Source of the DNA: a virus
Reading direction: 5' to 3' (one strand)
IMG/VR virus record: IMGVR_UViG_3300031280_000001
Span: 1-54,855 of that record
Length of the DNA stretch: 54,855 nucleotides
Shown here: piece after piece, positions 1-54,855 of the stretch
Numbering within the stretch: the first letter of the stretch is position 1
How the letters are laid out: each line of letters begins with the position of its first letter
Notes under the pieces: generated by a model
What the model saw: the letters and a program-made list of their open reading frames with translations, nothing else
Database searches by the model: none
What the model was told of the DNA's origin: nothing
Position numbers and translations under genes: made by a program

Positions 1-3000
1 CAACATCCATGGGAATTTCTTCACCACGTTCTCTATCCTTAGTGTACCGCTCGGCCCGATCTTCAATCTTTCTTATTTCCTCCCAAGCTTTGGCACGAAA
101 TTCCGGATTAGTTAATCCCTCTTCTACGATACCGCTAATAGTTTCAAATTTCTCAATACGCTGGTATCCGCTCAATGGATTGAAGTAACTCCGCTTAGCT
201 TTCTTTTTACCTGGGCCTTTACCAGTAAATTCAGTCATCGATTTGGGATTTACCTCTTTCTGAATACTAGCAATATACTTCTCGGCCTGCTGCCTACTTA
301 AACGATATTCAGCATCTTGAATCATCCGGGTTAAATCTTTCTTAATTGCTTCAACCTGGTTCCATCCATGCTTACCAATACTAATATTATTTATCTGACG
401 AAGTGTCCTGGTACGTACCGGTATCTTCAACCGATCAAACCGCGCTCTATTTTCCTTCAAGAAATCTTCCAGCTTCCCCCGGATCGCTTTATTTTCCTGC
501 TTAGTCATCATCCTTCCCTTACCTTCTGCCCTCTTTTGCTTTTGAGCCGGGGTATCTTCGTAGATTTTGAATTCATCTTCCCATCCTTTAACCAGGGATT
601 CACGCTCAGGCTTAGTAGCTTTTTCTACAGCAGCCCGCTCTATAGCCTTGGCTTCCATCTCTCGCTCTTTAGCTACATATGTAGTCTCACCAGTTTCCAT
701 ATTATATATGGCTTCCTGATTATACTTCTCACCAAGCTTCAGAGTTTCCTCTTTAGTCTTGGCAAAATTAACCAGGTCAATATAAGTCTGATCGGTTTTC
801 TCGTCGTACCAAGTTCCCACTCCGAGCTTTTCACCCTTCTCATATCTCTCCTGTAATTCAGCTTGATGTTTATCCTTGAACTCCTGAATACGCTCATCAG
901 TAATTTCCTTGCCTTTAATAATCTCTCCGGTTTCACCTATAACAAATGGAGTTTCGGTTTTAACCTTATCCATGTTAATAAATCCCGGCTTACCATCCTG
1001 CTTACCGCCATACATGAAAGTAGATCCACCAGTTTCAGCATGAAGCTGTGACTGAGTTCTCAATTCCTGCGGCCGGACCGGTGAAAGAATGTCCACACGT
1101 TTAGTTCCTCTCCAGTCTGATACTATACCTTCATATCCATCCAGATAAGCTTTCCTGCTAGCTTCCCGATATTCCCTAGCATAATTCCCGGTTTTGTCTG
1201 TTACATACCCTTTTGGATCTGCATTAAAATCATACAACTTATTTGCTGGGATCTTAACAGTATATGGTGTACGACCAGCTTTTGTTATATTCTTCTCTCC
1301 ATCTTCCGGATTAATATAAAACTCTACCTGGCCACGGCCTTCATTTGCTTTGACATCCTTAGCTCCAGCAGCCGTACCGTGCATTCCCGGCTCTAATTTT
1401 CCGCCCATAATTTCTTTGGGGCCCCAGTGATATAAAGTAACATCACCGGCTTCATCTATCTGAAGTTTGCTTTTAGTCTCCTCTGATAAAGTAGGCTTAG
1501 CTTCCGGTTTAATTTCAGCCTTCCGAATCTCAGCCTGATCGATTCTCCACTTTCGACGCTCATTCATTTTAATAGAGGCTGCAATATCAGCATCACCCAT
1601 GGAAGCGTATTTATCCTCCAAACTTATCTCTCCAACCTTTTTTCCTTTAGCTTTTTCAATAGCCTTACCAACTTCACTAAAGGAAGTTTCTTTAGTTGGA
1701 AACACTACGGACTCCATTATACCCTCTACTCGGCCTTCCGGCATATTTTCCAAAGCCTCAATAAAAGCTTCTTTGTTTCCAAATCCACGCCGGCCTATTC
1801 TATATCGAGAAATAGTAGGATCAGAAAATTTTCTTACCTCCTGCTCCTCTTCAGCAGCTGCCATTTCTTTATCAAACTTATCATGTAAAGCCTTACGCTC
1901 ATGCTCTGTAGCAAATTCAATAGTCTTACCTTCAGCTACTGATAATTCTGTATCAATTAACTTATATTTACCCTCTCCAATTTTCGTCAGACTACCAGAT
2001 ACTCTATCCATACCAAGTATATTGGCCTCAAATCCAGCATCAGTTACTTCACCAGGCTTAAGCTCTCCCCCCTCTTTTGTCTCTTCTAATCTTTTTTGTA
2101 CTTCAGGATCTTTTAACTGTGTTTCAATCTTGGCAGTTTTGGCCGGCTTAACTGGTTTAGCTGGGGCCTCAAGTGGAGCTTTCTCTTTACCCTCTAAAGT
2201 AATTGGTTTTGGCCGCTCCTTACCTTCAGGCGGATTCAAAGACTCATTCCATGTGGTATAGAATTTCCGCATTAATTTCTCCTGTTCAGCTGATCTATGT
2301 TCGGGCCGGGTTTCCCATGCATCCAGTACTTTATTAAGATCTATACCATTATCCATAGTACCATTAGATACAGCTTCTTTATCAGGTAATGATAACTTTT
2401 CGAATTCTCTGTGCTTACCTATGTCAACAGCCTCCTTATCCAGGAACCTGGCACTCTTTTCAGCTTCGCCTTTAGTAGTTGCCCTAACAGCATCTACCAA
2501 CATTTTACTGCCATCTTTGTCTACCTGGTAAGCTTTAATGCCGTAACCTTCCTCACTTTTAAATATCTCAACACTGTTTATTTCCGGCGTAATTTTAGCA
2601 AATTTACCAGTACGTTCGTACAATAATTTAGATTTTGTAATCCATGGAATATTCTCATCTGCCATTATATCAATAAATGTCTTATCATTCAATGTTTTCG
2701 AGAAAGGTCCTATTTCTCCCTCCGGTCTGTAACCTTCAACCATGTCCTTTTCCAATGGGGTGAATTCAGCATCGAATTCTTTTTTACGTTCGGGCTTATC
2801 AAATGCTTTTGACTGCTCAAAATATTTACTATATTTCTTAATGGTAGCTTCAGGGTGTTGAACATAACCAGCGCTTTTAGATCCGAGTACCATCTTTAAT
2901 GCATGCATCCAGTCAATACTACTCAAAGGCTTATCCTGCAAAAATGCATCACCGGCCCCAAATATACCTATTTCAGCTCCAAAAGCAATACCCTTTCCAC

Positions 3001-3937
3001 TCAGTTGACCAAATTTACCTAACCCTTTGGCCATAACAGATTCCAGATACTTACCACCTATTCCGACAGCCCCTAAAGCAACACCCATTTTCATTCCGAT
3101 CACGCCTTGTTTCCTTACATCACGCCATTCAACTTCCCTCATGGGAATATCCTCCTCATTCATTTGATTAAGTGTCTCTCCTACAACATTATATAATCCC
3201 AGAGCTCCCGCACTACCGCCCATCCCCTCTATGACTGGTGGAGCTTTAGCCGCTAGATTGAGTAATATTTTTGCATTCTTTGTAGCGGCTGCTGCGATCA
3301 TATCCTCAGCCAGAACACCTTTTACACCCATTTTCATCAATCCCTTACGGACCAAATTAAATCCGCCATAAGCCATACCTTTTCCTAAAGCAGTCCTTGT
3401 ACCAAGCATCATAGCGCCTTTACCTATAAGTCCTCCTGCCGCGAATAACGGACCATCAAAAAGAAATCCTAATGATATAGCGGCTACATCCTGTAAAAAA
3501 TTAGGGTCCATTTTATCCAGTTCCTCCTGATCATACATTGCCTCACCATTCAATATATCGTAAGCCAGACCCATCAAAGAGCCATTAAATCCAGCGCGAA
3601 ATACATATGTTTCTTCTAATTTACTCTGCGACGCTTCAGCCAAATCTGGACGAGTTGGATTAAACAAACCACCAGCTATTCCCATTGTACTGAATTCCTT
3701 TGTAGGTTCGCCACGTGCACCAAATAATTCTTCCCATGGACTTAGATCATCCTCCTGATCAACTTCTTCTTTTATACGCCGCCCGTCTGGAGACAGTTTA
3801 ATATCCTCCACACCCCCGCCAGAAAAACCGAAATCATCTTCCGGAACTATCTCTGCTTGAGGAGCTACTGCTGGTCCAAACCCAAAATCATCTTCGGGTA
3901 ATTGCGTATTCTGACTTTTGATATCGTCTTCTGGCAT
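1..3937 (-). CDS. Giant virion/ejection (polyvalent-type) protein, >1310 aa, runs off the left edge; absent from the ORF track
   Basis: Read by hand: ATG at 3937 (MPEDDIKSQNTQLPEDDFGFG...); the frame was checked at several points down to position 1 with no stop seen. Lies after two ejection-type genes. Contains an ART-like segment (TLYHWG...FY...YTVKIP...LYD...GYEGIV). Confidence 0.75.
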   Translation of the reverse strand, partial: MPEDDIKSQNTQLPEDDFGFGPAVAPQAEIVPEDDFGFSGGGVEDIKLSPDGRRIKEEVDQEDDLSPWEELFGARGEPTKEFSTMGIAGGLFNPTRPDLAEASQSKLEETYVFRAGFNGSLMGLAYDILNGEAMYDQEELDKMDPNFLQDVAAISLGFLFDGPLFAAGGLIGKGAMMLGTRTALGKGMAYGGFNLVRKGLMKMGVKGVLAEDMIAAAATKNAKILLNLAAKAPPVIEGMGGSAGALGLYNVVGETLNQMNEEDIPMREVEWRDVRKQGVIGMKMGVALGAVGIGGKYLESVMAKGLGKFGQLSGKGIAFGAEIGIFGAGDAFLQDKPLSSIDWMHALKMVLGSKSAGYVQHPEATIKKYSKYFEQSKAFDKPERKKEFDAEFTPLEKDMVEGYRPEGEIGPFSKTLNDKTFIDIMADENIPWITKSKLLYERTGKFAKITPEINSVEIFKSEEGYGIKAYQVDKDGSKMLVDAVRATTKGEAEKSARFLDKEAVDIGKHREFEKLSLPDKEAVSNGTMDNGIDLNKVLDAWETRPEHRSAEQEKLMRKFYTTWNESLNPPEGKERPKPITLEGKEKAPLEAPAKPVKPAKTAKIETQLKDPEVQKRLEETKEGGELKPGEVTDAGFEANILGMDRVSGSLTKIGEGKYKLIDTELSVAEGKTIEFATEHERKALHDKFDKEMAAAEEEQEVRKFSDPTISRYRIGRRGFGNKEAFIEALENMPEGRVEGIMESVVFPTKETSFSEVGKAIEKAKGKKVGEISLEDKYASMGDADIAASIKMNERRKWRIDQAEIRKAEIKPEAKPTLSEETKSKLQIDEAGDVTLYHWGPKEIMGGKLEPGMHGTAAGAKDVKANEGRGQVEFYINPEDGEKNITKAGRTPYTVKIPANKLYDFNADPKGYVTDKTGNYAREYREASRKAYLDGYEGIVSDWRGTKRVDILSPVRPQELRTQSQLHAETGGSTFMYGGKQDGKPGFINMDKVKTETPFVIGETGEIIKGKEITDERIQEFKDKHQAELQERYEKGEKLGVGTWYDEKTDQTYIDLVNFAKTKEETLKLGEKYNQEAIYNMETGETTYVAKEREMEAKAIERAAVEKATKPERESLVKGWEDEFKIYEDTPAQKQKRAEGKGRMMTKQENKAIRGKLEDFLKENRARFDRLKIPVRTRTLRQINNISIGKHGWNQVEAIKKDLTRMIQDAEYRLSRQQAEKYIASIQKEVNPKSMTEFTGKGPGKKKAKRSYFNPLSGYQRIEKFETISGIVEEGLTNPEFRAKAWEEIRKIEDRAERYTKDRERGEEIPMDV

Positions 3938-3945
3938 GATTATTC

Positions 3946-5799
3946 TTATTTAATTCGGAATTCTGTAGCAGTACCTTCGTTTAATCCCTTGAGTATATCT
4001 TCCCTTGTCCATTTACCCCCGGCAATAATTTTTTCATACGACACCCATTTTCCCGCTGCGTTTTTTAATTCAAGATCCTCTACTATGTAAGTACCAAGGC
4101 CAGTCTCCTTTTTCCTCTCAGCAAATCCTTCCCTGGCTCGTCTTTCTCGTTTACTTTTAGACCACGCTTTTTGATCCTCTGTAGCCTCTTCCATAGTTAT
4201 GAACTTATTACGTCCACCCTCTTTCCTTGGTTCTAATACTGGAGTTGGAGTCTGCTGTGCAGCATTTCTCACATCATTCCAAACAGCTTTACCATACTGG
4301 GTAGACATTTGACCCATTAAACGCTCTTCCGGTATCATCACTTCAGCGGCTCCACCAAGATCAATAACATCAATTGTTTTCTCTCCATCAGTGGGACCAA
4401 CTACATTAAAGAATAATTTCCCTTTCTTCAGACCTTCTTCCTTACCTGTGTCCGGATCTTTATAATCAATCATAGCTTGAATATCCAATGTACTGGATAC
4501 TTGTAACTTATCTGTAGGATCTTTATACATATTAGTAGGTCTGGCCTTCAACGGAGAATTAAAATACCCGCGTATAACATCGCCCTTCTGAGTTCGGATA
4601 CTAACTATATCATTAGGACTGATATCTATAGAAGTAGCTCTTTTACCTGCGTTAACTGCGGGGAGAGATATTTGATGAGTATCATATTGCCGTTGACCGT
4701 CATCGCTATATTTTGGTATCTTTGTTCCACTGTATCCACGATCAGCGTTTCCAAATAAACCAAATGATTGATTTATACTTCTCTGTCTTTCAGCCATCTC
4801 CCTACGGACGGCTGTAACAGTCTTATCCTCTGTCTGCTTGATACCAGCCCTAAACTGCTTACTAAATATAGCCTTCGCTTTTGGATCACTTTCCAAATAA
4901 GGATATGACTGTAGAGCATCTTCTACTAACATATCTTTTTCATCATCAGTGTAAAACCCTTCTTGCTGAACTCGCTCTAATACCTTATAAGCATCAGTTG
5001 ATAATTTAGCATTCTCTGTTATGGTAGTTGTTACCCTACTTTTAATCTGGCCTAGAGACGCTGTAACGGCGTCATTAATGCCGGTATAAGCTTGGAATTC
5101 ACCAACAAATTTATTTAATTCCTCAATACTTTTCGTTCCAAGATTATCGTGATTATGAATAAAAGCCGCAGCTTTTTGAACAGCGTCATCATTAACGTAA
5201 TTCTCTGCCGAATTAACGGCTTTGGCAAGTATATCCATAGCTTTGGGGGCCAATTGGTTATACATCCTGGCATATGTCTGATAACCTCTGATCATATTCT
5301 TAAACCCGGGATCATACTTGGTCAGCATTCTAGCCTTAGTATAATCGCCATCTAGTTCATGAGCCTTCTCATCCAGATAAGTATTAATGTTTGTTTGCAA
5401 TTTAGCATTAAATTCATCCTGGGCTAACGGATTTACCAACTCTATGTATGCATCAAGGGCCTCATTATTGGCCGGCCCAAACATCGCAAATTCTTTAACG
5501 GCTGCATCCTGCTCAGCTTTGCGTCTAGCTTCCAACATGCCAATAGGTATAAGACCCTGATTAGCAACGAATATAGGAATATTACCCAACGACTTACTTC
5601 CGAATGTGCCGGCCTGTAAAGGTCTATCTGCACTTGGAAAATAAGTACTTTTTGCTTGAGCGCCTGGCGAAGGGGCCTGAAAACTCCTTTGTAGTTTATC
5701 AATATAGGATGCATCAGACTTCGTTAATTCACTCCTGGACATACTATAATTACTTGTTCCACCTTCTTTTACTACGCTCGGATTTTTATTTTCTGACAT
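3946..5799 (-). CDS. Putative internal virion/ejection protein (617 aa)
   Basis: Long helical Ala/Gln/Lys-rich ORF; position between the pilot-like gene and the giant protein. Confidence 0.5.
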   Translation of the reverse strand: MSENKNPSVVKEGGTSNYSMSRSELTKSDASYIDKLQRSFQAPSPGAQAKSTYFPSADRPLQAGTFGSKSLGNIPIFVANQGLIPIGMLEARRKAEQDAAVKEFAMFGPANNEALDAYIELVNPLAQDEFNAKLQTNINTYLDEKAHELDGDYTKARMLTKYDPGFKNMIRGYQTYARMYNQLAPKAMDILAKAVNSAENYVNDDAVQKAAAFIHNHDNLGTKSIEELNKFVGEFQAYTGINDAVTASLGQIKSRVTTTITENAKLSTDAYKVLERVQQEGFYTDDEKDMLVEDALQSYPYLESDPKAKAIFSKQFRAGIKQTEDKTVTAVRREMAERQRSINQSFGLFGNADRGYSGTKIPKYSDDGQRQYDTHQISLPAVNAGKRATSIDISPNDIVSIRTQKGDVIRGYFNSPLKARPTNMYKDPTDKLQVSSTLDIQAMIDYKDPDTGKEEGLKKGKLFFNVVGPTDGEKTIDVIDLGGAAEVMIPEERLMGQMSTQYGKAVWNDVRNAAQQTPTPVLEPRKEGGRNKFITMEEATEDQKAWSKSKRERRAREGFAERKKETGLGTYIVEDLELKNAAGKWVSYEKIIAGGKWTREDILKGLNEGTATEFRIK

Positions 5800-5816
5800 G
5801 ATTTTAAATTTTTATC

Positions 5817-6572
5817 CTACATTGGAGTAGTAGAAGTGATTCCTCCACCGCCGCCTCCAAACATAGGTGCTACATTCTGTACGAGACCAGGCAGCTCGCT
5901 TAGAGCCTGCATATTCATCATATTCCTATTCTGGAACATAGCCGAAGCAAATTGAGCATAATCGGCTTTGGATTGAATGGCTTCCCATAAATCTACATCA
6001 AGCGCCCGTTGCGATTCTACTGAGCCTTTTTGGTATAATGCTCTCATCACATTCATAAGTTGCTGGTTGTATTCAGTTCTCTGCGATCCAGTCATTCCGA
6101 GTAGCTTGTTAATATTCTCTCCCATTTGTATACCAGACTGTTTCATGAATGACATGGCCATCGCTGGACTGCTATACTTCATTCCAACAGTGGCTTGTTG
6201 AGCACTGGTCCTCTCCAGCAAATCCTTGGCCGTCTGGAATTCGGGAGTCATTCCTGTCTCCACCATCCTTTTCTCTCGTCTGAGCTCTCTTCCAAAATCT
6301 GCAAAACCTGGATCTGGTATTGGGGTTAAAGCAGTTTCTCTGGCTTGAGCAAAAGAGGACTCTGAGGATTTAAGATCTTCATAAGCAGATTTAGCTTTTC
6401 CTCTTCCGCCGAAAAATCCTACAATGGCCCCAATTCCGGCGCCTATACCGGTACCTAAACCGATACCTATAGGACCACCAAGTGAGCCTATAGTGGCTCC
6501 AGTGGCGGCTCCTGATACGGCCCCAGCGCCGGCTCCCTTCCAACTTTCATGAGCAATGTTAATGTCTGGCAT
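5817..6572 (-). CDS. Putative DNA pilot/ejection protein
   Basis: Gly/Ala-rich hydrophobic N-terminus (GAGAGAVSGAATGATIGSLGGPIG) followed by a helical Met/Gln-rich body, typical of podoviral ejection proteins. Confidence 0.55.
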   Translation of the reverse strand: MPDINIAHESWKGAGAGAVSGAATGATIGSLGGPIGIGLGTGIGAGIGAIVGFFGGRGKAKSAYEDLKSSESSFAQARETALTPIPDPGFADFGRELRREKRMVETGMTPEFQTAKDLLERTSAQQATVGMKYSSPAMAMSFMKQSGIQMGENINKLLGMTGSQRTEYNQQLMNVMRALYQKGSVESQRALDVDLWEAIQSKADYAQFASAMFQNRNMMNMQALSELPGLVQNVAPMFGGGGGGITSTTPM

Positions 6573-6581
6573 GGCTTTAGT

Positions 6582-6887
6582 TTAATATTCTCTTGAGTCC
6601 ACTCTTATTACCCGACTAAGTCGGTCAGCAACTCTAAATTTAAGCTGCTTATGGGCAGGGATGGTATCACCAGTCATGTTTGACGGACGCGCACCCTTCT
6701 GCGCAAAACAAAAGCGCCCCAAGGTTTTTAATTCTACTTCATCTTCATTCAGCAAGTGTTCCTTAACTATCGCAAGCAACGAATCAAACATAAAGTCACA
6801 TTGGACCTTTGTAATCGTCGTATACTCAGACAGTTCGTTAACTAGCTGCAATTTTGTAATCTTTGTTGTTTTCCTAGTTTTCATCAC
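6582..6887 (-). CDS. HU/IHF-family DNA-binding protein
   Basis: TKLQLVNELSE...EVELKTLGRF...ARPSNMTGDTIPAHKQLKFR matches the HU/IHF pattern; IHF-like genes occur in crAss-like tail modules. Confidence 0.85.
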   Translation of the reverse strand: MMKTRKTTKITKLQLVNELSEYTTITKVQCDFMFDSLLAIVKEHLLNEDEVELKTLGRFCFAQKGARPSNMTGDTIPAHKQLKFRVADRLSRVIRVDSREY

Positions 6888-6936
6888 GTTTTACTTTATC
6901 TAACACATCAATATGCAATATACAATTAATTTACCA

Positions 6937-9900
6937 TTACTCAATAATATTATTAAAGCCTACACGGATCGCCTTCACTTCGTATGCGGTAGTTAAGGAA
7001 CCATCAAATGTAATCCTAATGGTAAGGTATGGTCCCTGCATTGCTTTAGTATCTTTAGCTCCTGAATCCCTGCGTCCTATATAAGAGTACAAACCCGGAT
7101 TCAGATCCCTTACTACAGGCGGCGTATCTGTATTAGGAGATGATGCACCTGTATCAAATATCATTTCTTTTGGAGTCGCATTTGCATGCAATAAATAATC
7201 AATAAATTCCCAGGATGTATGTAAATCCGGATTAATTACGATATCAATATATGGGTCCATGTTTTCTTCTGAATCACTTAACAGAGTGTATGTACCGTTC
7301 TCAACTGAGTACAGTCTATCAGCCCTGGCTCCAAGAAGATATGGCCATTCATTATATGTAGCCGATTCTTTATTCTTAAATATCATCCTATCATAATCAT
7401 GGGGAAGTTCATGAGTCCAGTTATTCAAAAAGAAATTGAACACATACATATTGCCGGCCATCTCTACCCACAATTCATTTTCCCTTTCATTAAATACTGT
7501 TAATAATGTCGGATAATTTGTACCGTGCGGTAAACCTTTACATACAGCATATAATCTATCTCTCCAATTTGCTATGATATTCCTAACATCATTATTAAAG
7601 AATAGCATAACACCTTTATTATTGACCCATGATAATGCCTGCACAAATTGACCATCCGCCGTCTCCATTACCCCCTCAGATTTACTTCTGGATAACTGAC
7701 TTGGACATCCTACTGCAGTGTTTAACCAGATTTCATCCTGAATAAACTTACCTTCCAAATCTATGAGACCTACCTGCTCCCCAACCGCACCGCGCATGAC
7801 AGTTTTATTAGTAAGAACTAATGCAAGGCCACTCTCTGTAACTGCATATAAATTCCTTCCCTGACCACTCACGGCATCATATAAAATAGTGATCTGTCCA
7901 CGATCCGCTCGCTTTAAATCATAATAATTAATCGGAAGAAATGTTCTCAGGGACGGAGAATTCTGTATCGCCGGATTCTTATCCAGAGAAAAGGCTAGAC
8001 GCTGCCAAAACTTAACCCGCTCTGCATATCCAGCTAAGGGCTTATTAACGGCCCTAGCGGACACATCTTTGGTATAGTCATAGTTGAGCATCTGTGGCGT
8101 TACAAACCCACCACGCTCCCATAACAGGTACTCATCGCCAAATTTATCATAGTAATCACTGTAGACAGCAGCACGAAGATAATAATCCTTTGGTTCCTCA
8201 TCGGTATTTCTAGCTGGGTAACTAGTAGGCCGCTGCACATAATTACGTCTCGGATAAGTATCACCATACGCTAAAATAGTATTTGATTTGCTTTCGCAGA
8301 TAAAACCGAATACCCATTGACGAATATTATCTACAGTAATATTATAATCATCTGGTATTATATCAGAAACAGGTGTTCTTTCATTATCGTACATTGATCT
8401 GGCTTGTACACCCCCGCCCGAAACTGGAGCCTCTTTAGCATGACGCGGAATAAAAACAGCATTATTTACTCCGGATATTCTATAGGTATACCCAGGCATG
8501 GGCCCATTTATCTGTAATTGTTCAGTTGGAGCGTCAGCTTGTATTGAATCAGTAATTTGACCCATACTTTTAGCGCCATTAACTTTATTATCTACAACAG
8601 CATTAAACACTTCACCAACAAATGAATCACCTCCAAATACTATGATTGGACTATTATTATTATACACAACTTTTATCTCATCACCTTCAGGAGGATAGAA
8701 ATTTAAAGTGGCTACAACATCAAATTTAATGGTAACAGGATTCTTCGGATCAACTGTAAAGATAGTGGCCTGCCCATTATTAATCCATGAGGCTGTAATG
8801 GTATACATGCCGTAATAATTCTTACCGTACAGTGTAAAATACCCAGTCCCAAGACCTCCGCCGCTATTAATAGCTGCGCCCCAAGTTGTTATACTACCAC
8901 TAGCTTCAAGTGTTACATCCATCCACCGTTGCCCATTAACCATGATGTATCTCACATCAGCATCAGCAGCGGCTATCTTAGCGGCATGTACATCTTCCGG
9001 ACGCTCATCTACAAGAGCATAAGTTTGACCAGATCCGCCGATTGCGGTTCCTATAATACTCTCAAGTTTCTGATATACGCCGGTATCTTGGTAGCTTTGC
9101 GTATTGGTAGTAAGGATATTAGCATTATTATGTACTATGTTGACTATATAAACAGGCTCATGAAATACTCTGTTAACGTTATCATTTCCTGTAGATTTTG
9201 TCATAGTATCTAATTGTGCGTAAACGGCTGCATCCACCGTTAACTCCAACATATGACTACGACCATCTGAATTACCATATTGCCCACCATCGATTTTTTC
9301 GACGCTGCTGATATCAAACAAATAATCAGGAGATCTGGATGTTATTCCTGCTCCCATATTAGATCCGGCTAATCCCAAGTAGTTCCGCCATCTGCCGAAT
9401 GTCACATGACCAGATCCACGGCCTATTTTAGCCAGCGGGTCCAGGCCATTATAAATATAATTCTCATAAGCAATATTAGCATAGGATAATAAATCCACAC
9501 TGTAACAATTCGGCGCCTCATAAGAACCAGAGAAAGCAGAAGAGTTAAACCCAAGTACGCTAACTAATTGTAACTGATAATCATCTGGATTATTAATGAT
9601 ATCGTCATACAGATAAGCTTTATTACCATAAAATGGATCAATATCAGGGGAATAAAAAGTCAATTTAGATCCCTCTTTTTCAGCCGGGCTTTGACTCCCC
9701 TGTTGAGCAAAAACATAAGTCGCAAGACCTTGCGCCAATACGCGATTAGCCGGCGGGGTGCGTACAATCTTAAAACCCCTTACCCAAGATGGAAGTAGAT
9801 TTGTATTAATACCCGTAAAAGCCCAACCAAGGGACCAAATATGATTATTTAAAGATTGATGAAAATTATAAGTGTGATCATCCATCTGATCACATGGCAT

Positions 9901-11454
9901 ATCAGATCTAAATCCCCAGTCCTTATTATCACCTTTCCCGGCGGGATATAGCGGTTGAAATGAATCAAATGACGCTGAGACGCCATCTACATCTAGCATT
10001 GCAGGTGATCTGGAAGTTCCCGCAGGTTGAGTGTCCTGCCATACACGACTAAATACTTCATAAGCTCTATCCCAGGAATCAGTATCATCGGAATCATAAA
10101 GAGCATACTCTGGTCTTTCATCGGTATAAAGATTGGATAAAACTTCAGAAACCCCCGTCATGGCATCACGCCTATTTGGCATCTGATAATTCTCCAAATC
10201 TGGTATAGGTACAGCAAAAGTTAATCCTCCAAGGTCATCTACACATTGTATTGCGTATCCGAATCTCTCTCCCCTGGTAGAATTCTTTCGATAAACTTGA
10301 TTCCACGTTTTACTAAAACCCTCAAATCCAAGATCCATATTAACCGGCTGAGCGCGTTTACTTTCACTATCTATAATGAATGCATTATCAGATAATGAAG
10401 AAAGATCTCTAGCTTCATATTCAACACCCCCTATAACCAAGCGGCCATCAGTCAATCTGATTGTCTTACATAATTTAATTGCTTGAGATTCTAATTCTGA
10501 AGCTTCATCAAGCGGTAACCAATCAAGTCCATCCTTATCAATAAAATCAATAATATCATAAACCGTTGAGGATATATCAACCGCGGCGCCATCAGCATCA
10601 GCAACCAAGTTAAGATATTCCGGATTAGGACTAAAATCAGGAGATTGCCCAGTGTTATGCGCCGTACGTTTTATCTGCATATAAGCAAATCCAGCTTCGT
10701 TAGTTACACGAAATCTGATTCGTATACCTTTATTTGTTAGCCCACCAGGCTCATCACCAGTAGTAAACACTCCATTCTTTGTATTACCTGGAGTTGTAAT
10801 TACAGCCTCTGTATGAACCGGAATCACAGGAGTAGATGGTGACCAATTTGTGGCATTTCCTTGTGGATCAGTATAACGAACAGCATATGTATATCCACCA
10901 CCAATAAGTCCAGATCCGGCGCCCACATATTCAAGTCCTATAAATTTTGGCTGATTTGTATGGGTTACTAATTGTAACCTATGAGCCTCTGCATCATATT
11001 CCGTAAAGTATTTTTGAGTAGCAAAACTATTAATTACATCGTATAAATCATAATATACGGGTGCAGCCTGGCCGTCGGTTATATACATAATCCCATCATC
11101 CTCATCTATAGCCGCATCAATCATACCAATTCGGGACCCGGGAATGTCTGCGTGTTCTGCTACCTTAGTACCAGAAACGTAAATTGTTTTAACGTATGTG
11201 GATGTGTTATACCAAAACTCTACTACATAGTTCTCCGTTACCCAACTGAATAGACCTGTACAATATTGTGTTGCATCCTCTTCCCTATCTTCGTGAATAA
11301 CATCCCCCGGCGCTCTTTTATAGGTACCGTTAATAGTCCTACGCATCAAGTATGCTTGTCGTATTGAACTGTGATCCGGAACTAAAAGATTCTCATCAGT
11401 ATCTGCGTCTATTCCACGCAAAAATAAATTGGTAATGTATTCTAATGGTTTCAT
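6937..11454 (-). CDS. Large tail nozzle/muzzle (stabilization) protein, 1505 aa
   Basis: Size, beta-rich composition, and position after ring proteins and fibres and before HU and ejection genes, as in crAss-like phages. Confidence 0.6.
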   Translation of the reverse strand: MKPLEYITNLFLRGIDADTDENLLVPDHSSIRQAYLMRRTINGTYKRAPGDVIHEDREEDATQYCTGLFSWVTENYVVEFWYNTSTYVKTIYVSGTKVAEHADIPGSRIGMIDAAIDEDDGIMYITDGQAAPVYYDLYDVINSFATQKYFTEYDAEAHRLQLVTHTNQPKFIGLEYVGAGSGLIGGGYTYAVRYTDPQGNATNWSPSTPVIPVHTEAVITTPGNTKNGVFTTGDEPGGLTNKGIRIRFRVTNEAGFAYMQIKRTAHNTGQSPDFSPNPEYLNLVADADGAAVDISSTVYDIIDFIDKDGLDWLPLDEASELESQAIKLCKTIRLTDGRLVIGGVEYEARDLSSLSDNAFIIDSESKRAQPVNMDLGFEGFSKTWNQVYRKNSTRGERFGYAIQCVDDLGGLTFAVPIPDLENYQMPNRRDAMTGVSEVLSNLYTDERPEYALYDSDDTDSWDRAYEVFSRVWQDTQPAGTSRSPAMLDVDGVSASFDSFQPLYPAGKGDNKDWGFRSDMPCDQMDDHTYNFHQSLNNHIWSLGWAFTGINTNLLPSWVRGFKIVRTPPANRVLAQGLATYVFAQQGSQSPAEKEGSKLTFYSPDIDPFYGNKAYLYDDIINNPDDYQLQLVSVLGFNSSAFSGSYEAPNCYSVDLLSYANIAYENYIYNGLDPLAKIGRGSGHVTFGRWRNYLGLAGSNMGAGITSRSPDYLFDISSVEKIDGGQYGNSDGRSHMLELTVDAAVYAQLDTMTKSTGNDNVNRVFHEPVYIVNIVHNNANILTTNTQSYQDTGVYQKLESIIGTAIGGSGQTYALVDERPEDVHAAKIAAADADVRYIMVNGQRWMDVTLEASGSITTWGAAINSGGGLGTGYFTLYGKNYYGMYTITASWINNGQATIFTVDPKNPVTIKFDVVATLNFYPPEGDEIKVVYNNNSPIIVFGGDSFVGEVFNAVVDNKVNGAKSMGQITDSIQADAPTEQLQINGPMPGYTYRISGVNNAVFIPRHAKEAPVSGGGVQARSMYDNERTPVSDIIPDDYNITVDNIRQWVFGFICESKSNTILAYGDTYPRRNYVQRPTSYPARNTDEEPKDYYLRAAVYSDYYDKFGDEYLLWERGGFVTPQMLNYDYTKDVSARAVNKPLAGYAERVKFWQRLAFSLDKNPAIQNSPSLRTFLPINYYDLKRADRGQITILYDAVSGQGRNLYAVTESGLALVLTNKTVMRGAVGEQVGLIDLEGKFIQDEIWLNTAVGCPSQLSRSKSEGVMETADGQFVQALSWVNNKGVMLFFNNDVRNIIANWRDRLYAVCKGLPHGTNYPTLLTVFNERENELWVEMAGNMYVFNFFLNNWTHELPHDYDRMIFKNKESATYNEWPYLLGARADRLYSVENGTYTLLSDSEENMDPYIDIVINPDLHTSWEFIDYLLHANATPKEMIFDTGASSPNTDTPPVVRDLNPGLYSYIGRRDSGAKDTKAMQGPYLTIRITFDGSLTTAYEVKAIRVGFNNIIE

Positions 11455-11465
11455 AGATATGAAAT

Positions 11466-11515
11466 AAAAAAAAATCCCGCGGGCATGGATATACCCGTAC
11501 CCGTACCCGTGGGAT
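11466..11515 (-). terminator. Rho-independent terminator
   Basis: ATCCCACGGG...CCCGCGGGAT stem followed by a T-run on the minus strand. Confidence 0.75.
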
Positions 11516-11555
11516 CAGTTAATTATACTGGCCACGCTACTTGAGGTAGCTAATC

Positions 11556-12446
11556 TTATGCCTTAACGTCAGCTGTCCTGTTAGTCATATAGAACTTACC
11601 AGCGGCTTTATTATAAAACCCTTCAAGGATATCTTTAGCCGTTGAAGTCTGACTAGGCTCGGTACCTCCAGCAAATTGATACTGGGCGTCCCATGTAATG
11701 GTATGGTTACCATCCGTGACGATCTCAAGCCTTAAATACGAATTGTCCTGCATATTAATAGCTGGACCAATCGTGGTAGGTTCGGAACAAGCCAATTGAA
11801 ATACTCTGGCTATGTCAAGATTAGGAACAAATGTAGCTGCTATAGTACCGTTCAAGTCGCCGGTCAAATTTGCAACAGTTACAATAACTCTTTCAGTTGG
11901 AATAAGGTGCCGTCTCTTAGAAAAACCTAAGAGTGATGCTGGAGCAGTTGTATTAGCAACAGAACCAGCAAGATTACCAGATACGTTTGTAATAGTCGGA
12001 TGAGCAAATTCTTCCCCTGCATTAACAGAGGTGAAAATAAGAGTATCCGTTGAAGCGGTAACAACAATACCAACAGCTAAATATGCATCAGCATGAGCCG
12101 TTACAAAATTAGTATTAGTTTTAGTAAGGCTGGTATCCCAAGTTGCAAGCTTGGTTAAGCCCCCAGCGACAGCTACATTCGCCGTTCCGGAACTACCGGT
12201 TACGGTAATTGTATCAACCTGCTTTACGCTACCGATAACAGTACACTTAATACCCAGAAGGGTTAAAGCGGGCTGATGGGTAACCTGAAAGTCTTCACTG
12301 GTTTCGTCCAAATCGGTATCAAAGGTAGCTACATAACCTACGCCATTAACTGTGACGGCTGCAGTTCCCGAAGTACCGGTAAGAGTTACTGTATCACCAT
12401 CCACGGGGATAACAGCAACTTGATTTTTTTCATTAAATAATTTCAT
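11556..12446 (-). CDS. Tail fibre/decoration protein with repeated Thr-rich beta modules
   Basis: Two VTLTGTSGTA-type modules; C-terminus (TITWDAQYQFAGGTEPSQTSTAKDIL) resembles phage fibre tip domains. Confidence 0.55.
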   Translation of the reverse strand: MKLFNEKNQVAVIPVDGDTVTLTGTSGTAAVTVNGVGYVATFDTDLDETSEDFQVTHQPALTLLGIKCTVIGSVKQVDTITVTGSSGTANVAVAGGLTKLATWDTSLTKTNTNFVTAHADAYLAVGIVVTASTDTLIFTSVNAGEEFAHPTITNVSGNLAGSVANTTAPASLLGFSKRRHLIPTERVIVTVANLTGDLNGTIAATFVPNLDIARVFQLACSEPTTIGPAINMQDNSYLRLEIVTDGNHTITWDAQYQFAGGTEPSQTSTAKDILEGFYNKAAGKFYMTNRTADVKA

Positions 12447-12489
12447 GGTAGTAATTGTTATAAATGATTAAACGTTTAGATAATTCAAA

Positions 12490-13050
12490 TTAATATGCGA
12501 CTATTACCCCACCTGATATCATCACAGAGGTAAATTTTGTTTTTGCATGTATTTTCTCCCCAGCTGCTAATTCTCCATATACGCCATGATCCCCCAATGA
12601 GGAACCAACGTTAGCCGTAGTATGCGCTACTGTGCCGTCCAGGTCACCGGTTAAAGGTGCAATCACTGGAGCAACAATTGGTGTACCTACGATAGCTGCT
12701 GTAAATATAATATCAGCACCAGAGCTAGTAACAATTATAGCCTCTAATTTGTAAGCGGCAGCAAAAGAGGTTACAAAAGCAGCAGCTGTATCAGTGAGGT
12801 TTGTAGTCCACGTTACAACTTTGCTAAGTCCTCCGACTTCAGTTATTGTAGCAGTACCGCTAGTACCTGTTACAGTAACTGTCTCAACCTGCGCAACAGG
12901 TGTATCCTCAGCAGTATTTCCATTCTCTGCCAGATGTGTAAATGTAGCTGCAGTTATTACTTCAACAACGTGCGCGTCTATGGCATGGGGAACGTCAGTA
13001 ACTGCTATTCTCCTTGAACCATATTTCGATACTCTGTTATATCCTTCCAT
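12490..13050 (-). CDS. Structural (decoration) protein sharing the Thr-rich module
   Basis: QVETVTVTGTSGTATIT...GDLDGTVAHTTA is paralogous to the module in 11556..12446. Confidence 0.5.
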   Translation of the reverse strand: MEGYNRVSKYGSRRIAVTDVPHAIDAHVVEVITAATFTHLAENGNTAEDTPVAQVETVTVTGTSGTATITEVGGLSKVVTWTTNLTDTAAAFVTSFAAAYKLEAIIVTSSGADIIFTAAIVGTPIVAPVIAPLTGDLDGTVAHTTANVGSSLGDHGVYGELAAGEKIHAKTKFTSVMISGGVIVAY

Positions 13051-13061
13051 TGTTTAAATTT

Positions 13062-13853
13062 TTATGATGTCATTTTACTATTGTACTCAATAAGATCCCG
13101 CCACTTCTTAGTGTCAATCTGCTTCAATCTTGTCTTGGCCTCATGCCAGGCTCCATTAAATCCATACTCATCCAGCTGTAAGGCCGCATCAGTTTGAATC
13201 GTTCTATACCGCCTGTCACGGCCATCTGTGCTCTTCAATGCCCTGGCTGCTTTCTCGACTACCCACAAAGTTACGGCTTTTATCGCAAACGGCGGAACTA
13301 TTTTTATATTGTCAATATCCAGCTCAGATGTAGCTATACCTGTACCGACGATTCTGACATAATCATAGGCGCCACACGCTGAGGATAAGTAGATTATACC
13401 ATTCCGCGTATTAAAGTAATAAGCATTTCTAGGCGATTGCCTTAATGCGCTTACTTTGAAAAATGGGTCTGTTATATTATTCTCGTGATTATTTGCTGTG
13501 TATCCGGAAGCAGTCCATTCATCTTCTCTGATCACTCCACCCCTGGTTTCAAATCCCTTCTTCCAATAAACATTCTCAACATATCCAATATTATCCGGGG
13601 TCCCGGTAAAAAGGTGTATCTTATCAATATTATAGAATCCCTTGGGGACAGGTACCTTCATATCGTCAGGCATTATAATATCCTTAACTACTTTAATGAA
13701 AGGAACATCAAAGGATAATTCATCCATAGCTCTCTTCACTTGCTTCCGGTACCATCCGGGAGTTAATTTCTGCATCTCCTTATCATCCACATCTACTGTG
13801 GCGTCGGCTATAACTTCCTGTATACTAATAAGATCATCAAAAGAGAATGTCAT
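13062..13853 (-). CDS. Putative tail ring/adaptor protein
   Basis: Size and position; Y...NG.IYLS motif; one of three ~230-260 aa genes in tandem. Confidence 0.5.
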   Translation of the reverse strand: MTFSFDDLISIQEVIADATVDVDDKEMQKLTPGWYRKQVKRAMDELSFDVPFIKVVKDIIMPDDMKVPVPKGFYNIDKIHLFTGTPDNIGYVENVYWKKGFETRGGVIREDEWTASGYTANNHENNITDPFFKVSALRQSPRNAYYFNTRNGIIYLSSACGAYDYVRIVGTGIATSELDIDNIKIVPPFAIKAVTLWVVEKAARALKSTDGRDRRYRTIQTDAALQLDEYGFNGAWHEAKTRLKQIDTKKWRDLIEYNSKMTS

Positions 13854-14530
13854 TATTCAAGGTCTTTATTGGTAACGACGTTAATCGCCTGTTCTTTAAT
13901 TTGTTCATCATATTCCTTCGGCAACTTGGAAATAAATAATCCCATAGTAACCAATTCGTTCTTAAGTGTTGGTATCAACTCCTGAGGGATATCCAATTCA
14001 AGATCCAAATCCATGGCTGTATCATATGCCTGAAGGGTCACATATAAACCCGCCTCTATAGTCGTCAAATTTATTTGTTCACATCCAAGAAAGTATATCC
14101 TATCCCCAGAAGTATAGAAATACGGATTTTTAGCGGATGGCTTCTCATCTTCACTCATATATAATCTACGCGCCTGCGCGGGGGATATACGGGTGAATAC
14201 CACACTCGTGAATGTAGGTGAATTCAAATCCAATTGTGCTTTATAACTAAGATAGTTAATTCCCTTATCGTCCTTCATGTCATAGATAGACGTGGGTATT
14301 ATACAATAATTTCTACCTGTGTCCGGATCAACCAAAGCGTCAATACTAGGATATGTAACCATATACCGGCCAGTAAGCGTTTCACCTATGTGATAACGCC
14401 GTAACCGGTCCGCATGAAGAATGACCCAATAAGCCACTTGAGCTACGGTTACGTCAGCTTCGGGATGGTTCTCACGAACTGTCCGGAGAACATCGAAGAC
14501 TACTTGTCGTATGGTTGCGTTGCTGGCCAT
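13853..14530 (-). CDS. Putative tail ring/adaptor protein
   Basis: PYFYTSGDRIYF and LDIPQELIPTL motifs resemble tail tubular/ring proteins. Confidence 0.5.
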   Translation of the reverse strand: MASNATIRQVVFDVLRTVRENHPEADVTVAQVAYWVILHADRLRRYHIGETLTGRYMVTYPSIDALVDPDTGRNYCIIPTSIYDMKDDKGINYLSYKAQLDLNSPTFTSVVFTRISPAQARRLYMSEDEKPSAKNPYFYTSGDRIYFLGCEQINLTTIEAGLYVTLQAYDTAMDLDLELDIPQELIPTLKNELVTMGLFISKLPKEYDEQIKEQAINVVTNKDLE

Positions 14531-14532
14531 AA

Positions 14533-15249
14533 TTATATAAATAATGATACTAGTTCCTGAACATCCTTATCAGTTACTTGCATATTCTGAAGCGGCTGTT
14601 TGCCGGCCTGAATCATCATATACTGATAAGCTTTCATTAATACCGGTTGGTATAACACATACGGAAACTCAAACTCAGTATTGGCAGCAATTACCTTCGT
14701 TGGGGTCCTGAGATGAATTATTCCCACACTTCCTGGGGGTTTCGGACGCACAACTAAATATTGTGCGGGGGAGCCTGTTGGGGTAATAGTATTTATCTGA
14801 GTGTATGAATAAGCATTAATATCATCTGCTACTTCGGCATACCCGGGCTCAAAAGGATCTTCAGTCGCGCCACCGGAATCAATAAATGGTATAAATTTTG
14901 CCATCCTTGCTCCCGCCATTATATAATCAGTCGTACTTACAACAGGAACCGGATCAACGCCTACAAGCCTCCAAAGCGTTTCACCCGCTATTAAAGCACT
15001 TGTTATAGGAACCCTAACAGCATCCTCACCGTCGATTTGAGTAGGAGCGCATATTACTCCAAAAAGTAATTCATTAAATACAGTAGGCGCAAGTACGCCA
15101 CGCTCAAACGCTTTGTCAAACGCAGACATAATATATCTTACAGCCGCATTAATAGCCGGCATATGGTCATTAGTAAAATTATAGCGATCTGAATTCTCAT
15201 CATCGACAAGAAAATCCAAGTCCGCCTGCAACTCTGATGTAAGAATCAT
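14533..15249 (-). CDS. Putative tail ring/head-tail adaptor
   Basis: AINAAVRYI N-terminus and EFPYVLYQPVL C-terminus; position after the capsid genes. Confidence 0.5.
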   Translation of the reverse strand: MILTSELQADLDFLVDDENSDRYNFTNDHMPAINAAVRYIMSAFDKAFERGVLAPTVFNELLFGVICAPTQIDGEDAVRVPITSALIAGETLWRLVGVDPVPVVSTTDYIMAGARMAKFIPFIDSGGATEDPFEPGYAEVADDINAYSYTQINTITPTGSPAQYLVVRPKPPGSVGIIHLRTPTKVIAANTEFEFPYVLYQPVLMKAYQYMMIQAGKQPLQNMQVTDKDVQELVSLFI

Positions 15250-15252
15250 ATT

Positions 15253-16095
15253 TTACTCAGCTGATGGTTGGCCCAACAACCTTCTTCTGTCTATATCGCT
15301 TTGCAGCTCTTTTGCCGCGCCGATATATTCTTCAGCAAATACGCCTGTTAACATTCGACGTAAATCTTTGATGCCCATCTTATCGACACCATTAACACCC
15401 TTTTGATAACAGGTATTAATTACATTCTCATCCTTCATGGCTATTACTTGATTCGCAGCCTTAACCCGAAACTCGTTATATATACCATCTGATCGCATGG
15501 TTTGATTTAAACTCTCGAAAAATTCAACACCATATAACGGATGATTCCGTAAAAATTCAATCTCTCCTTTCAAATGCGTTGTAAAGGCACAATTATTAAC
15601 AATCGTTTCCTCATGTCCCTCCTTACGTCTATCGCTAGACGCATACTGAAGTGTGATCAACTTGTATGGAGGCATTACTTCCACACCCCTATGATCAAGG
15701 TATGAGCCGATTACATAAAAAACTCTCCTGGATGAAAACATGACGCCTTCGTCTTGAAAGTCTTCAGGAGGCACAGGCTTATACCTGGGCTTACCTTGAA
15801 CCTGCATAGATTGTGATAGCATCACTTGATCCGAAAGTAACTTGATTTGAACCGCCATGGCCCCTATCTTCGCTTCATTGGGATCGATTTTCGGTTGTGC
15901 CATAACTTCCACCTTATTGGGGGTAGGATTTGCGGCCTGCTCTTTCGCTGCCTGGAGATCTTTCTCCAGCTGTTCATTCTTTTTCTTCAATTCCATCAGC
16001 TCCTTCTGGCGCTTGATGTCCCCATCACTGAGTTTAGCCCTTGGAGCCGTTGCAGTCTTCTTTGAAGCTGGGGTAGTTTTTGTCTCGTTTTGCAT
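15253..16095 (-). CDS. Hypothetical virion-module protein
   Basis: Long ORF directly after the major capsid terminator, with its own conserved leader. Confidence 0.45.
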   Translation of the reverse strand: MQNETKTTPASKKTATAPRAKLSDGDIKRQKELMELKKKNEQLEKDLQAAKEQAANPTPNKVEVMAQPKIDPNEAKIGAMAVQIKLLSDQVMLSQSMQVQGKPRYKPVPPEDFQDEGVMFSSRRVFYVIGSYLDHRGVEVMPPYKLITLQYASSDRRKEGHEETIVNNCAFTTHLKGEIEFLRNHPLYGVEFFESLNQTMRSDGIYNEFRVKAANQVIAMKDENVINTCYQKGVNGVDKMGIKDLRRMLTGVFAEEYIGAAKELQSDIDRRRLLGQPSAE

Positions 16096-16118
16096 CTTAA
16101 TTTAATTTTATCACGTAT

Positions 16119-16153
16119 AAAAAAATAAGTAAGGGGACCAAAGTCCCCCTACT
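16119..16153 (-). terminator. Rho-independent terminator after major capsid gene
   Basis: AGTAGGGGGAC-TTTG-GTCCCCTTACT followed by TATTTTTT. Confidence 0.8.
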
Positions 16154-16163
16154 TTATATCATC

Positions 16164-17510
16164 CTACTGAGGATTATGAGCAGTTATCAAATTTGAAGTG
16201 ATACCAGTTGTATCAAGATAGAAAGACGACAATGGGTTGTTGAACTTCAAGCTCAGCATTCCCTGTGCCCACCATTCTGTATAGTCCTGAATCGAACCAT
16301 TCGTCCCCTTAGGAGAAGTCTGACCCAGTTCAATGGACTGGTATCCTTGCATACACACAGGATGGATAGTCTCAATATCAAGAACAAAAATACGATGTTG
16401 CCAGGTAACTGGAAAACAAGAAACTTCCTTAAACAATTCAGTTGTTACAGGAACGAAACTCATGTCTCCGATCTTATAGATCTGAAGGTTCAGATCACCA
16501 ATCTTATCATCCGGCTTATACCTTAAACCTGTTTCTTTCCAGGTTTTAGACAATTCATACAGAAGCGCGTTCTGTGCGAATACGAAGCGAACTCCGCCTT
16601 CAGATTTATAATCTGTCTCAAAACACAAAGTTTCAAACGATTCCTGAAGAGTAGCTTTGGTAACACCTGAGGCACTTGCCGAACCAGCAGCAACCATACT
16701 CGGGAAGATTCCCTGCATAGTCATCGCTTTGTAAGGAGCAGCACCATTAGTACCAGGTACTGTAATATTTACTTCACCCCTCATACCATTCCACAACGAA
16801 ATGAACATATCTTGAAGCAACAGATCCATCTGTTCTTTCTTGTCCAATTCATAGTAGTTAGTATTTGCAAGGTTGGCAAATTTAGTCATTTCCTTACGGC
16901 TCCAACGCTTGTCACGGTGCATCAACTGAATATAGTTGTACCGCTCAATCTTGGACATTCTATCGTAATGAGTCAGGAAATTCTGACCGTCAGCAATAAC
17001 GCCAGCTTGAATAGAGAAATAATCATCGGTAGACACTGCCGTAAGATCAGCAGCACCATTAAATTTCTGGACGGTAACTACGTCACCGGACACGGTCTTG
17101 ACAATACCCTTACTGTTATCAGGATATACAAGAACTTTATTAATGGTTACATTAGATCCACCACCAGCTGTCATGGTAATAGCCTGGGTTGCACCAGCCG
17201 CTACACCACCAGCAGCTTTGAGAGCTACCCTACCAAAAGTCTTCTCAAGATATGTAAACACATCGTTAGCTTCATATTGTATGGGTTTATCCATAAGTAA
17301 CCGCAAAGTGAAATATTTCTTAGGGACCGCATCAAAGATTTCACGAGCTATCGCTCTGCGAATCAGAATAGTTTCGTCATAACTAAATTCCGAAGCATAT
17401 TCTGAACCTATAGGTTGCAGGTTCCATGGTGCCGGATTATGAACCTCTGCGGGCTCTACCGGGGATGGTTGGGCAATATAGGAATTTGCACTGTTAAAAG
17501 GATCAGCCAT
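16164..17510 (-). CDS. Major capsid protein (HK97 fold, crAss/SU10-like)
   Basis: 448 aa after scaffold and portal, followed by a strong terminator; ERYNYIQ...EMDLLLQDMFISLWNG...MQGIFPS pattern. Confidence 0.8.
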   Translation of the reverse strand: MADPFNSANSYIAQPSPVEPAEVHNPAPWNLQPIGSEYASEFSYDETILIRRAIAREIFDAVPKKYFTLRLLMDKPIQYEANDVFTYLEKTFGRVALKAAGGVAAGATQAITMTAGGGSNVTINKVLVYPDNSKGIVKTVSGDVVTVQKFNGAADLTAVSTDDYFSIQAGVIADGQNFLTHYDRMSKIERYNYIQLMHRDKRWSRKEMTKFANLANTNYYELDKKEQMDLLLQDMFISLWNGMRGEVNITVPGTNGAAPYKAMTMQGIFPSMVAAGSASASGVTKATLQESFETLCFETDYKSEGGVRFVFAQNALLYELSKTWKETGLRYKPDDKIGDLNLQIYKIGDMSFVPVTTELFKEVSCFPVTWQHRIFVLDIETIHPVCMQGYQSIELGQTSPKGTNGSIQDYTEWWAQGMLSLKFNNPLSSFYLDTTGITSNLITAHNPQ

Positions 17511-17550
17511 TTTCTTAAGTATTATTTAAAAAGTTAAAATTATTAATTAA

Positions 17551-18735
17551 TTATCCTGAGGCCTTCATAAAACCAACCTCTTTCTGAACCGCTGCGGAGA
17601 TCTGATTTTGATCTGCTCCGCCTGAACCCACACCAGCTGCTGGTCGTTTATCACTGTGTTCAAGGATCTGTTCATTGGCTGCGGATTGTCCCTTATTTTG
17701 TGCCTTCGCAACTAAATCACCAATAGTGTGTTGCTGGGCCAGGATCGCCTCCTTACCAAATTCCTGCATTGCAATTCTCTCTGCGGCCTCTGCCTTATAA
17801 CTAAATCCATCGGGATTAAACAAGGTGTTCTGCAGGTCAGACGTCATTATGTCTCGTATCCGCTTTATCTCGGGCTCACCCATATCAGGGTTGTTGCTCC
17901 TCAGCAGCTTGATAGAGTTTTCAACAGATTGGTCGAATGTTTGTTGGACCACGTCTGCTTCTCGCTGATTCTGCTCCACTGTAGCAGTGTAACTTATTTG
18001 ATCCGTCTCGTACTTAGTTTTAGCCAGATTTTTCAGAGCATTAAAATGCTCGGTTTCCATCTCTTTAAACTCCTCATGTGAATATTTCTTATCACCGTAA
18101 TGGTTGATTAAATCATAATCGATATAAGTACCAAACGGTTTAGAGAAATCCAACGTGCCGCGTTGAGCAATGTTCTGGATTAATTGTGCATAATCCTGAT
18201 TTTTCAACGCCGCATTCATGATTAACGATACGTCAGTTGGCAATGATTTCAATGTACGTTCATATGTTTCAACTTGTGTCTGGAGTCCGCCAAGTTGTGC
18301 GGCCTCTGCTTTGAACTTACCGTGTTCTTTGATAAGTGCTTGCAGATCATTTACTTCTTTGAGATCCAGGTTATTTGCCTTCGCAAATGCCTGAACATCT
18401 TCGAATGAGGCCAAGGTAATGTTTCCGTCCTCATCCTCTACTGCTCCAAATGTCTTCGTTCCAAAAGCAGTTTTCACCGTTACCGGCTCTGCCACTTGTG
18501 TTACAGGTTTCGTAACTGCCCCTGCGGCGGCCGCTGCTGCTGCTGCTGCGTCTCCTCCTTTAGGTACTATTTTCTTAGGTTCTTGACCAGCTATTTGTGC
18601 CGGCGCCCCTGGCGCTGCTGCGCCTGCTCCTGTTCCTTTTCCTTTGGTAATCTCCGCTAGTGCGTCCGCACTCAAGACACCACCTGCCGCATTAGCTGCC
18701 TGTGCGCCATCTGCGGGTGCTTTTCCGTCTGCCAT
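17551..18735 (-). CDS. Putative capsid scaffolding protein
   Basis: Low-complexity Ala/Gly N-terminus and helical acidic body; lies between portal and capsid genes. Confidence 0.6.
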   Translation of the reverse strand: MADGKAPADGAQAANAAGGVLSADALAEITKGKGTGAGAAAPGAPAQIAGQEPKKIVPKGGDAAAAAAAAAGAVTKPVTQVAEPVTVKTAFGTKTFGAVEDEDGNITLASFEDVQAFAKANNLDLKEVNDLQALIKEHGKFKAEAAQLGGLQTQVETYERTLKSLPTDVSLIMNAALKNQDYAQLIQNIAQRGTLDFSKPFGTYIDYDLINHYGDKKYSHEEFKEMETEHFNALKNLAKTKYETDQISYTATVEQNQREADVVQQTFDQSVENSIKLLRSNNPDMGEPEIKRIRDIMTSDLQNTLFNPDGFSYKAEAAERIAMQEFGKEAILAQQHTIGDLVAKAQNKGQSAANEQILEHSDKRPAAGVGSGGADQNQISAAVQKEVGFMKASG

Positions 18736-18781
18736 CTTAATTTAATTTTATCACGTTGTTCTTATTTAGAATCATTCTAAG

Positions 18782-18813
18782 CAAATGTACATATAGTTTT
18801 AATACTTACCAAA
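18782..18813 (-). promoter_or_regulatory. Bacteroidota sigma-A promoter for scaffold/capsid operon
   Basis: TTTG-N20-TACATTTG on the minus strand. Confidence 0.7.
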
Positions 18814-18816
18814 AAA

Positions 18817-21024
18817 TTATTTAGTGCCGGCTCCAGGTTTAATTGCAGAGGAAATAATTTTCGTAGCCCGATCCTTATCTTTCTGCGAATCTTCTCTAGC
18901 CTCATCTCGTAATTTCTCTCCGTATAAAACTTGACCAGTTTCTTCCTGTGCCTGAGCCTGTGCCTGAGCCTGATCTTCTCCAACTTGTGACTGCTTACGT
19001 TTAAGTTCAGCAAGTCTGCGGTGAAATGATCTGAGCACCGCTAAGGCTTCTTCATCAGTAGCCCTGCCTGTAAGAGTTGCAGCAGTCTCTCCATCAATCA
19101 AACCATATTGTAACCATGATATCGTTCTTTGATCTACATATACACGCTCACTATCTGGATCAATGGTACGAACAAGACTAGTTCGGAACTGCTCATGTCT
19201 CATATCTTTAGAAATTTTTAAGACTTCTGCAGATTCTTCACCTACTGCATCAACAAGTTCAGTATCCATATCTATATAATATCTCTTTCCGGATGTAGCT
19301 ATATTCTGATAGCATCCATTGAATACCGAATTAATGGCCGCGTAAAATGGTTCCTGCATAATAGACCCTCTCTGGATGGCCAATTGCATAACCCCGACCA
19401 ATTGATCCGGATTCTGCTGCCCCTTCAATCCCTCATTCACCCCACTAATCTGTTCAATACCAAGACGGAAGTTTTCAATCAATTCTGAGAAAACCAGGGT
19501 AGTTTCTTTAACTCCGGCATCATAACGCCCTACAGCATTATTAACACCGCGGGCTCTTCCACGAATACCTATTGGCTCAGATCTCTTCATTTTTCCAGCA
19601 ACTTCGTCTTCAGTTCCTTCATCAAATAAATCCATATCAAACACAACTCCAGCTCCGCCAGCATTATTAATCTGATTCTCCATAACCGACATAAACCGGT
19701 TAATCATTCTTTGTGGATTGATAACCACATCAATTGGAGCCATGGTCTCCCCATCCATATACGCCCATGTACCACACTTGTACGGGGGTTTCATATTGGT
19801 TGGCATATAAAGATCAGGTTCTTGATAAGGGATAATACCGAAATCCAAAACAACACTCTCAACAGCCTTGGATGGATTATATTTTGAAGCGGAAAGAATC
19901 TCATATGGAATAAATCGACAGAATCTCCACAAGTCAACCTGCAGATTCCTGGTAGATCTCCCGCGCAATACTTTCTTTTGGTATGATGTTAGATCCTGAA
20001 GAGGAATCACATCCATTCTCGTATACCTTATATCCTCTTCTCCCTCATATACATAATTAAGTCTTTCCAATATTCTTTGCCCAAATTGATCCGTAACATA
20101 CCCAAATGTATCCACAACCGTATCTCTCCAAGTTGCATTATATGTTGGTACCCTGTGACGAATATCAAAAGATTGTCCATTTGCCTGTGTACCTATAGTC
20201 TGGGATACATAATCCTCAATAGCCTTCTTCTGGGGTAAAGATAATGCTTGATGACGCTCATAAATATCGGTAGCCAGGGAATAATCAAACTCAAAAAAAT
20301 ATTCAGAATCGGAAAGATCTTCTTCTATTGCTCCTCTGTCCCAACCAAACCTATCTACCGGAATTCTTTTGAATTGCCATTCTCCATTAAGCGGGTATGG
20401 ATGAACAATGCCTATACCACCAGTAGCGATATCAACAGCAAGTTGTTTCTTAAACCGGTCTAATCTAGAAGTCTTGGCTACATATCTTAGTAACCTATTC
20501 ATCGCAACCACAAAGCTATCCACATAATTATTCTCGAATCGCATGGCAATATCATCCTCATCCTTACCAGTTAGATACCCCTTCTTCTCCATTTCCTTCC
20601 CGAATTCCGGGAATAATTCAGCCGCGTAACCATACGCTTGTAACCGGGCCAGAGACTTATCCCGACGACTTTTTGCCATGGGCGATATGGCTTGGACCTT
20701 TACATCAAATGTCATCCGTTCTGCGTTTCCACGATATTGTTCTATCATGGGCTGGATGAAATTACGGGTTACTTTAATACGATTGCGATCCTGTCCAGAT
20801 TCGTCTTTAAAAAATGCCTCAGTATCCTCTTTCATGATCCACTGCTTATTCTTGTAGAAATTCATGTTAGTTTGATACTTAGCTATGTGTTCGATCTGCT
20901 TTTGACGCAACCCTTCACCGATTACCCAACGAGCATACTCAACATGGTATTTCTCATCTTTCAGATCTTCTCGGATTTCAATCCGGTTTGGCTTATTTTG
21001 TTTTGTTTGAATTAATTGAAGCAT
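18817..21024 (-). CDS. Portal protein
   Basis: 735 aa between terminase and scaffold; RNFIQPMIEQYRG and EQISGVNEGLKG patterns of podoviral portals. Confidence 0.8.
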   Translation of the reverse strand: MLQLIQTKQNKPNRIEIREDLKDEKYHVEYARWVIGEGLRQKQIEHIAKYQTNMNFYKNKQWIMKEDTEAFFKDESGQDRNRIKVTRNFIQPMIEQYRGNAERMTFDVKVQAISPMAKSRRDKSLARLQAYGYAAELFPEFGKEMEKKGYLTGKDEDDIAMRFENNYVDSFVVAMNRLLRYVAKTSRLDRFKKQLAVDIATGGIGIVHPYPLNGEWQFKRIPVDRFGWDRGAIEEDLSDSEYFFEFDYSLATDIYERHQALSLPQKKAIEDYVSQTIGTQANGQSFDIRHRVPTYNATWRDTVVDTFGYVTDQFGQRILERLNYVYEGEEDIRYTRMDVIPLQDLTSYQKKVLRGRSTRNLQVDLWRFCRFIPYEILSASKYNPSKAVESVVLDFGIIPYQEPDLYMPTNMKPPYKCGTWAYMDGETMAPIDVVINPQRMINRFMSVMENQINNAGGAGVVFDMDLFDEGTEDEVAGKMKRSEPIGIRGRARGVNNAVGRYDAGVKETTLVFSELIENFRLGIEQISGVNEGLKGQQNPDQLVGVMQLAIQRGSIMQEPFYAAINSVFNGCYQNIATSGKRYYIDMDTELVDAVGEESAEVLKISKDMRHEQFRTSLVRTIDPDSERVYVDQRTISWLQYGLIDGETAATLTGRATDEEALAVLRSFHRRLAELKRKQSQVGEDQAQAQAQAQEETGQVLYGEKLRDEAREDSQKDKDRATKIISSAIKPGAGTK

Positions 21025-21046
21025 GGCTTATATATTATTATATCGT

Positions 21047-21607
21047 TTACTTTTCACTTGCGTTTTGATAATACTCTCTATCGAATCCTGTGCTATTTTC
21101 ATCTTCTTCCTCACCCCTATTGGATACTCCGAATCCCTCTTCCATCTTTGTAATCAAGCCCGGTAACTCTTGGGCTATCTTAGTAGTAGCATCAACAAAT
21201 TTCTTTATATCATTGACATCATCCTTATCCTTATACTTCTCAAGATCGCACAGATTTTCGTAATTATAGATAAGTTTCTCAATCATTGATCTGGCCTTCT
21301 CACGGATACCTGGCTCAACCACAGACATACGATCTATAGCTAAAGCCCATTTCTCATCAAAATTAAGCTTCAGCAACTCAGCCTTCAAAGTTCTATCCGG
21401 CGTATAGTTTGCTCGTTTAAGCGCCTCTATAATCCTAGATTTGTTATCCTCAATAGAAAGGATCTCAGAAGTAGGATTTGCATACCACCAAATGGTAATC
21501 AACTGAATTGCCGTTAAAAGTTCAAATTCCTTAATTCGTTTCAGTTCCGGGTAGCGACTGCGATAATCTGCGGGCCTGACCTTGTACGGATCGAATATCT
21601 TCCTCAT
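21047..21607 (-). CDS. Hypothetical protein between terminase and portal
   Basis: ORF track; helical with an acidic tail. Confidence 0.5.
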   Translation of the reverse strand: MRKIFDPYKVRPADYRSRYPELKRIKEFELLTAIQLITIWWYANPTSEILSIEDNKSRIIEALKRANYTPDRTLKAELLKLNFDEKWALAIDRMSVVEPGIREKARSMIEKLIYNYENLCDLEKYKDKDDVNDIKKFVDATTKIAQELPGLITKMEEGFGVSNRGEEEDENSTGFDREYYQNASEK

Positions 21608-23852
21608 AGGTTAAATTATTATAGTTTTCCTTCACTGCTATACGAGACAAATTCCAATTGGCATCGCGTACCGTTTTATATCTTATTCTAGTTTTGCTAA
21701 TCTGACTGTTCTGTCTGAAAGTCTTCTTATGAGAACATGCCATACGAGCAATGTAGGCATATGTGATAGCATCCAAAGCATCATCATAGTGCATCAACTT
21801 ATTTATCGGCCCCCAACTTTCTTTCCCAGTTGGTTTAATCTCGTATGCAAAGGTACTTAATTGATCGAAGAACACCGAAATATAAATATTGTTATGGTAA
21901 GTTCGGAATACTTCAGTCATATATTCTATGACTGCATCGGATCGTAATCCCTTCTTATCCAAGCCTATATCTCTTGCACCCCCCTGAACTTTAGCCGGCA
22001 ATTGAGTATTAAAAATGAGAGATCCAAGGAACCCTTTTAGCTCTTTATAATCAATATAGTTAGTTCCAATGTTCGCTTCTACTAATTCTGGTACACCTCT
22101 TTTTACTTGATTCTCTACATCATAATATAATCCCAGCAACACTGTCTGCAAAAACACTTGCTTATGTTCATGAGATTTCCGGTAATTTAACAGGGCTGAA
22201 CAAGTCTTGAGATGATCATCCCATATAGCACTGGCTTGTTTTGAATGCCCAGACTCCGTAGCAATAGGGTCAGTTCCCTGCCAGTATCGATTTACCCAAT
22301 GCTGTTCCGGGTGTTGGAATATCCAAACTGTTCCCTTCCTATCCGGATCATCATCATCCAAAGCAGTAAACTTGGCATCTATGATACGATATGGAACGTC
22401 GCTCTCAGGCGGCATGGGATCATCATAATCGTAGATTGGTTCGAAGTATCCAAGTGTTGGACGTGCTCGGGAACCGAGCGCCCTGCACCGCTCAAGACCA
22501 CCTTCTATAATCTCCCGGGATACCAACGTACTAGAATTACTCAGAAACATATCCTTGAAAGTAGATGGGTAATGCTGATGGAACTGGATCTTGGAAGTTT
22601 CCAAATCAATATCTCTTTCTGTCGCTCGGGCGCCGTAATACCAAGCCCGTTCTTTCAGGTAATCTTCTTTACTCAGTCTAGCATGCCAGCTAAAGAATAA
22701 TGGTACAAAACCGCTTTCAAACTGCTTGGCTTCCCACAGACCTAGAATACGATACCATTCTTTTTCATAAGCTCCTTTACCTTTATCCATTTCACCGCCG
22801 GTTCCCCACATCCAGATCTGACGACGTAATACAAATTTACCAGTTACCGGATCATTCCAAAACATGGTAGGCCTTGCTTCGTTCAGCATTGGACCCAGGA
22901 TACCAATGTTCCCAATCTCGTCAATGAGGGCCAGCTGAGGAGATCCCCCGTTGATTGCCGTTTTCTTAGGCGCTACGACGTCACATCTACTATTAGGATA
23001 TCCTTTCTTTCCTTTACCGGGTTTATCTGATAACCAGAATCTCTGGCCACTATCGGACTTCACTGGTGGCTGCAGCCATCGGGGAAGGGCCCCAAACGGA
23101 TATTTCAATTTATCAGTAAAGATCTCCTCAACTGTATCTTTATCCTCAGCAATAAATTTTATATAATAGTTATTGTGAATGAGCATCATCTTGAGTGCAA
23201 CAATACCCATGGCAGAAGTAAATCCAATCTGTCGTCCTTTACCACCAATTATATTATAGCGGCAATCGAACAAATAGAAAATTACGGCATGGTGCTCCTT
23301 CGCAAAGTAACGCATGGTACCGGTTGCAGCATCACCCTCCTTCAATTCTCCATACTTATTTGCAAAATATAAAGTACTTTCTTTTATCCGGTCCCGCTCT
23401 TGGTTTGCATATTCCCGTTTAGCGTCCGGATCTTTGTAATTGGTAATATTATCTTTCTCCTCCAGCCATCGAAATGCCTGGGCCTTGTACCGCTCGAATA
23501 AAGGATATTTGATTGCTTGAGGAAATGGACCATATACAATAGAATTGATCCAATTTATAAATTCATCACTATGATAAAGGTTACTTTCAGGAAGCCAGTC
23601 TTCCTTTGTAAGATTATCTTTAAACCTGGAGAATGTACCGGAATGTGCAAATGGGTTATTTTCCCAGCGCTTCATCTTCTTTTGTAGGATCTGCTGACCG
23701 GGAGATAGCTTTATAATTTCAGGACCATCTTTGATATACCCCTCCCTTCTCAACAGTTCTACTTGCTGTCGATTAAGAATACCTTTCTGATATTGCTTAT
23801 GAAGGTATGCAAGATAGCGATTTCTCGACGCCTCCGTGCCCGTAATAGCCAA
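21531..23852 (-). CDS. terL: Terminase large subunit
   Basis: Walker A-like GKGRQIGFTS, Walker B LALIDEIG, GTGG coupling motif, RuvC-like WQGTDPI...DDALDA. Confidence 0.9.
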   Translation of the reverse strand: MAITGTEASRNRYLAYLHKQYQKGILNRQQVELLRREGYIKDGPEIIKLSPGQQILQKKMKRWENNPFAHSGTFSRFKDNLTKEDWLPESNLYHSDEFINWINSIVYGPFPQAIKYPLFERYKAQAFRWLEEKDNITNYKDPDAKREYANQERDRIKESTLYFANKYGELKEGDAATGTMRYFAKEHHAVIFYLFDCRYNIIGGKGRQIGFTSAMGIVALKMMLIHNNYYIKFIAEDKDTVEEIFTDKLKYPFGALPRWLQPPVKSDSGQRFWLSDKPGKGKKGYPNSRCDVVAPKKTAINGGSPQLALIDEIGNIGILGPMLNEARPTMFWNDPVTGKFVLRRQIWMWGTGGEMDKGKGAYEKEWYRILGLWEAKQFESGFVPLFFSWHARLSKEDYLKERAWYYGARATERDIDLETSKIQFHQHYPSTFKDMFLSNSSTLVSREIIEGGLERCRALGSRARPTLGYFEPIYDYDDPMPPESDVPYRIIDAKFTALDDDDPDRKGTVWIFQHPEQHWVNRYWQGTDPIATESGHSKQASAIWDDHLKTCSALLNYRKSHEHKQVFLQTVLLGLYYDVENQVKRGVPELVEANIGTNYIDYKELKGFLGSLIFNTQLPAKVQGGARDIGLDKKGLRSDAVIEYMTEVFRTYHNNIYISVFFDQLSTFAYEIKPTGKESWGPINKLMHYDDALDAITYAYIARMACSHKKTFRQNSQISKTRIRYKTVRDANWNLSRIAVKENYNNLTYEEDIRSVQGQARRLSQSLPGTETN

Positions 23853-23855
23853 CGT

Positions 23856-24125
23856 TTACCTGATTATACCGCGTTCTTGCAGCCTCTGCAGTATCAACAG
23901 CTGGGCTTCCAAGAAGACGACCTTAGATTTTAATTTGCCTACGTATTGGACAGCAGCTTGCACTGCATTGCGGTCACCTGGCGAATTATCTAATTTGGAT
24001 AGCGCTTCCGGGAGGGTGGAGAATTCATTGGCTCCCACCTCATCTGCGGGAACGTTCCCCGCACAATAATCAACTATCTTATCCAGATAATCGAGTGGAT
24101 CAATTTCCATTCCTACTTGCGCCAT
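23856..24125 (-). CDS. Hypothetical protein
   Basis: ORF tightly packed in the operon. Confidence 0.5.
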   Translation of the reverse strand: MAQVGMEIDPLDYLDKIVDYCAGNVPADEVGANEFSTLPEALSKLDNSPGDRNAVQAAVQYVGKLKSKVVFLEAQLLILQRLQERGIIR

Positions 24126-24128
24126 CTG

Positions 24129-24842
24129 TTATTTAATTTTTATTAAATGTAAATATGTTGCTTTTATATGTTTTAAGTATTTATCATATCCGAGTGTGCC
24201 TTTTGCCGCGTTACACACAAAACAGCACGATACCGAATTATTGATTGTATATCCTTCACTATTATCTTTACGATCAATTCCATTATAGATGTATGATCCA
24301 TTAGCCCCTGACGGGTGACATATATTTGATGGCGGTGACCCACAATAATGACAATTTCCCTTATGTAATATTAGGATTTGCTCGTCGGTTAACGCCTGTT
24401 CTAAATTTCTCTTTTTTGCACTGTTTTTGTGCCAAAGCATAACACGGTTACGAGCAGCTATTCCTTCAGGAAGCGATTGCTGGTCTTTTTGCAAACAGCC
24501 ACAACTTGTAGTTAATTCAGCAACTAAAGCTGAACCATTTATAACTTTCTCATTACCACAATCACATAAACATTTCCAGAATGATTTATTTTTATGCATG
24601 TGAGAAAACTCTATCACTGTAAGCCTATTAAACTTTCGACCCTTTAATTCAAGCCTATTCTTACCTTTGAGGTGTCCGCAACTTTTAGTGTGCCCGTTTC
24701 TTAAATTATATCCGGGTATAACTTTCTCATTACCACAATCACATAAACATTTCCAATATGCGTCCTTATGCATGTGAGAAAACTCTATCACTGTAAGCTC
24801 ACCGAACCTTTTTCCTGTCATATCAATCCGTGGTCTACCCAT
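24129..24842 (-). CDS. HNH homing endonuclease with duplicated N-terminal Cys modules
   Basis: Two G.RF..LTVIEFSHMHK..WKCLCDCGNEKVI repeats (also repeated at DNA level); C-terminal CHYCG...NGIDRKDN..GY..NN.VSCC..CN. Confidence 0.85.
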   Translation of the reverse strand: MGRPRIDMTGKRFGELTVIEFSHMHKDAYWKCLCDCGNEKVIPGYNLRNGHTKSCGHLKGKNRLELKGRKFNRLTVIEFSHMHKNKSFWKCLCDCGNEKVINGSALVAELTTSCGCLQKDQQSLPEGIAARNRVMLWHKNSAKKRNLEQALTDEQILILHKGNCHYCGSPPSNICHPSGANGSYIYNGIDRKDNSEGYTINNSVSCCFVCNAAKGTLGYDKYLKHIKATYLHLIKIK

Positions 24843-24843
24843 C

Positions 24844-25239
24844 CTATTTACTTATATTATATTCTTTACGTATTCGATCACCATACTTCTCCATGAGATC
24901 TGTAGGACCCACGGTACTGAACGCCTCATCATGCTTAACCTTCTCGTCTGCCTTTTTTGCCTCATCCCTCACCTTTGCAGCATTTTCATAGTTTGCCCTC
25001 ATTTCATCAGCGGCTCTATCATCAGACCTATTATCTACAGACGGTGGATCTACAAGGGCAACATGGTCAGGTATAGGCGTATTTGACATGGCCTGTCTGG
25101 CCTGATCAGCGCAATCCATACCATAATTAACATATTGCTCTATTACATCAGTCCTAGTATCACCGCTCGTTTGATAAAATTTTAGTCGAGCAAGTGTCGT
25201 TTTGGACATCCGTAAAGATATCTTCTCTGTCGTTTCCAT
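24844..25239 (-). CDS. Ribbon-helix-helix-like DNA-binding protein, first gene of the virion operon
   Basis: METTEKISLRMSKTTLARL...TRTDVIEQYV pattern; ATG at 25239 lies just after a promoter, which makes it more likely than the track start at 25287. Confidence 0.55.
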   Translation of the reverse strand: METTEKISLRMSKTTLARLKFYQTSGDTRTDVIEQYVNYGMDCADQARQAMSNTPIPDHVALVDPPSVDNRSDDRAADEMRANYENAAKVRDEAKKADEKVKHDEAFSTVGPTDLMEKYGDRIRKEYNISK

Positions 25240-25243
25240 GGAA

Positions 25244-25275
25244 CAAAGGTACGAACAATAATCAAGACTACCAAA
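25244..25275 (-). promoter_or_regulatory. Bacteroidota promoter driving packaging/virion operon (near-leaderless)
   Basis: TTTG-N20-TACCTTTG ending 4 nt before the ATG. Confidence 0.7.
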
Positions 25276-25277
25276 CC

Positions 25278-25354
25278 CGTCGGACAAGCGTCGGACAAGC
25301 GTCGGACAAGCATCCTGTAACCCTCATGTTTACTCGTCGGACACTGTCGGACAA
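25278..25354. repeat. Tandem 11-bp repeats CGTCGGACAAG x3 plus two further GTCGGACA copies
   Basis: Units at 25278, 25289 and 25300; partial copies at 25335 and 25345. Confidence 0.9.
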
Positions 25355-25423
25355 AACTGAAACTCAACTGAACATCCCCGGTAATGGTCATACCACCCCA
25401 TAAGGCAAATCCTAACCGCTCGT

Positions 25424-25474
25424 GATCAAAAGAAGACGGAGGAGCGTTAGCAAATCCGTCGTCTTCTTTTGATC
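25424..25474. other. Inverted repeat, 14-bp perfect stem
   Basis: GATCAAAAGAAGAC ... GTCTTCTTTTGATC in the divergent intergenic region. Confidence 0.8.
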
Positions 25475-25585
25475 TTTCTGAGCTATATCTATTCTATCCT
25501 ACTGGATTCAAACAGTATTCCGCATAGGCATACATACGCGCGCGCGAGGCCGGTTATAGAGAATGTACGATTTCTATCCATTTAG

Positions 25586-25616
25586 TTGCACATGTCATAA
25601 ATTAATAATACCTTTG
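25586..25616 (+). promoter_or_regulatory. Bacteroidota promoter
   Basis: TTG-N20-TACCTTTG upstream of 25633. Confidence 0.65.
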
Positions 25617-25632
25617 CCTACAAATCCAAAAT

Positions 25633-26496
25633 ATGAATAAAGCACAATTCAATTTAGAGTTGTATCATAAGATGTATCAACTCTATAAAATTTCTGCTGA
25701 ACAAGGTATCAAATTATATGCAGAATCATTAAGTCATCATTTTGAAATTCCAGATCGTGTAGCTAGATACTATTTTTTTATGGTAGAAAATAATTATAAT
25801 CAAACTACCCAATCTAATAAGATCCAGGGAGAAAATCGTTTGATTATCCCAGATCTTCATAGTCCATTTGTTAAAAAAGGATTTCTTGAACACTGCGTTC
25901 AGGCTTATCATGAATATCAATGTACTAAAGTATCATTTTTAGGAGATATCCTAGATAATCATTTTAGTTCATTTTGGAAAACAGATCCAGATGGACTATC
26001 AGCAAAAGATGAAATAGATTTGGCTATAGAAATTCTTCAACCTTGGTATTCGTCTTTTCCTGAAGCAGAAGTTTGCATTGGAAATCACGACGCCCGGATA
26101 AGACGTCAAGCATTTGATGCTGGCATATCTGAAAAATGGATTAAAAATTATTCTGATGTTATTGAAACTCCTGGATGGATATGGGATGATTATTTTGATC
26201 ATTTTGATGTACGTTATATCCATGGTGATGGACCAGGTGGTGCAACTAATGGAGCTTTCAATAGAATGCTTCATTGGAGAATATCAGTGGTACAAGGACA
26301 TTTTCATACCAGTTCTTATACTCGATGGTCTGTTTCAGAAAAGGATAGATTATATGCTATGCAATGTGGATGTGGTATGGATTACAAAGTTTACGCTGCA
26401 GCATATGGTAAAAAATCTCAAAAGAAACCAGTAATTGAATGTGCCGTTATTTTAGATAATGGTAGAATCCCAATTCACCTCCCAATGTATTTATAA
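25633..26496 (+). CDS. Calcineurin-like metallophosphoesterase
   Basis: PDLH, GDILD, GNHD, IHGD and GHFH motifs. Confidence 0.85.
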   Translation: MNKAQFNLELYHKMYQLYKISAEQGIKLYAESLSHHFEIPDRVARYYFFMVENNYNQTTQSNKIQGENRLIIPDLHSPFVKKGFLEHCVQAYHEYQCTKVSFLGDILDNHFSSFWKTDPDGLSAKDEIDLAIEILQPWYSSFPEAEVCIGNHDARIRRQAFDAGISEKWIKNYSDVIETPGWIWDDYFDHFDVRYIHGDGPGGATNGAFNRMLHWRISVVQGHFHTSSYTRWSVSEKDRLYAMQCGCGMDYKVYAAAYGKKSQKKPVIECAVILDNGRIPIHLPMYL

Positions 26497-26506
26497 TCAG
26501 ACAGTT

Positions 26507-27007
26507 ATGAGTAACGTTAATAAAGCTATAAAGATGGCGGCGGAGAAGGGATTTTCTATTGATAAAGAAGGAAATGTATTCCGTCATGGTAGTCCAATAA
26601 AGCCCTGTTTTCATAAAGGTTATAAGCACTTTAGTGTAGTCATTAGTCCAAACAAACAGATCAGTGTTCCCTTTCATCGATTTCAGGGATATCATAAATT
26701 TGGATTAAAGATATTTAAACCTGAGATAGCTGTACGTCATCTTAATGGGGATAGAACTGATAACTCATGGAATAACATGGGTATAGGTACACACCTAGAC
26801 AACATGAGGGATATTCCTAAAGAGGCTAGGTTACAGGTTGCTACAAATGCATCCCATACCAGATGGCCAAATCAACCAGATGCAGCAGCTATGCTACTAG
26901 ATAAAGAAAATGGGATGCATTGGAAAGACATAGCCAAAAAATACGGTACCAGCAGATCAAATACACATCGTTTATTGGTGAAGCAGCGTAATTTAAAATC
27001 ATTCTAA
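26507..27007 (+). CDS. HNH endonuclease
   Basis: VRHLNGDRTDNSWNNMGIGTHLDN; ATG at 26507 preferred over 26459. Confidence 0.8.
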   Translation: MSNVNKAIKMAAEKGFSIDKEGNVFRHGSPIKPCFHKGYKHFSVVISPNKQISVPFHRFQGYHKFGLKIFKPEIAVRHLNGDRTDNSWNNMGIGTHLDNMRDIPKEARLQVATNASHTRWPNQPDAAAMLLDKENGMHWKDIAKKYGTSRSNTHRLLVKQRNLKSF

Positions 27008-27059
27008 ATAAGTATTGGGTATTGCAATATCCAATATTTTATTGTAGCTTTACAGAAGT

Positions 27060-27459
27060 TCTTTGAGATCGATATTTCGAAACATGTTTGGACCGGGGTT
27101 CGTTGCCCCGCATCTCCACAAAAAGTCCAACCGGTAGCCAAAAGGGGTGAGGATAAGATCACACACCCGGGCGTTTATTCGGCTCTGGCCTTGGGGGATA
27201 ATACGACGCCGTGCAAAAATGTCTATGCTGAGGAGCATGAAGATATACCGCCGGAAGATTCGTATTTTCCCCCCCTGGTACAGGGGAGTAAGTTACAAGA
27301 TTGTAAGATATGGGGATGAATGTTTTGACAGCATGAGAGTAGGGTATCAGGAGAGGACGAAGCTAATTAACCGGCACAAAGGTTATACAACTAATTCCTC
27401 AAGGCCGCTTCCAGGAAGCAGCTTAGCTAGGAGCCTGAGCCCCTTCGGGGGTTTCAGGT
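27060..27459 (+). ncRNA. ssrA: Circularly permuted (two-piece) tmRNA gene
   Basis: The tRNA-like 3' end GGAC-CGGGG-TTCGTTG-CCCCG-CATCTCC-A (27090-27118) lies upstream of the 5' end GGGGATG-AATGTTTTGAC (from 27312). The acceptor stem pairs 7/7 including G3.U70. Tag ORF 27373-27426 reads GTKVIQLIPQGRFQEAA*. Ends in a UUCG hairpin. The 5' boundary of the acceptor piece is approximate. Confidence 0.85.
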
Positions 27460-27472
27460 AAGTTTCTAAAAC

Positions 27473-27985
27473 GTGATAAAAGATTTGAAACCAATAACTG
27501 GATTTGAAAATTATTTAATAGATTGTTCAGGTAAAGTATTTAGCCTAAAAAGCAACAAATACCTGAAGCCCGGTGACAACGGGCGCGGATATTTTAAGGT
27601 AAATTTATGGCGAAATGGAAGGCAGTATACTATAACTATTCATAGATTAGTTGCTCAGGCTTTTCTCCCTAATCCTGATAACAAATCATTTATTAACCAC
27701 AAAGACGGAAATAAACTCAACAATACGGTATCTAATTTAGAGTGGGTGACGCCAGCTGAGAATAATCAACATGCTTATGATATAGGCTTAAGAAAATGGT
27801 CACCGAATTCGGGCCGAAAACTTATTCCTATTAATGTATACGATTATAAAACTGGCGAGTTTAAATCTACCCATGATTCTATAAGTGAAGCTATTGAGCT
27901 TTATGATTTAAATTATGGCGGTGTATGGAGGATGTTACATGGAAAATCGAAACACACAAAAAAATTAACTCTCGCTAAAATATAA
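27473..27985 (+). CDS. NUMOD4-HNH homing endonuclease
   Basis: KPITGFENYLIDCSGKVFS (NUMOD4); IHRLVAQAFLPNP...INHKDGNKLNN.VSNLEW (HNH); NUMOD1-like tail. Confidence 0.9.
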   Translation: MIKDLKPITGFENYLIDCSGKVFSLKSNKYLKPGDNGRGYFKVNLWRNGRQYTITIHRLVAQAFLPNPDNKSFINHKDGNKLNNTVSNLEWVTPAENNQHAYDIGLRKWSPNSGRKLIPINVYDYKTGEFKSTHDSISEAIELYDLNYGGVWRMLHGKSKHTKKLTLAKI

Positions 27986-27988
27986 CAA

Positions 27989-28705
27989 ATGAAAAAACAA
28001 ATTTTACAGTTACAAGGTAGATCACGAACCATTACATCCTTTTTGGATAATCTGAACATTAATGAAAAAACTGTAGAAGAGTATAATAAACTCGGAAATA
28101 AAGGTCTGATTCATTGGACAGAATGGAGAGAAATTATGCAGGATGAGGAGAAGTACAAAAAGCTTTCTCCCATTGAACAACAAACACTTCATGAAAATTC
28201 CCGGTCTTTCACTCAAATGCTTACCGAACTTGACAATGAGGTTAAATACCTTATCAATACCAAACATACACTTGCCCTTTCTGATTGTCTTAATCATATT
28301 CTTTCCGTTAATCAATTATTTGATAAACTTGTTGATTTAATGGGTGGTCGTGATGGAAAATTTAGTTTTACCAAACTCAAATATGTTAGAGAAAAAGGTT
28401 GGGAAAAAACCTCTTACAAAGATAAAGTATTTAATCTGGTCACTGAATTAGATCTGCTTACCGAAGATTTTGGTGAATTTATAAATAATCCTGAAAAATT
28501 TAATTATGTTCAAATGATCGTAAATGCGATCATGAATCAAATTTATGTATCCCTTGTACAATCACTGGCATGGCTTAATAGTGAATATGATCGTATAGAG
28601 CAAGAAGGGATGCCAAAGGCTAGAGAATTTAAACTCCCGGAAATCCAGGTACCCAAAATACCGGAAGATGGCGAAACGGATCAGTCAGAAAAACCCAAAG
28701 AGTAA
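27989..28705 (+). CDS. Hypothetical helical protein
   Basis: ORF track, 238 aa. Confidence 0.6.
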   Translation: MKKQILQLQGRSRTITSFLDNLNINEKTVEEYNKLGNKGLIHWTEWREIMQDEEKYKKLSPIEQQTLHENSRSFTQMLTELDNEVKYLINTKHTLALSDCLNHILSVNQLFDKLVDLMGGRDGKFSFTKLKYVREKGWEKTSYKDKVFNLVTELDLLTEDFGEFINNPEKFNYVQMIVNAIMNQIYVSLVQSLAWLNSEYDRIEQEGMPKAREFKLPEIQVPKIPEDGETDQSEKPKE

Positions 28706-28734
28706 TTCTCTAGCTTTTTTTAAATTTAAAACTT

Positions 28735-28962
28735 ATGCAACTATCAAACAGAAACCGAATAACAGTACATTTATTTTATAATAAAGCAAAATCTATAGGT
28801 AAACATATTAAACAATTTATTTTGATTAACGTTGAATATGAAGATATACCATTGACAATCCAAAAAATTGTTACGGAGTATTATAATACGTACATTTATT
28901 ATGAAATCAAAACCATTACCGGAATCAAGGAAGAAATATGGGTAAACAGCAAATTGATATGA
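28735..28962 (+). CDS. Hypothetical protein
   Basis: ORF track; AT-rich leader. Confidence 0.4.
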   Translation: MQLSNRNRITVHLFYNKAKSIGKHIKQFILINVEYEDIPLTIQKIVTEYYNTYIYYEIKTITGIKEEIWVNSKLI

Positions 28963-29171
28963 TAAGTACAAACATAATCCCATGGGTAAAAATGGAGAGT
29001 GTCAGGACAATCCGGGCATTCCGAATTGCCGATTGGCAGATGATGATCATACCCTCTCTACAGAAAAAAGCCTATCATGTAATTATTGATAGGGCCGGTG
29101 AGAATGGGCTTCTTGTTAATAGATTGATGTCTAAAGAGGATATATTATACGCCTACGGAATCAAGTTATAA
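28938..29171 (+). CDS. Hypothetical protein
   Basis: ORF track; overlaps the previous stop. Confidence 0.45.
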   Translation: MGKQQIDMISTNIIPWVKMESVRTIRAFRIADWQMMIIPSLQKKAYHVIIDRAGENGLLVNRLMSKEDILYAYGIKL

Positions 29172-29380
29172 AATACTAGTTTACTTAAATATTTCAATAA
29201 TACATTAAAGTCATGCCGGCAGGTTACATTAAAATACGGAACAAATTTATCCGATTCGGATACAGTCGCAAGGAAGCAGAAGAGAAAGCCGCTAAAATTT
29301 GGAATGCCAAACATAAGGGTAGTGAGACAGTTGGAAAAGGCCGTGATTAAAAGTACAAATTTTTTATAAAACTATTTAAG

Positions 29381-30085
29381 ATGGAAACAAAGAAATTACA
29401 AGACCTCTCCTTTGAGGCTCGCTGCGGTTTAATTGCTAAGGTGATACACAGCGCCAATAGAGCATATAATGACGCAATCGGCGGTAAGATTCAGAATCTA
29501 TCGTGGGAAGAAATTCGTGAGGAGGAGCGCCAGGGACTCATCAAGGCTGTCATCAGTATGATCAAAGAGCCCAAGACCCCGGAAACATCTCATCAAGCTT
29601 GGTGTGAGGCTAGGAAGGCCGCCGGCTGGACCAAGGATAAGGTTTATAGCCAGCACAGAAAAACTCATCCCAATTTGATTCCTTATGCCGAACTTCCTTT
29701 TGAAGAACAGTTCAAGGATCATCTATTTATGGGCATTGCCAGCATTTTTGTTGGGGGTCTGGGTATGTTCTACATGCCTGAAGTAATGGGAGATCCAGTA
29801 GCTATTGATTCTGAAGATACCAAACTCCGCGTTGTGGAGGATGATGAGGATCTGAAAAAGGAAAATGCAGAGCCGGATAATCTTATCAATGGAGTTGACA
29901 AGATTTATGAGCCAGTAACTACAGATCAGAACCCTGCCGGGTACACAGTCACTGATGCAGCTGAAACCAGATTTGGCGGAAATCCTCCATCAGCGTTAGA
30001 TCCAAATGTATCTAATTCGATTGAAGAGATTAAGCCTAAAGCTAAATCTAAAGCTAAGAAACCGGCCCCTAAAGTAAATAAGTAA
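29381..30085 (+). CDS. RyR-domain protein
   Basis: SHQAWCEARKAAGW...RKTHPNLIPYAELPFEEQFKD matches the ryanodine-receptor repeat seen in phages. Confidence 0.75.
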   Translation: METKKLQDLSFEARCGLIAKVIHSANRAYNDAIGGKIQNLSWEEIREEERQGLIKAVISMIKEPKTPETSHQAWCEARKAAGWTKDKVYSQHRKTHPNLIPYAELPFEEQFKDHLFMGIASIFVGGLGMFYMPEVMGDPVAIDSEDTKLRVVEDDEDLKKENAEPDNLINGVDKIYEPVTTDQNPAGYTVTDAAETRFGGNPPSALDPNVSNSIEEIKPKAKSKAKKPAPKVNK

Positions 30086-30095
30086 AAACGATTGG

Positions 30096-30290
30096 ATGGA
30101 ATATCTAACAGAAGAACAACGTTTGAAGCGCATGAAACTGGGCCACACTTGCGGGAGTAGCGATCTACGCAGGCCCCCAGGTGGGCTATCATTTCTAGTC
30201 AAGGGGCATTATTCCCTTGATGGAACAAGACATAGTGATATTCATTTCGTTGTATCCGAGCGTCCTAAACAATTACCGCCTTATGAATAA
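30096..30290 (+). CDS. Hypothetical protein
   Basis: ORF track. Confidence 0.4.
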   Translation: MEYLTEEQRLKRMKLGHTCGSSDLRRPPGGLSFLVKGHYSLDGTRHSDIHFVVSERPKQLPPYE

Positions 30291-30444
30291 AGACACAGTA
30301 TATTGTCCAGGGCATGGATGTAGTGCCAAATTGAAATGTGCCCATTATGCGCCCATAATGAAATTTATTTATCAACCATATTTTTTGAAAACCCCAGGTA
30401 AAGATGAAACCTGTGAACATTTCATTAAAATTGAAGAAAAGTAA
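30283..30444 (+). CDS. Small Cys-rich protein
   Basis: MNKDTVYCPGHGCSAKLKCAHY...CEHF; start at 30283 overlaps the previous stop. Confidence 0.45.
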   Translation: MNKDTVYCPGHGCSAKLKCAHYAPIMKFIYQPYFLKTPGKDETCEHFIKIEEK

Positions 30445-30445
30445 G

Positions 30446-30477
30446 TTTGTTTTTCTCAAAATAAGTATCTAACTTTG
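30446..30477 (+). promoter_or_regulatory. Bacteroidota promoter
   Basis: TTTG-N20-TAACTTTG. Confidence 0.7.
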
Positions 30478-30521
30478 TAGAAACTTTCACCTCTCAATAA
30501 AAACAGTGTCATGAAAAGAAA

Positions 30522-30815
30522 ATGGATTGTACAACTGGGAATGTTTGTAATAGCAATGTTGCTATTCATCTTCATAGTAAATACCTGCTCAACTATAGGA
30601 CTATAATAATGAAAATAGGAAAATTTATAATTTACAAAAACACGGTTCTTCAAATTAGGCCGGCCCAAGAAGAGCCCGGTAAAAAATGCCTTGGATGCTT
30701 TTTTGATGGTAGATGTAGAGACTCTGAGTTTATTACACAGTATTATGGACATCAATGTAGCGTTGATAACTCCATATACGTGAAGGTCGGAAAACTCTTA
30801 AAACAGAAAAAATAA
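30522..30815 (+). CDS. Small Cys-rich hypothetical protein (start uncertain)
   Basis: CLGCFFDGRC...C motif. Confidence 0.4.
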   Translation: MDCTTGNVCNSNVAIHLHSKYLLNYRTIIMKIGKFIIYKNTVLQIRPAQEEPGKKCLGCFFDGRCRDSEFITQYYGHQCSVDNSIYVKVGKLLKQKK

Positions 30816-31774
30816 TGACTACATACTCAACATTTAACCCATCAGCCAAGGATACGTATGTTGTCTTTGATGCACATTATATGGCTGTAATTAATGGAGT
30901 TTCCGATTCCTGGAGAGATGTAGGATTCCGGATGGCCAGGGCCTATAAATCCTGGGGGGATTATCATCTTTATGAATTACCCATGACGCAATTAATGCGT
31001 AAAGAATTCGAAAGTCCTAATGATCATAGATATCATATGCAGTATCGCCGGCACCCGCACGTAGAATGGGGCACTGGTGATATGTCCAGGGATCATGTAA
31101 CTGGTTTACTTTTATTAGCTTACTTCGGCGTCGAAGATTGCCGACATGAGGCTCTCCTCCGTCTTCAGGATATGATCAAATATTCAACCTGGCGGATCTC
31201 AGAGAGACATACATTTACTATTGATATGTGGGCCTGGATGAAGGGTATCCTCAACAAACGATGGAGAACTATCTGGTATATCTTGGAAATTCCAATCATG
31301 GGCTTAGCCAAAGCATGGAATGCCTGGTTACTGAAAAGAGGTAATTTCACTCTTCCGGAACTCAATCAAATAGACTTTGTAATGTCCAGAATCAATTATG
31401 ATGTCACAGAGAAACAAGCCAAACTTCGGGAAAAAATGTACCCATATTATTCAGTTGAGACTGTAGCTTGGCAAAATTACATCAATCCGGATTCACCTGG
31501 TAAGCGTTGGTTGAGTAAGATTATTTTGAAGATGGCTGGTGAGCATAATTATCTTGTACGTCTTCTGTGTGGTGATATGACGGTTACAAAAGACCAGGTC
31601 CTCATGTATCTTGAGACGACCGGATCTCGTTGGGGTGTTCTTCTTAATGAAGCTTGTCGGAGAACCATAAGGTTCCTTACCAATAAAGAGGCTCAATACA
31701 ATTGCCTTGAAGGAGATATATTAATAACCATCTGGAATGAGGTTCATCCAGAAGATCAAATCTTAACACGATGA
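30815..31774 (+). CDS. Hypothetical protein (319 aa)
   Basis: Long ORF coupled to its neighbours; no recognised motif. Confidence 0.6.
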   Translation: MTTYSTFNPSAKDTYVVFDAHYMAVINGVSDSWRDVGFRMARAYKSWGDYHLYELPMTQLMRKEFESPNDHRYHMQYRRHPHVEWGTGDMSRDHVTGLLLLAYFGVEDCRHEALLRLQDMIKYSTWRISERHTFTIDMWAWMKGILNKRWRTIWYILEIPIMGLAKAWNAWLLKRGNFTLPELNQIDFVMSRINYDVTEKQAKLREKMYPYYSVETVAWQNYINPDSPGKRWLSKIILKMAGEHNYLVRLLCGDMTVTKDQVLMYLETTGSRWGVLLNEACRRTIRFLTNKEAQYNCLEGDILITIWNEVHPEDQILTR

Positions 31775-32370
31775 AAAAACTATTATTTATTTTGATGGTT
31801 GCTACTTTAGTGAGCTGCAATTGTCTTATGCCTCAGCGAGTTCCGCCACAAACGGTATATGCAACGGATAGCTGTGAAACTGCCCTTCCGAACTATCTTC
31901 CCTTCTTTCGTGTAAGAGATAATTGTCCTGGACCAATAATTACTCAAACTCCAATTGCCGGTACTGTATTAGACACCGATAATCCTTATGTAGAGGTCCA
32001 TATCATTGCAACGGATATATCAGATAACCGGGATACTGTATCATTCGATGTATTCTTTCAAGATACTATTCCCCCAGTAATCACAGTTGATAGTACATTT
32101 CTATCTAACATAGATGCATTTGAACTACTGGATCTGGCCCAGGCTTCATTCAGACCGTATATATCTGATTCAGTGTGGAATACACATAATCTTGTAATGA
32201 TATCATCTCCTAATGGATCACACATGGGAGGGTGGTATCATAATAAATATGATATAATTACAGTAACTGAGGAGGATCTTGAGAAACTTGGGTATACAAC
32301 TTATAGACTTTACTTTACCGGCCCGGTACCGGCGTCAAAATTTCCGGAATTAGAGTATTCAGATCTTTAA
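31771..32370 (+). CDS. Predicted lipoprotein with HYR/Ig-like domain
   Basis: Signal II-like MKKLLFILMVATLVSC; ATDISDNRDTVSFDVFFQDTIPPVITV is an Ig/HYR-type motif. Confidence 0.6.
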   Translation: MKKLLFILMVATLVSCNCLMPQRVPPQTVYATDSCETALPNYLPFFRVRDNCPGPIITQTPIAGTVLDTDNPYVEVHIIATDISDNRDTVSFDVFFQDTIPPVITVDSTFLSNIDAFELLDLAQASFRPYISDSVWNTHNLVMISSPNGSHMGGWYHNKYDIITVTEEDLEKLGYTTYRLYFTGPVPASKFPELEYSDL

Positions 32371-32380
32371 AACAACAAAT

Positions 32381-32842
32381 ATGAAATATGTAATAGTAGA
32401 TATCGATGGTACTGTAGCTCACAGCGCTACTCGCCAAGCTAAGATTCTCCAGCTTCTGGAGGTTACTCCTATTAAGGAGATGCCATGGTCAGAATTATTC
32501 AAAGACTGTCAATTGGATAAACCACTTTGGGTGGTCATTGATTTAATACTCGCAATAGCTAATAAGTACCATATTGTATTTTGCACCAGCCGAAATGAGA
32601 CATTTAGAGAAAAAACCCGGGCTTGGATTGATGAATATATTGGTTTATGGAAGGCTCCGCTGCTTATGAGAAAGTCTATAAAGGACCATCGATCAGATAG
32701 TATCGTGAAGCCGGAACTCCTTAAGGAAGCTGGTATTACGACGAAGAATACAGCTTTTATCATTGAAGATAAAAATTCAATAGTTCAAACCTGGCGAGAT
32801 CTTGGTTTCACAGTTTTACAACCAATTAATAACGAATATTAA
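32381..32842 (+). CDS. HAD-family phosphatase (PNKP 3'-phosphatase-like)
   Basis: DIDGT, FCTSR, LLMR...DSIVK and IIED motifs. Confidence 0.8.
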   Translation: MKYVIVDIDGTVAHSATRQAKILQLLEVTPIKEMPWSELFKDCQLDKPLWVVIDLILAIANKYHIVFCTSRNETFREKTRAWIDEYIGLWKAPLLMRKSIKDHRSDSIVKPELLKEAGITTKNTAFIIEDKNSIVQTWRDLGFTVLQPINNEY

Positions 32843-32855
32843 TAAATACAACAAT

Positions 32856-33287
32856 ATGGATTGGTACGAACTTGCTAAATTACTTATGTGGACGCTATTT
32901 GCGACCACTTTCACAGCTGCCGTAGGAGTAGCCTTGGATCTTAAACTTATTAAATCCGGTAAAAAAGCCTGGCTTCGACCCAAGTGGTTATGGAACCTGG
33001 TTGAATTTGCAGTCATATTTGGTTTGATTACCTGGAAATATTCATTCCCATTGCCTTGGTGGCATATGGGCGTATTATATACCATTGCAGCATTTTTCTG
33101 GTGGATCTTGCATGACTATTGGATCAGTTTGGGACTTACAGGAGATCCTTTCTATCTAGGCCAGGGTAAATTTGACCGGATATTTTTTAAGGTGTTTAAT
33201 CAATTCGGCCTTCCTGCAGGATTGAACTTCATGATCGCCAAACTGGTCTGGATGTTTTTAGCGGGTACCGCATTCTTTAGCTTATAA
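32856..33287 (+). CDS. Multi-pass membrane protein
   Basis: About four hydrophobic segments; ATG at 32856 follows the previous stop. Confidence 0.6.
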   Translation: MDWYELAKLLMWTLFATTFTAAVGVALDLKLIKSGKKAWLRPKWLWNLVEFAVIFGLITWKYSFPLPWWHMGVLYTIAAFFWWILHDYWISLGLTGDPFYLGQGKFDRIFFKVFNQFGLPAGLNFMIAKLVWMFLAGTAFFSL

Positions 33288-33289
33288 AT

Positions 33290-33490
33290 ATGAACTATTG
33301 GGTAATCACAATCGAATCACATAAGTTATCAGAAGTACCCAGTTGGGTTGACTTTCTGAAAGACTGTTTTGCCGCCGCAGCTCAGACGTCCGAACCGTTG
33401 AGCCAGGCATCTATAAACTCCCCAGAGGGGAAATTGGAATGCCATTTACTTAGACAACCATTTGATGGACAATTAAAATTAGACCTTTAA
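33290..33490 (+). CDS. Hypothetical protein
   Basis: ORF track. Confidence 0.4.
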   Translation: MNYWVITIESHKLSEVPSWVDFLKDCFAAAAQTSEPLSQASINSPEGKLECHLLRQPFDGQLKLDL

Positions 33491-33647
33491 AATCATTAAT
33501 CATGAACAAGCACACTAAAACTTACACAATTTCAGATATGGAACGAGCTTTAATTAGCCAGGGCATGTTACCCCCGTTTGCACAAATAAATCGTATTGAT
33601 GTACACGATGATAGGTGTATTGTTGATATTTTATTTGAGGCGGATGA

Positions 33648-33677
33648 TTGTATTAAGAAATAAAATGATTATCTTTG
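33648..33677 (+). promoter_or_regulatory. Bacteroidota promoter
   Basis: TTG-N19-TATCTTTG upstream of 33716. Confidence 0.6.
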
Positions 33678-33715
33678 TATTGAATTATTAAATCCTTTTA
33701 TAAATCTATTGTACT

Positions 33716-33943
33716 ATGAAATTCAGTTTGAATTTTAAGAAAAATCCCATCACTACGGTGGTTGGTTTATTGTTAATCGTTGTGGGTCTATTTCCTTATA
33801 TCTTCCCCGGAAGAGTAAGTTTGGACGAAGCAGGTCAGCTTCAAGGGCTGGTCACTAACCTGGGCGCGGGTGTGGAAAGTGTGGTTGAGATCGTAGCGGG
33901 TATCATTGCCATTTTCGCAAAAGACGTTGCAGCAAAAGCATAA
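33716..33943 (+). CDS. Small two-TM membrane protein, holin-like
   Basis: KNPITTVVGLLLIVVG...IVAGIIAIFAKD; has its own promoter and terminator. Confidence 0.5.
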   Translation: MKFSLNFKKNPITTVVGLLLIVVGLFPYIFPGRVSLDEAGQLQGLVTNLGAGVESVVEIVAGIIAIFAKDVAAKA

Positions 33944-33973
33944 CAAAGAGTTATTTCATATGCTATGTTTTTT

Positions 33974-34013
33974 CCTCTCCTTGGGCTACATGCCGGGGAG
34001 GGGGTTTTTATTT
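33974..34013 (+). terminator. Rho-independent terminator
   Basis: CCTCTCC...GGAGGGG stem followed by TTTTTATTTT. Confidence 0.65.
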
Positions 34014-34100
34014 TATGCACTGAATTTTAATTTGACATACTAGCAAAAAAGATGTATCTTGTACACTCCAATTTTTTAATTTTTTATTATATTAAGTGAC

Positions 34101-35282
34101 ATGAAAACAATATTAAAGCGCATAAAAACAATTCGATTAAAAAAGCTATGGGCGTATCTTGTAAATGCCCTGCAGAAGTCTTTACGTTTTTTTGTTCGGG
34201 GCTGGCTCCGAATTAGAAAGATAGTATTAATTTTAATATTTTGTTTATCGATAAGTTTGGCTGGAGGTACATCGTATTGGTTATACCAACATTTTAGTCA
34301 GCCCCGTGAAAAATACGCAGTATTAATATCCGGGGGTGAAACACGATATGATAATGAGATGATTCATTCAGAATATTGGTATGATTTATTGATGACTTAT
34401 AAAAGTTATATAGATCAGGGATATACCCATAAAAATATATTTGTTTTTTATGGTCAAGGACCTGGCCATGATTTCGATAGCCAATATAATCATTATAATA
34501 TCAAAACCTATTTTCCCGGAATAAAAACTATTATTGATTATGATAATAGCTGGGAAACCATAAAAAGCGGATTAAAAGATATTGATTTTTATGTGACAAA
34601 ACATGATAAAATAACTATTCAGTGGGTCGTAGGCCATGGTGGAATACCCTACGGTTCCAGGGGGGATGAATATAATTCATATAGAGCATATATTGGGGGA
34701 ACCAACCAGTCTTATCAAGAGAAAGAAGATATTTATAAAGCCATAAATCAGATTGATGATTTTAAGCAGCGTGAAATATATTGGATGACTTGTCATTCTG
34801 GATCAATGGCAGTAGGTCAAAATAAATTTTCTGGGTTCCGTACAACTATTCTAACTTCCTCCAATTGGAATGAAGCTTCTTATTCATCCTATCCAGGCGG
34901 CTACACGGATGGGTGGTATGGATATAGTGGAGGATATATAACCAGTGAATTTAATTGGGTATTATATGGAATTAGGGATAATCAATATTTTGATAATACA
35001 AAATATAACTTCCATAATAGTAATCTGGAATATCCTATTACCCCTACTAAATTATATTATGAATTAAAGAATTCATCTTATATTAATTCAAAGGTACAAA
35101 TTGGCGGACTATCTCCAGACGCCGTGTATTGTCATGTAGTGGATACGCTAGATGATTGGTATACTAAAGCAAAGATTCCGATATATAAAGTACAACGTTT
35201 CTTTAAGCGTATCGAACAATTTCGTACTCATATTGAAGAGGCGGTAGCCAAGGTTCTAGGATATGAACCCATAAATCGTTAA
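34101..35282 (+). CDS. Membrane-anchored C13/caspase-hemoglobinase-fold cysteine peptidase
   Basis: YAVLISGG, NIFVFYG, GHGG (catalytic His) and TCHSGS (catalytic Cys); N-terminal TM segment; TTTG-N20-TATCTTG promoter at 34031-34061. Confidence 0.7.
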   Translation: MKTILKRIKTIRLKKLWAYLVNALQKSLRFFVRGWLRIRKIVLILIFCLSISLAGGTSYWLYQHFSQPREKYAVLISGGETRYDNEMIHSEYWYDLLMTYKSYIDQGYTHKNIFVFYGQGPGHDFDSQYNHYNIKTYFPGIKTIIDYDNSWETIKSGLKDIDFYVTKHDKITIQWVVGHGGIPYGSRGDEYNSYRAYIGGTNQSYQEKEDIYKAINQIDDFKQREIYWMTCHSGSMAVGQNKFSGFRTTILTSSNWNEASYSSYPGGYTDGWYGYSGGYITSEFNWVLYGIRDNQYFDNTKYNFHNSNLEYPITPTKLYYELKNSSYINSKVQIGGLSPDAVYCHVVDTLDDWYTKAKIPIYKVQRFFKRIEQFRTHIEEAVAKVLGYEPINR

Positions 35283-35408
35283 TTAAATTTCAATATGGAT
35301 AGTAAAATTACCATTATTGCAGTAATTTTACTAATCCTGTAACGTTAGACCTAAGAAAATGGGGTTTATCGCCACTAGAGAAGTAATATATTCATTAAAG
35401 TATCACTA

Positions 35409-35439
35409 AATGAATATTTAATGAATATTTAATGAATAT
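35409..35439. repeat. AATGAATATTT tandem repeat (about 3 copies)
   Basis: Units at 35409, 35420 and 35431. Confidence 0.8.
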
Positions 35440-35529
35440 AAAAAATTTACAGAAAATACCGAAAAACGACACTTTCTGCAAATTTTATAGAAGAATTCGA
35501 ATTAAAATCGGTTTTAAGCGCCCCTAACG

Positions 35530-35579
35530 AACGATCTCCCTACGAGTGGCACTATATCATTACTCGTAGGGAGATCGTT
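35530..35579. other. 18-bp perfect inverted repeat
   Basis: AACGATCTCCCTACGAGT-N14-ACTCGTAGGGAGATCGTT, between convergent modules. Confidence 0.9.
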
Positions 35580-35608
35580 GACGTTTTATGGGATGGGTAC
35601 CCCAGGTG

Positions 35609-35773
35609 TCATTGATTATGAAATTTAGCACCGTATGATTCAGCTCTCCGTATGAGTGCCAGGTCTTGAGAATTATAAACTGGGAATATTGGAGCTGTGT
35701 CACCGCCAGGTTGAGTATAAAGTAGTCCACCGATAACTTTATAACGTATGTTGTTATGATAGAATTTGTTCAT
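35609..35773 (-). CDS. Small protein (54 aa), related to 40833 and 42144
   Basis: Hand translation MNKFYHNNIRYKVIGGLLYTQ... Confidence 0.5.
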   Translation of the reverse strand: MNKFYHNNIRYKVIGGLLYTQPGGDTAPIFPVYNSQDLALIRRAESYGAKFHNQ

Positions 35774-35793
35774 TTTTTGTCCTTTTTTAATAT

Positions 35794-36051
35794 CTACTTA
35801 ATGGTGTCTATACGAGCGTAGACTATATCGCGCCCGATTTTAGCCTCTTTAAGTTTGTCGTCTAAATTAGCCGCTTCTTTTTCTATGCTTTTAGCGACAT
35901 TCTCCAGCTTGTCGTGTTCGTTTTGGATTTTATCAATTGTTTTCAGTGATTGTTGAGTTTTTGTCTGCTTCTGGACATAATTAGTCCGCTTAGATTCTAA
36001 CGGCCCGCAAATATCTTTTTCTCCGTAAAATTCTCCTATTGTTAAAACCAT
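35794..36051 (-). CDS. Small coiled-coil protein
   Basis: ORF track. Confidence 0.45.
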   Translation of the reverse strand: MVLTIGEFYGEKDICGPLESKRTNYVQKQTKTQQSLKTIDKIQNEHDKLENVAKSIEKEAANLDDKLKEAKIGRDIVYARIDTIK

Positions 36052-36236
36052 TCTGCTTGATTTGCGGTGATCTTCACTGAAGAAAATTCACCAGAGGCTG
36101 GTTTGACATTTTCTCCTACTATTGAGGAAAAAGTAGGGATAGACGTTACCGTATAACGTTGTCCTTCATAATTAAACTTTTCCCCTATTCTTGGAATATG
36201 AGGAAAATTGTTACGCCGTAAATTTGTTGATACCAT
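36042..36236 (-). CDS. Hypothetical protein
   Basis: MVSTNLRRNNFPHIPRIGEKF...; the longer track version overlaps tRNA-Ile. Confidence 0.5.
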   Translation of the reverse strand: MVSTNLRRNNFPHIPRIGEKFNYEGQRYTVTSIPTFSSIVGENVKPASGEFSSVKITANQAEWF

Positions 36237-36266
36237 TTTAAATATTATTATAGAAAAGTTAAATTG

Positions 36267-36340
36267 TACTGATGGGCGGATTTGAACCACCGACCTCCTA
36301 CTTATCAGGCAGATGCTCTAATCAACTGAGCTACACCAGT
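36267..36340 (-). tRNA. tRNA-Ile(GAT)
   Basis: Full cloverleaf; loop CT-GAT-AA; CCA not encoded. Confidence 0.9.
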
Positions 36341-36343
36341 ATG

Positions 36344-36419
36344 CTGACCCCCCAGGGTTCGAACCTGGATTCTTTGGATTCAAAATCCAACGTGTTACCA
36401 AATGTTACACCAGAGGTCA
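36344..36419 (-). tRNA. tRNA-Gln(TTG)
   Basis: Cloverleaf; TTGGA-TTTTGAA-TCCAA anticodon arm. Confidence 0.9.
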
Positions 36420-36422
36420 ATG

Positions 36423-36496
36423 TGGGCCTGAAGGGACTTGAACCCCTGACCGTCTGATTATGAGTCAGATGCTCTAACCAACTGAGCTACAGGCCC
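36423..36496 (-). tRNA. tRNA with CAT anticodon (Ile2 or elongator Met)
   Basis: GGGCCTGTAGCTCAGTTGGTTAGAGC...CTCATAA...CAGGCCCA. Confidence 0.9.
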
Positions 36497-37164
36497 CGGT
36501 TGCAAACGTTTTCCTGGTCAACTGTTAAAGGAAGAAATCGTTTATAAGCCTCTATCGCATCCGGATTCTCTCGGAGGCCCCTAATGTACTCACCACGAAG
36601 ATCAGACTCCATTATCTGTTTATATCGGAAATCCGTAGCCATTTCAAATCCTTTCTTGATTAGGCCATCAAATGAAGATCCTTTTCCTTGTGGGGTTACT
36701 ATATCTAACATATCTTCATTATATTCTCCTTTCAGGGTATCGCATACCATTAATCGAAATGACCGGGAACTATGAAAAATTTCGTATCCCACTAATAGGC
36801 TGTAATTAAGATATTTACCTGTATATGCTTCTTCTAATTGAGAAGTCCAGATTTTAAAGGCTAGGTCCCGCTTATAGTCCGATAGAGGTTTAGGTATCCA
36901 TTTTAAATAAGAAGCCCACCAGTTCAGTAAGTCCCTGAAAACGATTATATTAAATGTTTTATTCGCCCAGTTTATTTTGTGACTACTGAAATCACTGTCA
37001 ATTTGGCAGGTTCCCATAATGATGCTTTTTTGAGCTTGTGCGTAGTCCTGGGGCTGTACGTCCTCAAAATTGATTATGAGTAACTCCGGTGACCAGGATT
37101 GGATCATTTGTCGGACAAAGTTGTGCCCTGACCGGCAACAGGCAATAATTACAATGTTTTTCAT
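36487..37164 (-). CDS. Sulfotransferase-like P-loop protein
   Basis: IACCRSGHNF (5'-PSB-like) and FRDLLNWWAS (3'-PB-like) motifs. Confidence 0.6.
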   Translation of the reverse strand: MKNIVIIACCRSGHNFVRQMIQSWSPELLIINFEDVQPQDYAQAQKSIIMGTCQIDSDFSSHKINWANKTFNIIVFRDLLNWWASYLKWIPKPLSDYKRDLAFKIWTSQLEEAYTGKYLNYSLLVGYEIFHSSRSFRLMVCDTLKGEYNEDMLDIVTPQGKGSSFDGLIKKGFEMATDFRYKQIMESDLRGEYIRGLRENPDAIEAYKRFLPLTVDQENVCNRGL

Positions 37165-37307
37165 TTGGGTTTATTATTTTCTATAGCACATTCAAATATT
37201 GAATTACAATAAGGACACTGTAAATAATCAATAGTATGTGGTTTTTTACCTTTAATCTTTTTTAATAAAAGTATTCCGCAGTGAGGGCAAATATCTCCTG
37301 TTTTCAT
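37161..37307 (-). CDS. Small zinc-ribbon protein (48 aa)
   Basis: Hand translation MKTGDICPHCG...LQCPYCNS; ATGA overlap with the next gene. Confidence 0.6.
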   Translation of the reverse strand: MKTGDICPHCGILLLKKIKGKKPHTIDYLQCPYCNSIFECAIENNKPK

Positions 37308-37309
37308 TG

Positions 37310-37471
37310 CTATTCCTGTTTAGATTTCCATTCATCAAAAACCTTACTCCAAAATTTATATGGATATTTTGTATAATCTTCTTCATGCCAATCAATAATA
37401 AACTTTATTGCCACTTCTCGGCTTACTTCATTAAAAGCCTGAAGGATAATTTCTATTATTTGATTTATCAT
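37310..37471 (-). CDS. Small hypothetical protein
   Basis: MINQIIEIILQAF...; the longer track version overlaps a tRNA-like gene. Confidence 0.45.
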   Translation of the reverse strand: MINQIIEIILQAFNEVSREVAIKFIIDWHEEDYTKYPYKFWSKVFDEWKSKQE

Positions 37472-37473
37472 AG

Positions 37474-37549
37474 TACGGGAGAGAGGATTTGAACCTCCCC
37501 CTCCGGCTCTTCCGCCGACGCTCTGGCCCATGGTTTAAGCTACTCCCGT
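37474..37549 (-). tRNA. Aberrant tRNA-like gene, anticodon undetermined
   Basis: Acceptor ACGGGAG/CTCCCGT, D-stem and T-arm intact; anticodon loop GGAAGA is 6 nt and lacks U33. Confidence 0.65.
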
Positions 37550-37573
37550 TACACTTCTCCAAGGATTGTGTTG

Positions 37574-37646
37574 CGCTGAAGGAAGGATTTGAACCTACAC
37601 TTTCCAGGATGAAAACCTGACGTCCTACGCGATAGACGATAAGGCC
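37574..37646 (-). pseudogene. Chimeric tRNA-Glu(TTC) with non-pairing acceptor stem
   Basis: 5' part is a typical Glu (GGCCTTATCGTCTA...TCAGG-TTTTCAT-CCTGG); the 3' strand CCTTC-CTTCAGC does not pair with GGCCTTA. Confidence 0.7.
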
Positions 37647-37652
37647 ACATAG

Positions 37653-37693
37653 TGCCGGAGTGAGGAATCGAACCCCCATGCCCAGTCTCCGGC
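37653..37693 (-). ncRNA. tRNA-like minihelix (acceptor stem plus T-arm)
   Basis: GCCGGAG-ACTGGGCA-TGGGGG-TTCGATT-CCTCA-CTCCGGC-A. Confidence 0.7.
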
Positions 37694-37802
37694 AAAGATC
37701 CCCCGTCAATAGGCTGTGGTTGTCTTAACGGTTGTCCTCTGGTGCATGCAGATCCCCGGGAGAAAGACGGGTCACGTAGCTTACAATGCCTATCATATGT
37801 TG

Positions 37803-37881
37803 TAGCGGGGGTAGGATTCGAACCGTTTATGACGACCTTTGGGATATGAGCCCAACGAGCTACCAACTGCTCTACCCCGCT
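37803..37881 (-). tRNA. Initiator-type tRNA-Met(CAT) with 6-nt insertion in T-stem
   Basis: AGCGGGGTAGAGCAGTTGGTAGCTCG-TTGGG-CTCATAT-CCCAA; three G-C pairs in the anticodon stem; the T-stem 5' strand reads GTCATAAACGG instead of GTAGG. Confidence 0.75.
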
Positions 37882-37972
37882 ATATTATTAACAGGATAAT
37901 CCTGGATTGGTATGTCCAACCAGTCTTGATTAAAAATTACATATTCCATTTCATTATTTCTATTGTTTTAAG

Positions 37973-38045
37973 GGTGCCTGGAGAATTTCGAAATCTCGAC
38001 CTTCGGAATCACAACCCGACGCTCTGCCTCTGAGCTACAGACAAC
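37973..38045 (-). tRNA. tRNA-His(GTG)
   Basis: Loop TT-GTG-AT; G-1:C73 pair; T1.C72 mismatch; T-loop TTCGAAA. Confidence 0.8.
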
Positions 38046-38049
38046 GGTA

Positions 38050-38057
38050 CAAAGATA
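38050..38057 (-). promoter_or_regulatory. -7 element of tRNA-cluster promoter
   Basis: TATCTTTG 4 nt before tRNA-His. Confidence 0.65.
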
Positions 38058-38101
38058 AACATAATATTTGAAAGTACCGCATAGAATGATTATAAATAAC
38101 T

Positions 38102-38970
38102 ACTGCCATTTTGTCAGGCTTTTTGGAATTAACACTGCCATTTTGTCATGTTTGTCGCGAATATATACTATACTTGCGACATTCTGCACGTTTTTGCAAA
38201 CTTTTCGTCGTTAGAGGATTAGATACTTGGACCAGTTAACAGACGCGAACCCCCGGTTGGTATTTTATATATTATACTTTATGTTTCTGTTTTGCATCAT
38301 TTATGTATACAAATAGAAATAGGATTCCTATTGTGTTCAATAATAAACTTTGTTCATGGGCCGTGAACATGTATGGAGATGGGACCCAACGTTTGCCAGT
38401 AAAGCTGATTTAGTGGTAAACGTTGAGTATGGGACCCAATAATATATAAAAGCATGCTTAGTGGACTGTTTGGGGTGTATAGGGGGGGCCTCTTTGTGAA
38501 GGAAACTCGGTTGAATTCTTGGCTATATAGGGTAGGGTCCCCTATTACGTTCTTAACTGACTCACAGCCTGTTAGGTCAATTAGTCCTATAACTATTATT
38601 ATGTTAAGTAGACGCGTAGTGGCCTGGGCCTGAGGAGGATAGGTATAATACAGCCTGCCTGTGCGGGGAGAAATACCAATATCTAAATTAAATAAAATTA
38701 ATTAAATAAACCTGCGCGGCGGATAGTTCACATGCTCTACAGGCCCCTGTTCATAGGGTACACAGAGCTACGCTCACAAGCCCCTATCCATGGGCAGTAC
38801 AGCAGTACGCATTCATAGCATTAATGACACGTACTACGAAGGTCTTCGTACATGACAATATGTCATGATGTCACAAAATAGGGGCAAATACACTGCCATT
38901 ATGTCATAGAATAAGGGTAAACTACTGCCATTATGTCATGCTGCCCATACCCAGACCTGCCATTATGTCA
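38102..38970. repeat. Five 15-bp direct repeats (A/C)CTGCCATT(T/A)TGTCA
   Basis: Copies at 38102, 38134, 38892, 38924 and 38956; exact 32-bp spacing within each cluster. Confidence 0.9.
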
Positions 38971-38977
38971 TACTACA

Positions 38978-39031
38978 AGTAATATTAGGCTGTAACCTAA
39001 TACACCAGTAATATTAGACTGTAACCTAATA
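38978..39031. repeat. Two 25-bp direct repeats, each with an internal inverted repeat
   Basis: AGTAATATTAG(G/A)CTGTAACCTAATA at 38978 and 39007. Confidence 0.9.
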
Positions 39032-39793
39032 TTAATAACTATTTAATCAGAATTATATGTTACCTGGTACACAATATCACAATTATACTACGATTAGATA
39101 GAATTATTCTAAATAGGCCCGGATAACCTATTCACTGGGCTGTAGAGCGTAAGTGTATCATTATGCTACACTCACCTAAACATTTAGTTTGTTTTTTAAC
39201 ATATGCTCTGCAGCCCACTGGGCATGGGCAATACAGGCCGTTACATCAACTAATTTTAAATTATTTTATAACCTTTGAATGATTCTAAATAAGGTCAACA
39301 ACACGCTCAGTATCAATAACATATGATATCAGCTATTTGTTAACGCCTTGACACATAGCATTTTAACCTTTCACTATTAATTACGTAATTGCAATCAGTT
39401 CGTTGACATGCTGAGATGTGAAAGCCCACCGGGGACCTGTAGACAAATTTGGTACGCGTACCATAGGGATGTAGGTTAGTAAGTGGTAATCATATCAACA
39501 GGACACATGAGAGCGCAGCCCGGGTCGCCGGGATGTGAGCAGGGCAGGCAGCCGCAATTGAAAAGATACACTACAGACCAGCACAAGCAGCTGGTGGTGT
39601 TAACTACGAGTTAGCTACGAGATCCCCGGAACACAGAGCGACCGGGAACAATAAGAGAAACGGCATAAGGCCTGTAAACAGTTAAATCGGATCTTATCAG
39701 GTAGTAGAGTGTAATTACTTTACAGGCCTTATGCATCGAGAGCAATAAGATTCACAATTATTACATATTATAAACCTCTAATATCTTAGTAAC

Positions 39794-39985
39794 ATGGAAC
39801 AACAAACACGGTTTACAAATCAGGAAGTACAAGATCTGTTTGAAATTACCCGTTTCTTTCATAATGGATCACAGTTCAAATTTAAGGGTGTGGTTTACAC
39901 CTTGACTTACGGCGGTGCTACAGTCCGCGTATTAAAACAAAGCGGTGCTGGTAACTATAAAGAAATAACTTTAAAACGTAAATAA
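39794..39985 (+). CDS. Hypothetical early protein
   Basis: ORF track; first gene after the control region. Confidence 0.55.
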   Translation: MEQQTRFTNQEVQDLFEITRFFHNGSQFKFKGVVYTLTYGGATVRVLKQSGAGNYKEITLKRK

Positions 39986-40656
39986 TGGAACAACAATTTT
40001 ATAATAAACAGTACACCCGTACCCAGGTAAAGAACAATATCCTGAAAGTATGGGACGCAACCAATGAGACGGACCGTTTTGACTGGTATAAGGCTGCAAA
40101 TGATTTTGCACACGGGTTGGCTAATATAGCACCTAGCAATGATGGATATCATTTAGACGTTGCCAGGGCGTGCGGTGTAATTGCAGCCCTGAGTCCGATG
40201 GTACATTGGAATCGGAATAAGAAATTGGCACGTGAATTGATTGAAGACTCTAAGTTATTGAACGTGTGGATAATAGTTGATCATATGGCATGCTTAAAAG
40301 CCAATGCTCGCAAAGCAGCGGCTATCTTATTAAGCGATGGCAGCGATGATGCAATTTTAGATATCCTGAAAGGCAAAAAGACAAGTGCATTCTTTCTAAA
40401 TATCTTATATCCTAACAAAGCAATATCTTTGACAATGGATAGACACGCAATATCTATTGCCCTGGGCAGGAAAATCACAAAGGGTGAAGAGAAGTATTTA
40501 CAGCTAACTGCCGGACAGTACAAGTTCTTAGTTGAATGCTATAGATGGACAGCTGCAAAGCTTAAAGTCAATCCACTGATTTTACAATCAGCTACCTGGG
40601 TATTGTGGAGAAAAGAAGGCAGAAACACTGAATTACCTTATTATCTTGATTTTTAG
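39985..40656 (+). CDS. HhH DNA-glycosylase-like phage protein
   Basis: DWY...VIAALSP...W..N...KTSAFFLNI...MDRHA...LQSATW pattern. Confidence 0.55.
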   Translation: MEQQFYNKQYTRTQVKNNILKVWDATNETDRFDWYKAANDFAHGLANIAPSNDGYHLDVARACGVIAALSPMVHWNRNKKLARELIEDSKLLNVWIIVDHMACLKANARKAAAILLSDGSDDAILDILKGKKTSAFFLNILYPNKAISLTMDRHAISIALGRKITKGEEKYLQLTAGQYKFLVECYRWTAAKLKVNPLILQSATWVLWRKEGRNTELPYYLDF

Positions 40657-40748
40657 TCAACAGCCGCCGGGACGTCGGTATATAAAAGCAAAAGTGTATA
40701 AGCTATGCATGAGTAGTACGTCCTAATATGCATTTACACAATAATAAT

Positions 40749-40807
40749 GCCAGTTAACGGGCAGCCTGAAATAATAAGGGCGAAGGGTTCGAATCCCTTT
40801 ACTGGCA
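40749..40807 (+). ncRNA. tRNA-like element 1 (long variant)
   Basis: GCCAGT...AAGGG-TTCGAAT-CCCTT-T-ACTGGC-A. Confidence 0.75.
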
Positions 40808-40832
40808 CGACTTTTAATTAAATACAATTATA

Positions 40833-41039
40833 ATGAAAGACAAATTTAACTTAAATGGCATTGATTACAAGGTAGTTAATGGTTTAGTTTACAAGCAATC
40901 ACAGGGTATATTAGACCCATGTTACAAAGGTGACAGTAGTGTATTGGATGAGTTTTGCAGAATACATAGCTTAACACTATATCAGAGGCCTAAAGGTGTT
41001 CATGCATACGGTAACCAGCACGGATTACGTACGCAATAG
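40833..41039 (+). CDS. Small early protein, paralog of 42144..42320
   Basis: FNLNGIDYKVVNGL...PCYKGDSSVLDEFC...LYQR. Confidence 0.65.
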   Translation: MKDKFNLNGIDYKVVNGLVYKQSQGILDPCYKGDSSVLDEFCRIHSLTLYQRPKGVHAYGNQHGLRTQ

Positions 41040-41080
41040 CCAGTATGGTATCTGCCTGGGTTCGACTCCCAGGCATAGCA
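41039..41080 (+). ncRNA. tRNA-like element 2
   Basis: GCCAG-TATGGTA-TC-TGCCTGGG-TTCGACT-CCCAGGCA-TAGC-A. Confidence 0.8.
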
Positions 41081-41129
41081 CAAATATGTTTAATTATTAC
41101 ATATTATTAGTAATTAATAACTTAGTAAC

Positions 41130-41312
41130 ATGGAACAAAATTATTTGAATTCACTACGTGTGAACCTGGAAGCAGCTGCCGACAGGAAGGCAGTAGAGCG
41201 CAAGGCAGAAGCCAAAGCGCAAAGATTAGCAAAGATCCTGGTCATCGGATTACTATTAACCATTGCCGTAATTGTAATGTTGTTCGGCGATAGCATAACT
41301 AACTGGTCATGA
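41130..41312 (+). CDS. Small protein with C-terminal TM helix
   Basis: ILVIGLLLTIAVIVMLFG. Confidence 0.6.
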   Translation: MEQNYLNSLRVNLEAAADRKAVERKAEAKAQRLAKILVIGLLLTIAVIVMLFGDSITNWS

Positions 41313-41315
41313 TTA

Positions 41316-41355
41316 GCCCTTATGGTACTCCCCGGGTCCGATTCCCGGGAGGGCA
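41316..41355 (+). ncRNA. tRNA-like element 3
   Basis: GCCCT-TATGGTA-CTC-CCCGGG-TCCGATT-CCCGGG-AGGGC-A. Confidence 0.8.
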
Positions 41356-41384
41356 CGACTTTTAATTAATTAATATTTAATATT

Positions 41385-41546
41385 ATGAAAGCAAAAAATG
41401 TGATAAATGAGCATACGGAAAAAATAGCGCTCAAGACTTTGAAAATGAATTCTACCATATGCGGAGTAATGGGTCAAACAAAAGAAGAGGCCATTAAGAA
41501 TTTGAAAGCATTTGGATATTCAGATAAGGAAATTAAATCTATTTAA
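41385..41546 (+). CDS. Small early protein (53 aa)
   Basis: Hand translation MKAKNVINEHTEKIALK...; lies between two tRNA-like elements. Confidence 0.55.
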   Translation: MKAKNVINEHTEKIALKTLKMNSTICGVMGQTKEEAIKNLKAFGYSDKEIKSI

Positions 41547-41558
41547 TTTAATATGAAA

Positions 41559-41601
41559 GCCTGCACGGTATCAGGTCTGGGTTCGATTCCCAGACCAGGC
41601 A
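41559..41601 (+). ncRNA. tRNA-like element 4
   Basis: GCCTG-CACGGTA-TCA-GGTCTGGG-TTCGATT-CCCAGACC-AGGC-A. Confidence 0.8.
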
Positions 41602-41626
41602 CGACGTTTAACCAATTCAAAAAGTC

Positions 41627-42073
41627 ATGAAAGATTTAAATGAAATTTCAGAGATTACAGTTAGTTATTCACCTAAAATAAAAAACAGTGATAGGGCAAT
41701 TATCACATCTAGCCAAAAAGTTTATGATTTGGTTCGTAATAACTGGTCTGAAATAAGTATCAGAGAGGAAATGAAGGTTTTGTTTTTAAACAGGGCAAAT
41801 AAAGTACTTGGTATTTATGAGCTAAGTAAAGGCGGTATTAGCGGTACAGTAGTAGATGTACGACTATTATTTGCAGCTGCATTAAAATCTTTAGCCTGTG
41901 GTATTATACTGATTCATAATCACCCTTCAGGTAATTTAAAGCCTAGCGATGCAGATATAAAAATAACAAATAAAATACGTGAAGGCGCAAAACTTTTAGA
42001 CCTCACTGTATATGATCATCTGATAATATCGGATGAAGGATATTACAGTTTTTCAGATGAGGGTATTATTTAG
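41627..42073 (+). CDS. radC: RadC-like JAB/MPN domain protein
   Basis: REE..VLFLNRANKV...GGISGTVVD.R...HNHPSGNLKPSDAD...DHLII. Confidence 0.9.
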   Translation: MKDLNEISEITVSYSPKIKNSDRAIITSSQKVYDLVRNNWSEISIREEMKVLFLNRANKVLGIYELSKGGISGTVVDVRLLFAAALKSLACGIILIHNHPSGNLKPSDADIKITNKIREGAKLLDLTVYDHLIISDEGYYSFSDEGII

Positions 42074-42116
42074 CCCGTATGGTACTTAGGTAGTGGTTCA
42101 ATTCCACTACCGGGCA
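42073..42116 (+). ncRNA. tRNA-like element 5
   Basis: GCCCG-TATGGTA-CTTA-GGTAGTGG-TTCAATT-CCACTACC-GGGC-A. Confidence 0.85.
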
Positions 42117-42143
42117 CGACATTTAACCAATATTTAATTTAAT

Positions 42144-42320
42144 ATGAAAAGTTTTGATTTTAATGGCCGTAATTACAAGGTAGTGAACGGCTTGGCCCAC
42201 ACTGTAGAGAATAGTATACACGACAGTATAATGGTAACTCCTTGTTACCAGGGAGACAATGTTATGCTGGATGCATATTGTGATACCCTTGGTGTTAAAC
42301 TGTATCAAAGATCAAATTAG
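42144..42320 (+). CDS. Small early protein (58 aa), paralog of 40833
   Basis: Hand translation MKSFDFNGRNYKVVNGL...PCYQGDNVMLDAYC...LYQRSN. Confidence 0.65.
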   Translation: MKSFDFNGRNYKVVNGLAHTVENSIHDSIMVTPCYQGDNVMLDAYCDTLGVKLYQRSN

Positions 42321-42362
42321 CCCGTATGGTACGCGTCCTTGGTTCGAGTCCAGGGACGGGCG
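42320..42362 (+). ncRNA. tRNA-like element 6
   Basis: GCCCG-TATGGTA-CGC-GTCCTTGG-TTCGAGT-CCAGGGAC-GGGC-G. Confidence 0.85.
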
Positions 42363-42401
42363 CAATTATTCCTTATTATTTGTACCTAATATTTTAATAA
42401 C

Positions 42402-42623
42402 ATGCAATTATCAAAAGAAAAATTATGCGAAGCGCTGGAAATATGCGCTGAAAATCACAGTACGCTATTAACTATTAACTCTATTAAAAAAGGTAATATC
42501 GTATCAGATGCTGACTCCTTGATTATTCATAAATGCGTACCGGCAGTAATTAACAAGTTAAAGGATGCTGACTTTATGTTGGGCATGTGTGATCGTGGTA
42601 TGTATGTTGAGTATATCAAGTAA
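42402..42623 (+). CDS. Hypothetical early protein
   Basis: ORF track; flanked by tRNA-like elements. Confidence 0.6.
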   Translation: MQLSKEKLCEALEICAENHSTLLTINSIKKGNIVSDADSLIIHKCVPAVINKLKDADFMLGMCDRGMYVEYIK

Positions 42624-42665
42624 ACCTGTATGGTATGAGCAGAGGTTCGAATCCTCTGCCAGGTA
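42624..42665 (+). ncRNA. tRNA-like element 7
   Basis: ACCTG-TATGGTA-TGA-GCAGAGG-TTCGAAT-CCTCTGC-CAGGT-A. Confidence 0.85.
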
Positions 42666-42782
42666 CAATTTGGCCTATTTGGGTAATACCTAGCATCCAC
42701 TCACTTCGAGATCGTCGCTTAGACGCGCTCCTATGAAGCCGAATTTTTCTAAATTAATATATTTAACTAAAAAACAGTAAAA

Positions 42783-42995
42783 ATGGCAAAAAGAAGAATT
42801 GTTAACAGTAGAAGGGTCGCCAGGGGCAATAAGTCCGGTGGTGGTAAATCCTCTGCTTATACTCAGAAAATCGAGCAGCAAAAGCAGGGCAGGTTCAGCG
42901 ATAAATCTCCTTTCAGTGTTCATGACGGTGGAATTGGCCTGAGTTTGAATGAAACAAACAGACGTAGGTTTAATTTACGTAAAAAAGAGGATTAA
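42783..42995 (+). CDS. Small basic protein
   Basis: Arg/Lys-rich ORF. Confidence 0.55.
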   Translation: MAKRRIVNSRRVARGNKSGGGKSSAYTQKIEQQKQGRFSDKSPFSVHDGGIGLSLNETNRRRFNLRKKED

Positions 42996-42997
42996 TC

Positions 42998-43162
42998 ATG
43001 ACTTATGAAGAAAAAAAGACAATAGCTGACAAGTGGTTGACTAGGGAAGCATTCATGTCCTGGGATGAATTAGCTGATACCAACAGTCTCCATGATTGTG
43101 AAACAGAAGAAGATATCATTGAAGCTTGTGATGAAAGATTATTAACAGATATGATGGAATAG
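42998..43162 (+). CDS. Small acidic protein (54 aa)
   Basis: Hand translation MTYEEKKTIADKWLTREAFMSWDELAD...; possible DNA mimic. Confidence 0.55.
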   Translation: MTYEEKKTIADKWLTREAFMSWDELADTNSLHDCETEEDIIEACDERLLTDMME

Positions 43163-43203
43163 CCTGTATGGTGTAAAGGGGAGTTCGATTCTTCCCTCAG
43201 GCA
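43162..43203 (+). ncRNA. tRNA-like element 8
   Basis: GCCTG-TATGGTG-TAA-AGGGGAG-TTCGATT-CTTCCCT-CAGGC-A. Confidence 0.85.
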
Positions 43204-43232
43204 CAAATTTTAACTAAAATTGGAGGTAAATT

Positions 43233-43472
43233 ATGTTACGTAAAATTAATGAAATTGCAGCAGAGATCCGTAAAGACTGGAAAAAAATCAACTATGAAGC
43301 TAGGCCGTACCTGGATGCTATGACTGAGATTGAATCAGCAAATGATCGGTATTACTATGATTCTGCCGCTTCGGTCATTCGTTATTTCTTATCCAATGCG
43401 ACCGCCTGGAAAGGTGAGACAGCTCGCAGGATCAAGAAGGAACTGAATGAAATGATTGAAGGGAGGTACTAA
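43233..43472 (+). CDS. Conserved small phage early protein
   Basis: EIAAEIRKDW...ARPYLDAM...YFLSNATAWKGETARRIKKEL, a pattern recalled from many phages. Confidence 0.65.
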   Translation: MLRKINEIAAEIRKDWKKINYEARPYLDAMTEIESANDRYYYDSAASVIRYFLSNATAWKGETARRIKKELNEMIEGRY

Positions 43473-43753
43473 TGGATTGGACAGAATTTGTTAGGCAGAA
43501 CCTTACCATATTGGATCTCAGATTTATGGTAACAAAGCCCAGGCATCCCAGGTATGAATGGAAAGGCAATTATTGCCACCATATCAACTTGTGGACACAG
43601 CATGGCAAGAAAAGACTCTACATTCCCCTTTCTCTGATATCAGATGCTGGTTACATAGACCTAAGCAAAAAGAAATGTTTCTACCAGGATATGGAGGGAG
43701 CTAAGGAGAAAATATTTGAGGTATTTAATTATCTCACTGAACACGCTGGATAG
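43472..43753 (+). CDS. Hypothetical early protein
   Basis: ORF track. Confidence 0.55.
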   Translation: MDWTEFVRQNLTILDLRFMVTKPRHPRYEWKGNYCHHINLWTQHGKKRLYIPLSLISDAGYIDLSKKKCFYQDMEGAKEKIFEVFNYLTEHAG

Positions 43754-43786
43754 GCAACGTCCCCGGTTCGACGCCCGGGCCAGTGC
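43744..43786 (+). ncRNA. tRNA-like element 9 (degenerate)
   Basis: CGCTGG-ATAGGCAACGT-CCCCGG-TTCGACG-CCCGGG-CCAGTG. Confidence 0.6.
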
Positions 43787-43817
43787 GATTTATGTTTAAC
43801 TTAAAAATGGAGGTATA

Positions 43818-44084
43818 ATGGCTAAGAAATCTAATGAGGAACTGGGGTATATTATCCCAGTTAAACGGAGACTGGAACCCGGAAAATATGTGTTCGGATA
43901 TGCCAGATCTCTTGAACCAGATAATAGAGGACAGATAAAAGTGAGAACTTCCACTATGGAAACCACTAGCTGGCTAGGTACATCGGTCATTCACGTGCCC
44001 GAAGGTTTTGAAATCTATAAATCTGCACCGCCTAAAGCTAAAGATGTAGCTGATAGGTATATTTATGGAACAGATCCAATTTAA
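43818..44084 (+). CDS. Hypothetical early protein
   Basis: ORF track. Confidence 0.55.
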   Translation: MAKKSNEELGYIIPVKRRLEPGKYVFGYARSLEPDNRGQIKVRTSTMETTSWLGTSVIHVPEGFEIYKSAPPKAKDVADRYIYGTDPI

Positions 44085-44126
44085 CCCTGTATGGTACTCG
44101 TCCGGGTTCGTTTCCCGGGCAGGGTT
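44084..44126 (+). ncRNA. tRNA-like element 10
   Basis: ACCCTG-TATGGTA-CTC-GTCCGGG-TTCGTTT-CCCGGGC-AGGGT. Confidence 0.8.
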
Positions 44127-44162
44127 CGAGTAATATTGCTCAAGTATTAAAATTATTCACTT

Positions 44163-44405
44163 ATGAAGATTGAAATTATGTCATGGCAAGACGCTCTTCA
44201 TTTAATGATGAGGGCAGAAAGCATACATGACTGGAATCAGAAACGCCAGATCGTAAAGTATAATGTTGATCCCGAACAAAGGACGACAATTTTAAATGCT
44301 CTGGATGCTCAGAAACTTTGTCCTCATGTAGCTAAGTTGAATCACTGGTCTAAGCCAGTAAAAACTAAATCAACTATTTATGGAAAAAATTCAAAAACAA
44401 ATTGA
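44163..44405 (+). CDS. Hypothetical early protein
   Basis: ORF track. Confidence 0.5.
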   Translation: MKIEIMSWQDALHLMMRAESIHDWNQKRQIVKYNVDPEQRTTILNALDAQKLCPHVAKLNHWSKPVKTKSTIYGKNSKTN

Positions 44406-44922
44406 CGCCTTCTTAAAGAGGGCAACAATCATCAAGGCCGAAATGCGTAGGCATGAAGCAGGTATGTTGATTACGGATCAAATAAATGAAAGTCTTATAT
44501 TTATTAGTCCCAAAGCAAGCTATGTTTATGAGATGACTTATGTTAATAATTATGTAAACCGGGCCAAAGGTATTGAGCCTGGGCAACTATTATGGCATGA
44601 TTACATCTTGGTGCCTATCAGAGAGTGTAATCGGAAAGACAATCCGGAATTATTTTTGGAAATCCTGAAATCCAGCATGAAAATTGTGCCTCATCGGGCA
44701 TATGAAATCTTTGTTGATGGTAAACATCTTAAAAAAATGTCAACCTTTGGCAGAGCAAAGAGCTTTGTTTATGAGCTCAAACGAGCAGCCAATAATGCGA
44801 TGGATGAAAGATACCAGTCATTCAAAAACATAAAACGTATCTGGATTGTAGATCCTGCAGGCAATAAAACATGGTTCATCATGGACTCGAATCCAACTTA
44901 CGCACATTACAATCCCTTTTAA
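44380..44922 (+). CDS. Hypothetical early protein
   Basis: ORF track, 180 aa. Confidence 0.6.
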   Translation: MEKIQKQIDAFLKRATIIKAEMRRHEAGMLITDQINESLIFISPKASYVYEMTYVNNYVNRAKGIEPGQLLWHDYILVPIRECNRKDNPELFLEILKSSMKIVPHRAYEIFVDGKHLKKMSTFGRAKSFVYELKRAANNAMDERYQSFKNIKRIWIVDPAGNKTWFIMDSNPTYAHYNPF

Positions 44923-44956
44923 AAAAAAGGCAGGCCGTTAATGATCTGCCTTTTTT
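44921..44956 (+). terminator. Terminator closing the early module
   Basis: A8-GGCAG...CTGCC-T6. Confidence 0.7.
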
Positions 44957-44999
44957 ATGTCCAAATTTTTCACTATCTTTGTATTAAATAACAACGAAT

Positions 45000-45470
45000 A
45001 TGACAGACTTAAACATCGCTAAAGAAATTGCCGGACTGGTCAAAGAGATCGAGATCCTGGATAGTAAAGTAAGTTCATTGAGTACATTCGCAGGTAAGCT
45101 GGTTAACAGTCGCTTAGGTCACGTTGAGATGGCCCTGGAAGAGTTTGATTTTGACAATGCCCCCACATTGCAATTCCTTCCCGCATCACCGGATGAATTT
45201 GATGATCCAAATGACCCCCCCAGGATGGTTGGGTACTCCAAAATATTTAATGGCAATGGAGAACTCAATATTTACAGTGTATTAATTGAGAATGATGTAG
45301 CCATGTCTGTTATTGATACGGTTCTCGGTAAGATGAAAGCCCAAAAGCAAGACAAGCAAAATACATTAGATACTCTCCTTCCTGGTAATAAGATTTACGG
45401 ATACTCTGTAACTGCAGGCGTACCACAAGCCATCGTTCCAGTTACCGTTAATAAAAAACCCGGACAATAA
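45000..45470 (+). CDS. Hypothetical protein with own promoter
   Basis: TATCTTTG at 44974-44981 upstream. Confidence 0.6.
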   Translation: MTDLNIAKEIAGLVKEIEILDSKVSSLSTFAGKLVNSRLGHVEMALEEFDFDNAPTLQFLPASPDEFDDPNDPPRMVGYSKIFNGNGELNIYSVLIENDVAMSVIDTVLGKMKAQKQDKQNTLDTLLPGNKIYGYSVTAGVPQAIVPVTVNKKPGQ

Positions 45471-45500
45471 TGCCCGGGCTAAATTTAGCTTACTTTGCTT

Positions 45501-46925
45501 TTAGTATATTACGATTAAATCCCTCCTTGGACGCGTGCAAGCTGTGTACAGAATCCTATTTTTCTCGTATGTGTTCCGGTTCGTCTCGATATCATCTTCC
45601 ATGACAACCGCGATCTCGTAGGTCGAACCCTGAGATTTATGACATGTAATTGAATATGAATACCTTACCCAAAAGAATACCCTTTTAAATGCATAGAAAT
45701 CAATCCAAGCGGATCTCGCCTGATATGATCCTGGTTGTAGACTCTTGGCATAATCAGCCTGTAGTTTCAACAGATCATTATATTCCTTCTCTGAGTCCTC
45801 ATGAATCAACCTTACCATCCACTCAGTCCATCCCTTATTATCCCTGAATATATTCACACGAGTATTGTAATATTTGAATAGTTGACCATCTTCATCCCAG
45901 GTTTCAATAATATAATCCATAATTTCCATTTCTTCACTGTTATGGATCATTACCATATCTCCCTCCATTAATGGCTCCATTGCAATCAATCGCTCACCGG
46001 GGAGATATTTAGCCAAGGCATTCTGCTCATAGATATACCGCCTGATCATCGTATTGTATTTCTCCACAGTCTTGTTTCTCCAGGCCAGGATCTTTACATG
46101 GTCATTATCCCGTATGAATTCCTCACTGGTATACTCAGGTAAAATTTCAGTTATGATGAAGCTATCTTTATAGGATCTTGGTACAAATTGCACACTTCCC
46201 TGCTTGGTCGTATTACTCTTCTTAATGGGGACAGGTGTCGGCCGGTGAATCATTTCTCGGATCTTAAATGAATAATCAATGATAGGATTACCAGCATCCT
46301 GCCTGATGATAGCTTCCATCTTAATATAGTCTATACCATCCTCTCGTCGGTAATCTCTATCAAATGGAATTGAGTCAGGTTTGTTAACGGGTGGAATTTG
46401 CAGTGAGTCGCCTACAAATAAAACCTTAAGGCCACGAGAAGCGTATATTTGAATCTCTTTGTATAGCTCATCAGCTAACATGCTTGTCTCGTCCACTATA
46501 AGGAACTGAATCCGGTCCAGTTTACATTTTGCGTACTTATCCTTGACGAATGAAATGATTCCATGCCCATCAATATGTTCTTTCAATCCGAGCGCACTGT
46601 GGACGGTAGAAAAATCTACCCGGGAATCGTGAACATGCTGCCTGATAACTTTGACTGCTTTGTGAGTTGGCGCTGTGACCAGGACAGTTCTTTTGGTAAC
46701 ATCCCCAATATACTGGATCACCACATTCATGAGATAGGTCTTCCCGGTACCAGCATAGCCATCCAGTAAAAACATACCCCCGACTGGTTGATCAACGAAG
46801 ATCTTTATGGCATCGAATGCGTCTGGCTGATCACCCTTCAGACCGTCCTTGTAATTAATGGCTTGCTTTGCGCCGTCCATCTCCACGTCCGGGAGTTGGA
46901 ATAATGTCTTTTCTGGTAAGTTCAT
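45501..46925 (-). CDS. Dda/RecD-like SF1B DNA helicase
   Basis: GYAGTGKT, APTHKA, IVDETSM, VGDSLQIPPV, HKSQGSTY and YTACTR motifs. Confidence 0.9.
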   Translation of the reverse strand: MNLPEKTLFQLPDVEMDGAKQAINYKDGLKGDQPDAFDAIKIFVDQPVGGMFLLDGYAGTGKTYLMNVVIQYIGDVTKRTVLVTAPTHKAVKVIRQHVHDSRVDFSTVHSALGLKEHIDGHGIISFVKDKYAKCKLDRIQFLIVDETSMLADELYKEIQIYASRGLKVLFVGDSLQIPPVNKPDSIPFDRDYRREDGIDYIKMEAIIRQDAGNPIIDYSFKIREMIHRPTPVPIKKSNTTKQGSVQFVPRSYKDSFIITEILPEYTSEEFIRDNDHVKILAWRNKTVEKYNTMIRRYIYEQNALAKYLPGERLIAMEPLMEGDMVMIHNSEEMEIMDYIIETWDEDGQLFKYYNTRVNIFRDNKGWTEWMVRLIHEDSEKEYNDLLKLQADYAKSLQPGSYQARSAWIDFYAFKRVFFWVRYSYSITCHKSQGSTYEIAVVMEDDIETNRNTYEKNRILYTACTRPRRDLIVIY

Positions 46926-47397
46926 TTTTGATTTTTTCTTGAAAATATGGATTAACTAATTTTGAATATATATCAGCGGTGCCGTTGTTCTTCCTGGATG
47001 CCCAGAGGATATCAAAGTCAAGGCCCTTAGCCTGCTTCTCCAATTCCCTAAATCGCTTATAATGTGGGCGTAAACCTGCATTCCGGACCCGGAAGTTACC
47101 ATTGGCCTGCCCTACTATCAGACTGCTGTCTGTATAGATCTCATACTTATCCCAATAAGCGTTTACTGGACCATCGGACCATTTCTCATTGAAGTTCGCA
47201 ATCATCAACTCTATGCCTGCTATGAGTGCCAGCCATTCAGCTATATTATTGGTACCATCTTCGTCCCATCCCGTTTTCGTCTTGAGTACTTCGCACATGT
47301 CAGGATCGAATTGATTGGCCAACACAGCTGCATATCCCATGGTATTGTGATCCGGGTGATTGTAACATGACCCGTCACAATGGATATAGTATGTCAT
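46855..47397 (-). CDS. Ribonuclease HI-like protein
   Basis: CDGSC, TNNIAEWLAL, TDSSLIV and W..R..N..AD motifs. Confidence 0.85.
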   Translation of the reverse strand: MTYYIHCDGSCYNHPDHNTMGYAAVLANQFDPDMCEVLKTKTGWDEDGTNNIAEWLALIAGIELMIANFNEKWSDGPVNAYWDKYEIYTDSSLIVGQANGNFRVRNAGLRPHYKRFRELEKQAKGLDFDILWASRKNNGTADIYSKLVNPYFQEKIKNELTRKDIIPTPGRGDGRRKASH

Positions 47398-47438
47398 AAT
47401 TGGTAATCTAAATATGTTCTATTTCTGCTCATGAGTAA

Positions 47439-48167
47439 TTATCGTGTTTGATTTAAAATAGTCTGGGCACCAAGCACTATGATAGCACCTTCTATCCTAT
47501 GCCACCAAGGGCGTTTATAAAATGGAGGTTTATTCTGTATCTTTACATTATGCATCTTTACAGTATGAACATATGGATTAGCATCCTCTATCGTTACTAC
47601 GGGTCGAAGAGGCTTGAATAATCCCGTCTTCTGATACCCTAAAAATATGGTACTTTCATGTCTGATTGTAAGACCCTGGATACCGACTGTAGCACCATAT
47701 ACTATTCCATTCAATGATACCCACTCGCTGGAATAAGTAAAATTAGCTGGAACCCTTAAATATGTGCCCGTATCAATATCGGGGCAGTTAGTTGAATCAA
47801 TTATTACAACACTGGGCGTATCTACAGCTGCAATCAGTTCTTCATAGAATACGATTTGATTCTCCAACTTAATAATATGCTCAACTTGCTTCAGATTCTT
47901 ATTCTTCAGATCCTCATTCTCGATGATACCTGCAGCTATAGCATTCTCCAGAGAAGCTACCTTCTGATCCTGGATATAGATTTCTTGGCCCTGGTCTGTG
48001 ACTATCACCTCAAAATGATGGATAGTATCAGATAATAATTCCTGTAACTGGACATGTCCGGCCCTTGCATCTCTCCACTGTATGTAGAAATACAACGCCA
48101 ATATAATAACTATGCCTATTATGATAACCTTAATATTCTGGTATATTGATTTTAAAATTTTGTTCAT
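47439..48167 (-). CDS. Membrane-anchored coiled-coil protein, spanin-like
   Basis: N-terminal TM, coiled coil and C-terminal hydrophobic end; adjacent to the amidase. Confidence 0.5.
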   Translation of the reverse strand: MNKILKSIYQNIKVIIIGIVIILALYFYIQWRDARAGHVQLQELLSDTIHHFEVIVTDQGQEIYIQDQKVASLENAIAAGIIENEDLKNKNLKQVEHIIKLENQIVFYEELIAAVDTPSVVIIDSTNCPDIDTGTYLRVPANFTYSSEWVSLNGIVYGATVGIQGLTIRHESTIFLGYQKTGLFKPLRPVVTIEDANPYVHTVKMHNVKIQNKPPFYKRPWWHRIEGAIIVLGAQTILNQTR

Positions 48168-48877
48168 GATTTTATTTTTAAAAGATTCTTATGTATCACA
48201 ATTTCATGCGTCTCTTTGAATGCCTGGACAATCTTAATCATATTACTAAGTTTTAGCATATTACAACACTCGGCAAAGTTAGTAAAAAATCCAGTTTCTG
48301 ATAGTATAGCCGGCATATGTGTCTTAACTAACACAGTAAATTTGGCTTCCTTGTCCGGATCACCATCACCCAGGCCCGGACGCATCTTCCAACCTAGTAT
48401 TTCCTCCAGTCTATAGAAGGCTTCAGTGGCTATAGGATCGCTCAAAGTCCGTCCTGGTGAGGTATACACCTCAACGCCGTTAACTGACTCAACGCCGAAG
48501 CCGTTGCCATGAATTGAGTGGTAATAAGTTTTGATACCCTTCTTTTTTACCTTCGCATTAAAATGATTAGCGCGGATACAACGCTCAGTGCGCCCATAAT
48601 CCGTATGACCCGGTGTTACTATATAATATCCCAGGTTATTATAATAGAGTTCTGCGGCATACATCCACGCTATGGCCCGGTTCCATACCCCCTCATAAAA
48701 TACAAAAGAACCATGATCATACATTTTTCTAGGCGCTGTGACATATTCGCCATTGATCATACCCCCATGCCCAGGATCAATTAACTCTACTACCTTCGAA
48801 CCAATCGGTATCGATTCAAGCGGAGTATGCTCCCTCAGGTAATCGATAGTATTCATTAAAGCTTCTGTAGTCAACAT
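48164..48877 (-). CDS. N-acetylmuramoyl-L-alanine amidase (endolysin)
   Basis: IDPGHGG, E..WN, SIHGN and ILSETGFFTN Amidase_3 motifs; true start probably downstream of 48877. Confidence 0.85.
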   Translation of the reverse strand: MLTTEALMNTIDYLREHTPLESIPIGSKVVELIDPGHGGMINGEYVTAPRKMYDHGSFVFYEGVWNRAIAWMYAAELYYNNLGYYIVTPGHTDYGRTERCIRANHFNAKVKKKGIKTYYHSIHGNGFGVESVNGVEVYTSPGRTLSDPIATEAFYRLEEILGWKMRPGLGDGDPDKEAKFTVLVKTHMPAILSETGFFTNFAECCNMLKLSNMIKIVQAFKETHEIVIHKNLLKIKS

Positions 48878-49385
48878 TTTTAAACAAATTTATAGAATTG
48901 ACGCCCACTATATCATCACCAATAGATATTGGAAGTACGTCGTTATTAATAAGAAATGTAAGCAGCCCCGGTAAATGTTCTAAGAATATAGTGTACTTAT
49001 CCCTTGGGCGTTCACCGGTCTTACGTAGTATAAGTATCGGAAGCCGTTCTGCTCTAGTACTATCGCGGATTACCTGCTTCCAAATAGTGTAAATATTGGA
49101 ATTTTTGCGTAATTCAAAAGTTATATGTAACTTTGACAAGTCCTTCGTCTCTATCACATATGGGAACGGAGAATCCGGATGAACGCATAGTACATCACCA
49201 CATATATATTTATTCATCATCACGTTTTGCCATCGCTTGCCTCCTGAGGCCGGAATACGAACAAACTCGTATCCAGTCCAGGAGGTAAGTAATTTACAGA
49301 CGTATAGCTCGTTCTTATTCCCCTTCTGTTTCTGGTTAATCGGTTGCACGTAGCCTCCACCAAATAGATCCTCCTTCATTCCCAT
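48816..49385 (-). CDS. Holliday junction resolvase-like PD-(D/E)xK nuclease
   Basis: KGNKNELYV...RIPASGG...GDV...IETK. Confidence 0.75.
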   Translation of the reverse strand: MGMKEDLFGGGYVQPINQKQKGNKNELYVCKLLTSWTGYEFVRIPASGGKRWQNVMMNKYICGDVLCVHPDSPFPYVIETKDLSKLHITFELRKNSNIYTIWKQVIRDSTRAERLPILILRKTGERPRDKYTIFLEHLPGLLTFLINNDVLPISIGDDIVGVNSINLFKNVDYRSFNEYYRLPEGAYSA

Positions 49386-49954
49386 TATCCTACTCTGCTA
49401 TTAGGCAAGGCTTCAAGTCCATCCCAGTATTTAAACATCTGTTCTTCCACAGTCTTCTTGGTAAACCTACCTTTGAATTGGTACCATTTTCTTCTCCATT
49501 TCATATCAATCCAGGTCCTGCGGAACCACTTATCAAACAGACTTTTCTGATACTCTTCTTTGGCTGCCTTAATCTGTTCCTTCTCCAGGTTCAGATAATA
49601 CTCAGCCCTATCCATGAATGCCTCAGGACGTAGTGTAAACCTAGCCCGGGGACGTTTGTTGAATCTTGTGCATAAGGTTGTCCACCGATTATTGTAATAC
49701 GACACTTTGTCCGCAGCCTCTTGGCCATCAGGATCTTCCAACTCAGCCCTTGTTTCAAGCATCCTCTGTACCATACCATCCAACTCATTGAGATACTTCT
49801 TCTTCAATCTCTTCTCTTCCCTGCCCTCTGGACCGTTCGGGGCTGTGTGATTAATACTACCAGGTTTATGCAATTCCTTGATTACGCCGTCCCTTGCTTT
49901 AGTGATGTGATCGTCCAGAATTTCTTCGGGACTTCTTTCGATTGTATTTTCCAT
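49385..49954 (-). CDS. Hypothetical protein
   Basis: ORF track. Confidence 0.55.
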   Translation of the reverse strand: MENTIERSPEEILDDHITKARDGVIKELHKPGSINHTAPNGPEGREEKRLKKKYLNELDGMVQRMLETRAELEDPDGQEAADKVSYYNNRWTTLCTRFNKRPRARFTLRPEAFMDRAEYYLNLEKEQIKAAKEEYQKSLFDKWFRRTWIDMKWRRKWYQFKGRFTKKTVEEQMFKYWDGLEALPNSRVG

Positions 49955-52059
49955 TATGTTTTTATTTTAGTTGCGCCATTCTCATCAGCTATTGCAGTCA
50001 TCGTAGATGAATACAAGCTATCGATATGCGGCGAGTGTGTAATAATATAAATTGATTTGCCTTCTGCAACTTTCATCCTTATAAGGTCAAAGACTGCTGC
50101 TTCACCTTTCTCATCCAGTCCTTCGAATACCTCATCCATGATCAGTATGTTGATATTACTATCAGCACTGACTAAGTCATGCATGGCAAAGATCAGAACA
50201 ATATCTAACCGCTGTTTCTGACCTCCGGAGAACTCTTTATAATCCTTGTTGAATTTCTTTCCAACAGAACATACGGTGGTGAACGGCTTAGAAGCTTTGG
50301 TCAGATCGACACTAAACTCAATGGATACCCCCAGACGAGCTGAATACTGTTTTACGTATTCATTCAGATTATCCAGCATAGCTTTAAAGACAAAGGATGG
50401 AAGACCAGCACTGATAAATCCTTTTTTGGTCCACCATTGGTGCAGATTCATCTCATATTTAATATCCTCTAATGCGTCCACTATACCGGTCAGCTCTTTC
50501 TCTAAGTTCTCAGATATATCAATTAGCTGATCAACAGTCTGCGAAAATTTAGGCGGTTCTTCCTTCTGCGCAATTTCCAAAGATGGTATCATTACTTCAA
50601 TCTGACCCTCCAGTATCTTAATGTTATTCTCATTTTCTTTAACCTTCTCGGTTTTCTTAAAAATTTCATTGGCTTCAGTATCTAAGGTTTCTTCTTTCTT
50701 TGTCCCCTCTGTGAATAGGCGTTTAATCTCCTGGCCATCCTCTTCAGCTTTATCATATTTATCCTTGGCTGTTTTGGCGGCCTTTCCAGCGCTCTCTAAC
50801 TCTTTAATCGTCTCTTCCCGGGTGATCATCAACTCTGCTAAATTAGATAATGGTGGTTCTTCTAGCTTCTTTGCTTCCAATTTGGCATTCACGACTTCCA
50901 TTTGGGGAGTATATTTATCCCGTATTGAATTTGTTACAGCTGTAACATTCTCCAGGGGAAGTTTCTGACCGCAGGCGTAGCATTTATCCTTTACTTCATT
51001 TATCTCCTTAGCTTGCGCATTTAACAACCTTTGCAGCTCCTGCTTCAGAAAAAATACAGCTTCAGCCTTATCAATCCCCCACTTGTCGCCCCGTTTCTTC
51101 TCGATATTGACATTAGTTTCAGCTACTACATCAGCCCGGGAGGCAGTACCTGCTCTCTTTCCGGCTTCTATATGTGCATTGTATGGGGCTTCCAGAGTCT
51201 TCTCCAGGGCATTGTATTGCCGCTCCAATTCATCCATCTCCGTCTTAAGGGCCCTATATGCTATTTCATCCCACTTCGCCACGTCTACGTCAAGCTCCTC
51301 ATTTTCTTGTCTATACATGGTAACATCCCCCCTGACATCAGCGATTTCTTCAGAGATCTTATTACAATTCTCTATTTTCTTTGCACCAAACTCCTCCAAT
51401 ATCCTAACCTGTTCATTAATTTCAGTTTTGATAGTTTCAAGCTGACTGTTAATAGTCTGCTGTTCTCCTTCTGCCTTCAGACATTCGCCAGACAACTCTA
51501 TAAGTTTTGCGCCGGCTTTAGACTTAGCATCATTAATGAATGCTGTCTCGAACAATCTTTCAAATAAGTCTCTTTTATCCTTATTATCAGATTCCACAAG
51601 CTTAGACATTCGCTGTCCAAAAAGAATGGATGACATGAAAGTCTGTGAATCAATACCCAAAAGTTTAACAATCTGCGCCTGGACATCCTTCTTGTGGACA
51701 CCGGCCTGATCCTGGCCTCTGATAGCCAGGGCGTCTCTACCTATTCCTTCTCCTCCTGACCATGCGATAGTTCTAACTATTTTATATTCAGTGCCATCTA
51801 CCTCAATTGTGACTTCTACATAAGTTCCACGGAAAGCTTCAGTGCGAGTATCTTCCCAGGTTGGGATCTTTTCAACTGTGGTATCCTTCAGGTTAGTACC
51901 ATACAAGCACCACACGACGGCTTCAAATAAGGTGGTTTTCCCAGCCCCGTTCTCTCCCTTTACAAGGTTAAGGCCCGGACGGTCCAGATTTACCTCAGTA
52001 CGCTCAGCGAGACTGCGAAACCCTTCTACGACGATGTTTTTTATCTTGATCTCTTTCAT
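49954..52059 (-). CDS. sbcC: SbcC/Rad50 (gp46-like) ATPase
   Basis: GENGAGKT, long coiled coil with CYAC zinc hook, FSGGQ signature, MDEVFEGLD, ITH. Confidence 0.92.
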   Translation of the reverse strand: MKEIKIKNIVVEGFRSLAERTEVNLDRPGLNLVKGENGAGKTTLFEAVVWCLYGTNLKDTTVEKIPTWEDTRTEAFRGTYVEVTIEVDGTEYKIVRTIAWSGGEGIGRDALAIRGQDQAGVHKKDVQAQIVKLLGIDSQTFMSSILFGQRMSKLVESDNKDKRDLFERLFETAFINDAKSKAGAKLIELSGECLKAEGEQQTINSQLETIKTEINEQVRILEEFGAKKIENCNKISEEIADVRGDVTMYRQENEELDVDVAKWDEIAYRALKTEMDELERQYNALEKTLEAPYNAHIEAGKRAGTASRADVVAETNVNIEKKRGDKWGIDKAEAVFFLKQELQRLLNAQAKEINEVKDKCYACGQKLPLENVTAVTNSIRDKYTPQMEVVNAKLEAKKLEEPPLSNLAELMITREETIKELESAGKAAKTAKDKYDKAEEDGQEIKRLFTEGTKKEETLDTEANEIFKKTEKVKENENNIKILEGQIEVMIPSLEIAQKEEPPKFSQTVDQLIDISENLEKELTGIVDALEDIKYEMNLHQWWTKKGFISAGLPSFVFKAMLDNLNEYVKQYSARLGVSIEFSVDLTKASKPFTTVCSVGKKFNKDYKEFSGGQKQRLDIVLIFAMHDLVSADSNINILIMDEVFEGLDEKGEAAVFDLIRMKVAEGKSIYIITHSPHIDSLYSSTMTAIADENGATKIKT

Positions 52060-53057
52060 TATTCAAAATATTTAGTGGCAACGCCTTGGAGATCCGCCTT
52101 CGGGAATTGTAATGTATCCGAGTTTGCATCTAGGAAATTATCAAGTATTTCCATAGGTCCTACCTTTTGTGTGTTAAACTTAGACGAATCAAACGTCTCC
52201 TTCTTTTTCTTTTGCTTATCCTCTGGATGGTACCAGACAACATATTGCTCCTTCTCCCAGTCGTCCAGCTTATGACCATAAGGCCTGCGAATGTATTGAG
52301 GATTTTTATCGGTAGTATCCCAGAATGCCGGGAGCTCTCCGCCGTCTATATCTAAGATCCAGAGTCCTTTCTTCCCGTCAATATCACTAGCATCTCTGTG
52401 CATAGGAGATCCGACATTAATGAAGTTACTCCACATGGATGGGTGATGTACGTGGCCATTAAGTACCCATTTGAATTGCTTGAACCTGTCGTCTTCCCAA
52501 TTGATATCATCCTGTATGAAATCATTCTCAGGCCAAATCATCTGGTGCATAAGCAGATACATGTTATCCTTCATCTGAACACGATTCACATTCTCTTCCA
52601 ATGTTTTCCAGAAATCATCAACGTCTTCAAAATATGGTACACCAACAACGGTAAATCTAGGGTCATGAGAGTAATGACCCGGATGTAATAATACAAAATT
52701 TAAAAATAATCCGCCATTTGGACATACCTCAAATGCATCCATAACAGATATGCCAGGGATGGAATAGGTGTTCTTAGTAGCGAAATCGTGGTTTCCAGGG
52801 ATTGCGATAAATTCAATATCCGGATATTCCGTAAAACATTTCTGGAATGCTAACAGTAGCGCATTCATTGCAATAACTGAAATATTCGAAAACTGATCAC
52901 CGAGATCGCCGCAAAACCAAATTTGTTTGATATCATTTTTATTGGCGAGCTTAAAGACATATTCAATCATATCTGCGGCCTTTTGAGCCCTGGTCTGATC
53001 TGCATTGAATTGTTTGTAATCGTGGACATGTAAATCCGAAAAAACTATTACTTTCAT
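52059..53057 (-). CDS. sbcD: SbcD/Mre11 (gp47-like) nuclease
   Basis: SDLH, GDLGD, GNHD and GHVH motifs; adjacent to SbcC. Confidence 0.9.
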   Translation of the reverse strand: MKVIVFSDLHVHDYKQFNADQTRAQKAADMIEYVFKLANKNDIKQIWFCGDLGDQFSNISVIAMNALLLAFQKCFTEYPDIEFIAIPGNHDFATKNTYSIPGISVMDAFEVCPNGGLFLNFVLLHPGHYSHDPRFTVVGVPYFEDVDDFWKTLEENVNRVQMKDNMYLLMHQMIWPENDFIQDDINWEDDRFKQFKWVLNGHVHHPSMWSNFINVGSPMHRDASDIDGKKGLWILDIDGGELPAFWDTTDKNPQYIRRPYGHKLDDWEKEQYVVWYHPEDKQKKKKETFDSSKFNTQKVGPMEILDNFLDANSDTLQFPKADLQGVATKYFE

Positions 53058-53563
53058 GTTGCTGGATTGATTTGTTTTAATGTTTTCGTGTAATTTTTAG
53101 CTGTAGCATAAGGCAGCCCGTTGAGAAACTGATAATACTCTGCTTCTGTAATTGAATGGACCTGGTAGTACTCTTGCCATTTTGCATAATCCATAACCCC
53201 ATCCAGCCAATGTGCATAATGAGCATGTCCATAGATGCTTCCTATCGCTAGAGTATAACGTATGCGTGGCTGCCGCATACCAAACGCATTATTTCCCTCT
53301 GTAAAACTCTTTGAAGTGAACCAGCCTGTTTCCAAAATGGCCTGCCTCATTACAATTTCCGGGTGTTCAACATGCATTTTCAACATCTCAAAAAACAATT
53401 CTGGTGAGAATGGCTCATTCAAGGCTTTCTCCATCATCAACTTTTGTTTGACCCGCCGAATTTGTTCCGTAATTTCACTACACGTTATCTTACGTATTGG
53501 GGCATCGAGATTTGCTGTCATGCATAATAATAGCACAAACATTATATTTCTAATGTATACCAT
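53054..53563 (-). CDS. Glucosaminidase-like peptidoglycan hydrolase
   Basis: QAILETGW...NNAFGM...YATAKNY; N-terminal signal-like segment. Confidence 0.75.
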   Translation of the reverse strand: MVYIRNIMFVLLLCMTANLDAPIRKITCSEITEQIRRVKQKLMMEKALNEPFSPELFFEMLKMHVEHPEIVMRQAILETGWFTSKSFTEGNNAFGMRQPRIRYTLAIGSIYGHAHYAHWLDGVMDYAKWQEYYQVHSITEAEYYQFLNGLPYATAKNYTKTLKQINPAT

Positions 53564-53574
53564 TTTAATTTGTT

Positions 53575-54048
53575 TTAAGCTGCATAATCTGTAATTAAAT
53601 TGTTGGTCCGTTCTTTGGGCAGTCTAATCTGCAGGCCGCGCTCAGCATAGTAAGCAACTATCTTCTCTACTGCCTCTGAGAACTCCTTGGTATTCATCTG
53701 GGAAAATCGCTTCCCGGATAAAAATATTACATCCTGATCATCAATAGTCTCTACCCACATTTCATTTCCTATGACCCGTGTGCGAAGAAAGGCATAAACT
53801 GCTTCCTTTGAATGTAGCACCCCTGTTGTCTCCAGTAAGAACTGCATGACATCTATCACGCATATTCCGTGAATCCATCTGTTTTGTGCTAGAGAGCGCT
53901 TCCTGTAGAACTTCTTGAATGTGATCTCAAGTTGAGTTCCCTGCAGGTGTTTCCATAAGCGCTTAGCGCGAGCAGAGTTAGAGATCGTCAAACTTTGTCC
54001 ATCTGACGAGAGCTCTCCAACTACTGTTATTTCCGGGTTACTAGACAT
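53575..54048 (-). CDS. NinB/Orf-like recombination protein
   Basis: KRSLAQNRWIHG...S.MNTKEFSE.VEKI. Confidence 0.65.
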   Translation of the reverse strand: MSSNPEITVVGELSSDGQSLTISNSARAKRLWKHLQGTQLEITFKKFYRKRSLAQNRWIHGICVIDVMQFLLETTGVLHSKEAVYAFLRTRVIGNEMWVETIDDQDVIFLSGKRFSQMNTKEFSEAVEKIVAYYAERGLQIRLPKERTNNLITDYAA

Positions 54049-54855
54049 CCTGCATATCGTCTGTCATATTGCGCTTAACGCCAGCTCCACGTGAAGGTCT
54101 GGTTGTATTAGCCGCAACGTCTTTCTTGGTTGCTGGTCTAGCTGATGTGCTTGGCCTTGTCGGCGCCGCTGTCGTAGCTTCTGCTGCCGGGGCCTCATCT
54201 TTTGGAGCATCTGCCTCAGGCTCTGCTTTCGGGGTACTAACTCCACCCCTGGTAGGCCTTGATGGCTTCGTCGCCTCAGGCTCCTTTGCATCCTTCTTTA
54301 ATGCTTCTCTTATCTCAGGGAAAAGATAATCATCCTCAGTACGTTCAGCCAATACTTCTCCATACAAATATTCACCCAGGAGTCTGTAGATATAATCATC
54401 AGTAAACATTGATCCCTTACAGATATTCACTATATCTGGGGTACCTTCACCATAATACTTCGCCGGCATGGGCAGATAATCAGCCTTGCTTGCACTGTAA
54501 ACGGTCTTCCGCTTCTCTCCAGTTTTACCAAGAATCAAATTGAATCCTTTATCCTTATCAAACATCAATGATCCACCCCTGGTAGTTGCTTCACGGTTGA
54601 TAGCTTTCATAAGCTGAATCTTACACGTAAAAATTTTACCTTCATCATCCCTAACATACCGACTGATAGCATCGACATTTAATGTGCCCTCTGCATCATC
54701 GTTCCAAATCCCTACAATCTGATCACCTTCTAATTCCCAATCAAAAATAAGTCCTGGAATCCAATATTCAATCTGCTTACGCAGCTTCACATTCCCGTAA
54801 TCATCACGGAGATCTAATAACTTATCCAGCTCAGCATTCTTAGCTGATTTCGCGT
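54041..54855 (-). CDS. Putative gp32-like single-stranded DNA-binding protein, truncated at right edge
   Basis: The frame is open to the window end, so GTG at 54790 is probably internal; DKDKGFNLILGKTG motif, low-complexity linker and acidic C-terminus. Confidence 0.55.
   Translation of the reverse strand, partial: AKSAKNAELDKLLDLRDDYGNVKLRKQIEYWIPGLIFDWELEGDQIVGIWNDDAEGTLNVDAISRYVRDDEGKIFTCKIQLMKAINREATTRGGSLMFDKDKGFNLILGKTGEKRKTVYSASKADYLPMPAKYYGEGTPDIVNICKGSMFTDDYIYRLLGEYLYGEVLAERTEDDYLFPEIREALKKDAKEPEATKPSRPTRGGVSTPKAEPEADAPKDEAPAAEATTAAPTRPSTSARPATKKDVAANTTRPSRGAGVKRNMTDDMQDV

Follow-up and report, generated by a model that had tools for sequence, protein, structure and literature searches.

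The gene at positions 27058-27458 of the phage contig described here is a genuine permuted tmRNA. It is a variant of the published phage two-piece type and not its first example; what is new is the combination of a layout that lacks PK1 with a long tag of 16-17 codons, and the presence of a structured RNA in the spacer. We put the probability at roughly 0.85 that this is a working two-piece tmRNA gene, that it belongs to a minimal, PK1-less family carried by uncultured phages, and that its spacer (the IVS, defined as the part absent from the mature RNA; PMC11915505) has received an inserted two-domain RNA. The window, by which we mean the whole stretch of 54,855 nucleotides that was analysed, is a complete IMG/VR record, a linear phage contig with a CheckV completeness estimate of ~66%. 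The gene lies within it in a non-coding stretch of ~465 nt between two HNH endonuclease ORFs, and is laid out as follows:

26459-27007, + strand: HNH endonuclease ORF, upstream context (PHROG HNH families)
27045-27052, + strand: candidate Bacteroidota-type -7 promoter box, one mismatch to TAnnTTTG
27058-27458, + strand: permuted tmRNA gene, a circular permutation with acceptor piece, IVS and coding piece in that order
27058-27118, + strand: acceptor piece (Rfam alignment, pair table, covariation)
27058-27062, 27071-27077 and 27083-27090, + strand: P2 5′ strands, in the acceptor piece
27094-27110, + strand: T-arm with a T-loop-like heptaloop, adjoining the 3′ acceptor strand
27111-27117, + strand: 3′ acceptor strand, followed by the discriminator A at 27118
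27119-27311, + strand: IVS, 193 nt (from the piece boundaries), expected to be excised by RNase Z-type and RNase P cuts
27123-27192, + strand: IVS element domain A, a near-invariant base helix round a variable, covarying hairpin (consensus fold, model R1)
27193-27273, + strand: IVS element domain B, a long hairpin with a G-run/C-run outer helix and strongly covarying inner stems
27229-27234, + strand: domain B apical loop UGAGGA, invariant
27293-27306, + strand: tentative small hairpin just 5′ of the presumed RNase P site (single-sequence folds; varies among relatives)
27312-27458, + strand: coding piece, with the 5′ acceptor strand, P2 3′ strands, linker, tag frame and two 3′ hairpins
27312-27318, + strand: 5′ acceptor strand, 7/7 pairs including G3.U70
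27329-27335, 27342-27348 and 27354-27358, + strand: P2 3′ strands, in the coding piece
27083-27090/27329-27335, 27071-27077/27342-27348 and 27058-27062/27354-27358, + strand: the three P2 cross-piece helices (pair table)
27373-27426, + strand: tag reading frame, with resume codon GGC at 27373, 17 codons (GTKVIQLIPQGRFQEAA) and stop TAG at 27424-27426
27407-27419 and 27434-27458 (terminal), + strand: 3′ hairpins of the coding piece (sequence)
27473-27985, + strand: HNH endonuclease ORF, downstream context (phrog_59, E 1e-45)

The initial annotation had read this stretch as a phage-encoded permuted tmRNA, and the elements that it listed (the T-arm, the acceptor strands with their seven pairs, two cross-piece helices, the resume GGC, the tag and a hairpin) all proved to lie where it had put them; the P2 helix 27058-27062/27354-27358 is a third that it had not listed. 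Both a full-length match to the Rfam model of permuted tmRNA and covariation among relatives bear out the reading. RF04321 (tmRNA_permuted; Rfam release 15, cut-off 47 bits) matches 27058-27426 on the plus strand over model positions 1-213, with 48.6 bits and an E-value of 1.4e-6 for the whole window. The tRNA-like domain of the model (PMC11915505) is matched at full length, with the acceptor stem, the T-arm and P2 formed between the pieces, whereas the PK1 hairpin is deleted and the IVS is ~160 nt longer than in the model. The lineage-specific Rfam models that the initial annotation had also proposed as a check stayed below their cut-offs: RF01849 (alpha) scored 17.9 bits, RF01850 (beta) 17-20.7 bits and RF01851 (cyano) 12.7-15 bits, matching the core only, against cut-offs of 50, 84 and 70 bits.

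Using the portal and capsid-like proteins, we found four related contigs, one of which (G004) is a complete genome of 83 kb with terminal repeats. RF04321 matches each of the four over its full length at the syntenic site, with 43.5-45.8 bits. Counting a more distant complete genome (G006), where RF04321 scores only 19.1 bits, five related phage contigs carry the same permuted gene; these scores, set against the cut-off, place the clade at the edge of the model. ARAGORN, the other check proposed, gave a divided answer, since the window copy was not called but those of the complete genomes G004 and G006 were, as permuted tmRNAs; in all it rejects three of five close variants. Shortening the spacer in silico gave no call either, so that spacer length is not the cause of the miss. 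The D-loop analogue of the window tmRNA is short. Two further relatives, G005 and G008, lack both the tmRNA and the IVS element, and cultured-phage BLAST searches with the gene, the surrounding 20 kb and the portal protein gave nothing useful and no similar cultured phage. A standard tmRNA, or a co-linear 3′ end downstream (which the initial annotation had named as evidence against permutation), was found in none of the related genomes.

In a five-sequence alignment, the 31 core pairs are formed in 94.3% of cells and 12 of them are changed on both sides, statistics reached by none of 500 shuffles, and when the partners are slid by 1-3 columns the pairing falls to 36-53%. All pairs of the acceptor stem (7), the T-stem (5) and the proximal P2 helix (7) are kept in all five sequences, and 11 of these 19 are compensatory. 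The acceptor stem forms seven of seven pairs in the five variants, three of them being switched on both sides in one relative (L010), and the alanine identity pair G3·U70 is invariant. Four of the five stem pairs of the T-arm covary, as do four of seven in proximal P2, which is 100% paired; distal P2 is kept in three variants and formed in another way in L007 and L008.

The tag frame, downstream of which the break lies, is also conserved. It is open in all variants, with 16-17 codons in the clade and a one-codon indel as the only difference in length, and in every variant the tag has Gly first, Val at position 4 and a C-terminal Ala-Ala followed by a stop. The tag had been called unusually long from the window alone, and this stands, as those of 88 mainly Bacteroidota tmRNA genes extracted via the 5′ motif have 9-10 codons. 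The remark that no PK1 was obvious holds too: P2 and the resume codon are just 14 nt apart, the alignment to RF04321 drops the PK1 hairpin of the model, and the resume codon falls at nt 62 of the coding piece rather than at about nt 96 as in Bacteroidota tmRNA genes. PK1 is also missing from other phage members, which marks a minimal subtype and leaves membership of the permuted tmRNAs intact. As noted before for the window, no smpB was found there, nor in the complete 83-kb relative.

The flanks of the gene vary. HNH homing-endonuclease ORFs flank the tmRNA on both sides in the window genome only: the upstream ORF is missing at this site in G001 and G002, with only a distant version in G004, and the downstream ORF is an insertion relative to G004, G001 and G002, in which the next gene follows the tmRNA directly. 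In G001 and G002 the order is metallophosphoesterase, tmRNA and next ORF with nothing between, and G004 has a 51%-identical copy of the downstream HNH gene at another location. A promoter scan gave no sigma-70 promoter above chance and no terminator was detected by scan; the candidate -7 box has an exact TAnnTTTG at the aligned site in L009 and L010. In L007 and L008, where there is no promoter-like box, the 3′ end of a tRNA-like unit (T-arm and acceptor strand) lies immediately upstream of the acceptor piece; the first bases of their acceptor pieces pair with the coding piece, so that processing of this upstream unit may define the 5′ end.

Phage two-piece tmRNAs have been published before, making up 53 of 133 unique tmRNA forms in cultured, mostly marine phage genomes, where they fall by host into the alpha, gamma(beta) and cyano lineages, the three classical ones (Buchholz 2022, PMC9004378). 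The genes of OM43 phage Melnitz, pelagimyophages and cyanophages resemble ours in having the acceptor piece upstream, often lie near tRNA genes, were detected by ARAGORN and come with no reported phage smpB (PMC9004378). Their tags begin with A, in contrast to the Gly resume codon, the 16-17-codon tag, the probable Bacteroidota host and the structured IVS of 174-245 nt seen here, and Melnitz has a glutamine riboswitch at the 3′ domain, whereas Rfam models found no riboswitch in the window gene. For Bacteroidota, Table S2 of the 2025 database paper PMC11915505 counts 24,380 standard and 48 permuted instances; the tmRNA database (97,179 sequences, figshare 28430909) also has 79 phage entries. 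The initial annotation had known of no described example; that holds for Bacteroidota phages, for which we found no published case, but not for phage two-piece tmRNAs as such (PMC9004378). We likewise found no published Bacteroidota- or phage-specific permuted lineage and no structured spacer element in the literature that we covered, which was incomplete.

The host phylum, given as Bacteroidota from the outset, is probably that, judging from the absence of SD motifs, the enrichment of TAnnTTTG and the likeness of the tmRNA to those of Bacteroidota at its resume context and 3′ end. Of 52 phage genes, only 4 have an SD-like motif in front, which equals the 10% background, and the leaders are A-rich; TAnnTTTG occurs 81 times in the window against 55 ± 7 expected. 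Low SD use fits cyanobacteria as well. The capsid-like protein was not found in 401 Bacteroidota genomes, a search without a control because the intended control phylum turned out to be the same genome sample. The one-piece tmRNAs of Bacteroidota (with tags such as GENNYALAA) and that of phage phi38:1 have in common with the window gene the 5′ motif ending in TTTTGACAG, the resume context A-A-C-N followed by GGC GAA AA, the G-E-N start of the tag, a 3′ end at which CCA is not encoded, and the bases immediately preceding the T-arm. They differ in being co-linear, with PK1-PK4, a resume codon near nt 96 rather than 62 and, in the bacteria, tags of 9-10 codons. A 5′ motif probe against one genome per prokaryote species matched Bacteroidota in 73 of the 80 genome titles listed; the likeness of the window in 5′ motif, resume context and G-E-N/K start is to be read with the comparison set having been picked by the 5′ motif itself, which is also present in phage genes with A-N-D-N tags.

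The tmRNA of the cultured Cellulophaga phage phi38:1 is an unannotated one-piece gene with 87.6 bits on RF00023, a Gly resume codon and a tag of ~30 codons; it lies at L426 1172-1533 (KC821614.1, ~26803-27164, minus strand) and overlaps the hypothetical gene gp041. A Bacteroidota-type tmRNA was also seen in a genome titled Clostridium sp. MAG (G010, locus L121). The phylum-level sample round it is that round Mangrovibacterium, and the MAG may therefore be mislabelled or misbinned.

The window gene is part of a wider phage family. Gapped pattern scans of IMG/VR for TTTTGACAG plus GGCGAAAA, which gave mostly chance matches and were filtered by script, left 17 contigs of 5 kb to 316 kb. Fourteen of them are above the RF04321 cut-off, with scores of 57-78 bits, and nine of the fourteen are marked as permuted by ARAGORN. 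Two of the three contigs below the cut-off appear to be chance matches in coding sequence, and the third (L415) is an uncertain tmRNA-like locus. At least 12 other IMG/VR phage genes, all with short spacers (~10-50 nt) and readily detected by ARAGORN and Rfam, have the same breakpoints as the window gene. The family splits into genes with proteobacterial-type A-N-D-N tags and genes with G-start tags, the window clade falling in the latter group, and PK1 is missing throughout except in the GC-rich L424. BLAST searches with family genes matched only the universal T-arm. Close in kind are six IMG/VR genes (L197, L258, L412, L420, L423 and L425) that, like the window gene, combine these breakpoints with G-start tags ending in Ala-Ala and no PK1. 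They differ in having an IVS of ~15-20 nt without the element and, in several cases, tags of 10-11 codons (that of L420 is longer); they score 63-78 bits on RF04321, and ARAGORN calls all but L420.

Other RNAs were seen on contigs from these scans. L274 carries a GOLLD RNA (221 bits) at 8737-9117 and, 1.7 kb downstream at 10790-11201, a one-piece phage tmRNA (70.8 bits) with a short P2-to-resume distance and a possible 33-codon tag. L415, a 100-kb viral contig, has a Hatchet ribozyme (87.5 bits) at 925-1058 and a RAGATH-9 RNA (122 bits) at 2537-2704, just upstream of its tmRNA-like locus.

Two histories of the permutation come into question. The initial annotation had proposed an independent permutation in a Bacteroidota phage; this is not demonstrated, given that the breakpoints and layout are common to other IMG/VR phage genes, those with A-N-D-N tags included. 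We give about even odds to descent from a minimal tmRNA that was already permuted and is carried from phage to phage, with its tag adapted to the current host. On unrelated contigs of 5 kb to 316 kb, genes with a short IVS agree with the window gene in the start of the acceptor piece, the breakpoints and the ends of the IVS; one architecture serves both the A-N-D-N and the G-start tags; and the gene has a patchy distribution in the phage clade, in which G005 and G008 are without it. Against such descent, a similar layout could equally come from common constraints and convergent loss of PK1, and the AT-rich spacer ends may merely reflect the preferences of RNase P and RNase Z.

Independent permutation from a one-piece Bacteroidota-type tmRNA, of host or phage, would add a fourth lineage beside alpha, beta and cyano, and we regard it as the somewhat less likely alternative. 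Repeated independent permutation is accepted in the literature (PMC3978253). The mostly Bacteroidota matches of the 5′ motif, the resume context and tag start, and the fact that a Bacteroidota phage, phi38:1, has a one-piece tmRNA that resumes at Gly and encodes a long tag are as expected from such an origin. G-start tags and this resume context occur in Bacillota too, however, and the A-N-D-N-tag phage genes share the 5′ motif and are laid out alike, without PK1. All three lineage models score below their cut-offs, which would fit a separate origin, but the A-N-D-N (alpha-type) phage genes fail the alpha, beta and cyano models as well, so that the failure is uninformative on ancestry. We found no related phage with a one-piece precursor, and the tRNA-like core, whose sequences had moreover been selected by the probe motif, is too short to resolve a tree.

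The spacer of the window clade contains an element of ~150 nt, in two domains, with a 22-nt block that is invariant while the stems covary. The IVS measures 174-193 nt in close relatives and ~245 nt in G006, as against ~10-50 nt in the other true family members. A first consensus fold, made without G006, had 38 pairs, 14 of them compensatory. A covariance model of domains A and B (R1), built from four sequences with G006 left out, then matched G006 at full length with 62 bits (E ~1e-12), between the halves of its diverged permuted tmRNA; G006 is a complete genome whose capsid-like protein is 68% identical. With G006 added, the alignment is 94.8% paired with 21 of 39 pairs compensatory, figures that none of 500 shuffles reached and that compare with at most 56% paired in slid registers, although this alignment was fitted to R1 and is biased somewhat toward the structure. 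Within domain B, 15 of the 22 pairs of helices 5-6 have changes on both sides, and the outer helix is changed on both sides in G006. There is no Rfam match to the element. The IVS is not protein-coding: the lengths of its indels do not divide by three, and in relatives the ORF that overlaps it is broken across frames; the 104-codon ORF at 27147-27461 was ruled out as a gene, its frame not being conserved in relatives.

Searches of viral and metagenome collections for the invariant block gave chance matches only, and the element is known inside this gene alone; six unrelated loci matching a 19-nt invariant spacer block were chance matches within coding sequence. Two further pairings were considered and rejected from the alignments: a tertiary pair in domain B between loop and bulge (GAGGA with UCCUC) does not hold in the sequence of the window itself, and complementarity between the apical loop and the tag region was found in two variants only.

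One short-spacer gene (L197) suggests how the element arrived. It has the same acceptor-piece start, the same first IVS bases after the discriminator and the same breakpoints as the window gene with a spacer of 16 nt, which makes it look as though the element was inserted after the gene had been permuted. Other cargo is found in such spacers: a complete tRNA (anticodon TGC, Ala) lies within the permuted tmRNA spacer of L418 (4603-4911, minus strand) and of L421 (4397-4717, plus strand), and the published cases are a tRNA-Ala in GCA-2688965 sp002688965.2, which the authors called unique, and, in HGM16780, a repeat element (PMC11915505). These also place an RNA-coding unit between two tRNA-type processing sites; the window cargo is unlike them in being a two-domain structured RNA, not a tRNA or repeat, and in being conserved across a phage clade.

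The pattern of conservation suggests that the element is under selection of its own and argues for a role of its own. An element without function, whether a selfish insertion or a compact fold that keeps a long spacer from hindering the acceptor stem, seems to us rather unlikely. It would sit well with the relatives whose short IVS works without the element, with the other spacer cargo just described, including the 2025 database cases, and with the HNH genes inserted round the same gene. A mere spacer should not, however, keep a 22-nt invariant block and an invariant apical loop amid covarying stems, nor should it persist in a genome as distant as G006. We tentatively entertain the further possibility that the spacer element is a new class of structured phage RNA that uses the RNase Z-type and RNase P cuts for its maturation, so that the locus would yield three functional RNAs, together with a fourth, Bacteroidota-derived origin of permutation for the G-tag phage genes.

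The anatomy suggests how processing, charging and tagging would proceed. A single transcript would be cut by the host tRNA 3′-end enzyme after A27118, where CCA is not encoded (as in the phage's five tRNA genes) and would then be added, and by RNase P before G27312. The acceptor piece of 61 nt (64 nt with CCA) and the coding piece of ~147 nt would be held together by the acceptor stem and the three-part P2, and the same two cuts would free the spacer RNA, with its ~150-nt element, as a separate molecule with defined ends. Host AlaRS would charge the RNA with alanine via G3.U70, and host SmpB (assumed, since no phage smpB was found) and EF-Tu would deliver it to stalled ribosomes. Translation would resume at GGC and add a tag of 18 residues (the charged Ala plus 17 encoded) whose Ala-Ala end would target the protein to host proteases; with E-A-A or V-A-A as its last residues, in place of the L-A-A usual in Bacteroidota, the tag is of uncertain strength as a degradation signal. 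PK1 is important in E. coli tmRNA, and its loss counts against a working gene here. A decoy RNA that occupies host SmpB or ribosomes without productive tagging would account for the missing PK1, the reduced D-loop analogue and the absence of phage smpB, and has a counterpart in the CDS-less tmRNA-like RNA of mycobacteriophage DS6A, reported as an inhibitor (PMC11915505), but it is very improbable, because the tag frame, length, first residue, Val at position 4 and Ala-Ala plus stop are conserved in five diverged variants with a clean one-codon indel, which would be unexpected if the frame were never read.

A link between the tmRNA and tRNA-like minihelices overlapping stop codons, which might generate non-stop mRNAs, was also considered. 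With free-standing T-arm hairpins outside tRNA genes as a crude proxy, clusters occur in the window at 40783-43179 (8 per genome), in G004 at 49792-51326 (7) and in G005 at 3545-12096 (9), against fewer than one in shuffles. The array of G005 comes without a tmRNA, and G006 combines the tmRNA with just two free T-arms, so that co-occurrence does not support the link.

The permuted tmRNA is a textbook case of a repeated RNA gene rearrangement and is said to comprise three main lineages in bacteria, a picture that is widened by a PK1-less family in phages whose tags are Bacteroidota-like. The genes of this family are minimal natural constructs for asking which parts trans-translation needs. Such genes are probably under-annotated in viromes, as ARAGORN misses three of five close variants and Rfam scores lie at or just below the cut-off; the unannotated one-piece tmRNA of phi38:1 is one example. 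That a conserved, structured RNA sits inside the spacer suggests a second use of tRNA-type processing sites, namely the expression of unrelated RNAs, and the spacer tRNAs of L418 and L421 and the cases in PMC11915505 point the same way. The conserved structured spacer element is the part most worth following up.
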